Assembly (NCBI GenBank): GCA_902783675.1
Contig: CACZRW010000002.1
Coordinates: 1 to 38,144, forward strand
Direction: 5' to 3'
DNA length: 38,144 nucleotides
Source of the DNA: an uncultured Pseudomonadota bacterium
GTDB taxonomy: Bacteria > Pseudomonadota > Alphaproteobacteria > CACZRW01
The first letter of the stretch is position 1, and the number at the start of each line of letters is the position of its first letter. A program made the translations under genes and the position numbers. Under the pieces are notes generated by a model. The model was not told the origin of the DNA and made no database searches. It worked only from the letters and a program-made list of their open reading frames with translations. Below are positions 1-38,144 of the stretch, piece after piece.

Positions 1-32
1 ATTACGGCTATCGCCGTGGTTGCTACGCAACC

Positions 33-252
33 GGATTCCCAGCCTTCGGCTGAGAATGACGGGAAAAAGAAAGCTGAGAATAACGGGGAAATAATTAGAA
101 ATGAATAATTAGGAATTAGGAATGATTGCGTTTTTGCTTCCCGCAAAAACAACTTTTATCTTTTCATTCCTCATTTCTCATTCCTCATTCCTCATTTCTC
201 ATTCCTCATTTCTCATTCCTCATTTCTCATTCCTCATTTCTCATTCCTCATT
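33..252. repeat. Palindromic heptad-array intergenic element, copy 1
   Basis: Left flank is GGATTCCC..GAATGACGGG (33-63). Five in-phase heptads AATAATT/AGAAATG/AATAATT/AGGAATT/AGGAATG lie at 90-124. The conserved core ATTGCGTTTTTGCTTCCCGCAAAAACAAC has an 8-bp stem GTTTTTGC (130-137) / GCAAAAAC (143-150) and loop TTCCC. It is followed by 12.5 tandem complementary heptads CATTCCT/CATTTCT at 165-252. The same architecture recurs at 8769-8921 and 26966-27088. Confidence 0.9.
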
Positions 253-262
253 AAACTCACCC

Positions 263-994
263 TCACCCTGTAATCCCCAAACCTTTAAGCTCTTTACGAG
301 CAGATTTATAGGAAGGGTAAAGTGCTTCTACTTCTTTCCAAAACGCCGCCGAATGGTTCATTTGCGCAAAGTGGCAAATCTCATGCACAATGACATAGTC
401 GATTAACTCCCTGCGCACATAGCACAAGGAAAAGTTAAAGGACAAAGTCCCCGAAGTCGAACAACTGCCCCAACGCGAAGAATTACTGCGCACACTCACG
501 CGCCCGACTTTGCCGCCCTTTGCCGTGCTTAAAGCCAAAGGGAAGGTCTTGGCGTACTCCGCAATCCGCACTTTGATATAGGATAAAAGTTCCTTTTCCA
601 TATATTCTCTTACTCGCCGCGAGATATGCTCCGGCGCGCCCGATACATAAATGACATTACCCTCGCGCCACACGCCGCGCCTTGCTTTCGGCATGTTGAC
701 AAAGGACACTTGCTCACCGAAAAAGTTAATGGTCGCCGTTCCCAAAGCCGCTTCGGGCTTCTTTAGAAGCCGTGCGGTTTTAATGAGCCAGCCCGTGTTA
801 TCCTCTAAAAACTGTCGTGCCGTCCTTTCAAACGCATACCAAGGCATGGTTACGATAAAGCTCTGCCTGTCGCGCGCCAGCTTTATGGATATGCGTTTTG
901 CCCGTGCGCTACGCTTAAAATCAACGGGATATCCTTTGTAATTTTCGCTCATTTGCCGAAGATTTTTTCCTGTTTTTCTTTGCTCTCGGCGCAT
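263..994 (-). CDS. YgjP/DUF45-type (SprT-like, M48-related) metal-dependent hydrolase
   Basis: The protein has an HEICH (HExxH) motif followed by NHSxxFW near the C-terminus and the typical DUF45 N-terminal pattern (FKRSARAKRISIKL..). AAGGAAGG lies 7 nt upstream of the ATG at 994. An alternative ATG at 952 has a weaker SD. Confidence 0.75.
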   Translation of the reverse strand: MRREQRKTGKNLRQMSENYKGYPVDFKRSARAKRISIKLARDRQSFIVTMPWYAFERTARQFLEDNTGWLIKTARLLKKPEAALGTATINFFGEQVSFVNMPKARRGVWREGNVIYVSGAPEHISRRVREYMEKELLSYIKVRIAEYAKTFPLALSTAKGGKVGRVSVRSNSSRWGSCSTSGTLSFNFSLCYVRRELIDYVIVHEICHFAQMNHSAAFWKEVEALYPSYKSARKELKGLGITG

Positions 995-1142
995 AAGGAC
1001 GCCTTCCTTACCCGCCTTTTGAACCCTAGCAGAAATAAGTAAAAATATCTATTGCTTTTTAGGGGGAAAATGTAAAGATGAACAGGCTTGATTTTGTAGA
1101 AGATACACAAAAGACACAACAAAAGACATAAGGAGAAATTAC

Positions 1143-2153
1143 ATGGCAATCAAAGTAGCAATTAACGGTTTCGGCCGCATCGGTCGGCTTGTTCTTCGCG
1201 CTCTTTACGAGGAGAAAAGGAATGACATTGAAGTAGTGGCGATTAACGATCTTGGCTCTGCCGAGGCCAACGCCCACCTTTTGAAATACGACTCTGTCCA
1301 CGGTCGCTTTAACGAAGACATAGCGGTGGATGGCGAAGGCAACCTTGTCGTAGGCGGCAAGAAGATTAAAGTTTTTGCCGAGCGTGATCCCAAGCTTCTT
1401 CCTTGGAAAGACCTTGGCATTGACATTTGTTTCGAATGTACCGGCATTTTTACCGCCAAGGAAAAAGCGGTTGTTCATTTAGAAGCGGGCGCAAAGCGCG
1501 TGCTTGTTTCCGCTCCTTCTGCGGGCGCTGACAAGACCATTGTTTACGGCGTCAACCACAACACTTTAACGGCGAATGATTTGGTCGTATCTAATGCTTC
1601 CTGCACGACGAACTGCCTTGCTCCCGTCGCTTATGTTTTGCAAAAGGAGTTCGGCATTGTCCACGGGCTTATGACCACAATTCACTCTTACACGGGCGAC
1701 CAACGCTTGGTTGACACTTTGCACAAAGACCTGCACCGCGCGCGTGCTGCCGCTTTGTCGTCTATTCCGACATCTACGGGCGCTGCCAAGGCGGTCGGCG
1801 AAGTTCTGCCCGAGTTAAAGGGCAAGCTTGACGGCTTTGCCATCCGCGTCCCGACTCCGAATGTTTCCATTGTCGACTTAAAGGCGGTTTTGAAAAAAGA
1901 TGTAACTGCCGAGGACATTAACGCCGCCATGGAAAAGTATGCAAAAGGCGAGTTAAAGGGCATTTTGGCAGTGAACAAAGAGCCTCTTGTTTCCATCGAC
2001 TTTAACCATACTTCGGTAAGCTCGACTTTTGATCTTTCGCAAACCAAAGTCATTGACGGCAACTTCATTTCCATACTTGCCTGGTATGATAATGAATGGG
2101 GCTTCTCTTGCCGTATGGGCGACACAGCCGCCGCTATGGCCAAGTTCTTATAG
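1143..2153 (+). CDS. gap: Type I glyceraldehyde-3-phosphate dehydrogenase
   Basis: N-terminal INGFGRIGR Rossmann motif and active-site SNASCTTNCLAP. The length is 336 aa. SD AAGGAG lies upstream. Confidence 0.97.
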   Translation: MAIKVAINGFGRIGRLVLRALYEEKRNDIEVVAINDLGSAEANAHLLKYDSVHGRFNEDIAVDGEGNLVVGGKKIKVFAERDPKLLPWKDLGIDICFECTGIFTAKEKAVVHLEAGAKRVLVSAPSAGADKTIVYGVNHNTLTANDLVVSNASCTTNCLAPVAYVLQKEFGIVHGLMTTIHSYTGDQRLVDTLHKDLHRARAAALSSIPTSTGAAKAVGEVLPELKGKLDGFAIRVPTPNVSIVDLKAVLKKDVTAEDINAAMEKYAKGELKGILAVNKEPLVSIDFNHTSVSSTFDLSQTKVIDGNFISILAWYDNEWGFSCRMGDTAAAMAKFL

Positions 2154-2249
2154 GCTTAGGTGCGTGGCGGGCAGAAACTCTTGTCCGCCACAACTGTCAC
2201 CGCCGGCATGTGAAAGTATGTGAACAAAGACAAAGGAAAGGATATTAAA

Positions 2250-3437
2250 ATGGGTAACTTTAAGACGCTGAAAGACTATGATTTTAAAGGCAAGAGAGTG
2301 CTGGTTCGGGCCGACTTGAATGTCCCCGTAAAGGACGGCAAAGTAGCCGATACGACTCGTATTGACCGCTTTGCTCCCACCGCGAAAGAGATTGCCGCAA
2401 AGGGTGGCAAGGTTATTATAGTTTCTCACTTCGGCCGCCCCGAGGGGCAAAAGAATCCTGCCTTTTCGCTTAAAGTAGTTTATGACAACTTAAAAAAGGC
2501 GCTCGCTCCCGTCCCGCTTACTTTTGTTGATGATTGCATCGGGCCGAAGGTGGACGAGGCGGTGGCGAAGATGAAGGACGGCGAGGCGTTGCTTTTGGAA
2601 AATTTGCGCTTCTATCCCGAAGAGGAAAAGAACGATCCTTCCTTCGCCCTTGCGCTTACGAAGAACGCCGACATTTATGTTGATGACGCCTTCTCGACCG
2701 CCCACCGCGCGCACGCTTCCACGGACGGCGCGGCAAGACTACTGCCCAATGCGGCGGGCCACCTTATGGAAGAGGAATTAACAGCGCTGGATAAGGCGCT
2801 CGGCAATCCCGCTCGCCCCGTTGCCGCAATAGTCGGTGGCGCGAAAATATCTACCAAGTTGGACTTGCTCGGCAACCTTGTGGAAAAGGTGAATGTGCTG
2901 ATTATCGGCGGCGGTATGGCGAACACTTTCCTTTACGCCAAAGGCACCGATGTAGGCACTTCGCTTTGCGAAAAAGACATGGCGCCGAACGCCAAAGCAA
3001 TCATTGCCAAGGCCAAGGAAAAAGGTTGCGAAATCGTCCTTCCTTCGGACTTTGTCGTAGCTAAATCTTTGGAAGATGAACAGGGCGCAAAAGTGGTAAA
3101 AGTTATCCACGACGACGAAATGATTTTGGACATCGGACCGGAATCCGTTCAAGACATTATTGCCAAGCTCAAGACTTGCAAAACGCTTATTTGGAACGGA
3201 CCCGTGGGCGCATTTGAAACTCCCGCCTTCGCCAAAGGAACTTTTGCCGTTGCCAAGGCTGTCGCCGACCTTACCAAAGAAGGAAAGCTTTTGTCGGTGG
3301 CCGGCGGCGGTGATACCGTCTCCGCGCTTAAAAAGGCCGGCGTAATCGGCGACATGTCCTATGTATCCACGGCAGGCGGTGCATTTTTGGAATGGATGGA
3401 AGGAAAGACCTTGCCGGGGGTTAAGGCATTAAGCTGA
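2250..3437 (+). CDS. pgk: Phosphoglycerate kinase
   Basis: Carries RADLNVP, STAHRAH and GGGDT motifs. The track start at 2220 is a GTG. The ATG at 2250 has AGGAAAGGA upstream and gives a typical 395-aa product. Confidence 0.95.
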   Translation: MGNFKTLKDYDFKGKRVLVRADLNVPVKDGKVADTTRIDRFAPTAKEIAAKGGKVIIVSHFGRPEGQKNPAFSLKVVYDNLKKALAPVPLTFVDDCIGPKVDEAVAKMKDGEALLLENLRFYPEEEKNDPSFALALTKNADIYVDDAFSTAHRAHASTDGAARLLPNAAGHLMEEELTALDKALGNPARPVAAIVGGAKISTKLDLLGNLVEKVNVLIIGGGMANTFLYAKGTDVGTSLCEKDMAPNAKAIIAKAKEKGCEIVLPSDFVVAKSLEDEQGAKVVKVIHDDEMILDIGPESVQDIIAKLKTCKTLIWNGPVGAFETPAFAKGTFAVAKAVADLTKEGKLLSVAGGGDTVSALKKAGVIGDMSYVSTAGGAFLEWMEGKTLPGVKALS

Positions 3438-3486
3438 GCTCTGATTTTCTTCGCGAAGGAGTAAAGACGGACAAATCCTTTTCCCC

Positions 3487-4227
3487 CTAATACTCTTCGG
3501 CGAAATCGTCATCAAGGTAAGAGTGGCGCGCGGCAAGCTCATCTAACTCGCTTTGCTCGCCTTCTTCAAGCTCATCAAAAACCCCGTGCGCCTCGTCACA
3601 AAAATCTCGGTGATTTTGCGAGTTAAGCGCGGACGCGAGGTTAGCGATTTTTGTAATCATTTTATCAAATTGCACGGTCGCCTTTTTGCCTGCCTTGCAC
3701 TTAAAATAACCCATAATCAAAGTGCCGTTTTCCCCCAGCGCTTTTTGGTATTTTAAAGCAAAATTATTATAGCGGTTTTTCGCCCCTTCGCATGCCAGTG
3801 CCGCCACCATCAGCTTGCTTTGCATAGAGCGCAAGATAATAGCTTTTTTAAGCGCTTCCTTAGCGCAAGAATCATCTGCCCGCTTACCGCTTTTAGCGGC
3901 CTTTGGCGAAGTGGTAAAAGGCGCTTTTTTCGTTACGGCCGAGGGGGCGGGCTTAGGCAAAACCTCCCCTTCGGGCGAGGCAAAATCCTTCCCTTCTTTT
4001 TCATCTTTTTCCACTTCAATCACGATGGTTTCTTTGCTGACGGCGATGGTATCCGGCGCAATCACCGCACCTTTCTCTACGGTAATAATTGCAATTTCTC
4101 TAAAGGGCTCGGGCGGTGTGAAAGTAATAACAAAAAAGGCGTCCAATCCCGCCAAAAATAAAAGCGCGAACGCAAGAATTATCACCCGCGGGCTTATGGC
4201 TTTAAGCTTTTTAAGTCGTTTACGCAA
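3487..4227 (-). CDS. Hypothetical membrane-anchored protein (N-terminal basic stretch plus one TM, four Cys, acidic C-terminal tail)
   Basis: The track ORF (to 4401) overlaps the upstream HemY-like gene. A TTG at 4227 has GGAG 9 nt upstream and lies 4 nt after the HemY-like stop. It gives MRKRLKKLKAISPRVIILAFALLFLAGL.., a signal-anchor-like N-terminus. GTG at 4242 is an alternative start. I recognise no family. Confidence 0.55.
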   Translation of the reverse strand: MRKRLKKLKAISPRVIILAFALLFLAGLDAFFVITFTPPEPFREIAIITVEKGAVIAPDTIAVSKETIVIEVEKDEKEGKDFASPEGEVLPKPAPSAVTKKAPFTTSPKAAKSGKRADDSCAKEALKKAIILRSMQSKLMVAALACEGAKNRYNNFALKYQKALGENGTLIMGYFKCKAGKKATVQFDKMITKIANLASALNSQNHRDFCDEAHGVFDELEEGEQSELDELAARHSYLDDDFAEEY

Positions 4228-4231
4228 AGCC

Positions 4232-5506
4232 TTATTCTCCACCCAAAAATACCGTAATGCGCGCAAAGTTTTTACACTTATCACATACGCTGTGCCACCG
4301 GTTATAACGCGCTCCGCACGCCGAGCAGACGAAAGGTTTAAGCTCATCGATTTTCTCGCTGGCGAGCTCTTTAAAGCGCATGTCTTTGTCGGAATGAACA
4401 AGGGTATCGCCCTCGCATATTTCGCTCATAACTTTTGCGCCATACGCGGACGAAGGATAAAGCGCCAGATACTTATCCGCAAGCTCGCGCGCCGGTCCCC
4501 ACAACGCCGCTTTGGCATAGGCGTCCGCCAACACGATATTGTTAAAGGCTTTATATTTTCCGCCCGCCACCGCGCGCGTAAGCGCCTTTATTTTATCATA
4601 AGGTTTTGCGTCCGAAAGCACCTCGTTCATGGCGTCATAAACCAAAGTTGAAGCGGACTTCTTCCACAGCTTTGCAAGCACGCGCATAGCCTTTTTCCGC
4701 TGCCCTTTTTGCGCCAGAACAAGCGCGCTTTGCACTCCCGCGGCGGCGTTATCGGGGCACATTTTTGCCGCCTCTAAAATCAGCTCCGCAGAGGCGTTCT
4801 CATCGCTGCCGCTTTTTGCGAGCCCCTTTTCAAGCATCGCCGAACTCGCCATCATTAAATAGGTTTTTTTATCCACTGCGCGACGCTTAAAAGCCTCTTT
4901 TGCCACCTTTAAAATCTCGTCCCATTTTTGGAATAAGGAAAGCAAATTAAGGTAAGGGTTAACCACCCATTTTGCCTTTGGATATTCGGCGAAAACTTGT
5001 TGGTAAAGCTCTAACAAAGCCGCAGTTTTTCCACTCTTTCCCGCATCGTCGATTTGATGTTTTAGGGCCAGTAATTTTGTTCCTTTTTCCGAAGCGAGAT
5101 TTTCCAAAACTTCCGCTTTTTTAATTCCCGAAGTTATGTTTAAGAGCATCAGATTTTTAAGCTCCGGTTCATGAGAAAAAACCTTTGCCACGCGCCCCGC
5201 CAAGGCTTCGTATTTTTGGATATTTCCCTCGCCCACCGCGGTTAAATAATCAAGCATGATTTTATGCTTTTCTTTGCTTTCGCGCCTGTTCATAAATGCA
5301 CGCACCGCATCACCGAAAGAGAAGGGAAGCATTACGATTTTAATCAGGACAAAAAGCAAAATAAGCACAAGCAGGAACACCGGTAAAGAAGTGCTTATTT
5401 GATAGTCAAGAAAAGTAATTTCCACCTCGCCCGGATTGCTTGCGAACCACCCGCACAAAAGCGCTAAAACCGCAGCGACGAACACATATAAAAGCACGCG
5501 TATCAT
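4232..5506 (-). CDS. HemY-like TPR membrane protein (HemY_N-type N-terminus, two TM helices) with C-terminal CxxC..CxxC zinc-ribbon-like motif
   Basis: The N-terminus MIRVLLYVFVAAVLALL..EVEITFLDYQISTSLPVFLLVLILLFVL is typical of HemY_N proteins. The body is helical and TPR-like. The C-terminus carries CSACGARYNRWHSVCDKC. The gene sits directly downstream of the Mic60-like gene, as in alphaproteobacteria. Confidence 0.7.
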   Translation of the reverse strand: MIRVLLYVFVAAVLALLCGWFASNPGEVEITFLDYQISTSLPVFLLVLILLFVLIKIVMLPFSFGDAVRAFMNRRESKEKHKIMLDYLTAVGEGNIQKYEALAGRVAKVFSHEPELKNLMLLNITSGIKKAEVLENLASEKGTKLLALKHQIDDAGKSGKTAALLELYQQVFAEYPKAKWVVNPYLNLLSLFQKWDEILKVAKEAFKRRAVDKKTYLMMASSAMLEKGLAKSGSDENASAELILEAAKMCPDNAAAGVQSALVLAQKGQRKKAMRVLAKLWKKSASTLVYDAMNEVLSDAKPYDKIKALTRAVAGGKYKAFNNIVLADAYAKAALWGPARELADKYLALYPSSAYGAKVMSEICEGDTLVHSDKDMRFKELASEKIDELKPFVCSACGARYNRWHSVCDKCKNFARITVFLGGE

Positions 5507-5529
5507 GGTCTGTTTTCTCCCCTTTTTTT

Positions 5530-6555
5530 CTACTTGTTTTTACTTTCGTTTTCGCCGGCGATTTTTGTAATCGCAAGTTTTGTAAGCTCGTCGCAAAGTG
5601 CCTCAACCTGCAAAAGATTTTGCGCATTTTCGCACCACTTTTTGAACACTTCCTGCTTTGCCGAAGAAAGCTTTTTAAGCGCCGACTCGGCCGCATTTAA
5701 ATCACCCGCAGAGCTTGCTTTTTCCGCCTGCACCAAAAGGGCGCTTTCGCCTTCACCCTCGCCATTTTCACCCACCTTGCGAACAACGACGAGCGTCTTT
5801 ATTTTCGCCATGACGCCGTCCCAAAAATCACCCTTGTTTTCGCCTTCGGTTTTAAGCGCGGTTTTCACCAAAACAGGCAGTTCATTTTTAAGCTCGTTTT
5901 GGGTTTTTATCCCGTTTGCAAAAGGACGAATGGCCGCGATTTTGGAAAGCATTTCTTTGTCCCCTTCGCAAAGCCGCGAAAGCACATCAAGCTCAGCGGT
6001 AAAATCCTGCCCCGAAACGGCCGCATCTTTAAGCCGCATCGCCGCCACGACCAACGCCGCACCGAGTTGCCTTTCCTTAGCCGCCTCGGTTAGTTTTTCT
6101 TCCAAAACATCAACCCGTTTTTTAAGCTCTGTCAGCTCATTTTTGCTGTCGGGTTTAGAGGAAGAAATAGCAGCAGATTTAGCTTTGGGTTTATCCTCGG
6201 GTAAGGGGACGATTATTTCCTCTTCCTCTGTCACCTCTTCAACCTCTGCCGCATCATCGTTAGCCACCCTATCTTCGCTTGCCTTTGCAAACAGAATTGA
6301 TTGCGGACGGGGAGAGGTCGCTACGGACTCGGGCTTAGAGGCGGGAGCAACTTTCGGCAAAGGCAAAGTCTTATCCTCGCCCTTAATTTTAGCTATAATT
6401 TCCCCGATATATTCGTCCGCGCTTTTATAAAAAGAGGGGTAATAAAATCCCACCGCAATTCCGAGAAGGATAACGGCAATCACCGTCCACCGCCACCACC
6501 CGAAGCCTTTTTTCTTGGGCTTTTCGGGCTTGTCTTCTTCAACTTTATTTTTCAT
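5530..6555 (-). CDS. Alphaproteobacterial Mic60 (mitofilin)-like protein, COG4223-type
   Basis: Lys-rich N-terminus, one TM helix (WRWTVIAVILLGIAVGFYY), an acidic coiled-coil middle, and a C-terminal block (..LVVVRKVG..ALLVQAEKASSAGDLNAAESALKKLS..WCENAQNLLQVEAL..) that fits the mitofilin-domain pattern. The ATG at 6555 has GGAGGAG upstream. The track start at 6627 is probably over-extended. Confidence 0.65.
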   Translation of the reverse strand: MKNKVEEDKPEKPKKKGFGWWRWTVIAVILLGIAVGFYYPSFYKSADEYIGEIIAKIKGEDKTLPLPKVAPASKPESVATSPRPQSILFAKASEDRVANDDAAEVEEVTEEEEIIVPLPEDKPKAKSAAISSSKPDSKNELTELKKRVDVLEEKLTEAAKERQLGAALVVAAMRLKDAAVSGQDFTAELDVLSRLCEGDKEMLSKIAAIRPFANGIKTQNELKNELPVLVKTALKTEGENKGDFWDGVMAKIKTLVVVRKVGENGEGEGESALLVQAEKASSAGDLNAAESALKKLSSAKQEVFKKWCENAQNLLQVEALCDELTKLAITKIAGENESKNK

Positions 6556-6644
6556 TTTCTCCTCCGTTTGCAAGGCTGTTTTCTTTACATTTCTTCGCCG
6601 CAAGAGTATATACGCTATCAAACACAAAAGGAAGTATTTAAAAA

Positions 6645-7676
6645 ATGCGCATTTTGGGAATTGAAAGCAGTTGCGATGAGACCGCCGCCGCCGTGCTGGA
6701 CAGCGAAAAAGGCCTGCTGTCGTCGGTGGTGTGGACGCAAGCCGCCGAGCATAGACCCTTTGGCGGCGTCGTGCCGGAAATTGCCGCGCGCGCTCACTTG
6801 GAAAAAATAGATATTATCATCAAGGACGCTTTAGCAAAGGCGGACACGAAGTTTAGCGACCTTTCCGCCGTGGCAGCCGCCTGCGGCCCCGGTCTTATCG
6901 GCGGCGTGATTATCGGCGCGATGACGGGCAAAGCAATCGCAAGCGTTCTGGACATTCCTTTTATTGCCGTCAATCATTTGGAAGGCCACGCGCTTGCCGC
7001 TAAATTGGAAACGAGCGTGCCTTTCCCCTACCTGCTTTTGCTTACTTCGGGCGGACATTGCCAGCTTTTGGAAGTCCTTGGCATCGGCAGGTATAAGCTC
7101 CTTGGCAAGACCATAGACGACGCCGCTGGCGAAGCCTTTGACAAAGTGGCAAAGATGCTGGATCTAGGCTATCCCGGCGGTGGTGCTTTAGTGGAGAAAG
7201 CCGCACTTTCCGGCGATTCGCGCCACTTTAACTTTCCCCGCCCGCTTGCCAAAGAAAAGAACATGGACTTTTCGTTTTCGGGATTAAAGACGGCCGTTTT
7301 ACACGCTATAAAAAGCCTGCCCGCGCCCTTAACCGCACAGGATAAAAGCGACATTTGCGCGTCTTTCCAAGCGGCGGTAATCGATGTCATGAGCATAAAA
7401 GTAGCGCGAGCGATAGACCGCTTTTCCGCCGACTTTAGCGACTCCGATAAAAGTAAAACGCTGGTCGTTGCGGGCGGCGTCGCCGCCAATAAGTCCCTTC
7501 GCCAAGCTCTGCAGGAGTTAGCCGAGCAAAGGGGCTTTTCCTTTGTCGCGCCTTCGCTCAAACTCTGCACGGATAACGGCGCTATGATAGCTTTGGCGGG
7601 GCTGGAAAGGCTAAAGTTAGGCCTTACGGATAGCCTTGCTTTCCGCCCTCGTCCCCGCTGGCCTCTTTACGAATAA
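6645..7676 (+). CDS. tsaD: tRNA N6-adenosine threonylcarbamoyltransferase
   Basis: The protein begins MRILGIESSCDETAAAV, contains the HLEGH motif, and is 343 aa long. Confidence 0.96.
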   Translation: MRILGIESSCDETAAAVLDSEKGLLSSVVWTQAAEHRPFGGVVPEIAARAHLEKIDIIIKDALAKADTKFSDLSAVAAACGPGLIGGVIIGAMTGKAIASVLDIPFIAVNHLEGHALAAKLETSVPFPYLLLLTSGGHCQLLEVLGIGRYKLLGKTIDDAAGEAFDKVAKMLDLGYPGGGALVEKAALSGDSRHFNFPRPLAKEKNMDFSFSGLKTAVLHAIKSLPAPLTAQDKSDICASFQAAVIDVMSIKVARAIDRFSADFSDSDKSKTLVVAGGVAANKSLRQALQELAEQRGFSFVAPSLKLCTDNGAMIALAGLERLKLGLTDSLAFRPRPRWPLYE

Positions 7677-7724
7677 TCAAAAGCAAGTTATAAATACCCC
7701 CTAGCAAAAAAAGGAGAAAATACT

Positions 7725-8714
7725 ATGCATAAGTTCGCAGTAATCGGTTCAGGCGCTTGGGGCACCGCCCTTGCAGTCATTCTTTCCGCCGGCGGCAACG
7801 AAGTCACCGTTTGGTCGCGCGAAAAGGAAGTTATGGAAGACATTTTGCACAACCACGAGAACTCGGTTTTCCTGCCGGGCATTAAGTTTACCCAGCATAT
7901 CAACGCCACTTTAAGTCTTGAAGAAGCGGTAAAGGACGCCGAGGTTGTCGTCATGGTCGTTCCCGCGCAATTCATGCGCAGCATGTGCAAGCAACTTGCG
8001 CCGTATTTAAAGCCGTCTATTCCCGTCCTTATCTGCTCCAAAGGCATTGAACAGGATACCGGCGCGCTTATGAGCGAAGTGGTCGCAACCGAATTACCTT
8101 CAAATGAAATAGCGGTTTTGTCGGGTCCGACTTTTGCGGGCGAAACGGCGGCAGGAACTCCGACTTCGGTCACCATTGCCTGCAAGGATAGGGCGCTTGG
8201 CGAGGCGTTGGTTAATGCTTTCGGCACAAAGACCTTCCGCCCTTATTACTCCGATGATGTCATCGGCGCGCAAGTAGGCGGTGCGGTAAAGAATGTGCTG
8301 GCAATTGCCGCCGGCATAGTTGAAGGGAAGGCTTTAGGCGACAACACGCGTGCTGCACTAATCACCCGCGGACTTGCCGAGATTGTCCGCCTTGCCAAAG
8401 CCAAAGGCGCCACACCGTCCACGCTTATGGGAATGAGCGGCATCGGCGATTTACTTCTTACCGCGAACTCGCACCAATCGCGTAACTATACCGTAGGGGT
8501 AGAGCTCGGTAAGGGCAGGACTCTGCACGAGATTATGGAAGGCAAGCGCTCGGTTGCCGAGGGTGTTTTCACCGCTCGCGCCGTCACCAAGCTGGCGCAT
8601 AACATCGGTGTTGAAATGCCCATTTGCGAAGCTGTGGATAAAGTTTTGAACGAGGGCGCGAATGTGGACGAGATGATATTATCCCTTCTTTCCCGCCCCT
8701 TCAAAGCCGAGTAG
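7725..8714 (+). CDS. gpsA: NAD(P)H-dependent glycerol-3-phosphate dehydrogenase
   Basis: N-terminal IGSGAWGTALA dinucleotide fold plus GAVKNV and GLAE blocks. SD AAGGAG lies upstream. Confidence 0.95.
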   Translation: MHKFAVIGSGAWGTALAVILSAGGNEVTVWSREKEVMEDILHNHENSVFLPGIKFTQHINATLSLEEAVKDAEVVVMVVPAQFMRSMCKQLAPYLKPSIPVLICSKGIEQDTGALMSEVVATELPSNEIAVLSGPTFAGETAAGTPTSVTIACKDRALGEALVNAFGTKTFRPYYSDDVIGAQVGGAVKNVLAIAAGIVEGKALGDNTRAALITRGLAEIVRLAKAKGATPSTLMGMSGIGDLLLTANSHQSRNYTVGVELGKGRTLHEIMEGKRSVAEGVFTARAVTKLAHNIGVEMPICEAVDKVLNEGANVDEMILSLLSRPFKAE

Positions 8715-8749
8715 CTTTAAGTTTATCAACCAACCTTAACCCCTTAAAC

Positions 8750-8766
8750 GGGGCAACGCCCCCTTT
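8750..8766 (+). terminator. Possible short intrinsic terminator after gpsA
   Basis: GGGGC-aac-GCCCC stem-loop (8750-8762) is followed by CTTTAT. The stem is only 5 bp. Confidence 0.35.
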
Positions 8767-8768
8767 AT

Positions 8769-8921
8769 GGATCCCCGAGCTGAGCCCTGCGGGCTCCCTC
8801 GAGGATGACGGGAAAATAATGAGGAATTAGTAATTAGGAATTAGGAATGATTGCGTTTTTGCTTCCCGCAAAAACAACTTTTATTTTTTTATTTCTCATT
8901 TCTCATTTCTCATTTCTCATT
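8769..8921. repeat. Palindromic heptad-array intergenic element, copy 2
   Basis: Left flank GGATCCCC..GAGGATGACGGG. Five in-phase heptads (AATAATG/AGGAATT/AGTAATT/AGGAATT/AGGAATG) lie at 8815-8849. The core is identical to copy 1, with stem 8855-8862 / 8868-8875. The right arm is 4.5 x (T/C)ATTTCT at 8890-8921. Confidence 0.9.
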
Positions 8922-8944
8922 GGGCGAAGCCCTAACCCTTAACC

Positions 8945-12651
<3,707 letters not shown>

Positions 12652-12676
12652 AAGTAACGGCAAGTAATCGGCTAAC

Positions 12677-13807
12677 CTACACCCTCATCGGCATAATGAC
12701 ATAGGTTACGGCATCGTCGCTCATATCGGTAACGATTACGGGAGAAGATGCGTCCAGCATGGAGAGCTTTACCTTTGCTCCCTTCGTCTGTCCCAAAATG
12801 TCCAAGAGATAGCGGAAGTTAAAACCTATCTCGATAGTCTCGCCTTCGTATTCGGCCTCAACATCGGTCTCCGCGCTGCCTTCATCTGCCGAGGACGCCG
12901 TCACGGCCACTTTATTCTTGGCGATTTTAAGCTTCACGCCTTTGGACTTTTCGCAAATCACGGCGACGCAATCAACGGCCCCCGCCAAAGCGTCCGAGTC
13001 CACCTCGGCGAACTTATCGTTACCGGTAGGAATGACCCGCTCATAGTCGGGATAAGTGCCGTCAATCAGCTTTGAAGTAAGTATCAAATCGGCAATCTCA
13101 AAGCGGATTTTGTTAGGGTTGATAGAGATTTTCACATCTTCCAACAGCTCGGCAACCAGCTTTTGCACCTCGCCCACGGTCTTTTTCGGAACGATGATGC
13201 CGGCCATGCCTTTAGCTCCTTCAGGCAGAGACACTTCTGCGGTGGCAAGACGATGTCCGTCCGTTGCGGCGGCTTTTAAAACCGCATCCTTGCCTTCGCC
13301 TTTCTCGTGCATATAAATGCCGTTAAGGTAATAGCGTGTTTCCTCTTGGCTTACGGCAAACAGCGTGCGGTCAAACAAGCTGGAAAGCTCGGCCGCCGTA
13401 AGCGTAAAGTTAATAGGCATACTGCCTTCGGAGATAGAGGGGAACTCGTCGCCGGGTAAAGTAGCAAGTTGGAACTTTGTCCGCCCCGAAGATATTTTAA
13501 GCTGCGAAGTTTTCGCATCCAAAGCTATTTCCACTTCGGCCCCTTCGGGCAGTTTGCGAGCAATTTCCAAAAGTTTATGCGCCGAGGCGGTAACCGATCC
13601 GCCGTCTTCCACCTTGGCGGCGGCGGACTCGATAACCTCTAAATCCATATCCGTTGCTTTAATGGTTACGCGCTCGCCTTCCAAGTCCTTCACCACATCG
13701 ATTTTTATATTGGAAAGGATAGGAATCGTTTGCCGTTTTTCCACAACATTTTGCACATGGGTAAGTAGCTTTAAAAGGGTGCTTCTTTCTATCGTAAACT
13801 TCATCAT
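12677..13807 (-). CDS. dnaN: DNA polymerase III beta sliding clamp
   Basis: The protein begins MKFTIERSTLLKLLTHVQNVVEKRQTIPILSNIKI and ends ..YVIMPMRV. The length is 376 aa and the dnaN-recF-gyrB order is conserved. Confidence 0.96.
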   Translation of the reverse strand: MMKFTIERSTLLKLLTHVQNVVEKRQTIPILSNIKIDVVKDLEGERVTIKATDMDLEVIESAAAKVEDGGSVTASAHKLLEIARKLPEGAEVEIALDAKTSQLKISSGRTKFQLATLPGDEFPSISEGSMPINFTLTAAELSSLFDRTLFAVSQEETRYYLNGIYMHEKGEGKDAVLKAAATDGHRLATAEVSLPEGAKGMAGIIVPKKTVGEVQKLVAELLEDVKISINPNKIRFEIADLILTSKLIDGTYPDYERVIPTGNDKFAEVDSDALAGAVDCVAVICEKSKGVKLKIAKNKVAVTASSADEGSAETDVEAEYEGETIEIGFNFRYLLDILGQTKGAKVKLSMLDASSPVIVTDMSDDAVTYVIMPMRV

Positions 13808-13949
13808 TTTTCTCTTTTCTAAATCTAGTAAAAACCGCAGAAAACCAAGGGCTTCCCGAAACTCTGCTCAGTATAGCAAAGCGAACCCAAAAAACAAGGT
13901 ATTTTTTATGGGGAAAAGGGCTTTTAAAAGGCACGAAAAAAGTGTTTTT

Positions 13950-14567
13950 CTACTTCTCTTTTTTCTTAAACTCAAAAAGCGAATCATCGACCGCGACATT
14001 ATACTTCGGCTCGACCAACATGATGCGCGTGCGGTTGTTTTTTGCGTCCTTTAGCGTCCAGCCTTTAAGCTCGCCGCTTTTCTTATCAAACACCAACGAA
14101 ATGCGCCCCGCCAAAGGGTCTTTTTTCATTGCCAAAGTGATATAGACCTCGCTTCCTTCGTCCCAGTAATCAAGCATATCCAAACGCTCGTCGGCAAAGG
14201 AGAAGTCCTGCGATAAAACCAAAAAGGCGGGAGAGTCTTCAAGCCCTATATAAGACACTTGGTCAAGGCTCGGTTCATAAAAAATAATGTTATAGCCGTC
14301 CGCCATTAAAACCGTATCGGAGTTTTCATAATTAAGCAGCATTTTATTAGGCTTCGAGACCAGCAAAGACCCGAAAACATCATCACCGCGATTAGTTGTT
14401 TGCACGATTTTCGCCTGCATGGTTTTGACGGAATTGATGCTTTTTTCCAGCTTGGCAAGCGTGCGCTCTTTTTTGGTAAGAGGCACTGCTTCCGCGTCGG
14501 CGTTTGTCGGTAAACTCACCGCCACACCCAGTCCTAAAATCACCATTGCCGCCAGTATTTTTCTCAA
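13950..14567 (-). CDS. lolA: Outer-membrane lipoprotein carrier protein LolA
   Basis: Signal peptide (..SLPTNADA) and LolA-like body. The gene sits directly downstream of ftsK, as in many proteobacteria. The track start is TTG; ATG at 14546 is an alternative. Confidence 0.8.
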   Translation of the reverse strand: MRKILAAMVILGLGVAVSLPTNADAEAVPLTKKERTLAKLEKSINSVKTMQAKIVQTTNRGDDVFGSLLVSKPNKMLLNYENSDTVLMADGYNIIFYEPSLDQVSYIGLEDSPAFLVLSQDFSFADERLDMLDYWDEGSEVYITLAMKKDPLAGRISLVFDKKSGELKGWTLKDAKNNRTRIMLVEPKYNVAVDDSLFEFKKKEK

Positions 14568-14590
14568 AACTCAACCGCCTTTTTACTTGC

Positions 14591-16879
14591 TTAACTTATC
14601 AAGACTTCGCGCTTACCGGAAGAACTGGCGGTAGATACGATTCCTTCGCGCTCCATGCGCTCGACAATATCCGCCGCACGGTTGTAACCGATACCGAGCC
14701 GCCTTTGCAAATAGCTGATAGAGACTTTTTGCTCCGAGCGAACAATCTCAACCGCCTCGGCGTAAATATCGCCTTTTGCTCCGTCCTCGCCGCCACCCGC
14801 AAGCCCCATATCCATGCCGTCGTCATCGTCCTCAATAACGGCGTCCAGATACTCGGGCTCGCCTTGAGTTTTAAGGAACTTTACGACATCTTCCACTTCG
14901 GCATCGGACACGAAAGGACCATGCACACGCACGGGCTTCTGTCCCGCTTCCATGTAAAGCATATCACCGCGCCCCAGAAGCGTCTCGGCTCCCTGTTCAT
15001 TAAGGATGGTACGCGAATCAATCTTGGAAGTAACCTGAAAACTGATACGCGTGGGAAAGTTCGCCTTGATAGTGCCGGTAATCACATCGACCGAGGGTCG
15101 CTGCGTCGCCATAATCAAATGGATACCGGCGGCACGCGCCATTTGCGCCAAGCGCTGGATAGCAGCTTCAACCTCTTTACCCGCAACCAGCATTAAATCC
15201 GCCATTTCATCAACTATCACCACGATATGCGAAAAAGGCTTTAAATCCAGCGGCTGCTCTTGCATTAAAGGCTGCCCGTTTTCATCAAACCCGACCTGCA
15301 CCGTGCGACTTGGCGTTTTGCCCGACGCGGCAATCTCTGCCAGCTTTTCATTGTATTTAGCGATGTTGCGGACGGCGACCAAACTCATTGCGCGATACCT
15401 GTCTTCCATTTCCTTAACCGCCCATTTAAGCGCGACCACCGCTTTTTTCGGCTCGGTCACGACGGGCGTGAGCAGGTGCGGGATGTCGTTATAGACCGAC
15501 AATTCCAGCATCTTGGGATCGACCATAATCATGCGGCATTCGGCGGGCGTAAAGCGGTAAAGCAGCGACAGTATCATAGTGTTAACCGCCACCGACTTAC
15601 CCGAGCCGGTAGTCCCCGCGACCAGCAAGTGCGGCATCTTCACCAAGTCGGCAAACACGGCCTTCCCGCCGATATTCTTCCCGAGCGCCAAGGGCAAAGT
15701 AAGCTCGCTGTTTTGGAACTTGTCATCTTCCAAAAGCTCGCGCAAAAAGACCGTTTCGCGCTTTTCATTAGGCAGCTCAATCCCCAGCACCGACCGCCCC
15801 GGCACCACGGCAATCCTGACCGACTTCGCACACATGGACCGCGCAATCTCGTCGGCAAGGCTGATAACGCGCGTGCTTCTGACGCCGAAAGCGGGATTAA
15901 ATTCGTATAGAGTAACCACGGGACCGGGCAGGATATTAACCACTTCGCCCTCGACTCCGTATTCACGAAAAGCCTCTTCCAGCCGATGCGCGCTTTGCGC
16001 CAGAGCTTCTTTAGAGAACTTTTGCCCGCCGGCGGGAACGGGTGCCAAGAAGTCCAAACGCGGCAACTTAAACCCTTTGTCATTCTTGCGTAAAGGCTTT
16101 GCGGCGGAAGTTTTAAGCGTAGTCGCCGTAGCTGCTTTCGGCTCGGCAGGAGCTTTTGCCTGCGGCAACTTTATCTTGATTTTAGGCGCGGCCACCGGCG
16201 GCTCGTTTCCTTTGGCTCTGAAGTGATTGCGCACCGCATACCACAGGTTAATTCCTGCCTGCACTCCGCGCAGGATAATTCCGAACACTTCGCGCAGGAT
16301 AGCCGTCCAGCGTATGGCAAACGCAAAGGCCATTAACCACAGCGACACCAGCACCATAAAGAACGAAAGTGCCATGCGCAGAAGATTCGCACTCATTCCG
16401 AAGTCCAGCGCGTCTAAAAATCTGAACACCACGCCGAACAGCACAAAGCCGAGCACTCCGCCCCAACCGGCGATTACCGGCCACGACGGCGCAATCTCAA
16501 ATCCAGCAAATCCCGCAGCAAAGAACAGAACCGCAAAAATCGCCGTTAATATCCGCGCCACGACGAAACGAGGATGTATCCGCAGCGTGAGCCACGAGCC
16601 CCACAAAACCATGGCTATGGGGATAAGTATGGCGGCCAGTCCCAAGCCTTGCCACAACGCATCGGCAATACTTGCGCCGACAAGCCCCAAAGCATTGGAA
16701 AACACGCCGCCGCCCGCGGTATTTAGCGAAGTGTCCAAGGGATAATAGGAAAAAAGCGCCGTTATGCCCAAAAGCCCCAGCAAAGTCAAAACAAAGCCGA
16801 AAGCCACCGCGCACACCGCTTTTAACGCGCCCGAAATATCGGCGGAAAGCAACGAAGCTTTTTTCTTTTTGCGTGCCAT
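14591..16879 (-). CDS. ftsK: DNA translocase FtsK
   Basis: Multi-TM N-terminus, Pro/Ala linker, motor domain with Walker A (GTTGSGKS) and VVIVDEMADLM, and a C-terminal winged-helix gamma domain (ISYLQRRLGIGYNRAA). Confidence 0.97.
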   Translation of the reverse strand: MARKKKKASLLSADISGALKAVCAVAFGFVLTLLGLLGITALFSYYPLDTSLNTAGGGVFSNALGLVGASIADALWQGLGLAAILIPIAMVLWGSWLTLRIHPRFVVARILTAIFAVLFFAAGFAGFEIAPSWPVIAGWGGVLGFVLFGVVFRFLDALDFGMSANLLRMALSFFMVLVSLWLMAFAFAIRWTAILREVFGIILRGVQAGINLWYAVRNHFRAKGNEPPVAAPKIKIKLPQAKAPAEPKAATATTLKTSAAKPLRKNDKGFKLPRLDFLAPVPAGGQKFSKEALAQSAHRLEEAFREYGVEGEVVNILPGPVVTLYEFNPAFGVRSTRVISLADEIARSMCAKSVRIAVVPGRSVLGIELPNEKRETVFLRELLEDDKFQNSELTLPLALGKNIGGKAVFADLVKMPHLLVAGTTGSGKSVAVNTMILSLLYRFTPAECRMIMVDPKMLELSVYNDIPHLLTPVVTEPKKAVVALKWAVKEMEDRYRAMSLVAVRNIAKYNEKLAEIAASGKTPSRTVQVGFDENGQPLMQEQPLDLKPFSHIVVIVDEMADLMLVAGKEVEAAIQRLAQMARAAGIHLIMATQRPSVDVITGTIKANFPTRISFQVTSKIDSRTILNEQGAETLLGRGDMLYMEAGQKPVRVHGPFVSDAEVEDVVKFLKTQGEPEYLDAVIEDDDDGMDMGLAGGGEDGAKGDIYAEAVEIVRSEQKVSISYLQRRLGIGYNRAADIVERMEREGIVSTASSSGKREVLIS

Positions 16880-16928
16880 TTTTTATCCCTTAAACCAAAC
16901 CCGAGGCACCAAGAGCGCTTGCTCTGAC

Positions 16929-17399
16929 CTACTTTACCGCTTCAACCACGCTGTCGGTAATATCCACGCCGCCGGCTAAAAGCATGGCTTTGGGAACGGC
17001 GTAGGTAAAGCCCAATTCCTTGGCTTTTGCCTTAATTATATTAGAAATCTTGTTGTCAATGCTGACCAGCGCTTCGGCATATTCCTTATCCATAGCGCCT
17101 TTGCGAAGGTTAAGCTCGGCGTTATACTTTGCCTCAAGCTCCGCCTTTTTCTTGGCGTTCTTTTGCGCCTCAACTTCCTTCAAAGCGGCGCTGACAAAGT
17201 CCTTCAGCTCGGCGAGCTTGCCTTGCTGATATTCCTTTAACTCCTTCAAATCCTTTGACGCGGCAATGACTTTGTTCACATCAACATAAGCAATCTCCGG
17301 CGCGGTATTTATAACTTTAAACTGCGCGTTCAAAAGCACCAAACCGAAACCGAGCAACGCCGCAACCACTATGACCAACGAAGTTTTTTTGATATCCAT
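16929..17399 (-). CDS. skp: OmpH/Skp-family periplasmic chaperone
   Basis: The ATG at 17399 has GGAGAG upstream. The protein has a signal anchor followed by a Lys/Glu-rich coiled coil typical of Skp. The track start at 17576 is over-extended. Confidence 0.75.
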   Translation of the reverse strand: MDIKKTSLVIVVAALLGFGLVLLNAQFKVINTAPEIAYVDVNKVIAASKDLKELKEYQQGKLAELKDFVSAALKEVEAQKNAKKKAELEAKYNAELNLRKGAMDKEYAEALVSIDNKISNIIKAKAKELGFTYAVPKAMLLAGGVDITDSVVEAVK

Positions 17400-17553
17400 A
17401 ATTCTCTCTCCTTTATTTGAATACAGGCGGGGATTATGGGGGAAAAAATCATTTTTGGCAAGGCGCTTTGCATAGCCTTTTGTTCGCTTGCAAAAAAACA
17501 GACGAGGGGCTACTATTTTAAAAAACCACCTTAGCCAGGGAAGGAGGGGGCTC

Positions 17554-18372
17554 ATGCAAACGAAAACTTTAAGCAACGGCGTTCAGATTCCGGTTATTGG
17601 CTTAGGGGTTTTTCAAACACCTCCGAAAGATACGGTAAACGCGGTTAACTGGGCGCTGGATTGCGGCTATCGCCATATAGACACCGCCGCCGCTTACGGC
17701 AACGAGAAAGAAGTCGCCGAGGGCATATCGCGAAGCGGCTTTGACAGGGAAGATGTCTTTATCACCACCAAGCTTTGGAACGACGACATGCGCGCCGGCC
17801 TTGTCCGCGAGGCCATCGCCACCAGCCTTAAAAACCTTGGCACCGACTACATAGACCTATACCTTATCCACTGGCCGGTAGCAGGTAAGTTCGTGGATAG
17901 TTGGAAGGTTATGGAAGAATACTATAACAAGGGCGTGTTTAAGGCCATCGGCGTCAGCAATTTTCACGAGCGGCACTTGGACGAGCTGATTAGGGCAAGC
18001 GAAATTATGCCCATGGTTAACCAGATAGAGCTTCATCCCTTTTTAACCCAAGAGAATCTGGTGCGCTATAATACCGAATTGGGCATCGCCACGGAATGCT
18101 GGGGACCGTTGGCGCGCGGCAAGGTTATGGGCGACGAAACCCTTGCCCGCCTTGCACATAAATACGGCAAGACCATTCCCGAGATAGTCCTAAGGTGGGA
18201 GTTCCAGCGCGGGCTTATCACCATTCCCAAGTCGGCACACAAAGAGCGCATTATCGACAATATCCGCATCTTTAACTTTATTCTTTCGGACGCGGACATG
18301 GCGAGCATTTCCGCCCTTAATCGCAACGAGCGCGCCGAGCCGAGATGGAATCCGGACACCTTTAATTTTTAG
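17554..18372 (+). CDS. Aldo/keto reductase (DkgA/2,5-diketo-D-gluconate reductase-like)
   Basis: LSNGVQIPVIGLGVFQ, GYRHIDTAAAYGNE, LYLIHWP and IPKS motifs. The ATG at 17554 has GGAAGGAGGGGG upstream. Confidence 0.9.
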   Translation: MQTKTLSNGVQIPVIGLGVFQTPPKDTVNAVNWALDCGYRHIDTAAAYGNEKEVAEGISRSGFDREDVFITTKLWNDDMRAGLVREAIATSLKNLGTDYIDLYLIHWPVAGKFVDSWKVMEEYYNKGVFKAIGVSNFHERHLDELIRASEIMPMVNQIELHPFLTQENLVRYNTELGIATECWGPLARGKVMGDETLARLAHKYGKTIPEIVLRWEFQRGLITIPKSAHKERIIDNIRIFNFILSDADMASISALNRNERAEPRWNPDTFNF

Positions 18373-18505
18373 CCGTTTTTTTGCCGCCGCTTCCCGCAGT
18401 TTTTTCGCCTTTGCCGCAGGGTAAACTTTTTTGATGATTTTTTTGTTTTTTTGTGTTATAGTGCCCCCGCTTTTGCAGGCTTTTGATTAAAAGGAGGTTT
18501 GCACT

Positions 18506-18907
18506 ATGGAAATAAAAAATTGGTTTAAGACTTCACCCGTATCGGCAAGCTCCGCAGCGAATGTGTCTCTTTACCGCAGTATAGATGTTAATTCCATGGT
18601 CCCGAATGGCACACTCGAATCCATTGACATCGCCAAAGTGGTAAAAGGTAATTACTTTACCGCCGCGGGCTATCCGCTGAATCCGAAGCGAGAGTCCTTT
18701 GCGCTGTCCTCTTCGGACGGCAGAATGAAGGTCAGGTATTTTTTCAACTTTGACCCCATTCAAAAAAGGAGCGAAAGCTCGGCAAGCTTTATGATGGGCG
18801 GACGCCCCGTGATGGTGAAGATTGACGCGCAGGAATACCACAGAGCAAAGCAGATTTTTGAAGCCGGTATTGAAAAAATGCGCGCTTCTTTAAGCGAAGA
18901 AGATTAG
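18506..18907 (+). CDS. Hypothetical protein, 133 aa, no recognisable family
   Basis: Strong SD AAAGGAGG lies 8 nt upstream of the ATG, and a TGTTATAGT extended -10-like sequence lies at 18454-18462. I see no signal peptide or TM segment. Confidence 0.55.
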   Translation: MEIKNWFKTSPVSASSAANVSLYRSIDVNSMVPNGTLESIDIAKVVKGNYFTAAGYPLNPKRESFALSSSDGRMKVRYFFNFDPIQKRSESSASFMMGGRPVMVKIDAQEYHRAKQIFEAGIEKMRASLSEED

Positions 18908-18938
18908 GAAGTTATATTTTATTTATCGTTGTTCGCAA

Positions 18939-19679
18939 TCAGTGCGCCAGCAAAGTATCCAGAAATTCAAAAATCTCGCGGTTGCTGGTAAAGTCCTTGC
19001 CCTGATAGCCGTCTGCCGTGACTAAATGCCCTTCTCTGAAGCCGGTCTTTAGCACGCTCAAGTCGTTGGCGATGATATAGTCCATTTTATTCTTTCGGCA
19101 CAATTCGGTTGCGGCGTCAAACAGCTCTTTTTGGCTTACTTTGCTAAGTAGCTTAAAGCCGACAAGAATCGCCTCGGGGAACCATTTCCTAAGCTCGGCA
19201 ATTATCTTCGGGGTAAGTCCCAGCTTAATGGTAAGGTTTTCCTCTACGCTGGAAATCTTGGTGTTGCTAAGGATTTTCTTTTGCGGATTCGTCATTATCT
19301 TAAGCACATCAGCGTTGTTTTTTATCTTACCTTCCTTTACCGCCGCGGCAATCTCGTCCGCCATATCCTCAAGCGTAAAGGAAAACTCGGAATAATAATC
19401 CGCGACCGCCGCCGAGTGAATCACCATGTTATACCCGCCGCCTTGCTCGTGTTCCAAGGCCGCCCGCATTTCGGCAGTCGTCTCTACGGGAATGTGCCTG
19501 ACATTGTTAAAGATGTGCCCTTGGTGCAAAAGCGCCGAGCCCACGACCGTCACATCGGCAAAGGCAGAAAACCTGCTTGCCAGCTCAATAGCGGTCTTCC
19601 CCGTCGCCATATTTGTGATTTTCATCACATCATCGATATATTCGTTGGTAGGACCGCCGGTTATAAGAACTTTTGTCAT
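18939..19679 (-). CDS. coaB: Monofunctional phosphopantothenate--cysteine ligase (CoaB only)
   Basis: MTKVLITGGPTNEYIDDVMKITNMATG, HSAAVADY, KISS, LTPKII, LVGFKLL and IIANDL blocks are collinear with stand-alone CoaB of Gram-positive bacteria. The ATG at 19679 lies 19 nt after the ychF stop. There is no CoaC flavoprotein domain. Confidence 0.85.
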   Translation of the reverse strand: MTKVLITGGPTNEYIDDVMKITNMATGKTAIELASRFSAFADVTVVGSALLHQGHIFNNVRHIPVETTAEMRAALEHEQGGGYNMVIHSAAVADYYSEFSFTLEDMADEIAAAVKEGKIKNNADVLKIMTNPQKKILSNTKISSVEENLTIKLGLTPKIIAELRKWFPEAILVGFKLLSKVSQKELFDAATELCRKNKMDYIIANDLSVLKTGFREGHLVTADGYQGKDFTSNREIFEFLDTLLAH

Positions 19680-19698
19680 TTTCTGCCCTTTCGTTGTG

Positions 19699-20805
19699 CT
19701 AGACATTAAATAGGAAATGAGCGACATCTCCGTCTTTCATTACATAATTCTTTCCTTCCGAACGCAGCTTTCCCGCTTCCCGCGCGCGCGCTTCGCCCCT
19801 CAAGGTTATGTAGTCATTATAAGCGACAATCTCGGCTCTGATAAAGCCTTTTTCAAAGTCACTGTGAATAGCTCCCGCCGCCTCGGGCGCCGTTGCTCCT
19901 TTTTTAATCGTCCACGCCCGCGATTCCTTCGGTCCGGAAGTGAAAAAGGTGTGCAGACCCAAAAGGTCATATCCCGCCCGTATCACGCGCGCAAGCCCCG
20001 TCTCTTCCAGCCCCAAAGCCGCTAAAAACTCCGCCTGCTCCGCACCGGTAAGTTGCGCCACTTCTGCCTCAATTGCTGCAGATGTAATTACATTGTAATT
20101 ACCTTCCTCTGCGGCTTTTTTAGCTACCGCCGCCGAAAAAGCGTTGCCTTCCTTGGCACTCGCCTCATCGACATTGGAAACATATAGAACCGGTTTTGCC
20201 GTAAGCAAAAACAGGCTTTTATAGATTTTCATACGATCGATGTCGGATTCTTCAGGTTTTGCCTTGCGTGCGGGCCGCCCCATTTTTAAGCAATCCAAAA
20301 TCGGCTCCATAACCGAGACGATAAGCTTACTTTCCTTATCCCCCACGGACGCTTTTTTGGCAATGGCACTGTAGCGCTTTTCAAGGGATTCCAAATCGGC
20401 AAGCATAAGCTCGGTATCCACCGTTTCCGCATCGCGAATGGGATCAACATCGCCCTCAACATGCGTCACATTGTCATCTTTAAAGCAGCGCAGAACATGG
20501 ATAATAGCGTCCACCTCGCGGATATTGCCAAGGAATTGGTTGCCCAGCCCCTCGCCCTTGCTTGCTCCGCGCACCAAGCCGGCTATATCCACGAACTCAA
20601 GCTGTGCCGGCACGATTTTGGCGGCATTGTCGATTTTCCCTAATATATCCAGCCGCTCATCGGGCACATTAACCACGCCGATATTAGGCTCGATGGTGCA
20701 AAAAGGATAATTGACCGCCTCAGCCGCCATCGTCGCCGTCAGCGCGTTGAAAAGAGTGGATTTTCCGACATTAGGAAGTCCGACTATTCCGCAATTAAAT
20801 CCCAT
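19699..20805 (-). CDS. ychF: Ribosome-binding ATPase YchF
   Basis: The protein begins MGFNCGIVGLPNVGKSTLFNALT and has a C-terminal TGS-like end (..DGDVAHFLFNV). The length is 368 aa. Confidence 0.97.
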   Translation of the reverse strand: MGFNCGIVGLPNVGKSTLFNALTATMAAEAVNYPFCTIEPNIGVVNVPDERLDILGKIDNAAKIVPAQLEFVDIAGLVRGASKGEGLGNQFLGNIREVDAIIHVLRCFKDDNVTHVEGDVDPIRDAETVDTELMLADLESLEKRYSAIAKKASVGDKESKLIVSVMEPILDCLKMGRPARKAKPEESDIDRMKIYKSLFLLTAKPVLYVSNVDEASAKEGNAFSAAVAKKAAEEGNYNVITSAAIEAEVAQLTGAEQAEFLAALGLEETGLARVIRAGYDLLGLHTFFTSGPKESRAWTIKKGATAPEAAGAIHSDFEKGFIRAEIVAYNDYITLRGEARAREAGKLRSEGKNYVMKDGDVAHFLFNV

Positions 20806-20858
20806 TTTTCTTTCCTTATTTTGGTATGAAATCAGTTTGTATTATGCACAAGGGCATT

Positions 20859-21440
20859 CTAGGCATTCGCTCTTAAAAGAGCAAGCTTCGTCGTAAAGGC
20901 ATTAGTGTTAGCCTCGCCGCCTTCAAGCATCGCTGCGAACGCCTCTGCCACATCGCCAAGGATAAAGGGCAGCTCCTCTGCCTGTTCTTTGGAAAACTTG
21001 CTTGTGACATAGGAGATTACTTCCTGCCCGTTTTTCGGGTGGTCGATACCAAGGCGAATCCGCACATATCCTTGCCCGATGGCGGCATCAATGCTTTTAA
21101 GTCCGTTATGTCCCGCGTTCGAGCCTCCGCGCTTTGCCTTCACCTGTCCGAAGGTCAAGTCCAAGTCGTCATGCACGACAATGACATTATCCGGGGGGAT
21201 TTTGTAAAAGCTAACTGCCTCGCCCACCGCTTTGCCGGACAAGTTCATAAAGGTCAAAGGCTTTAAAAGATAAACTTTTTCGCCGGCGATTCGCCCCTCT
21301 GCCCACAAGCCGTTAAACTTAGGCGCAAAAGAGGAAAAGCCATAACTTTCGGCAATCGTATCCGCTGCCATAAAGCCAAAATTGTGGCGGGTCGCAGCAT
21401 ACTCCGCACCGGGATTGCCCAAACCCGCCACCAGAAACAT
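20859..21440 (-). CDS. pth: Peptidyl-tRNA hydrolase
   Basis: FLVAGLGNPGAEYAATRHNFGF and GHNGLKS motifs. The ATG at 21440 is preferred. The GTG at 21449 directly abuts the rplY stop. Confidence 0.95.
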   Translation of the reverse strand: MFLVAGLGNPGAEYAATRHNFGFMAADTIAESYGFSSFAPKFNGLWAEGRIAGEKVYLLKPLTFMNLSGKAVGEAVSFYKIPPDNVIVVHDDLDLTFGQVKAKRGGSNAGHNGLKSIDAAIGQGYVRIRLGIDHPKNGQEVISYVTSKFSKEQAEELPFILGDVAEAFAAMLEGGEANTNAFTTKLALLRANA

Positions 21441-21449
21441 TTGGCTCAC

Positions 21450-22127
21450 CTATTCCTTAGCGCCTTCGCCGGCACCGGCAGCGGCTTTATCACCGGCAGC
21501 AGCGGCAGCAGCATCAGCGGCAGCAGCCTCGGCCTCGGGTGTAACCTCGGGCTCTTCGGCTTTAGGTTCGTGGATGGTGATAATAGTAACTTCACCTTCT
21601 TCTTCGGGTTTAACACCTTCGGGAAGTTTAAGCATGGAAAGGTGGATAGCATCGCCGATATCAAGGGCGCTTACATCAACTTCAATATGCTCGGGAATAG
21701 CGTCAGGCTTACACATAACCGCCAATTCACGGATATTAATGTTGGCAACACCGCCTTTTTTAATACCGACGCAGTTATCTTCGCCCACGAACAGGAACGG
21801 CACTTCAACGCGGATAGCAACATTCTTATCGACGCGCAAGAAGTCAAGGTGGGTAGGTCTGTTTAGGATAAGGTCGCGTTGGATATCGTGGCAAATCACG
21901 CTATGCGCATCGCCGCCTTCAATTTCCAGCTCATAAACGCGAGTCCTAAAGCCGGGCTTGCGCAGTTCGTTTGCCAAATCGACAGCATCAACCGAGAACA
22001 TCACGGGAGCTTTCTTTCCGCCGTAGATTACGCCGGGGACTCTTCCCTCGCGACGTTCTGCACGAGCTGCCCCTTTGCCTGCCTTCGTGCGCAGTTTTGC
22101 TTTTAAAACATTTTCTTTTTTAGTCAT
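21450..22127 (-). CDS. rplY: 50S ribosomal protein L25 / general stress protein Ctc, with Ala/Glu-rich C-terminal tail
   Basis: N-terminus contains R..GKGAARAERREGRVPGVIYG, followed by a two-domain Ctc-type body. The prs-rplY-pth-ychF order is conserved. Confidence 0.95.
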   Translation of the reverse strand: MTKKENVLKAKLRTKAGKGAARAERREGRVPGVIYGGKKAPVMFSVDAVDLANELRKPGFRTRVYELEIEGGDAHSVICHDIQRDLILNRPTHLDFLRVDKNVAIRVEVPFLFVGEDNCVGIKKGGVANINIRELAVMCKPDAIPEHIEVDVSALDIGDAIHLSMLKLPEGVKPEEEGEVTIITIHEPKAEEPEVTPEAEAAAADAAAAAAGDKAAAGAGEGAKE

Positions 22128-22221
22128 TTTAAATCCTTTGTTAGATATTTAGATTAATTTATGGTAATGCGCCAGCCTCCAAGGGTGTCCGTCACATACC
22201 GCTTTTCCTGCTTTATAAAAG

Positions 22222-22260
22222 CTTTACAAAGCAAGAGCGGGATTCATACGCCAATCCCGC
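22222..22260 (-). terminator. Probable intrinsic terminator downstream of prs
   Basis: An 8-bp stem GCGGGATT (22237-22244) / AATCCCGC (22253-22260) has an 8-nt loop. On the minus strand it is followed by the moderately U-rich tail TCTTGCTTTG. Confidence 0.45.
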
Positions 22261-22301
22261 CCAAAAAGCAAGCAAAAAATCAAAGAGTTATTTGCCTTAG
22301 C

Positions 22302-23222
22302 CTACTCTTTTCCGAAGCACTTGTTTATGGCGGTGACTAAAGGTTCGGCGGCAGAGACATAGCGGATTTTGCTCGAAACGGGACCTTTGGGGCAAATGCT
22401 GTCCGTCACTACGACTTCTTTTAAAGGCGAAGAGTCAATGCGTTCGCCCGCTTTGCCCGAAAAGACGCCATGGCTGGCATAGGCTCTTACCGACTTTGCC
22501 CCGCGCTCCATAAGCGCCGCCGCCGCGTTGCAAAGCGTCCCCGCTGAATCAATCATATCATCAAGCAAGACGCAATCTCTGCCTTCAAAATCACCGATGA
22601 CATTCATCACCATAGACTCGCCGGGTCTCGGGCGTTTCTTGTCCACCACGGCATAGCCCGCGCCCAAAAGCTCGGCCGCAAACCGCGCCTTTTTCAAAGC
22701 TCCGAAATCAGGCGACACAATCACCACATCTTCGGGCTTTTTAAAGTTCGCTTTTATGTCGTCAAGCAAGACGGGCAAGGCGTAGACATTCTTTATCGGC
22801 ATATCAAAAAAGCCAAGCAGCGTCTCGTTATGAATATCCATGGTCAGCACATAATCCGCACCCATGATTGAAATCATATCCGCCACGACCTTGGAGGAAA
22901 TAGGGCTTTGCGGATGCACGCGCCTGTCCTGCCTTGCATAGCCGTAATAAGGCACCACAACCGTAATGCTGCCCACGGGAATGCGCCGCATTGCGTCCAT
23001 AATCAAAAGCAGTTCCATAAAGTTGTCGTTCATGGTATTTTTAGGCGAGCCGGCAATTGATTGCACTACGATGCAATCCTCGCCCTGCAAGTCATCGGAA
23101 AGCTCAATCTGCAGCTCCCCGTCCGCGAAAGTGGTAATATTGCTTGCCGACAGCTTCACGCCGAGCTTTTTAGCAATTGCTTCTGCCAAAGGTCTGTTGC
23201 CGTTTCCGGATACTATTTTCAT
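22302..23222 (-). CDS. prs: Ribose-phosphate pyrophosphokinase
   Basis: MKIVSGNGNRPLAEAIA, PYYGYARQDRR and VLLDDMIDSAGT motifs. The ATG at 23222 has GGGGGGA upstream. The track start at 23339 is over-extended. Confidence 0.95.
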   Translation of the reverse strand: MKIVSGNGNRPLAEAIAKKLGVKLSASNITTFADGELQIELSDDLQGEDCIVVQSIAGSPKNTMNDNFMELLLIMDAMRRIPVGSITVVVPYYGYARQDRRVHPQSPISSKVVADMISIMGADYVLTMDIHNETLLGFFDMPIKNVYALPVLLDDIKANFKKPEDVVIVSPDFGALKKARFAAELLGAGYAVVDKKRPRPGESMVMNVIGDFEGRDCVLLDDMIDSAGTLCNAAAALMERGAKSVRAYASHGVFSGKAGERIDSSPLKEVVVTDSICPKGPVSSKIRYVSAAEPLVTAINKCFGKE

Positions 23223-23343
23223 TTTCTCTGTTCCCCCCTTTATCATTATCATTGTGACGCATGGTATTATAGCGCGTTTTTGCGAAAGCGGTATAACAAA
23301 ATTGCTATTTAAAGGCAAGGGGTGAGGGGCATTCCTCATTATT

Positions 23344-23385
23344 TATAAAAATCCCCCCGCCACATCGGGCAAGGGGACTTTTTGG
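23344..23385 (-). terminator. Intrinsic terminator of porin gene 1
   Basis: On the minus-strand RNA, AAAAAGUCCCC-loop-GGGGGGAUUUUU is followed by AU-rich sequence. It lies 23 nt after the stop and is paralogous to the structure at 24795-24831. Confidence 0.65.
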
Positions 23386-23407
23386 TTTTTCCTTAAACTT
23401 CCGAAAA

Positions 23408-24589
23408 TTAGAAGGTAAGGGCAAGACCGGTAACAACCGTCCAAGCGTCTTGGTCGGCGAAGCCGAAAGCTTCTTTAAGGCGGCTTTCAACATTCAAATC
23501 AATGTAACCGAATGTTGCAAAAGCGTTCACGCCGGCACCGAGCTTGTAGCTGCCGGAAACTTGGTAAATGTCAAGCTTCGGCATCTTGTAACCAAGGTTC
23601 TTACCCGCTCTGGACGCAAACCAGCTTGCGCTTACGGCATAAGGTCCGTTTTCATAACCGACACCAACATCAAAGGCCTGCGAGTCTTTCATTTCTTTTA
23701 TGCCATAATCGCGCAGTTTATAGCCTGCTCCGAAGGTAAAGCCCGAAAAGCCGACATTCAAACCTGCGGCATATTCGTTAATAGCCTTATTTCTTTCGCC
23801 GTTGGGAAGCGGACCGGTAAAAAGAGAGTTACCATAAGTAACATCGGCACCAAGGGTTACAGGGCCTACTTTGCCGTCATAAGCAGCGCTTACAGTATAA
23901 GATCTGTTAAAATTACGCTCCTGTGCAACAACTGTGCTGTTCATAGCTCCGCTGCCACCGACAAACGGTCTTGCGTAACGTGTGCCGGGAGTATAGGTAG
24001 CGCCTACTTGGAAGCCATAGAACTTCGGCGAGAAGTAAGAAATCTTTTGTGCGTTACCATCTTCATTAACGGTGGTTGAATCCAAAATATCAAAATCAGA
24101 TATGCTTACAGGACCGAAAGGTGGTACATAATGAGGAGTGTTCATATATTTGGCAAAGCCCATCCAGTTTACAAGCTTTGACTTGTCGGTGCCCCATACG
24201 CCGGAAGCGTCCATAACTTCGTGGTGCAATTTCACGGCAGCGTTGCCGGTAGCGCCGATTTCCACTTTGCCATACTTGCTTTCGCCATAGGCAAAGACCT
24301 CGCTGAGCCATCCGGTTTGCTGCAAGTTGGAAACGTTAAGCTCGGCAATCGCACCGAACTTCATGCCGTTGTCAAGCTTTGTTTCGGCCGAGAAAATTAC
24401 TTGTCCGTCCGTGCCGAGAGCAAACTTGTTTACGGGAGTTCCGATGTCCTTTTCGGAAAGGTCGGTATAGCCCATAAAAGCGTTCAAATAACCACCGACA
24501 GAGAGCTTTAACGGTGTAGCGGCCTCGGCAGCAGCGGCGAACATACCGGCAGCAAGCAAAGCCGTAGAACCATAAAGAACTTTTTTCAT
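23408..24589 (-). CDS. Outer-membrane porin (alphaproteobacterial Porin_2/Omp2-RopA-like), paralog 1
   Basis: Signal peptide MKKVLYGSTALLAAGMFAAAAEA, alternating beta-strand pattern and C-terminal ..TGLALTF. SD AAGGA lies 9 nt before the ATG at 24589; the track start at 24595 is too close to the SD. Confidence 0.85.
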   Translation of the reverse strand: MKKVLYGSTALLAAGMFAAAAEAATPLKLSVGGYLNAFMGYTDLSEKDIGTPVNKFALGTDGQVIFSAETKLDNGMKFGAIAELNVSNLQQTGWLSEVFAYGESKYGKVEIGATGNAAVKLHHEVMDASGVWGTDKSKLVNWMGFAKYMNTPHYVPPFGPVSISDFDILDSTTVNEDGNAQKISYFSPKFYGFQVGATYTPGTRYARPFVGGSGAMNSTVVAQERNFNRSYTVSAAYDGKVGPVTLGADVTYGNSLFTGPLPNGERNKAINEYAAGLNVGFSGFTFGAGYKLRDYGIKEMKDSQAFDVGVGYENGPYAVSASWFASRAGKNLGYKMPKLDIYQVSGSYKLGAGVNAFATFGYIDLNVESRLKEAFGFADQDAWTVVTGLALTF

Positions 24590-24763
24590 TATCATGAATC
24601 CTTAAAAATAATTATTAAAAACTTTCGCGCAAAACCGATGCGCGAATCCGAGCGTAAGCATAATGTTCTATCTTTAATAGTAAACACATCTTTCAAGTGG
24701 ATTTAGCATTTTTTCGCCGTACTGTGTCTTTTTTACAACAAAGTGACTTCGTCCCCAGTTTAT

Positions 24764-24795
24764 AACCTTAACCCTTAACCCTTAAACCTTAAACC
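24764..24795. repeat. CCTTAA(C/A)-type short-period repeat, 32-mer identical to 32519-32550
   Basis: AACCTTAACCCTTAACCCTTAAACCTTAAACC contains no G on the + strand. An exact second copy lies 7.7 kb away. Confidence 0.9.
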
Positions 24796-24831
24796 ACAAA
24801 AATCCCCCCGCCGCGAGGGAGAGGGGATTCT
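24795..24831 (-). terminator. Intrinsic terminator of porin gene 2
   Basis: On the minus-strand RNA, GAAUCCCC-15 nt loop-GGGGAUU is followed by UUUGUGGUUU. It lies about 27 nt after the stop. Confidence 0.65.
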
Positions 24832-24857
24832 TTGGTTTTTCCTTAAACTTCCGAAAA

Positions 24858-26045
24858 TTAGAAGGTAAGGGCAAGACCGGTTACGATTGTCCAAGCGTCT
24901 TGGTCTTTGACGGTTTCATCCGTAAGAGCTTTAACATCTCTGACATTCAAGTCGGCATAACCGAAAGTTGCAAAAGCACTTACGCCCGCACCGAGCTTAT
25001 AGCTGCCGGAAACTTGGTAAATGTTGAACTTTGGCATCTTTGCGCCGGCAATTTTACCCGCTTTGGACATAAACCAGCTTGCGCTGATGGCATAAGGTCC
25101 GTTTTCATAGCCGACACCGACATCAAAGGCTTGAGAATCTTTAACGCCCTTTGTGCCATAATCGCGAATCTTATAGCCTGCGCCCATGGTAAAGCCCGAG
25201 AAGCCGACATTCAAACCGGCGGCATATTCGTTAACATGCTTGCCGTCATCGGGCTTTACATTACCGTAAGCCACATCTGCACCAAGGGTTACAGGGCCCA
25301 TTTTGCCGTCATAAGCAGCACTTACGACATAAGCTCTGTTAAATTTACGATTGTCGGCAACAACCGAGCTGTTTGAAGCTCCGGCACCGGTTTCAAACAA
25401 TCCCGCACCATCAGAATCAGACCCCGGAACATAAGAAGCCCCTACGTGGAAGCCATAAAACTTCGGCGTGAAGTAAGAAATCTTTTGTGCATTCCCGTCT
25501 TCATTGATAGCGGTAGAATCCAAAAGACCAAACCCGCCAATCGTTGCCGTATCGCCGGAAATCAACTCAAACGGAGTATTGATATAATCGGCAAATCCCA
25601 GCCAGTTTACAAGCTTTGACTTGTCAGTGCCCCATACATGGGAAGCATCCATAACTTCGTGGTGCATTTTCACGGCAGCGTTATCGGTAGCACCCATTTC
25701 CATTCTACCATATTTGCTTTCGCCATAGGCATAAACATCGCCAAGGTAGTCAACATCTTGCAAAGAGCTGATGTTAAGCTCGGCAACCGCGCCGAACTTC
25801 ATACCGTTGTCAAGCTTTGTTTCGGCCGAGAAAACGACTTGTCCGTCCGTGCCGACGGCAAACTTGTTGATAGAGCTTGGCATAATGGTATCCCGAAAAT
25901 CCTTAGAAGAAAGGTCGGTGTAGCCCATGAAAGCGTTCAAGTAACCGCCGAGAGTAAGCTTTAACGGTGTAGCAGCTTCGGCAGCGGCGGTAAACATACC
26001 GGCGGCAAGCAAAGCCGTAGAACCATAAAGAACTTTTTTCATCAT
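24858..26045 (-). CDS. Outer-membrane porin (Porin_2-like), paralog 2
   Basis: It is roughly three-quarters identical by eye to paralog 1, with the same signal peptide and the same C-terminal TGLALTF. Differences cluster in discrete blocks. SD AAGGA lies 10 nt upstream. Confidence 0.85.
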   Translation of the reverse strand: MMKKVLYGSTALLAAGMFTAAAEAATPLKLTLGGYLNAFMGYTDLSSKDFRDTIMPSSINKFAVGTDGQVVFSAETKLDNGMKFGAVAELNISSLQDVDYLGDVYAYGESKYGRMEMGATDNAAVKMHHEVMDASHVWGTDKSKLVNWLGFADYINTPFELISGDTATIGGFGLLDSTAINEDGNAQKISYFTPKFYGFHVGASYVPGSDSDGAGLFETGAGASNSSVVADNRKFNRAYVVSAAYDGKMGPVTLGADVAYGNVKPDDGKHVNEYAAGLNVGFSGFTMGAGYKIRDYGTKGVKDSQAFDVGVGYENGPYAISASWFMSKAGKIAGAKMPKFNIYQVSGSYKLGAGVSAFATFGYADLNVRDVKALTDETVKDQDAWTIVTGLALTF

Positions 26046-26228
26046 AATACTAAAATCCTTATATAAAAGTTGTTAATCCTTTCGCACAAAACCAAATGCG
26101 CGAACACAACAAAAGCGTAAGCCTCTGTTTTTCATAGTAAATACATCTTTCGGCTAGGTTTTGTCGCTTTTTTGCCCCAGTGTGTCTTTTTTGCCACATA
26201 AGCAGGCGGCCGTGATTTTTAAATCTTG

Positions 26229-26291
26229 CTTATAAACTTATAAGCTTATAAGCTTATCAACCAATAACCCTTAACCCTTAACCTTTAACCC
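26229..26291. repeat. Compound short-period repeat: 4 x 8-mer CTTATNNN (26229-26260) then CCCTTAA-type array (26264-26291)
   Basis: CTTATAAA CTTATAAG CTTATAAG CTTATCAA is followed by ATAACCCTTAACCCTTAACCTTTAACCC. ATAAGCTTAT is itself palindromic. The array ends 10 nt before the response-regulator ATG. Confidence 0.85.
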
Positions 26292-26301
26292 AAGTTTTAC
26301 C

Positions 26302-26973
26302 ATGGCATCAGGACGCAGATTTTTACTTTTTTCCGAAAACTCCCTTTTTGCCGAGGCGCTTAAAGAGCAAATTGCGGCGCTTCCCGAGACCAAAGGGCTG
26401 GAAGTGACTTCCTCGTTTAAAGAGGCGGTTGATTTGGCGAAAAAGGATTTTTTTGACGCTGCCATCGTGAATGACAGCATTGAGCTTTGCGAAGGGTTAA
26501 GAAAGACGGGCTTTGATCGCACGATTATTCTTATTGCCCCCGCGTCCAAAGAGCCCGAGGATGATACTTCCGTCAGCGATTTTATAGAGACGCCGCTTCG
26601 GTTTACGGCCTTTGCCTCGCGTCTTTACCACAGCATTATCAGCCACGAGAACCAAGATAAAAAGGGCTTCGTCGTGGGCTACTTTACCTTTAATCCCAAG
26701 ACCAGAACCGCCAAGTCCAACCTTGATTCTCGTGAGTATCCGCTTACCGAGAAAGAGGCGGATATTCTCACTTATCTTTACCGTGCCGAGGGTAAAACCG
26801 TGGATAAAGACACGCTTTTGCGTGAGGTATGGGGCTATAACGCCGAAGTCGCCACGCACACGCTGGAGACGCATATTTACAGATTAAGGCAGAAAATCGA
26901 CCTTGATCCCAGCCACCCTTTGATTATTTGCGACGAAGGGGGATATAGGCTGGTTAACGAGCAAAAACAATGA
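26302..26973 (+). CDS. OmpR/PhoB-family winged-helix response regulator with degenerate (probably phosphorylation-independent) receiver domain
   Basis: The C-terminal trans_reg_C pattern is clear (LTEKEADILTYLYRAEGKTVDKDTLLREVWGY..THTLETHIYRLRQKI..GGYRL). The receiver has SE in place of the DD pair, IVND at the phospho-acceptor strand and ETP in place of KP. There is no obvious SD and no adjacent histidine kinase. Confidence 0.8.
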   Translation: MASGRRFLLFSENSLFAEALKEQIAALPETKGLEVTSSFKEAVDLAKKDFFDAAIVNDSIELCEGLRKTGFDRTIILIAPASKEPEDDTSVSDFIETPLRFTAFASRLYHSIISHENQDKKGFVVGYFTFNPKTRTAKSNLDSREYPLTEKEADILTYLYRAEGKTVDKDTLLREVWGYNAEVATHTLETHIYRLRQKIDLDPSHPLIICDEGGYRLVNEQKQ

Positions 26974-27088
26974 GGAATTAGGAATGAATAAGTAGGAATG
27001 ATTGCGTTTTTGCTTCCCGCAAAAACAAGATTTATATTTTCTCATTTCTCATTCCTCATTCCTCATTCCTCATTTCTCATTCCTCATT
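26966..27088. repeat. Palindromic heptad-array intergenic element, copy 3
   Basis: Five in-phase heptads (AACAATG/AGGAATT/AGGAATG/AATAAGT/AGGAATG) lie at 26966-27000. The core has stem 27006-27013 / 27019-27026. The right arm is 6.5 x CATTYCT at 27043-27088. The element fills the whole gap between two convergent stop codons (26971-26973 and 27092-27094). Confidence 0.9.
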
Positions 27089-27091
27089 ATC

Positions 27092-28375
27092 TTAATCTAT
27101 CACCGCGCCGTATCCGCCGACATTTTTGTTGGTAATAAAGCGGCAGGTCTCGGGATAGTTAGGAAGTCCGTCCGCGCAATAAATTGCTCCAAATCCGCCC
27201 CACGATTTGCCGACCGACTCCGTGAAAACTTCATCGGGCTTTTGCCCTTTTATCATCAGCTTATCAGCGACTTTGACCAAGTCCTCGCCGGCGTTTTTAG
27301 TTGCCATGTAGCCGACATATTTAATTTCGGAGACATTGTCGTTCGTAACCATCATAGTTGCCCCTTTGGTAAAAGGAAGCTTTGCCGGCGCGCTTAAAAA
27401 GACGCCCGTGCCTATAACTTCTTTGCCCGTGCCGAAAGGCTCGCCCATGGAAAATACGCAAACGACCGCGCCGCCTTTAGCGTCAACCACAGCCAGCCCC
27501 GTAGCTTTACTTGAGCCGGAAAGCGTGCCGGAACTATTGTCCTTGCCCTTAACGGCGTTGATAAAGTCCGAAGCGGCCTTGTTCCCGCCTATTTCGGCGG
27601 GCAAAAAGTAAGCCGTGTCATTTCCGTATTCTGCCTTTTCGGCATCTATCCACTTGGGCAGAAAATCGCGCAGCCTTGCCTCGGTAAAGGCGACTTTGCT
27701 TTGCTCGGCGGACGACATAAACGCCTTTGCACCCTTGCCGATATAAAGCCCCTGCACGCCGTTCGCCCGCAAAGAAGCAAGGCTTGCCGCCAAGGGTAAA
27801 TCCACCACCGTCTGCTCGTCTTTAATCTTTTTATTATCCAAGGTATAGGGGCGATTCGCGACAAAGCCCGTCTTGGCTACATATTCCGAAGGCGCAACTA
27901 CCTGCTCCCACCGCCAGCGTCCCGCCTCGGCCTGCAAAGCTATCATAGCTCTGGGAAGCGCCGGCACGGCATACTTCTCTTTGGTGTTTTCATCAAAGAA
28001 AACCAGCGCTTGCCGCTTTTGCGACGAAGGGTTAAAGCTTTGGCACACACCGCCCGCGCCGAGTCCCGCGCGCGAGGGGAGGGTAACGCTCATCGTAAGC
28101 GCCATCGCCGCCGCCGCATCAAAGGCATTGCCGCCTGCTTTCAGCACTTCTTTGCCCACCAAGGTAGCGTGCGAGTCGTCTGCCACCGCAATTCCCGCGA
28201 ACTTTCCGCCCGCGCTTGTTATGCCGGAATGATAAGAATCCGCCGTCCCGCACGCCGTCAAAAGTCCCGCGGCGCAGAGTAAGCATGATAAAAAGGTGCG
28301 TTGACGAACCCCGCCGCGCCTATTACTTTTATGAATAAAAGAGGGGATATTTTTAAAATTGCAAAGACTATTCAT
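27092..28375 (-). CDS. Gamma-glutamyltransferase-family lipoprotein, catalytic motifs degenerate
   Basis: A lipobox LLTAC is followed by a GGT large-subunit-like block (ATLVGKEVLKAGGNAFDAAAAMALTMSV..AGLGAGG) and a small-subunit-like block (GLAVVDAKGGAVVCVFSMGEPFGTG). The ATG at 28375 has AAGGA upstream. The track start at 28450 is over-extended. Confidence 0.7.
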   Translation of the reverse strand: MNSLCNFKNIPSFIHKSNRRGGVRQRTFLSCLLCAAGLLTACGTADSYHSGITSAGGKFAGIAVADDSHATLVGKEVLKAGGNAFDAAAAMALTMSVTLPSRAGLGAGGVCQSFNPSSQKRQALVFFDENTKEKYAVPALPRAMIALQAEAGRWRWEQVVAPSEYVAKTGFVANRPYTLDNKKIKDEQTVVDLPLAASLASLRANGVQGLYIGKGAKAFMSSAEQSKVAFTEARLRDFLPKWIDAEKAEYGNDTAYFLPAEIGGNKAASDFINAVKGKDNSSGTLSGSSKATGLAVVDAKGGAVVCVFSMGEPFGTGKEVIGTGVFLSAPAKLPFTKGATMMVTNDNVSEIKYVGYMATKNAGEDLVKVADKLMIKGQKPDEVFTESVGKSWGGFGAIYCADGLPNYPETCRFITNKNVGGYGAVID

Positions 28376-29708
28376 ATCAACTGTCCTTATCGTTTTTCTT
28401 GTTTTAAGCGTTGTCGTTAGTGCATTTGCGCAAAGCCAGGGGCTTAGCATAATCCGCGACCAGGAAACCGAGGACGCGCTATATTCCTACACTCGCCCCA
28501 TGTTTGTTGCCGGTTCGCTTTCCCCCGATACCTTGCAAATATATCTTGTCAAGGATAGTAGCATAAACGCTTTTACAACGAAAGGGTCAATAATTTTTGT
28601 GAATACGGGGCTTATTACCTCGGCGGATAGTGTCGGCGAAGTCATAGGAGTGCTTGCGCACGAGACGGGACATATTGCCGGCGGACATTTGGCGCGCCTT
28701 TACGATAATATGAAAATTGCCCAGAGAAACGCTCTTATCTCAACCATTTTGGGCGGCGTAGCGGGTATTGCCACGGGTCGCCCCGATGTCGGTATGGCAG
28801 TGATGATGGGCGGCGAGCATGCCAGCATGATGGGACACCTTGCTTATCGCCAGGGAGAGGAAAACGCCGCCGACGCCATCGCCACCAAGATTTTGGATCG
28901 CACCAAATACTCGTCCAAGGGCTTTCTAAAGATGATGGGACGCCTTGCCAAGCAGGAGAAAATTGCCCTTAGCCAAGACTATTATTCCTACCTTCGCACT
29001 CACCCGTTGTCCGAGGAAAGGGTGAAGTTTCTAACCAACCGCGTCATGACGGAAAGGTATAAAGACGACTCGGCTCACCCCGAGGCAGAGCAAAGCTTTC
29101 AGCGCATAAAGGCAAAGCTTGTCGCCTTTTTGATTGAGCCCTACCGCACGCTTTTGCTTTACGACAAAGCCAAAAGCAGCCTTGCCGCCCGTTATGCCCG
29201 CGCTATCGCCTATTACCGCATGGGCGACTTGGACAAAGCGCTGGCACTCATGGACGAGCTTATCAAGGAAAACCCCGCCGACCCCTATTTTTACGAATTA
29301 AAAGGGCAAATGCTGTTTGAGCACGGCCGCGTAGCCGAGGCGCTTGCCCCCTATGAAAAGGCGGTAAGTCTTGCCCCCAAAGCCACTCTTATCGCCACCA
29401 GTTACGCCGGCGTTTTAATTGAAACCGGCAAAACGGACGCTGCCAAGAAAGCCGTAAAGCTTTTGGAAAAAGTTCTTTTGACGGAAAGGGACGAGCCCGA
29501 TGTTTGGCGCCTTTTAGCCTCGGCGGCGAACTTTACCGGTGACGAAGCTTTAACGGCTTTTGCGATGGCGGAATATAATTTCTTGATTGGCAATATCGAA
29601 GGGGCTAAAGTGCAAATCAAACGGGCGGAGCAGTTAATTCCGAAGAAAAGCGCGAAGTACTTGGCTCTTATGGATTTAAAAGCCGAATTGGAGAGCTTGG
29701 GGGACTAA
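28359..29708 (+). CDS. Periplasmic M48 zinc metallopeptidase with C-terminal TPR domain (BepA/YfgC-like)
   Basis: Signal peptide ending AFA-QS, HETGHIAGGH (HExxH), and a downstream TPR-like helical region. TTG at 28359 is the only in-frame start that retains the signal peptide. Confidence 0.85.
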   Translation: MQRLFISTVLIVFLVLSVVVSAFAQSQGLSIIRDQETEDALYSYTRPMFVAGSLSPDTLQIYLVKDSSINAFTTKGSIIFVNTGLITSADSVGEVIGVLAHETGHIAGGHLARLYDNMKIAQRNALISTILGGVAGIATGRPDVGMAVMMGGEHASMMGHLAYRQGEENAADAIATKILDRTKYSSKGFLKMMGRLAKQEKIALSQDYYSYLRTHPLSEERVKFLTNRVMTERYKDDSAHPEAEQSFQRIKAKLVAFLIEPYRTLLLYDKAKSSLAARYARAIAYYRMGDLDKALALMDELIKENPADPYFYELKGQMLFEHGRVAEALAPYEKAVSLAPKATLIATSYAGVLIETGKTDAAKKAVKLLEKVLLTERDEPDVWRLLASAANFTGDEALTAFAMAEYNFLIGNIEGAKVQIKRAEQLIPKKSAKYLALMDLKAELESLGD

Positions 29709-29760
29709 CTTTTTCGCTCTAAAACTAAAGATTAACTTCAATTAATGGAAAGGACCAAAA

Positions 29761-30588
29761 ATGTTAAAACAAATTGCAACTCTTGCCATCGTCTCGAGCT
29801 TTGCTTTAAGCGCCTCGGCGACCTTGAACCCTGCCGCCGCAAGCGAGTTTACCAAGGATCAAACCGCCGCGATTAACAAGCTGATAGAGGATTACATTGC
29901 CAACAACCCGCAAAAACTGATTGACAGCCTTAACAAGTTCCAAGAGGAGCAATATAGAAAGTCGCAAGAAGATGCCAAAAAGGCGCTAAAGGACCTTATG
30001 CCCGAGCTTAAGTCCGCTAAAAAGGCCCCCATTATCGGCAATAAAAAAGGCGACTTTGTCATTGTTGAGTTCTTTGATTACAACTGCGGTTATTGCAAAA
30101 GAATGTTCCCCGAAGTCCTTGCTTTCGTTGAAAAAGACGGTAAGACCAAGTGGGTGCTAAAGGAGCTTCCGACTCTGTCCGCCGATTCTACGACCGCAGC
30201 CAAGTATGCGCTTGCCGCGAACGAGCAGGGCAAGTATAAGCAGATTCACACGGCATTTATGAAACACTCGGGCAAGCTTGACGAGCAGGCGATGAAACAA
30301 TACGCCAAAACCGCCGGCCTTGATATGGAAAAGCTGCAAAAGGATATAGAATCCGAAAAGATAGCAAAGATTCTGTCCGATAACCGCGAACTTGCTACCA
30401 AGGCGCAAATAACCGGCATTCCCACCTTTGTCATAAATGACGAGTTGATTCCGGGCGCTTTCCCCGCTACGGATCTTGATACCAAGGCAAGCACGGCTCG
30501 CGCCGCCAAAGCCAAAGCTAAAGCTGATAAAGCCAAGGACAAATCTAAAGCGAAAAAGGATAAACAGGGAAAAGAAAAGGACAAATAG
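29761..30588 (+). CDS. DsbA-family thiol:disulfide oxidoreductase with Lys-rich C-terminal tail
   Basis: Signal peptide, thioredoxin-fold FFDYNCGYCKRM (CxxC) and GIPTFVI (cis-Pro loop). The tail is AAKAKAKADKAKDKSKAKKDKQGKEKDK. Confidence 0.85.
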   Translation: MLKQIATLAIVSSFALSASATLNPAAASEFTKDQTAAINKLIEDYIANNPQKLIDSLNKFQEEQYRKSQEDAKKALKDLMPELKSAKKAPIIGNKKGDFVIVEFFDYNCGYCKRMFPEVLAFVEKDGKTKWVLKELPTLSADSTTAAKYALAANEQGKYKQIHTAFMKHSGKLDEQAMKQYAKTAGLDMEKLQKDIESEKIAKILSDNRELATKAQITGIPTFVINDELIPGAFPATDLDTKASTARAAKAKAKADKAKDKSKAKKDKQGKEKDK

Positions 30589-31407
30589 GTGCTTTCCATT
30601 GACCCCATAGCATTTAGCATCGGCCCTTTGGCGATAAGATGGTATTCGCTGGCGTATATCGTCGGGATTTTGGGCGGTTGGTGGCTTATGATAAAGCTGT
30701 CTTTAAGGACCAAGTCACCCTTTACTCCGCCCCTCATTTCCGACTTTATCGCCTATGCCGTTGTGGGTATTATTCTGGGCGCAAGACTGGGTTATGTCCT
30801 TTTTTATAATCCGCACTTTTACTTTACTCACCCCACCGAGATTATAGCCTTATGGCACGGCGGTATGAGTTTCCACGGCGGACTTTTGGGAGTCGTAACG
30901 GCGGCCTTTATTTTTGCCAAAGTAAAGAAGATAAGCTTCTTTGCCATGACGGACATTCTGGCAGTTGTCGCCCCCTTGGGCTTGATGCTCGGGCGCATTG
31001 CCAACTTCATCAACGGCGAGTTATACGGCAAAGTCGCTCCCGATTTACTGTGGGCGGTATCTTTTCCCGCAGGCGGCGGAGTGCCGCGCCACCCCAGCCA
31101 GCTTTATGAAGCCGCGCTGGAAGGCTTGCTGCCTTTACTGGTATTTACCGCTCTTTGGTTTTTCGTCCCGTTCGTAAGCAAGCATAAAGGCTTTATTTCC
31201 GGCGTATTCCTTTTATGGTATGCTTTGGCAAGAAGCGCAGTCGAGCTGGTGCGTGTCCCCGATTCGCAAATAGGATACTTTTTAGGTCATATCACCATGG
31301 GGCAGATCTTGTGCCTACCCCTGCTCATCGCCGGCCTGCTGATTATCGCTTTTGCCCTGAAGCACAAAGAAAAAGGCGAAGAAAAGAACAAAACAAAGAA
31401 AGGATAG
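30589..31407 (+). CDS. lgt: Prolipoprotein diacylglyceryl transferase
   Basis: IRWYSLAYIVGILGGW, GGMSFHGGLLG, GRIANFINGELYG and HPSQLYEA motifs. The GTG start directly abuts the dsbA-like stop. Confidence 0.93.
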   Translation: MLSIDPIAFSIGPLAIRWYSLAYIVGILGGWWLMIKLSLRTKSPFTPPLISDFIAYAVVGIILGARLGYVLFYNPHFYFTHPTEIIALWHGGMSFHGGLLGVVTAAFIFAKVKKISFFAMTDILAVVAPLGLMLGRIANFINGELYGKVAPDLLWAVSFPAGGGVPRHPSQLYEAALEGLLPLLVFTALWFFVPFVSKHKGFISGVFLLWYALARSAVELVRVPDSQIGYFLGHITMGQILCLPLLIAGLLIIAFALKHKEKGEEKNKTKKG

Positions 31408-31416
31408 GAAAAGAAA

Positions 31417-32064
31417 ATGCTGACCGCACCTAATTTGGAAAAAATCCCCTATATCGAGCACGGTTTTTGCACTGCCGCCGAATCCGAGGCGCTTAAAAAG
31501 ACGCACAAAAAGCACCTGCTTTTGTTAAAGCAAGCGCACGACGACGGCGTAATTTTTGCTACTTCTTTGGACATAGGGCAAGATGTTGAGGCGGACGCCA
31601 TGGCGGCGATAGAGCCCGAGCTGATGCTGGGGATAAAGACCGCCGACTGCGTCCCCGTGCTTTTGGCGGACAAGGAAAAGCAAGTCATAGGAGCCATTCA
31701 CGCCGGCTGGAAAAGCGCGCTTAAAGGTATAGTGAAAAACGGCGTGGACGCCATGCTTCACCTTGGCGCTGCTCGTGAAAACATAGCCGCGGCCGTCGGT
31801 CCCTCAATCCGCTTTGCCGACTATGAAGTGGGAAAGGATTTTTACAATGCTTTTATGGAGCACGACCCCGAAGCGGAAGTATTTTTCACGACGGACAAGA
31901 AATACTTTAACCTGCCCGAATATGTTAAAAGCAAATTATTTGAAGAGGGAATAGAGGATATTTTCGATACCGAAATAAATACTTATAAAGACACGAGTTT
32001 TATTTCCTACCGCCGCGATAATAAAGACGAAAATCGCAACATTAGTTGGATTAAGATAAAGTAG
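31417..32064 (+). CDS. pgeF: YfiH/PgeF (DUF152, laccase-domain) family protein, short variant
   Basis: HGF, KQAHDDGV, KTADCVPVLL and IHAGWKSALKG motifs. At 215 aa it appears to lack about 30 residues normally present between the HGF and QxH blocks. Confidence 0.8.
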   Translation: MLTAPNLEKIPYIEHGFCTAAESEALKKTHKKHLLLLKQAHDDGVIFATSLDIGQDVEADAMAAIEPELMLGIKTADCVPVLLADKEKQVIGAIHAGWKSALKGIVKNGVDAMLHLGAARENIAAAVGPSIRFADYEVGKDFYNAFMEHDPEAEVFFTTDKKYFNLPEYVKSKLFEEGIEDIFDTEINTYKDTSFISYRRDNKDENRNISWIKIK

Positions 32065-32155
32065 GATAACGCAATAATCCTTGCCAAGTTTTTGCGATTG
32101 CACTAACCTGCCCGAGGTTGAAATTAACCCCTAACCAAAATATAAGGAGAATAAA

Positions 32156-32392
32156 ATGCCATCTGTAGTAAGTGATTTATGTAAGCTTTGTTTAAACTGC
32201 ACCGAAGTTTGCCCCGTCGATGCTTTCCATAAAGGCGACACTCAAGTCGTCGTTGATCCCGACACCTGCATTGACTGCGGCGTCTGCATTTCCGAATGCC
32301 CGACCGGCGCGATTAAGTCCTCGGACGAAGCGGACGAGAAGTGGGTAAAGTTTAACGCCGAGAAAGCGAAGGAATATCCCGCCGCAAAATAA
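32156..32392 (+). CDS. 2x[4Fe-4S] ferredoxin
   Basis: Two CxxCxxCxxxCP motifs (CKLCLNCTEVCP and CIDCGVCISECP). SD AAGGAG lies upstream. The length is 78 aa. Confidence 0.9.
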   Translation: MPSVVSDLCKLCLNCTEVCPVDAFHKGDTQVVVDPDTCIDCGVCISECPTGAIKSSDEADEKWVKFNAEKAKEYPAAK

Positions 32393-32442
32393 AATAGTTT
32401 TATGAGCTTATAAGGTGATAAGTTTATAAGTTGAATAAGAAG

Positions 32443-32473
32443 AAGGGCGTCGTCGTTCGCACGCCCTTTTTTC
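32443..32473 (+). terminator. Intrinsic terminator after the ferredoxin gene
   Basis: Stem AGGGCGT (32444-32450) / ACGCCCT (32461-32467) has a 10-nt loop and is followed by a T-run. Confidence 0.75.
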
Positions 32474-32492
32474 TTTATCCTTTCTCCTTAAA

Positions 32493-32550
32493 CTCATCAC
32501 CTTATCACCTTATAAACTAACCTTAACCCTTAACCCTTAAACCTTAAACC
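32493..32550. repeat. Compound short-period repeat: 8-mers CTCATCAC/CTTATCAC/CTTATAAA then a 32-mer CCTTAA-type array
   Basis: It has the same two-part organisation as 26229-26291. The last 32 nt (32519-32550) are identical to 24764-24795. Confidence 0.85.
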
Positions 32551-32610
32551 TTTAATTAACCAAAACCGTCCTAGCATCACGGGTGAAAAAGCGTTTTTTT
32601 GAAAAAATAG

Positions 32611-32637
32611 TTTTTTTTGGCAACATTTTATGCTATA
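32611..32637 (+). promoter_or_regulatory. Conserved 27-nt promoter-like motif TTTTTTTTGGCAACATTTTATGCTATA, copy 1 (upstream of the 1258-aa ORF)
   Basis: It is identical to 36558-36584. It contains an extended -10-like TGCTATACT ending about 35 nt before the ATG, preceded by a T-tract. Confidence 0.55.
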
Positions 32638-32673
32638 CTGCACATATTCGTATGGATTTTATAGGAGTTTACC

Positions 32674-35600
32674 ATGAGCAATCCGAGTTTTGAAGCAAGC
32701 GTATTCGCAAGTGACGGCGTTTTCAGCTATGTTGATATGGAAAGGGTTTTCTTCGGAAGAGGAATGCGCAGCGCGCTTCCGTCCGTGCCTATGGATCAAA
32801 TCAAGCAAATGTTTAATCAAATCGGCTTCACCAGTCGACAAAAGGAAGCTATTTTTAATTTAGCGCAAAAAGATGTGAACAATGCTTTAAAGGATTCCAC
32901 ATACTTTTCTAACTTTTTGAACCCCATGAACGGGAACAGGCCCGCTGACGGCAAAAGAGGCGACGGTAAAAGGCGCTCTTATGAGGGTAAGAATGAAATT
33001 GCTCTTAAGCTTTTGGGTCATTTAGCCGAGACAATCGGACTTTGCGATTCTACTATATCGGAAAGCTCAAGATTTGCGACCAAAGACGACAATATGGACG
33101 GCTTGATAAAAATAGCCGCCGGGGGTCAGGTTGTCATTTCCGACAATCCCGCAGAGTGGTATGTCTCTCCTTTGGACATGTCACTTATGCTTTTGGACGC
33201 GATTAAAAAGGATCCTGTCGCGCGCAAGAAAATCTTTAACCGCTATGCCGAGGAAACAAAGTTAGAGATTGACTTTTCGACTTTCGGCAAGGACAAAGAA
33301 AAGGTAGAGGAAGAGTTTGAAAATGCCCTTGTTGACCTTTTAAAAACGGGTATAAATACAAACTTCCCCAGAGCTGCCTTTAGGGCGAATCAGCATGTTA
33401 TCGCCTACAGCACCACGGTGGAAGAGTTTAAGAAGTATGTTGCAAGCTACGAAGAAAAATATGCTAACCTTAAAACGAGCTACGAAAATCTTAAAGTAGA
33501 TCCGCTTAATTATGTGGCGTTCTTCCGCGAACTGGACAGAGTCTCAAGCGAAGGCATGCAATTCGGCGGCATTGATGTTGACGGCAAAAAAATCTCCGGC
33601 GTTCCCGCTGGCGAACGCACCTTTGACATTTTAACGGATATCTTGGAAAGCCCCGCCTTTGCGTCCGAAAAATACGCTCCGGTAAGGGCAGATGCTTTGC
33701 TGCGTATTGTTGACTTTACCTACGCCCGCGACCCCGCCTTGCGCGAAGACGCGATGAAGTGGCTTACGGATGGAGATAAAGCAACCAAACTTGCCAACGA
33801 GATTAACGCCCAAATTAGAATCTTTAACGAAGGTAAAGAGGAAAAAGACAGGGTCTCCGAAATTGATCCTTATAAGCAATTCGGCTTTAGAAAGGAATCC
33901 AAAGGCTCTGATAGAATCGTTTTCGACCCGAATGCGAAGATTTTAAAAATCCGCGCGCTTTTGGTGGATTTACCTCCGACTCGCGCTACCGTGGCGATAT
34001 GGAAAAAGGCGGAAGAGACCTATAAAAACGCCGACGAAGATTTGATGGATAAGCTGGAAAGATACACCTATGACTATGTCGTCAGATCGGGTGCCGTCGC
34101 CAGATCCAAAACGCAAAGCTTTAACTTGCTTAACGACAGCGTTGTCGAGCAGTTGAAAAATCTTAGCGAGAAATACGATCCGCAAAAGCCCGGCACATGG
34201 GATTCTTTGGATGTGCAAATTGCCGCCAAGATTGCCGAGCTGGAAGAAATGAGCAAATCCGCTCCGGATCCCACCGCTCCCGACGAGGTAAGCTTCCGCG
34301 CCTTTGTTGAGGAAGTAAAGCAGTTTATGGCGGACGCCAAGCCCAGCCCCAAAGAAACAAACGGCGCCATTACGCTTCGCAATGTTGACAACCTGTTAGG
34401 CGGGCTGATTGACGATCGCCTCGGCGTAATAAGCGGCGGACACTATGACTTCAAGTTAAAGTTCTTTGAAAAGGACTTTGCCGAAATCAAAAGACAGCAG
34501 GAGAAGGGTGACTTTGCCGTGATAGAACACAGCCGTCCCGCCTCCACCGCCATTACGGAATTGATGAAAATGGACTCGGCCGAAGCAACTTCTGTAGTTA
34601 TTGAAGCGGCAGAAAAGTTTTGGAAAGAGCTGGAAAACTCTCCCGAGGAAAATCATGCGCGTATTGAGTTGAAGGAATCTCCTTTCAAAGGTCTCACCTA
34701 TGCAAAGATAACCAAGATTGAGCGCAAGAATGATGTCGCGGACGACATGAACAAAACACCTTATTCCTACGCGGTTATTCATTTTGAAGCGAACAAACAG
34801 AAGCACCAAATCGTCACTACCGGCGGCCACACTTATATAAGCCGCAACGAAAACGGTGAATTACCGCCTTTCACGGTATGGAAGGATTTAGCGGGAATCT
34901 ATAAAAACCTTGGTGCGAATCGGATAAATGTCGAGTGCGACGATTTGGCAACATACTTCTCGGTGGCTTCGGCTTTTGCCAGCTTGGGTATTGAATGCGT
35001 GAACGATCAGGTAAAGCTCTCTCCCGCTCAAGAAGAGCAGATTCGCAAGATACTTGATGCGGCAATCAGACGCGATGTTGCCACCGGCGCCAAGACTAAA
35101 GAGCGCCTCTCTACCCGCCGAGCAAAAAGCGCGGTTGATTTAAGCCAAGAGAAAGTAGATGAGTTAAAAGAGACGATGGACATGGCCCTTTGTGCCGAGG
35201 CGCTTAAAGAAAACTCCGAGCGCCTTGACGCGGCATCTCTTGAAACACAGACGCGCGTAACCGAGCTTTCGGAAAAGTCTACCGTTGAGCTGGCAAAAGA
35301 TTGGGTAGAGGTTCGCGACGCCGGCCTTACCAAATCCTTAAATATCGCCGCAGAAAGCGAGATTGCCGAGCACTTTGCCGAGGAGAAACCCGGCGCTTCG
35401 GATATTCTTGCTTTGGCGCGGTTGCAGCTGCAAAAGGAAGGCGGCGAATCCTATGATATCAAGGATTTAGGCAAAGCCATTTCCGAGACGCCCGTCGATA
35501 AGGCGGAATACATCGCGGAGAAAAAGGATAAGGTCGTGGAGTTTGTTGACGCCATCAGGCCCGACCATCCCGATACCGCCAAAGCTATTGAGGACGTCCT

Positions 35601-36450
35601 TGATAATGACTTTGACCCCTCCAATCCCGGTGCGGATCCTGTGGACACCTTTGCGGCGGTCAGAAACATCTACCACTTGCAAAAGAATGAGGATATAGCC
35701 GATGACGCTTTGCTTGAATCTCTTATCGAGGAATTCAAGCGGCAAGCGAACATCAACGAATCCGTAGCTCACTACTTAAAGCTCAAGAATCATTGCAAAG
35801 GCAAGCCCGTGATTGATAAAGAGCTCAAAGAAGAAGTCGATAACTTCAACTACGCCGCGTCTTACGCACTCGCCGAGCTTCGCAAGAGCCCCGACGAGAT
35901 TGTGAAGATTCTTGATAAGAACAGCGCGAAAAAGGATTTGCAAGACAAAGTCGCGACCGGCACCGAGCTTAATTTGCAGGACATTGTCGACATCGCCAAA
36001 GCCGTCGCCAAAGAATGGAACGGCACCGTGGTTACACCGCAGCGTGCGATGGAGCTTGAGCAGCAAAGAAACTATGAGGAAGTCGAGCGCGCCTATAAGC
36101 AAATCAGCAAGAAAGGTGCGACCATTACCGACAACAACATGCGCAAAATCGCCGGCTATGTCTATATGGAAGCTTCAAACGAGATACTCGGCACAAAGCC
36201 CGTGGATTACCAAGGCTTAAAGGAGCAAATCGATTTTTTGGCCGTTTCCAAAATTGCCGAACTCGGTAAAAAGATAGGCAATGCCTCAATGCAAGCGGCG
36301 AAAAGCTTTGATGATTTGGATTCAACCGCCCTTGACAATAAAGCATATGCCTACTGCCTTGGAGCTCTCGGACTCGAGAAGATGGAAGCGTTAAAGGCCG
36401 TGCAGAAGGACTTCAAGCGCTACATCAAGGAAGGTAAAACGCGTAGTTAA
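32674..36450 (+). CDS. Large orphan protein, 1258 aa, acidic and predicted helical, with no signal peptide or TM segment and a basic C-terminal tip
   Basis: Uninterrupted ORF with AGGAG 8 nt upstream of the ATG. Antisense ORFs are all short. I recognise no catalytic or family motif. The protein ends ..KDFKRYIKEGKTRS. Confidence 0.8.
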   Translation: MSNPSFEASVFASDGVFSYVDMERVFFGRGMRSALPSVPMDQIKQMFNQIGFTSRQKEAIFNLAQKDVNNALKDSTYFSNFLNPMNGNRPADGKRGDGKRRSYEGKNEIALKLLGHLAETIGLCDSTISESSRFATKDDNMDGLIKIAAGGQVVISDNPAEWYVSPLDMSLMLLDAIKKDPVARKKIFNRYAEETKLEIDFSTFGKDKEKVEEEFENALVDLLKTGINTNFPRAAFRANQHVIAYSTTVEEFKKYVASYEEKYANLKTSYENLKVDPLNYVAFFRELDRVSSEGMQFGGIDVDGKKISGVPAGERTFDILTDILESPAFASEKYAPVRADALLRIVDFTYARDPALREDAMKWLTDGDKATKLANEINAQIRIFNEGKEEKDRVSEIDPYKQFGFRKESKGSDRIVFDPNAKILKIRALLVDLPPTRATVAIWKKAEETYKNADEDLMDKLERYTYDYVVRSGAVARSKTQSFNLLNDSVVEQLKNLSEKYDPQKPGTWDSLDVQIAAKIAELEEMSKSAPDPTAPDEVSFRAFVEEVKQFMADAKPSPKETNGAITLRNVDNLLGGLIDDRLGVISGGHYDFKLKFFEKDFAEIKRQQEKGDFAVIEHSRPASTAITELMKMDSAEATSVVIEAAEKFWKELENSPEENHARIELKESPFKGLTYAKITKIERKNDVADDMNKTPYSYAVIHFEANKQKHQIVTTGGHTYISRNENGELPPFTVWKDLAGIYKNLGANRINVECDDLATYFSVASAFASLGIECVNDQVKLSPAQEEQIRKILDAAIRRDVATGAKTKERLSTRRAKSAVDLSQEKVDELKETMDMALCAEALKENSERLDAASLETQTRVTELSEKSTVELAKDWVEVRDAGLTKSLNIAAESEIAEHFAEEKPGASDILALARLQLQKEGGESYDIKDLGKAISETPVDKAEYIAEKKDKVVEFVDAIRPDHPDTAKAIEDVLDNDFDPSNPGADPVDTFAAVRNIYHLQKNEDIADDALLESLIEEFKRQANINESVAHYLKLKNHCKGKPVIDKELKEEVDNFNYAASYALAELRKSPDEIVKILDKNSAKKDLQDKVATGTELNLQDIVDIAKAVAKEWNGTVVTPQRAMELEQQRNYEEVERAYKQISKKGATITDNNMRKIAGYVYMEASNEILGTKPVDYQGLKEQIDFLAVSKIAELGKKIGNASMQAAKSFDDLDSTALDNKAYAYCLGALGLEKMEALKAVQKDFKRYIKEGKTRS

Positions 36451-36474
36451 AGCCGAATCGGTGCCCAAGAGTAT

Positions 36475-36526
36475 AGCGGGGATATCGGGAAAACATTGCT
36501 TTTCTGCGGATTTTCCCCGCTTTATG
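36475..36526 (+). terminator. Probable terminator after the 1258-aa ORF (long hairpin with nested stem)
   Basis: Outer 8-bp stem AGCGGGGA (36475-36482) / TCCCCGCT (36514-36521), an inner GAAAA/TTTTC pairing, and a following TTAT. Confidence 0.45.
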
Positions 36527-36557
36527 CTAAAAAATGAAAAAAGAATTAAAAAAAAGC

Positions 36558-36584
36558 TTTTTTTTGGCAACATTTTATGCTATA
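36558..36584 (+). promoter_or_regulatory. Conserved 27-nt promoter-like motif, copy 2 (upstream of the partial orphan ORF)
   Basis: It is identical to 32611-32637. Its TGCTATATT extended -10-like sequence ends about 70 nt before the ATG at 36656. Confidence 0.55.
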
Positions 36585-36655
36585 TTCTTTAGCGACTTAG
36601 TTTGGAACACTCGTTTCGAGCGATTAACTTAATATAATAAAAGGGGAAAATTAGA

Positions 36656-38144
36656 ATGACCGAAGTTGATACAAGCGTAAACACAAGCGAGGATATCTTT
36701 GCCAGAAAGGATATAAAAAAGGAGCCTGTTGAGGCTCTTGAAAAAGTGGCAAAGCCGAAAACCGCACCTGATTTTAAATCATTTTCTAGTGCAGAGGCAG
36801 GTACTTTTGAGGCGCTCGCCAAAGAAGGCGACAGCGATTTGGCAGAGGGTTTGAAAGTTAACTCCGGAATCGGCGAAATCAGCGGTAGCCTTGAGGACGA
36901 AAAAGAACAAGAAAAAGAAATTATGTTCCAAAGTCCTTTTGCCGAAATGTCGGACGAGGAGCTTGCCGAGGCACTTAGAAAAGCGAACAAGAACACTTAT
37001 TGGGAGTTTGGCCTTTTCACCGAACAAAAGCGCCGCGCCGGTAAGGTTGAATCTTATATTTATGAAAAGGACGGCGACAGGCTTCCCGTTCTTCCCACCT
37101 ATACCAATAAGAAGGCAAGGGAAATCTGCGGCGAACCGGTAGCGGTAAGCTTTGGCGATTTGCCCAGAAGCAAAAATGTGAACTCCATCGGTAACCCGAA
37201 CTCGATTCGTTTTTCCACGCATTTGGAAATTCACTTTGACATTACCGAAGGCGCCGGCACCAAAGAAGGCAAGTCTGCCGCTTATATGAAAGCGCAAAGC
37301 TTCCTTGCCGCCGCATACAGGGGTGACACTTTGGGCGGTAAGCCGGTCAGAACTTTCAGACTCACCAACATGAGCGAGGAAGAATTGAAGGCTTGGGGCG
37401 AAGTTCGCGCCGCTTTTGAAGGTCAAGGCAAGAAGATTGAATTCATTCTTACCGACGAACAACAAAAGGTTTTCGATCGCTATGCTGCTCAGTTTGACGA
37501 GATTACAAAGCTTAACCGCGCACTTGTCAGTGATAGAAATTTTGACCTCAGCAAACCGGAATCCTTGGAAAACCTTGAAGGTTTACCCAAGCAAGGCAAA
37601 GATTTCTATGCTCGTGGTGAAGGGCTTGAGTCGCTTGAAGAACCTGAGCCCATGCCCAAAATGGACTATACTCCTGCCAACTCAAAAGAAGCGGTAGAAG
37701 AGGTAGCTCCCGAGGTAGCCTCCGAAACGGTTGCCGAGAAAGCTCCCGAAGTGGTTGAGGCGGAAGTTATTGAAGCTAAAGAGATTGAAGAACCTTCAAC
37801 GGAGCTTGCCGAGGAAGGAACCAATGGCATTGATAAAACCGTTGACGACAAGGCTTTTGAGGAAGTTTTGGATGGGTTCAGAAATGGCGAATGGTTTGAG
37901 ACCAATTCTTTTGAAACTATATCAAAAATGTCTGAGTGGATGAACAGTGATAAAGACTCCGCTAATGAAGTTGCCGAGATGGAAAATGCCACCGCTACTA
38001 ATGGCGACGCGATTCCCGTCGGTCCTGTAACGGAAGAGCCCGTAGCAGAAGAAAACAAGGAGTTCGTCAATCTGCCTGATCATAGTAAGTTCTTCGAAAG
38101 GATGGACAAGAAGGCATTGGTTGCTGTGAAGGGTACTCAGCCCG
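36656..38144 (+). CDS. Orphan acidic protein, 5' partial view (at least 496 aa, ORF continues past the window end); not present in the supplied ORF track
   Basis: I translated frame 2 from the ATG at 36656 manually (MTEVDTSVNTSEDIFARKDIKKEPVEALEK...KALVAVKGTQP) and found no stop through 38144. An in-frame TAA lies at 36638-36640 and AAAGGGGA lies upstream. The minus-strand track ORFs here (36589-36996, 36779-37465, 37666-38070) are shadows. Confidence 0.8.
   Translation, partial: MTEVDTSVNTSEDIFARKDIKKEPVEALEKVAKPKTAPDFKSFSSAEAGTFEALAKEGDSDLAEGLKVNSGIGEISGSLEDEKEQEKEIMFQSPFAEMSDEELAEALRKANKNTYWEFGLFTEQKRRAGKVESYIYEKDGDRLPVLPTYTNKKAREICGEPVAVSFGDLPRSKNVNSIGNPNSIRFSTHLEIHFDITEGAGTKEGKSAAYMKAQSFLAAAYRGDTLGGKPVRTFRLTNMSEEELKAWGEVRAAFEGQGKKIEFILTDEQQKVFDRYAAQFDEITKLNRALVSDRNFDLSKPESLENLEGLPKQGKDFYARGEGLESLEEPEPMPKMDYTPANSKEAVEEVAPEVASETVAEKAPEVVEAEVIEAKEIEEPSTELAEEGTNGIDKTVDDKAFEEVLDGFRNGEWFETNSFETISKMSEWMNSDKDSANEVAEMENATATNGDAIPVGPVTEEPVAEENKEFVNLPDHSKFFERMDKKALVAVKGTQP

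Follow-up and report, generated by a model that had tools for sequence, protein, structure and literature searches.

Three intergenic loci in a contig of an uncultured alphaproteobacterium (CACZRW010000002.1, of which positions 1 to 38,144, i.e. the whole stretch analysed, are hereafter called the window) carry short tandem heptads in inverted orientation on either side of one and the same core sequence, and the question is what kind of element this is, how it is distributed and what it might do at the places where it is found. Intergenic DNA of bacteria is enriched in heptameric tandem repeats, and paired inverted heptamers have been reported from Xanthomonas and Geobacter without a mechanism. 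The present family is an unusually readable case: dozens of near-identical strains show slippage, paralogous cassette replacement, inversion and nesting, with canonical terminators in the same slot.

Anatomy of the three copies and of the family unit

The 29-nt core GATTGCGTTTTTGCTTCCCGCAAAAACAA (i.e. GATTGCGTTTTTGC-TTCCC-GCAAAAACAA) occurs exactly three times in the window, in identical form and always on the plus strand (124-152, 8849-8877 and 27000-27028), against an expected count of 0 from 100 shuffles of the window. Each core is preceded by a left arm of four full AATKAGR units plus AAT (93-123, 8818-8848 and 26969-26999), and heptads of this type are present in the window only beside the three cores. 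On the other side, after a T-rich tract, follows a right arm for which TRF gives a 7-nt array of 12.7 units at 164-252, 4.4 units at 8891-8921 and 6.9 units at 27041-27088; the pattern of three consecutive YCTCATT heptads has 18 overlapping matches in the window (expected 0), all of them within the three right arms. The earlier note had proposed a dispersed family in which inverted heptad arms of VNTR-like length surround a fixed core, and this family proves to be genuine.

Some details of that description need to be amended, however. The left heptads, said to be phase-locked, are indeed in phase inside the arm (as are the heptads of the right arm), but the phase is lost across the core, with left-to-right offsets of 2, 2 and 4 mod 7, because the length of the T-rich spacer varies. 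The right arm, said to consist of the reverse-complementary heptad, is 85-87% complementary to the left, but the two arms are asymmetric and no mirror images of each other, the left being mostly AATTAGG and the right for 94% CCTCATT or TCTCATT. Likewise, copy 1 had been placed at 33-252, of which 93-252 is the element, whereas 33-85 belongs to a separate hairpin module that runs upstream of the window. This neighbouring module (1-85, plus strand), which lies outside the heptad element, is the right half of a ~130-nt composite palindrome beginning upstream of the window, and its 3' end (within 1-85) reads GGATTCCC-AGCC-TTCG-GGCT-GAGAATGACGGG. It is seen complete in the metagenome loci L003, L004, L007 and L011, and compensatory stem variants (AGCC/GGCT, GCGC/GCGC and ACGC/GCGT) are found among its other copies.

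The left arm of copy 1 (93-123, plus strand, like all features of the three copies given here) reads AATTAGA AATGAAT AATTAGG AATTAGG AAT and leads into the core (124-152), an 8-bp hairpin with stems at 130-137 and 143-150 around the loop TTCCC (138-142) and a folding energy of -8.5 kcal/mol as RNA. A T-rich tract, CTTTTATCTTT, follows 3' of the hairpin at 153-163, and the right arm (164-252) consists of 12.7 units of TCATTYC, the unit number differing between strains (4 to at least 12). A long open reading frame at 122-406 runs across this right arm and was rejected as spurious, the length of the array shifting in 7-nt steps. Copy 2 is abutted by a hairpin of another repeat family, module B (8769-8812, plus strand; GGATCCCCGAGCTGAGCC-CTGC-GGGCTCCCTCGAGGATGACG), and comprises a left arm of AATGAGG AATTAGT AATTAGG AATTAGG AAT (8818-8848), a core hairpin (8849-8877) found both by the core match and by a terminator scan, the T-rich tract CTTTTATTTTTTT (8878-8890) and a right arm of 4.4 units of ATTTCTC (8891-8921). 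Directly after this arm lies a mini hairpin, GGGCGAAGCCC (8922-8932, plus strand), and then heptads of the CCCTAAC type.

In copy 3, the first heptad of the left arm (26969-26999) contains the TGA stop (26971-26973) of the upstream response-regulator gene; an exact core (27000-27028) and the T-rich tract GATTTATATTTT (27029-27040) follow, and the right arm (27041-27088, 6.9 units) ends 3 nt short of the stop codon (27092-27094, minus strand) of the convergent gamma-glutamyltranspeptidase gene. Copy 3 thus occupies the whole 118-nt gap between the two stop codons, and therefore there is no room for any other terminator. In fact, all three copies lie in convergent gaps at gene 3' ends (copy 1 between rpmE, which lies just beyond the upstream edge of the window, and ygjP), and not just two of them as was first thought.

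The anatomy of the family unit was taken from 48 unique sequences. An A-rich lead-in (frequently GAAAAT) precedes a left arm of ~4 units (range 2-6), whose heptads mostly have T (67%) or G (31%) at position 4. The 24 non-loop positions of the core are invariant in all 48 sequences, while the 5-nt loop is free and occurs in 13 variants, including TTCCC, ATTCC, AAAAT, AAAAA and ATGCA; a search of 388 kb for diverged cores with up to 5 errors returned only two extra copies, with one change each. Downstream of the core comes a T-rich stretch of 11-29 nt, the first 15 nt of which contain 10.4 T on average (48 unique copies). The right arm has 0 to at least 12 units and terminates in CATT, so that the ends of the unit as a whole can be written as AATKAGG...CCTMATT.

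With regard to folding, the core stem (GTTTTTGC/GCAAAAAC) is AT-rich, having 3 G-C pairs out of 8, which is weak for an intrinsic terminator. The stem shows no covariation, which points to a sequence-specific constraint or to recent homogenisation rather than to simple structural selection. The whole unit folds as a long imperfect hairpin (z = -4.3 to -7.4 on the plus strand), and the minimum free energies of the plus and minus strands of the 48 unique copies are equal (p = 0.91). There is thus no G-U/A-C signature of selection on the transcript, and a DNA-level or selfish reading fits the folding equally well. A consensus terminator scan of positions 1-12000 flagged 130-150 and 8855-8875, which are the cores of copies 1 and 2. 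Finally, whichever side the element is entered from, stop codons in all three frames are encountered within 25 nt, because each incoming heptad carries TAG or TGA and the 7-nt period shifts the frame.

Host, distribution and genomic position

The three copies are matched exactly in independent assemblies (copy 1 in L003 and L006, copy 2 in L003 and L004, and copy 3 in L055). Many metagenome contigs from samples of the cattle rumen/gut type encode the GAPDH of the window, and wherever the element-bearing strains overlap with the window they are 97.5-99.4% identical to it. The G+C content is ~50%, and GyrB best matches (78-79%) metagenome-assembled genomes of an uncultured 'Alphaproteobacteria bacterium', with ~70% identity to Magnetospirillum. 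A cyanobacterial origin, as for STRR/HIP1 repeats, was considered and rejected, since the sequence lacks HIP1 (GCGATCGC) and the host is alphaproteobacterial by its GyrB.

A metagenome scan with the core stem fixed and the loop left free yielded 39 loci, which together with the window and loci L003-L011 bring the family to 57 copies. These fall into 22 automatic clusters, or ~26 sites by eye, the difference arising because shared flanking modules merge some of the sites. The further copies that the earlier note had called for therefore exist in public metagenomes, and in DNA chosen for reasons other than the element their density is ~1 per 9-13 kb. Outside this host, the stem pattern matched only two unrelated Oscillospiraceae, both without heptads, among 185,579 GTDB representative genomes; the element pattern had no match in IMG/VR, a plasmid search gave none, and a phage search gave one chance match of 67 nt. 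Rfam, proposed as a check for the core, returned nothing at gathering thresholds, and at E <= 10 it returned only sub-threshold hairpins of the miRNA type and NsiR8 (19 bits against a threshold of 61). In the closest relatives available (79% and 72% GyrB identity) the element is absent, and the same gene gaps are short and repeat-free. The element is a real, lineage-specific repeat family of an uncultured rumen alphaproteobacterium, and as far as these databases allow it to be seen, the family appears to be confined to one species-level lineage.

Within that lineage, every site of the element is at the end of one gene or more, with a preference for gaps between convergent genes. After collapsing orthologues, the sites comprise 0 divergent, ~13 convergent, ~8 tandem co-oriented and 3-4 tandem anti-oriented gaps, with gene calls that for most loci are crude longest-ORF calls. 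In the window, the element is present in 3 of the ~5 convergent gaps, in 0 of ~22 tandem gaps and in 0 of 5 divergent gaps (hypergeometric p ~0.002 by our own arithmetic). The claim that it never lies in a divergent gap is hence borne out for the window as well as for the family. At ~20 of 25 sites (mostly convergent gaps) the upstream gene reads into the 5' side of the core, and several copies start at or inside the stop codon of the upstream gene. The bias in orientation among the tandem sites (~8 versus 3-4) is not significant, and the copy at fpg is oriented the wrong way for its upstream gene.

Strain variation, repeat mosaic and known analogues

Comparison of strains that are ~98% identical shows that the arms slip, that centres are exchanged between copies and that whole units are inverted. 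The suspected slippage polymorphism in heptad number was observed at four sites, where the right arm ranges from 4 to at least 12 units (rpmE-ygjP), from 5 to 12 (dciA-trx), from 3 to 4 (gpsA-gyrB) and from 3 to 7 (site 3). Entire copies are present or absent as well: L007 is without the dciA-trx and fpg copies, both of which L003 and L006 have. The empty dciA-trx allele keeps a small hairpin plus T-run. At fpg, the empty allele consists of nothing but a (TTAAGGG)n array, and in the filled allele this array encloses nested 8-mer repeats, heptads and the core.

At site 3, three alternative centres occur inside the same heptad arms, namely a core with TTCCC, a core with ATTCC and a different spacer, and a core-less cassette made up of 8-mers, TTAARCC heptads and the hairpin GGGACGAAGTCCC. 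The site-3 allele of L056 (loop ATTCC) contains 72 nt that match a non-orthologous copy, that of L021, exactly. At gpsA-gyrB, one strain has 8-mer arms followed by the heptad element, and other strains have a canonical GC-rich bidirectional terminator within 8-mer arms. A 115-nt unit is reversed between L033 and L046, with both flanks collinear. Decayed forms with a hairpin-deleted core exist too (L029:240 and L035:5189), and heptad arrays without any core also occur.

The heptad element forms one layer in a wider mosaic, where short-repeat palindromes are nested in one another and some of them are built round canonical terminators (e.g. an 8-mer element around a textbook terminator at 32394-32518 of the window). 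The gaps at gene 3' ends of this host are mosaics of nested palindromes from several unit types, the order of which varies between sites and strains: H1 heptads (AATKAGR), H2 heptads (TTAAGGG), 8-mers (CTTATAAG/GTGATAAG), mini hairpins of the kind found after copy 2, and two larger hairpin modules (B and C). A GGG every 7 nt is found only in the separate TTAAGGG arrays, AATKAGR having GG at most.

Nested arrangements of this kind have reportedly been seen before in cyanobacteria, where, according to Elhai et al. in 2008, STRR heptamers form tandem arrays between genes, along with dispersed hairpin-forming repeats of 21-27 nt that are nested in heptamer arrays and in each other. These repeats, too, are said to be present or absent between close relatives and to have no obvious transposase. 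In the cyanobacterial case, however, the heptamers are said to run in the same direction on both sides, as if a repeat had been inserted into an array, while the arms of the present element are inverted round its core; the phylum and the sequences differ as well.

An architectural parallel was published for the heptamers GGGAATC of Xanthomonas and GGGGAYT of Nostoc, which form dispersed intergenic arrays of 2-18 units (Rehm et al. 2015, PMC4692102). In Xanthomonas, 70-75 cases per genome consist of two nearby inverted arrays capable of forming a stem-loop, of unknown function; related genomes differ in the length of an array but not in its type (single or inverted pair), and divergent gaps are under-represented (PMC4692102). 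The present family has the same paired, inverted and length-variable intergenic arrays, and GGAAT is common to GGGAATC and AGGAATK. It differs in that the repeats of Xanthomonas and Nostoc are G-rich and form G-quadruplexes, for which AATKAGR lacks the G-tracts, in that neither a conserved hairpin core plus T-tract between the arms nor cassette exchange or nesting is reported for them, and in that they belong to other lineages than this host, i.e. gamma-proteobacteria and cyanobacteria (PMC4692102). Geobacter metallireducens carries 3-5 tandem hepta- or octanucleotides at paired sites, which were proposed to serve a regulator of the IHF/HU type (PMC2700814). As in the present host, these are multicopy and intergenic, with arrays on opposite strands at variable distance and several unit classes per genome, and they are species-specific (absent from G. 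sulfurreducens), just as the present family is confined to its lineage; unlike here, the units are different ones and neither a fixed central hairpin nor strain polymorphism data are reported (PMC2700814). The present element therefore belongs to the paired inverted heptamer type of Xanthomonas and Geobacter, and the label 'undescribed-looking' given to it earlier is right for the sequence but not for the architecture (PMC4692102, PMC2700814). What is new is that several features come together: an invariant, loop-variable, terminator-like core between asymmetric heptad arms, its nesting within other repeat palindromes, and direct evidence for cassette replacement and inversion between strains.

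As for the mosaic, the statement that the element is not a classical REP/BIME turned out to be too strong, as it forms one module of a nested short-repeat mosaic in BIME/NIME style. Distinct short motifs in variable order that differ between strains are what BIME, NIME and RIME mosaics consist of, although the likeness would be one of analogy rather than membership, the host being of a different lineage. In NIME (RS elements between dRS3 repeats), variable cassettes likewise lie between short conserved recombination sites in strain-variable intergenic mosaics, but the dRS3 are single 20-bp repeats without tandem heptads (PMC3184786).

Function and competing explanations

The reading that we favour, with a probability of roughly 0.55, is that of a terminator-like hairpin module at gene 3' ends, which recombination and slippage have spread and reshuffled. 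The transcribed core hairpin and its U-tract would stop or weaken transcription arriving from the 5' side of the core, and the 30-40-bp imperfect hairpin of the arms, followed by AUUAUUUU on the other strand, would do likewise for the converging gene. The arm hairpin might in addition shield both 3' ends from exonucleases, as is thought for REP/BIME and SPRITE elements. Since the arms are tandem repeats that can pair in any register, this hairpin would survive slippage. A T faces a C once every 7 bp, and this recurrent mismatch would keep the DNA palindrome imperfect and thereby maintainable. And because the same arrays flank many loci, they could serve as portable homology through which recombination or gene conversion copies, replaces or flips the central cassette.

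The position of the element, its hairpin plus T-tract and the fact that the same slot is held by canonical terminators or by other hairpin-plus-T alleles all argue for a terminator. Against it stand the weak stem, the non-significant bias at tandem sites, the lack of strand asymmetry and of covariation, and the heptad arrays that have no core. The hairpin followed by a U-rich tract, as in intrinsic terminators and SPRITE elements, is nevertheless there, as both the scan of the cores and the T content of the tract indicate, albeit with that weak stem; it agrees with the earlier suggestion of a terminator or mRNA stabiliser. Repeats with such a role are known, in that Correia elements can terminate transcription. 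A dispersed repeat of ~100 nt in a Firmicute that mimics terminators also sits downstream of genes, but it has neither tandem-repeat arms nor VNTR behaviour, and its sequence is unrelated. If the terminator reading is true, the family would illustrate that 3'-end signals can be built as mobile modules which a species quickly exchanges among its strains.

The foremost rival, which we hold to be unlikely, is that the element is purely selfish palindromic DNA (MITE- or REPIN-like) without any benefit to the host, copied by some enzyme or by recombination and remaining only at gene 3' ends since insertion at other places does harm. Much of what was described above would follow from this, including the presence or absence of copies between 98%-identical strains, the high density, the restriction to one lineage (with short and clean gaps in both relatives), the core deletion derivatives and the absence of strand asymmetry in folding; the in-built stops in all frames would moreover render insertion at a gene end harmless. 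The resemblance to MITEs noted earlier does extend to the inverted ends and to the insertion polymorphism (L007 versus L003 and L006), and the element may be a MITE, but no clear target duplication or parent element was found. In fact, the terminal inverted repeats, although 85-87% complementary, are tandem heptads of unequal length, and TA is found on both sides at rpmE-ygjP and L013 but is absent at copy 2, copy 3 and dciA-trx (the ends being AT-rich), and no consistent target-site duplication was found. Among the genes called in the window and around L003-L011 and L054-L062 there was no transposase, and no RAYT gene (an IS200/IS605-like Y1 transposase) in ~390 kb of gene-called fragments.

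With REP/BIME elements and REPINs, the family shares the short extragenic palindromes in mosaics and the bias for convergent gaps (PMC3184786, PMC3116915), as seen from its 29-nt core with 8-bp stem, its copy number (~1 per 9-13 kb) and its presence in 3 of ~5 convergent gaps of the window. REPs, however, are G+C-rich, linked to RAYT and without tandem-heptad arms, whereas the stem here is AT-rich and lacks a GTAG-type head (PMC3184786, PMC3116915), its flanks being GATTGC and ACAA. Correia elements, which have TA duplications and true terminal inverted repeats, differ as well (PMC3184786). Roles in mRNA 3'-end stability and termination have been attributed to REP/BIME elements, which are also recombination hot spots and sometimes the targets or nests of other elements (PMC3184786, PMC3116915). 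What also speaks against DNA without host benefit is that all alternative alleles at the same sites consist of a hairpin plus T-run, which suggests that the position needs such a structure, and that copy 3 is the sole possible terminator for two convergent genes.

A more speculative proposal, and to us a rather doubtful one, is that the arrays constitute a mobility system without a transposase, in which portable, register-tolerant homology arms would allow gene conversion to copy, replace and flip hairpin or terminator cassettes from one gene end to another, and a sequence-specific factor would hold the 24 non-loop core positions and leave the loop free. If this were true, it would add a new mode of mobility for non-coding modules of bacteria and keep 3'-end signals evolvable.

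That the heptad arrays bind a cooperative protein which reads 7 bp at a time (nucleoid-associated, ribbon-helix-helix or partition-type), with the inverted arms placing two filaments round the core, seems improbable, even if the strict 7-bp periodicity would suit it. The systematic difference between the arms (AATTAGG on the left, CCTCATT on the right), which pairing alone does not explain, and the 24 invariant core positions without covariation, as expected for sequence-specific recognition, would also be in line with such a protein. Yet the number of right-arm units varies from 0 to at least 12 without apparent cost, the arrays never lie in promoter gaps, at least three unrelated unit types are interchangeable in the same architecture, and no candidate gene for a binding protein is linked to the element. 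The operators of omega (pSM19035), to which the heptads had been likened, are made up of 7-bp units (consensus WATCACW) that adjoin each other in direct and inverted orientation and to which a ribbon-helix-helix protein binds; they lie upstream of plasmid promoters, beside the omega gene. Contiguous 7-bp units, direct and inverted, are indeed common to both, but the likeness does not hold beyond this, since the units AATKAGR/YCTMATT do not match WATCACW and the context differs too, the present arrays lying only at the 3' ends of chromosomal housekeeping genes without a ribbon-helix-helix gene nearby. For the similar paired arrays in Geobacter, regulator binding has nonetheless been proposed (PMC2700814). 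A CRISPR, on the other hand, had rightly been dismissed from the start, as the 7-mers are contiguous and without spacers and the Rfam search found no CRISPR direct repeat.

It is very improbable that each copy is a small non-coding RNA gene, whose long hairpin RNA with a variable loop would act in trans. The hairpins are long and stable, the hypervariable loop (13 variants) does sit in a fixed core, and the sub-threshold Rfam matches are all hairpin precursors; however, no Rfam family reaches its threshold, no promoter is associated with the copies (several of which begin at or inside an upstream stop codon), folding has no strand preference, and 5 nt of loop do not suffice for specific targeting.

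An assembly artefact of collapsed low-complexity reads, for which the contig breaks and N gaps inside arrays (L004 and L008-L010) might be cited and which would have undone the earlier note, is practically excluded by the base-for-base recurrence of copies 1, 2 and 3, with identical copies and unique flanks in independent ENA, NCBI, JGI and Logan assemblies. Uncertainty about the assembly is thus limited to how many units the longest arrays contain. In practical terms, metagenome assemblies of this rumen lineage break at the heptad arrays, which would make good VNTR markers for the typing of its strains.

Second heptad arrays and the 8-mer palindrome

Besides the heptad-core element, the window holds arrays of a second heptad, TTAAGGG or CCCTTAA (with variants), at 24763-24795, 26259-26291, 32518-32552, 8733-8748 and 8932-8946, and such arrays flank the other repeat modules, as either direct or inverted copies. 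Since GGG recurs every 7 nt, the TTAAGGG arrays are G-quadruplex-capable, a capability common to them and the Xanthomonas and Nostoc repeats. The empty fpg site of strain L007, i.e. the gap that carries the heptad-core element in some other strains, is itself a TTAAGGG-type array.

At 32394-32518, directly preceded by a ferredoxin-like gene (78 aa), lies a palindromic element of a different type, in which tandem 8-mer arms (GCTTATAAG/GTGATAAG and CTTATCAC/CTTATAAG) enclose a canonical GC-rich bidirectional terminator (32444-32475; GGGCGTCGTCGTTCGCACGCCC with a T-run). In strains L005, L008 and L009, this 8-mer type occupies the gpsA-gyrB gap in place of the heptad element. Arrays of the 8-mer CTTATAAG and of CCCTTAA are also present at 26229-26291, in the gap from which a porin gene and the response-regulator gene are divergently transcribed; these two repeat types therefore also occur away from gene 3' ends, the only place where the heptad-core element is found.

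Further modules and a core-deletion allele

Two more dispersed hairpin modules, CGTCATCCTCGAGGGAGCC-N4-GGCTCAGCTCGGGGATCC and GGATTCCC-stem-loop-stem-GAGAATGACGGG, occur at window positions 1-85 and 8769-8812 and in the metagenome locus L003 (8800-8945); the small stem of the latter module shows compensatory variants among its copies (AGCC/GGCT, GCGC/GCGC and ACGC/GCGT). Another multicopy sequence, of ~60 nt (AAATCCAAAGAAAGCGTCGTGCTATTAGTGATATAAGAGCGAGCAAAATCC...), is shared by the right flanks of the heptad-core copies L034:6389, L042:9497 and L043:851, which lie at apparently different sites. Two strains share an orthologous site (L029:240 and L035:5189) at which the heptad arms are whole while the core hairpin is mostly deleted, leaving the junction GGAATGA-AAAAACGCAGTCATTCC; this allele looks like a palindrome-deletion derivative.

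Gene content and order

Two tandem paralogous porin (Porin_4) genes (23348-24595 and 24798-26048) have been duplicated together with their upstream regions, at 82-93% identity. Further along, a 39-nt repeat, TTGAAAAAATAGTTTTTTTTGGCAACATTTTATGCTATA, is present at 32599-32637 and 36546-36584 (copies 90% identical), each copy upstream of a + strand ORF, and may be a promoter or regulatory site common to the two ORFs. The 1258-aa ORF at 32674-36450 has no Pfam domain; strain L049 is only 88-90% identical to the window from this ORF onward, against 97.6% over the preceding 11 kb.

The genes gyrB, recF, dnaN, lolA and ftsK are consecutive on the - strand (8945-16879). The gene upstream of dnaN is lolA here and dnaA in the relatives L051 and L052, so the replication genes have a different local arrangement in the window.

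What the first reader, a model, noticed from the sequence alone, without database searches (positions are those of the whole stretch)
32611..32637. Identical 27-nt promoter-like motif in front of both orphan genes
TTTTTTTTGGCAACATTTTATGCTATA occurs at 32611-32637 and again at 36558-36584, each time upstream of a large orphan ORF, with unrelated sequence on either side. It contains TGCTATA(C/T)T, which fits an extended -10 (TGnTATAAT-like) preceded by a T-tract. It also contains TGGCAA-N5-TATGC, which resembles a sigma-54 -24/-12 element but has a spacer one nt too long. Exact conservation of 27 nt implies a shared dedicated regulator or sigma factor, and so co-regulation of the two orphans as one unit.
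Basis: partly seen in the sequence, partly recalled or inferred. Interest (0 to 1): 0.62.

Follow-up and report, generated by a model that had tools for sequence, protein, structure and literature searches.

The report
Shared promoter cassette before orphan genes
The identical 27-base motif is real. It is the core of a roughly 40-base promoter-like cassette that sits in front of every gene of a small cluster of large proteins of unknown function, and it is conserved from rumen bacteria to distant relatives in an anaerobic digester, which points to a dedicated but still unidentified way of switching these genes on.

Summary
Observation confirmed. The 27-mer is exact at 32611-32637 and 36558-36584, with none expected by chance.

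It is the core of a ~40-nt cassette:
- an A-tract
- a T8 run
- a TTGGCAAY box
- TRTGn
- TAnnnT

The cassette lies 34-115 nt upstream of, and co-oriented with, every gene of a module made of two protein families with no Pfam domain. I call these A (orphan 1) and B (orphan 2).

The cassette is invariant in five related rumen genomes whose A proteins are 65-84% identical. It recurs, with informative substitutions, in three much more distant lineages (A proteins 23-28% identical) in a different gene neighbourhood. That gives 16 sites.

TAnnnT and TRTGn hold at 16/16 sites. The sigma-54 GG and GC doublets are broken at 2 and 1 sites, and their spacing is never canonical. I therefore read it as a sigma-70-type extended -10 promoter, not a sigma-54 promoter.

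The TTGnCAAY box sits only 11 nt from the -10 hexamer, 6 bp closer than a -35 element. It is conserved and changes in step across all sites of one genome. This suggests a dedicated factor, which remains unidentified.

The cassette is not a dispersed repeat: there are two copies per 110-249 kb contig.

Metatranscriptome contigs show both genes are expressed. Contig starts at 32656 and 36594 fit the predicted start sites, but read-through across copy 2 also occurs. No start site has been mapped properly.

The parts
32599..32639 (+). Promoter cassette, copy 1, in front of orphan 1. Sequence: TTGAAAAAATAGTTTTTTTTGGCAACATTTTATGCTATACT.
   Evidence: Exact repeat, extended repeat. The block is invariant in 5 genomes while the flanks diverge. 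The nhmmer profile scores it 35 bits.
32602..32607 (+). A6 tract at about -44 to -39, where a proximal UP-element subsite would lie.
   Evidence: An A-run is present at 15/16 sites. The position is inferred by counting back from the -10 hexamer. The UP-element consensus is from my own knowledge.
32611..32618 (+). T8 tract occupying -35 to -28, where a canonical -35 hexamer would sit.
   Evidence: It is T7-T8 at 14/16 sites. Tract length varies by one base in L002 and in rumen populations.
32617..32624 (+). TTGGCAAC box (TTGnCAAY), at -29 to -22, 11 nt upstream of the -10 hexamer.
   Evidence: TTGnCA holds at 15/16 sites, and G(-27) and CAA(-25..-23) at 16/16. Canonical promoters in the same genomes use a 17-nt spacer.
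32629..32633 (+). TATGC, matching TRTGn (extended -10, also called the -16 region).
   Evidence: TRTGn holds at 16/16 sites. TGn at -15 to -13 is the sigma-70 region 3 contact (PMC2988021).
32634..32639 (+). -10 hexamer TATACT (TAnnnT).
   Evidence: TAnnnT holds at 16/16 sites. The variants are TATACT, TATATT, TATAGT, TAACAT, TAAAAT, TAATAT and TAGCCT. Cross-species conservation stops exactly at the last T.
32644..32647 (+). Predicted transcription start for orphan 1 (inferred, not mapped).
   Evidence: It lies 5-8 nt after the -10 hexamer. In 16 RNA runs no contig covers 32556-32655, and one contig (X26) starts at 32656.
32674..36450 (+). Orphan 1, A-family protein (1258 aa), function unknown.
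   Evidence: No Pfam hit, PDB sequence hit or fold hit. Orthologues; remote homologues.
36473..36523 (+). Conserved stem-loop after orphan 1 (GCGGGG...CCCCGC), probably a leaky terminator or stabiliser.
   Evidence: RNAalifold finds compensatory changes in the stem. RNA contigs bridge it in X26, X29 and X33.
36546..36586 (+). Promoter cassette, copy 2, in front of orphan 2. Elements: A8 36548-36555, T8 36558-36565, box 36564-36571, TRTGn 36576-36580, -10 TATATT 36581-36586.
   Evidence: The nhmmer profile scores it 39.8 bits.
36591..36594 (+). Predicted transcription start for orphan 2 (inferred).
   Evidence: An RNA contig of run X36 starts at 36594, 8 nt after the -10 hexamer. Orphan 2 is covered 2-5 times more broadly than orphan 1 in five RNA runs.
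36656..38144 (+). Orphan 2, B-family protein, cut by the end of the window. It is 626-689 aa in relatives.
   Evidence: The orthologue in L002 has a weak link to L156_B (E 2.5e-4).

Best explanation
Each copy is a self-contained promoter cassette for one gene of a conserved two-family gene module (A = orphan 1, B = orphan 2).

Proposed mechanism:
- RNA polymerase carrying a sigma-70-type factor recognises TRTGn plus TAnnnT (an extended -10) and starts about 7 nt downstream, near 32646 and 36592.
- The upstream A-tract acts like an UP element.
- There is no -35 hexamer at the normal distance. A T8 run and a conserved TTGnCAAY box sit at -35 to -22 instead.
- This box is the docking site of a lineage-specific trans-acting factor. 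The factor could be an activator that replaces -35 recognition, a repressor, or an unusual sigma region 4. It would give the module its own regulatory identity.

Shown: the anatomy, the conservation, the specificity for these genes, and that the genes are expressed.

Inferred: the start sites, the type of sigma factor, and the existence of the extra factor.
For: 1. The repeat is exact and not due to chance.
2. Phylogenetic footprint. A 45-nt block (copy 1) and a ~38-nt block (copy 2) are invariant in 5 genomes whose A proteins are 65-84% identical, while the flanks are scrambled. Conservation ends at the last T of TATAnT, and only hexamer position 5 varies.
3. Remote lineages (A proteins 23-28% identical, different neighbours: infA, HxlR, FadL-like) carry the same cassette before the A gene and before each following B-type gene, giving 2, 4 and 2 copies.
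4. Over 16 sites: TAnnnT 16/16, TRTGn 16/16, same strand 16/16, and 34-115 nt from the start codon.
5. Specificity:
   - a profile search of 1.21 Mb separates true sites (>=30 bits) from everything else (<=21 bits), with none in 80 control alphaproteobacterial loci;
   - contigs of 110, 179 and 249 kb hold exactly two copies each.
6. Terminator-like hairpins lie directly upstream of the B-gene cassettes.
7. Other genes in the same genomes have ordinary TTGnCA-N17-TAnnnT promoters, so the cassette is a distinct class.
8. Box and spacer variants are shared by all sites within a genome but differ between lineages (AAC-A...A, AAT-T...G, AAT-T...A).
9. RNA evidence:
   - within 20 kb, only the porin, the two orphans, fdx, L25 and one small gene yield metatranscriptome contigs;
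   - contigs start at 32656 and 36594;
   - orphan 2 is covered more broadly than orphan 1.
Against: - No start site is mapped. The RNA data are assembled contigs without strand information, and only two contig starts fit the prediction.
- Contigs in three runs bridge copy 2 (36364-36731), so orphan 2 is at least partly transcribed by read-through from orphan 1.
- No candidate factor was found. The nearby regulators differ between lineages: an OmpR-type protein in the window clade, HxlR in the others.
- Ordinary promoters in this clade (fdx, atpI) are also conserved across their whole length, spacer included. Cross-species invariance of the spacer alone therefore does not prove an extra factor.
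- Concerted variation within a genome could come from short-tract gene conversion rather than co-evolution with a protein.
Confidence: 0.55

Rival explanations
1. A plain, strong constitutive sigma-70 promoter (UP-like A-tract plus extended -10) with no dedicated factor. The two copies are alike because one promoter segment was duplicated with the genes and is kept identical by selection for strength and/or by gene conversion.
For: - All the sigma-70 features are met.
- Other expressed genes in the window have T-rich, TGn-extended -10 promoters without a -35: dnaN at 13870-13878(-), and the 133-aa gene at about 18430-18462.
- The fdx and atpI promoters are also conserved through their spacers.
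- The orphans are among the few genes with RNA contigs.
Against: G(-27), CAA(-25..-23) and TTTT(-20..-17) are invariant at 16/16 sites across lineages whose proteins share only 23-28% identity. Sigma-70 holoenzyme is not known to read these spacer positions. The cassette is found only at A- and B-family genes.
Confidence: 0.2
2. The whole motif is read by an alternative sigma-70-family factor (not the housekeeping one). Its -35-like target TTGnCAA and -10-like target GCTAnnnT are spaced 6 bp closer than usual.
For: - TTGGCA, TTGTCA and TCGACA are all variants of TTGACA.
- TTGGCAA and GCTATACT resemble the Caulobacter RpoD elements TTGaCgS and GCtANAWC (PMC8144410).
- The regulon is very small and specific.
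- Variation is concerted within genomes.
Against: I know of no sigma factor with an 11-nt hexamer spacing. The -10 part follows housekeeping rules exactly (TGn + TAnnnT). No sigma gene was seen near the module in about 60 kb of neighbourhoods.
Confidence: 0.13
3. A sigma-54 (-24/-12) promoter with a spacer one base longer than usual, activated by an enhancer-binding protein.
For: TGGCAA-N7-TGC resembles TGGCAC-N6-TGC. One survey describes the spacing loosely as 5-7 nt (PMC12316311). The upstream DNA is A/T-rich.
Against: - The GG-to-GC distance is 13 instead of 12 at all 16 sites.
- GG is lost at 2 sites (TGTCAA, CGACAA) and GC at 1 site (TGT), while TAnnnT and TG are never lost.
- Conservation continues 6 nt beyond the -12 element and follows the -10 hexamer rule.
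- No conserved upstream activator site is shared by the two copies.
Confidence: 0.05
4. Not a promoter. It could be a recombination or attachment site, the end of a small mobile repeat, or an element that acts in the RNA of a longer transcript.
For: The copies are direct repeats flanking a 3.9-kb gene. RNA contigs run across copy 2 in three runs.
Against: - There are only two copies per 110-249 kb, always just upstream of a start codon and on the same strand.
- No excision junction between the copies appears in four DNA runs.
- No Rfam match.
- The substitution pattern (TA...T, TG) makes sense for DNA recognition by sigma, not for RNA pairing.
Confidence: 0.04

Closest known systems
Extended -10 (TGn, or TRTGn '-16 region') sigma-70 promoters that need no -35 element, often helped by an UP element
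   Same: TGn at -15 to -13 and TAnnnT at -12 to -7 at all 16 sites. There is no -35 hexamer at 16-18 nt. An A-tract sits where the proximal UP subsite would lie. The cassette is 34-115 nt upstream of the start codon.
   Different: A further ~13 nt of the spacer (T-run, GnCAAY, TTTT) is invariant and found only at one gene module. Ordinary extended -10 promoters show no such constraint.
Bacteriophage T4 middle promoters (MotA box plus sigma-70 -10; sigma appropriation by AsiA and MotA)
   Same: A sigma-70 -10 hexamer, frequently with TGn, combined with a conserved 8-10-bp box near -30 that replaces the -35 and sits too close to the -10 for normal region 4 contact. In T4 the box is 12 +/- 1 bp from the -10 (PMC2988021).
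   Different: - The box sequence differs (TTGnCAAY vs (a/t)3TGCTTtA) and it lies closer (9-11 nt).
- The genes are chromosomal in bacteria, not phage genes.
- No MotA or AsiA homologue is known here.
- The regulon is 2-4 genes, not about 60.
Caulobacter RpoD consensus TTGaCgS / GCtANAWC (alphaproteobacterial housekeeping promoter)
   Same: TTGGCAA and GCTATACT each match 4-5 of the 7 specified consensus positions. The host is alphaproteobacterium-like (GyrB 67% to Alphaproteobacteria).
   Different: Only 8 nt lie between the two elements here. In the canonical fdx promoter of the same genome the gap is 14 nt, and the published range, from memory, is 10-14 nt.
Sigma-54 -24/-12 promoters (TGGCAC-N5-TTGCW)
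   Same: TGGCAA and TGC motifs at roughly the right distance.
   Different: The spacing is +1 at every site. The GG or GC doublets are broken at 3 of 16 sites. The conserved TAnnnT lies downstream.

Membership tests
Sigma-70 extended -10 promoter | -10 hexamer with T at -12, A at -11 and T at -7 (TAnnnT) | tested here: met
   16/16 sites. Only the three middle positions vary.
Sigma-70 extended -10 promoter | TG at -15/-14, one base upstream of the hexamer | tested here: met
   TRTGn holds at 16/16 sites.
Sigma-70 extended -10 promoter | Transcription starts 5-9 nt downstream of the hexamer | tested here: inconclusive
   Unstranded RNA contigs start at 32656 (17 nt after the hexamer) and at 36594 (8 nt after). 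Bridging contigs also exist at copy 2.
Canonical sigma-70 promoter | TTGACA-like hexamer 16-18 nt upstream of the -10 | tested here: not met
   That position is TTTTTT. The TTGnCA box is 11 nt away.
Sigma-54 promoter | Invariant GG (-24) and GC (-12) doublets | tested here: not met
   GG at 14/16 sites, GC at 15/16.
Sigma-54 promoter | GG and GC separated by exactly 10 nt | tested here: not met
   11 nt at all 16 sites.
Sigma-54 promoter | rpoN and an enhancer-binding protein in the genome | not testable with these tools
   Only contig neighbourhoods were available. No Sigma54_activat domain was listed in the loci.
T4-type middle promoter (sigma appropriation) | MotA box (a/t)3TGCTTtA, 12 +/- 1 bp from the -10 | tested here: not met
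   The box is TTGnCAAY and ends 9 nt from the hexamer (consensus from PMC2988021).
T4-type middle promoter (sigma appropriation) | MotA-like activator and AsiA-like co-activator | not testable with these tools
   No whole genome was available.
UP element | A/T-rich DNA at -38 to -59 with an A-run at -46 to -38 | tested here: met
   An A5-A8 run at -44 to -39 at 15/16 sites. The function itself was not tested.
Dispersed repeat or mobile element end | Many copies, also at non-promoter sites | tested here: not met
   Two copies per 110-249 kb contig and none elsewhere in the public metagenome collection searched. No extra hit in 1.21 Mb.
Known RNA family | Match to an Rfam covariance model | tested here: not met
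   No match at gathering score in the window. Only chance-level hits (E >= 0.07) in 32050-36900.

The most novel reading that the evidence does not exclude
The cassette is read by a dedicated transcription device that replaces -35 recognition. This would be either a cellular counterpart of phage T4 sigma appropriation (an activator docking on a box near -27) or a sigma-70-family factor with a -35/-10 geometry compressed by about 6 bp. The device has co-evolved with its sites and controls a conserved module of very large proteins of unknown function in uncultured anaerobic alphaproteobacterium-like bacteria from rumen and digesters.
Probability: 0.3. Interest if true: 0.7.

Novelty: new variant of a known kind. 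Interest (0 to 1): 0.5.

Why it matters
The cassette gives a precise, testable handle on a gene module that is otherwise a blank. The module consists of two families of large, conserved proteins with no recognisable domain. They are expressed in the rumen and kept, together with their private promoter, across very deep divergence and in different genomic contexts.

If the misplaced TTGnCAAY box is bound by a dedicated factor, this would be a compact natural example of -35 replacement in a cellular genome. It would also be a ready-made bait for DNA-affinity capture of the regulator.

If no factor exists, it is simply a strong extended -10 promoter that was duplicated. That would be useful as a part for expression in these uncultured lineages, but not surprising.

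Tried and rejected
- Exact 20-mer scan of 185,579 representative genomes: 0 hits. The lineage is absent from that collection. GyrB is at best 67% identical to diverse Alphaproteobacteria, so no finer taxonomy was obtained.
- Exact look-up of orphan 1 failed. Word-indexed protein searches found only five close clusters. Only the exhaustive phmmer search found the remote homologues.
- Viral contigs: one hit, inside a coding ORF and without the A and T tracts, so I rejected it as chance.
- Orphan 1 and orphan 2 are not paralogues (best E 0.12). A tandem gene duplication therefore does not explain the shared motif.
- Protein function:
  - no Pfam hit and no PDB sequence hit;
  - the AlphaFold model of orphan 1 residues 240-940 (pLDDT 71.8) has no Foldseek match below E 0.1;
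  - the single-sequence model of the orphan 2 core is unusable (pLDDT 46.5);
  - the search with the orphan 2 core returned nothing.
- RNA evidence is limited to unstranded assembled contigs. The apparent excess depth over the intergenic region (9-13 vs 2-5) is probably the summed signal of co-existing strains that share the invariant stretch, so I did not read it as a separate small RNA.
- The TTGGCAA look-alike at 17443-17477 has the same TGGCAA-N8-TGC spacing but lacks TAnnnT, and a canonical promoter (TTGCAA-N17-TACTAT) lies next to it. I did not count it as a site.
- The imperfect dyad TGGCA-N8-TGCTA and an IHF-like CAA-N4-TTR core were considered. They are too weak to build on.

Full report
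OBSERVATION

The 27-mer TTTTTTTTGGCAACATTTTATGCTATA occurs exactly at 32611-32637 and 36558-36584 on the + strand. Allowing 3 mismatches adds no further site, and none of 100 dinucleotide-preserving shuffles produced a match. The two copies stay similar for another 12 nt upstream, giving 39 nt at 90% identity through an A-tract. They also share the T that completes TATAnT. Copy 1 precedes a 1258-aa ORF (32674-36450). Copy 2 precedes an ORF starting at 36656 that runs off the window. Neither protein matches Pfam, and they are not homologous to each other.

CONTEXT

The window is an ordinary chromosomal stretch. It carries gap, pgk, hemY, tsaD, gpsA, gyrB, recF, dnaN, lolA, ftsK, ychF, pth, the gene for ribosomal protein L25, prs, two porins, an OmpR-type regulator, ggt, an M48 protease, dsbA, lgt and a ferredoxin. 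GyrB is at most 67% identical to diverse Alphaproteobacteria, and no close genome is in the representative set. The DNA is found in bovine gut and rumen metagenomes.

COMPARATIVE EVIDENCE, CLOSE RELATIVES

Orphan 1 has four orthologue clusters at 65-84% identity. All are syntenic, lying between the ferredoxin gene and the ATP synthase operon. In all five genomes both cassettes are present.

- Upstream of orphan 1, a 45-nt block (TTTTTTGAAAAAATAGTTTTTTTTGGCAACATTTTATGCTATACT) is invariant, while the next ~15 nt and the sequence further upstream are scrambled.
- Upstream of orphan 2 the block is AAAAAAAGC-T7/8-GGCAA(C/A)ATTTTATGCTATA(T/C/G)T.
- Conservation stops exactly at the last T of the hexamer, and only hexamer position 5 varies.

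COMPARATIVE EVIDENCE, DISTANT RELATIVES

An exhaustive phmmer search found three remote homologues of orphan 1, at 24-28% identity in that search; pairwise BLAST against window orphan 1 gives 23-25%. Their contigs (L153; L154/L155; L156) have a different neighbourhood: infA, an HxlR regulator and a FadL-like porin. L156 comes from a pulp-mill anaerobic digester metagenome (PMC11556013).

The same cassette nevertheless precedes the homologue and each following gene without a Pfam domain. Examples:
- AAAAAAGGC TTTTTTTTGGCAAT TTTTTATGC TAACAT
- AAAAAACAC TTTTCTTTGTCAAT TTTTTGTGC TATATT
- TAAAACCGC TTTTTTTCGACAAT ATTTTATGT TAGCCT

BLAST groups the downstream genes into a B family. The L002 orthologue of orphan 2 is weakly linked to it (E 2.5e-4). 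The unit is therefore a conserved A+B gene module in which every gene has its own cassette. Terminator-like hairpins often lie just upstream of the B-gene cassettes.

WHAT THE SUBSTITUTIONS SAY

Over 16 sites:
- TAnnnT 16/16
- TRTGn 16/16
- TTGnCA 15/16
- GG 14/16
- GC 15/16
- same strand as the gene 16/16
- distance to the start codon 34-115 nt

The consensus is .aaaaaa..ctTTTtTTtGgCAA..TTTTaTGcTA...T.

The hexamer variants are TATACT, TATATT, TATAGT, TAACAT, TAAAAT, TAATAT and TAGCCT. They keep precisely the three positions that sigma-70 region 2 reads. TG sits at -15/-14, where region 3 reads it (PMC2988021). This is the signature of an extended -10 promoter.

The sigma-54 reading fails for four reasons. 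The GG-to-GC distance is 13 rather than 12 at every site. GG is replaced by GT or GA at two sites. GC is replaced by GT at one site. Conservation also continues through TAnnnT. One survey describes sigma-54 spacing loosely, so spacing alone would not be decisive. The broken doublets and the -10 rule are.

THE ODD PART

With the hexamer at -12 to -7, the T8 run fills -35 to -28 and TTGGCA fills -29 to -24. That leaves 11 nt between the two hexamers. Canonical promoters in the same genomes have 17 nt:
- fdx: TTGCCA-N17-TAACCT
- atpI: TTGACT-N17-TATTTT
- the aldo-keto reductase gene: TTGCAA-N17-TACTAT

The box resembles a -35 hexamer and the Caulobacter TTGaCgS element (PMC8144410), but it lies about half a helical turn too close to the -10. 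G(-27), CAA(-25..-23) and TTTT(-20..-17) are invariant at all 16 sites despite very deep divergence.

Lineage-specific variants are shared by all sites of a genome:
- window clade: AAC-A...A, TATAnT
- L153: AAT-T...G, TATATT
- L154/L156: AAT-T...A, mostly TAAnAT

This concerted pattern fits co-evolution with a trans-acting factor, or short-tract gene conversion. The nearest known architecture is the T4 middle promoter. There a MotA box centred at -30, 12 +/- 1 bp from a sigma-70 -10 hexamer that often carries TGn, replaces the -35. The box sequence, exact distance and biological setting differ here, so this is a resemblance in how it may work, not membership.

SPECIFICITY

- A relaxed scan of the window and close loci finds only the two sites per genome.
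- A scan of the metagenome collection with TTTTGGCAANNNNNTATGCTATA returned 66 loci. Only six carry the full motif. They are the two known sites on each of three contigs of 110, 179 and 249 kb.
Nothing else exceeds 21 bits, including 80 alphaproteobacterial control loci.
- One viral hit lies inside an ORF and lacks the tracts.

One limit remains: more degenerate copies elsewhere in these genomes could not be searched, because only contig neighbourhoods were available.

RNA

Only unstranded assembled contigs from rumen metatranscriptomes were available.

- Across 20 kb, contigs appear for one porin, both orphans, fdx, L25 and a 133-aa gene. Most housekeeping neighbours have none. The orphans are thus comparatively well expressed, and DNA carry-over is low.
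- Orphan 2 is covered over 18-49% of its length, against 2-20% for orphan 1, in five runs. This fits extra initiation between the genes.
- No contig covers 32556-32655 in 16 runs.
- One contig starts at 32656 (X26) and one at 36594 (X36). The predicted starts are about 32646 and 36592.
- Contigs in X26, X29 and X33 bridge 36364-36731. The hairpin after orphan 1 is therefore leaky and read-through exists.

This evidence is supportive but not decisive.

THE PROTEINS

Both families remain unexplained.
- No Pfam or PDB sequence hits.
- The AlphaFold model of orphan 1 residues 240-940 (pLDDT 71.8) is mostly helical with one beta-rich domain, and has no Foldseek match.
- Orphan 2 has a ~200-residue core that is about 85% identical among species whose full proteins are about 61-66% identical.

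VERDICT

The extended -10 reading and the idea of one co-regulated unit are supported and considerably extended. The sigma-54 reading is rejected. The dedicated factor is a reasonable but unproven inference.

My probabilities, which do not add up to 1 because they are stated separately:
- about 0.8 that this is a promoter read through a sigma-70-type -10 element
- about 0.45-0.5 that a dedicated factor reads the box
- 0.2 for a plain strong promoter that was duplicated
- 0.13 for an unusual sigma-70-family factor
- 0.05 for sigma-54
- 0.04 for something that is not a promoter

Noticed in passing
window 164-252, 8818-8848, 8891-8921, 24764-24795, 26229-26291, 27041-27088, 32519-32552: Many intergenic regions carry short tandem arrays of 7-8-nt units (TCATTCC x12.7, AATTAGG, ATTTCTC, AACCTTA, TAACCCT, CTCATTC, CTTATAAA). 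The AACCTTA array just upstream of cassette 1 attracts 10-50 times excess depth in metagenomes and many unrelated contigs, so similar arrays are widespread.
   Followed up: partly
window 13870-13878 (-) and about 18430-18462 (+): dnaN (AAAAAATACCTTGTTTTTTGGGTTCGCTTTGCTATACT) and a 133-aa gene without a Pfam domain (TTTTTTTGTTTTTTTGTGTTATAGT) also have T-rich, TGn-extended -10 promoter-like sequences without a -35 hexamer. The 133-aa gene has RNA contigs. This promoter style may be common in the lineage, with only the GnCAAY box specific to the orphan module.
   Followed up: partly
window 17443-17477 (+): AAAAAATCATTTTTGGCAAGGCGCTTTGCATAGCC lies between an OmpH-like gene and an aldo-keto reductase gene. 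It shares the A-tract, the T-tract and the TGGCAA-N8-TGC spacing with the cassette and looks even more sigma-54-like (TTTGCA), but it lacks TAnnnT. Conservation in relatives was not checked.
   Followed up: no
window 26302-26973 (+): An OmpR/PhoB-type regulator in which only the C-terminal DNA-binding domain is recognised by Pfam and no receiver domain is scored. It is conserved in synteny about 6 kb upstream of the orphans in the window clade but is absent from the module's neighbourhood in the distant lineages.
   Followed up: no
window 36929-37546 (+) (orphan 2 residues 92-297): An extremely conserved ~200-residue core (83-86% identity where the whole proteins are 61-66% identical), flanked by acidic, poorly conserved regions. 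It is weakly alignable to L156_B. No homologue was found by the word-indexed search, and the single-sequence model was poor.
   Followed up: partly
window 36610-36620 (+): A small hairpin (CTCG-TTT-CGAG) in the predicted 5' leader of orphan 2. It is kept with compensatory changes in L004 and L006 and deleted in L002.
   Followed up: partly
window 36555-36558: The A8-GC-T8 junction of cassette 2 shows single-base length polymorphism in rumen populations, and it is T7 in L002. Homopolymer slippage here would shift the upstream A-tract relative to the core promoter.
   Followed up: no
window 32405-32441 / 32482-32518: 37-nt inverted repeats (81% complementary) of CTTATAAG-like units bracket the ferredoxin terminator (32444-32470). 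One strain in run X3 replaces 67 nt here with different sequence.
   Followed up: no
L153 2174-2345; L154 4329-4476; L156 4351-4499: The divergent HxlR / FadL-like intergenic region next to the module in the distant lineages holds a conserved inverted repeat (TAGGCACTTT...AAAGTGCCTA). It is probably the HxlR operator and is unrelated to the cassette.
   Followed up: no
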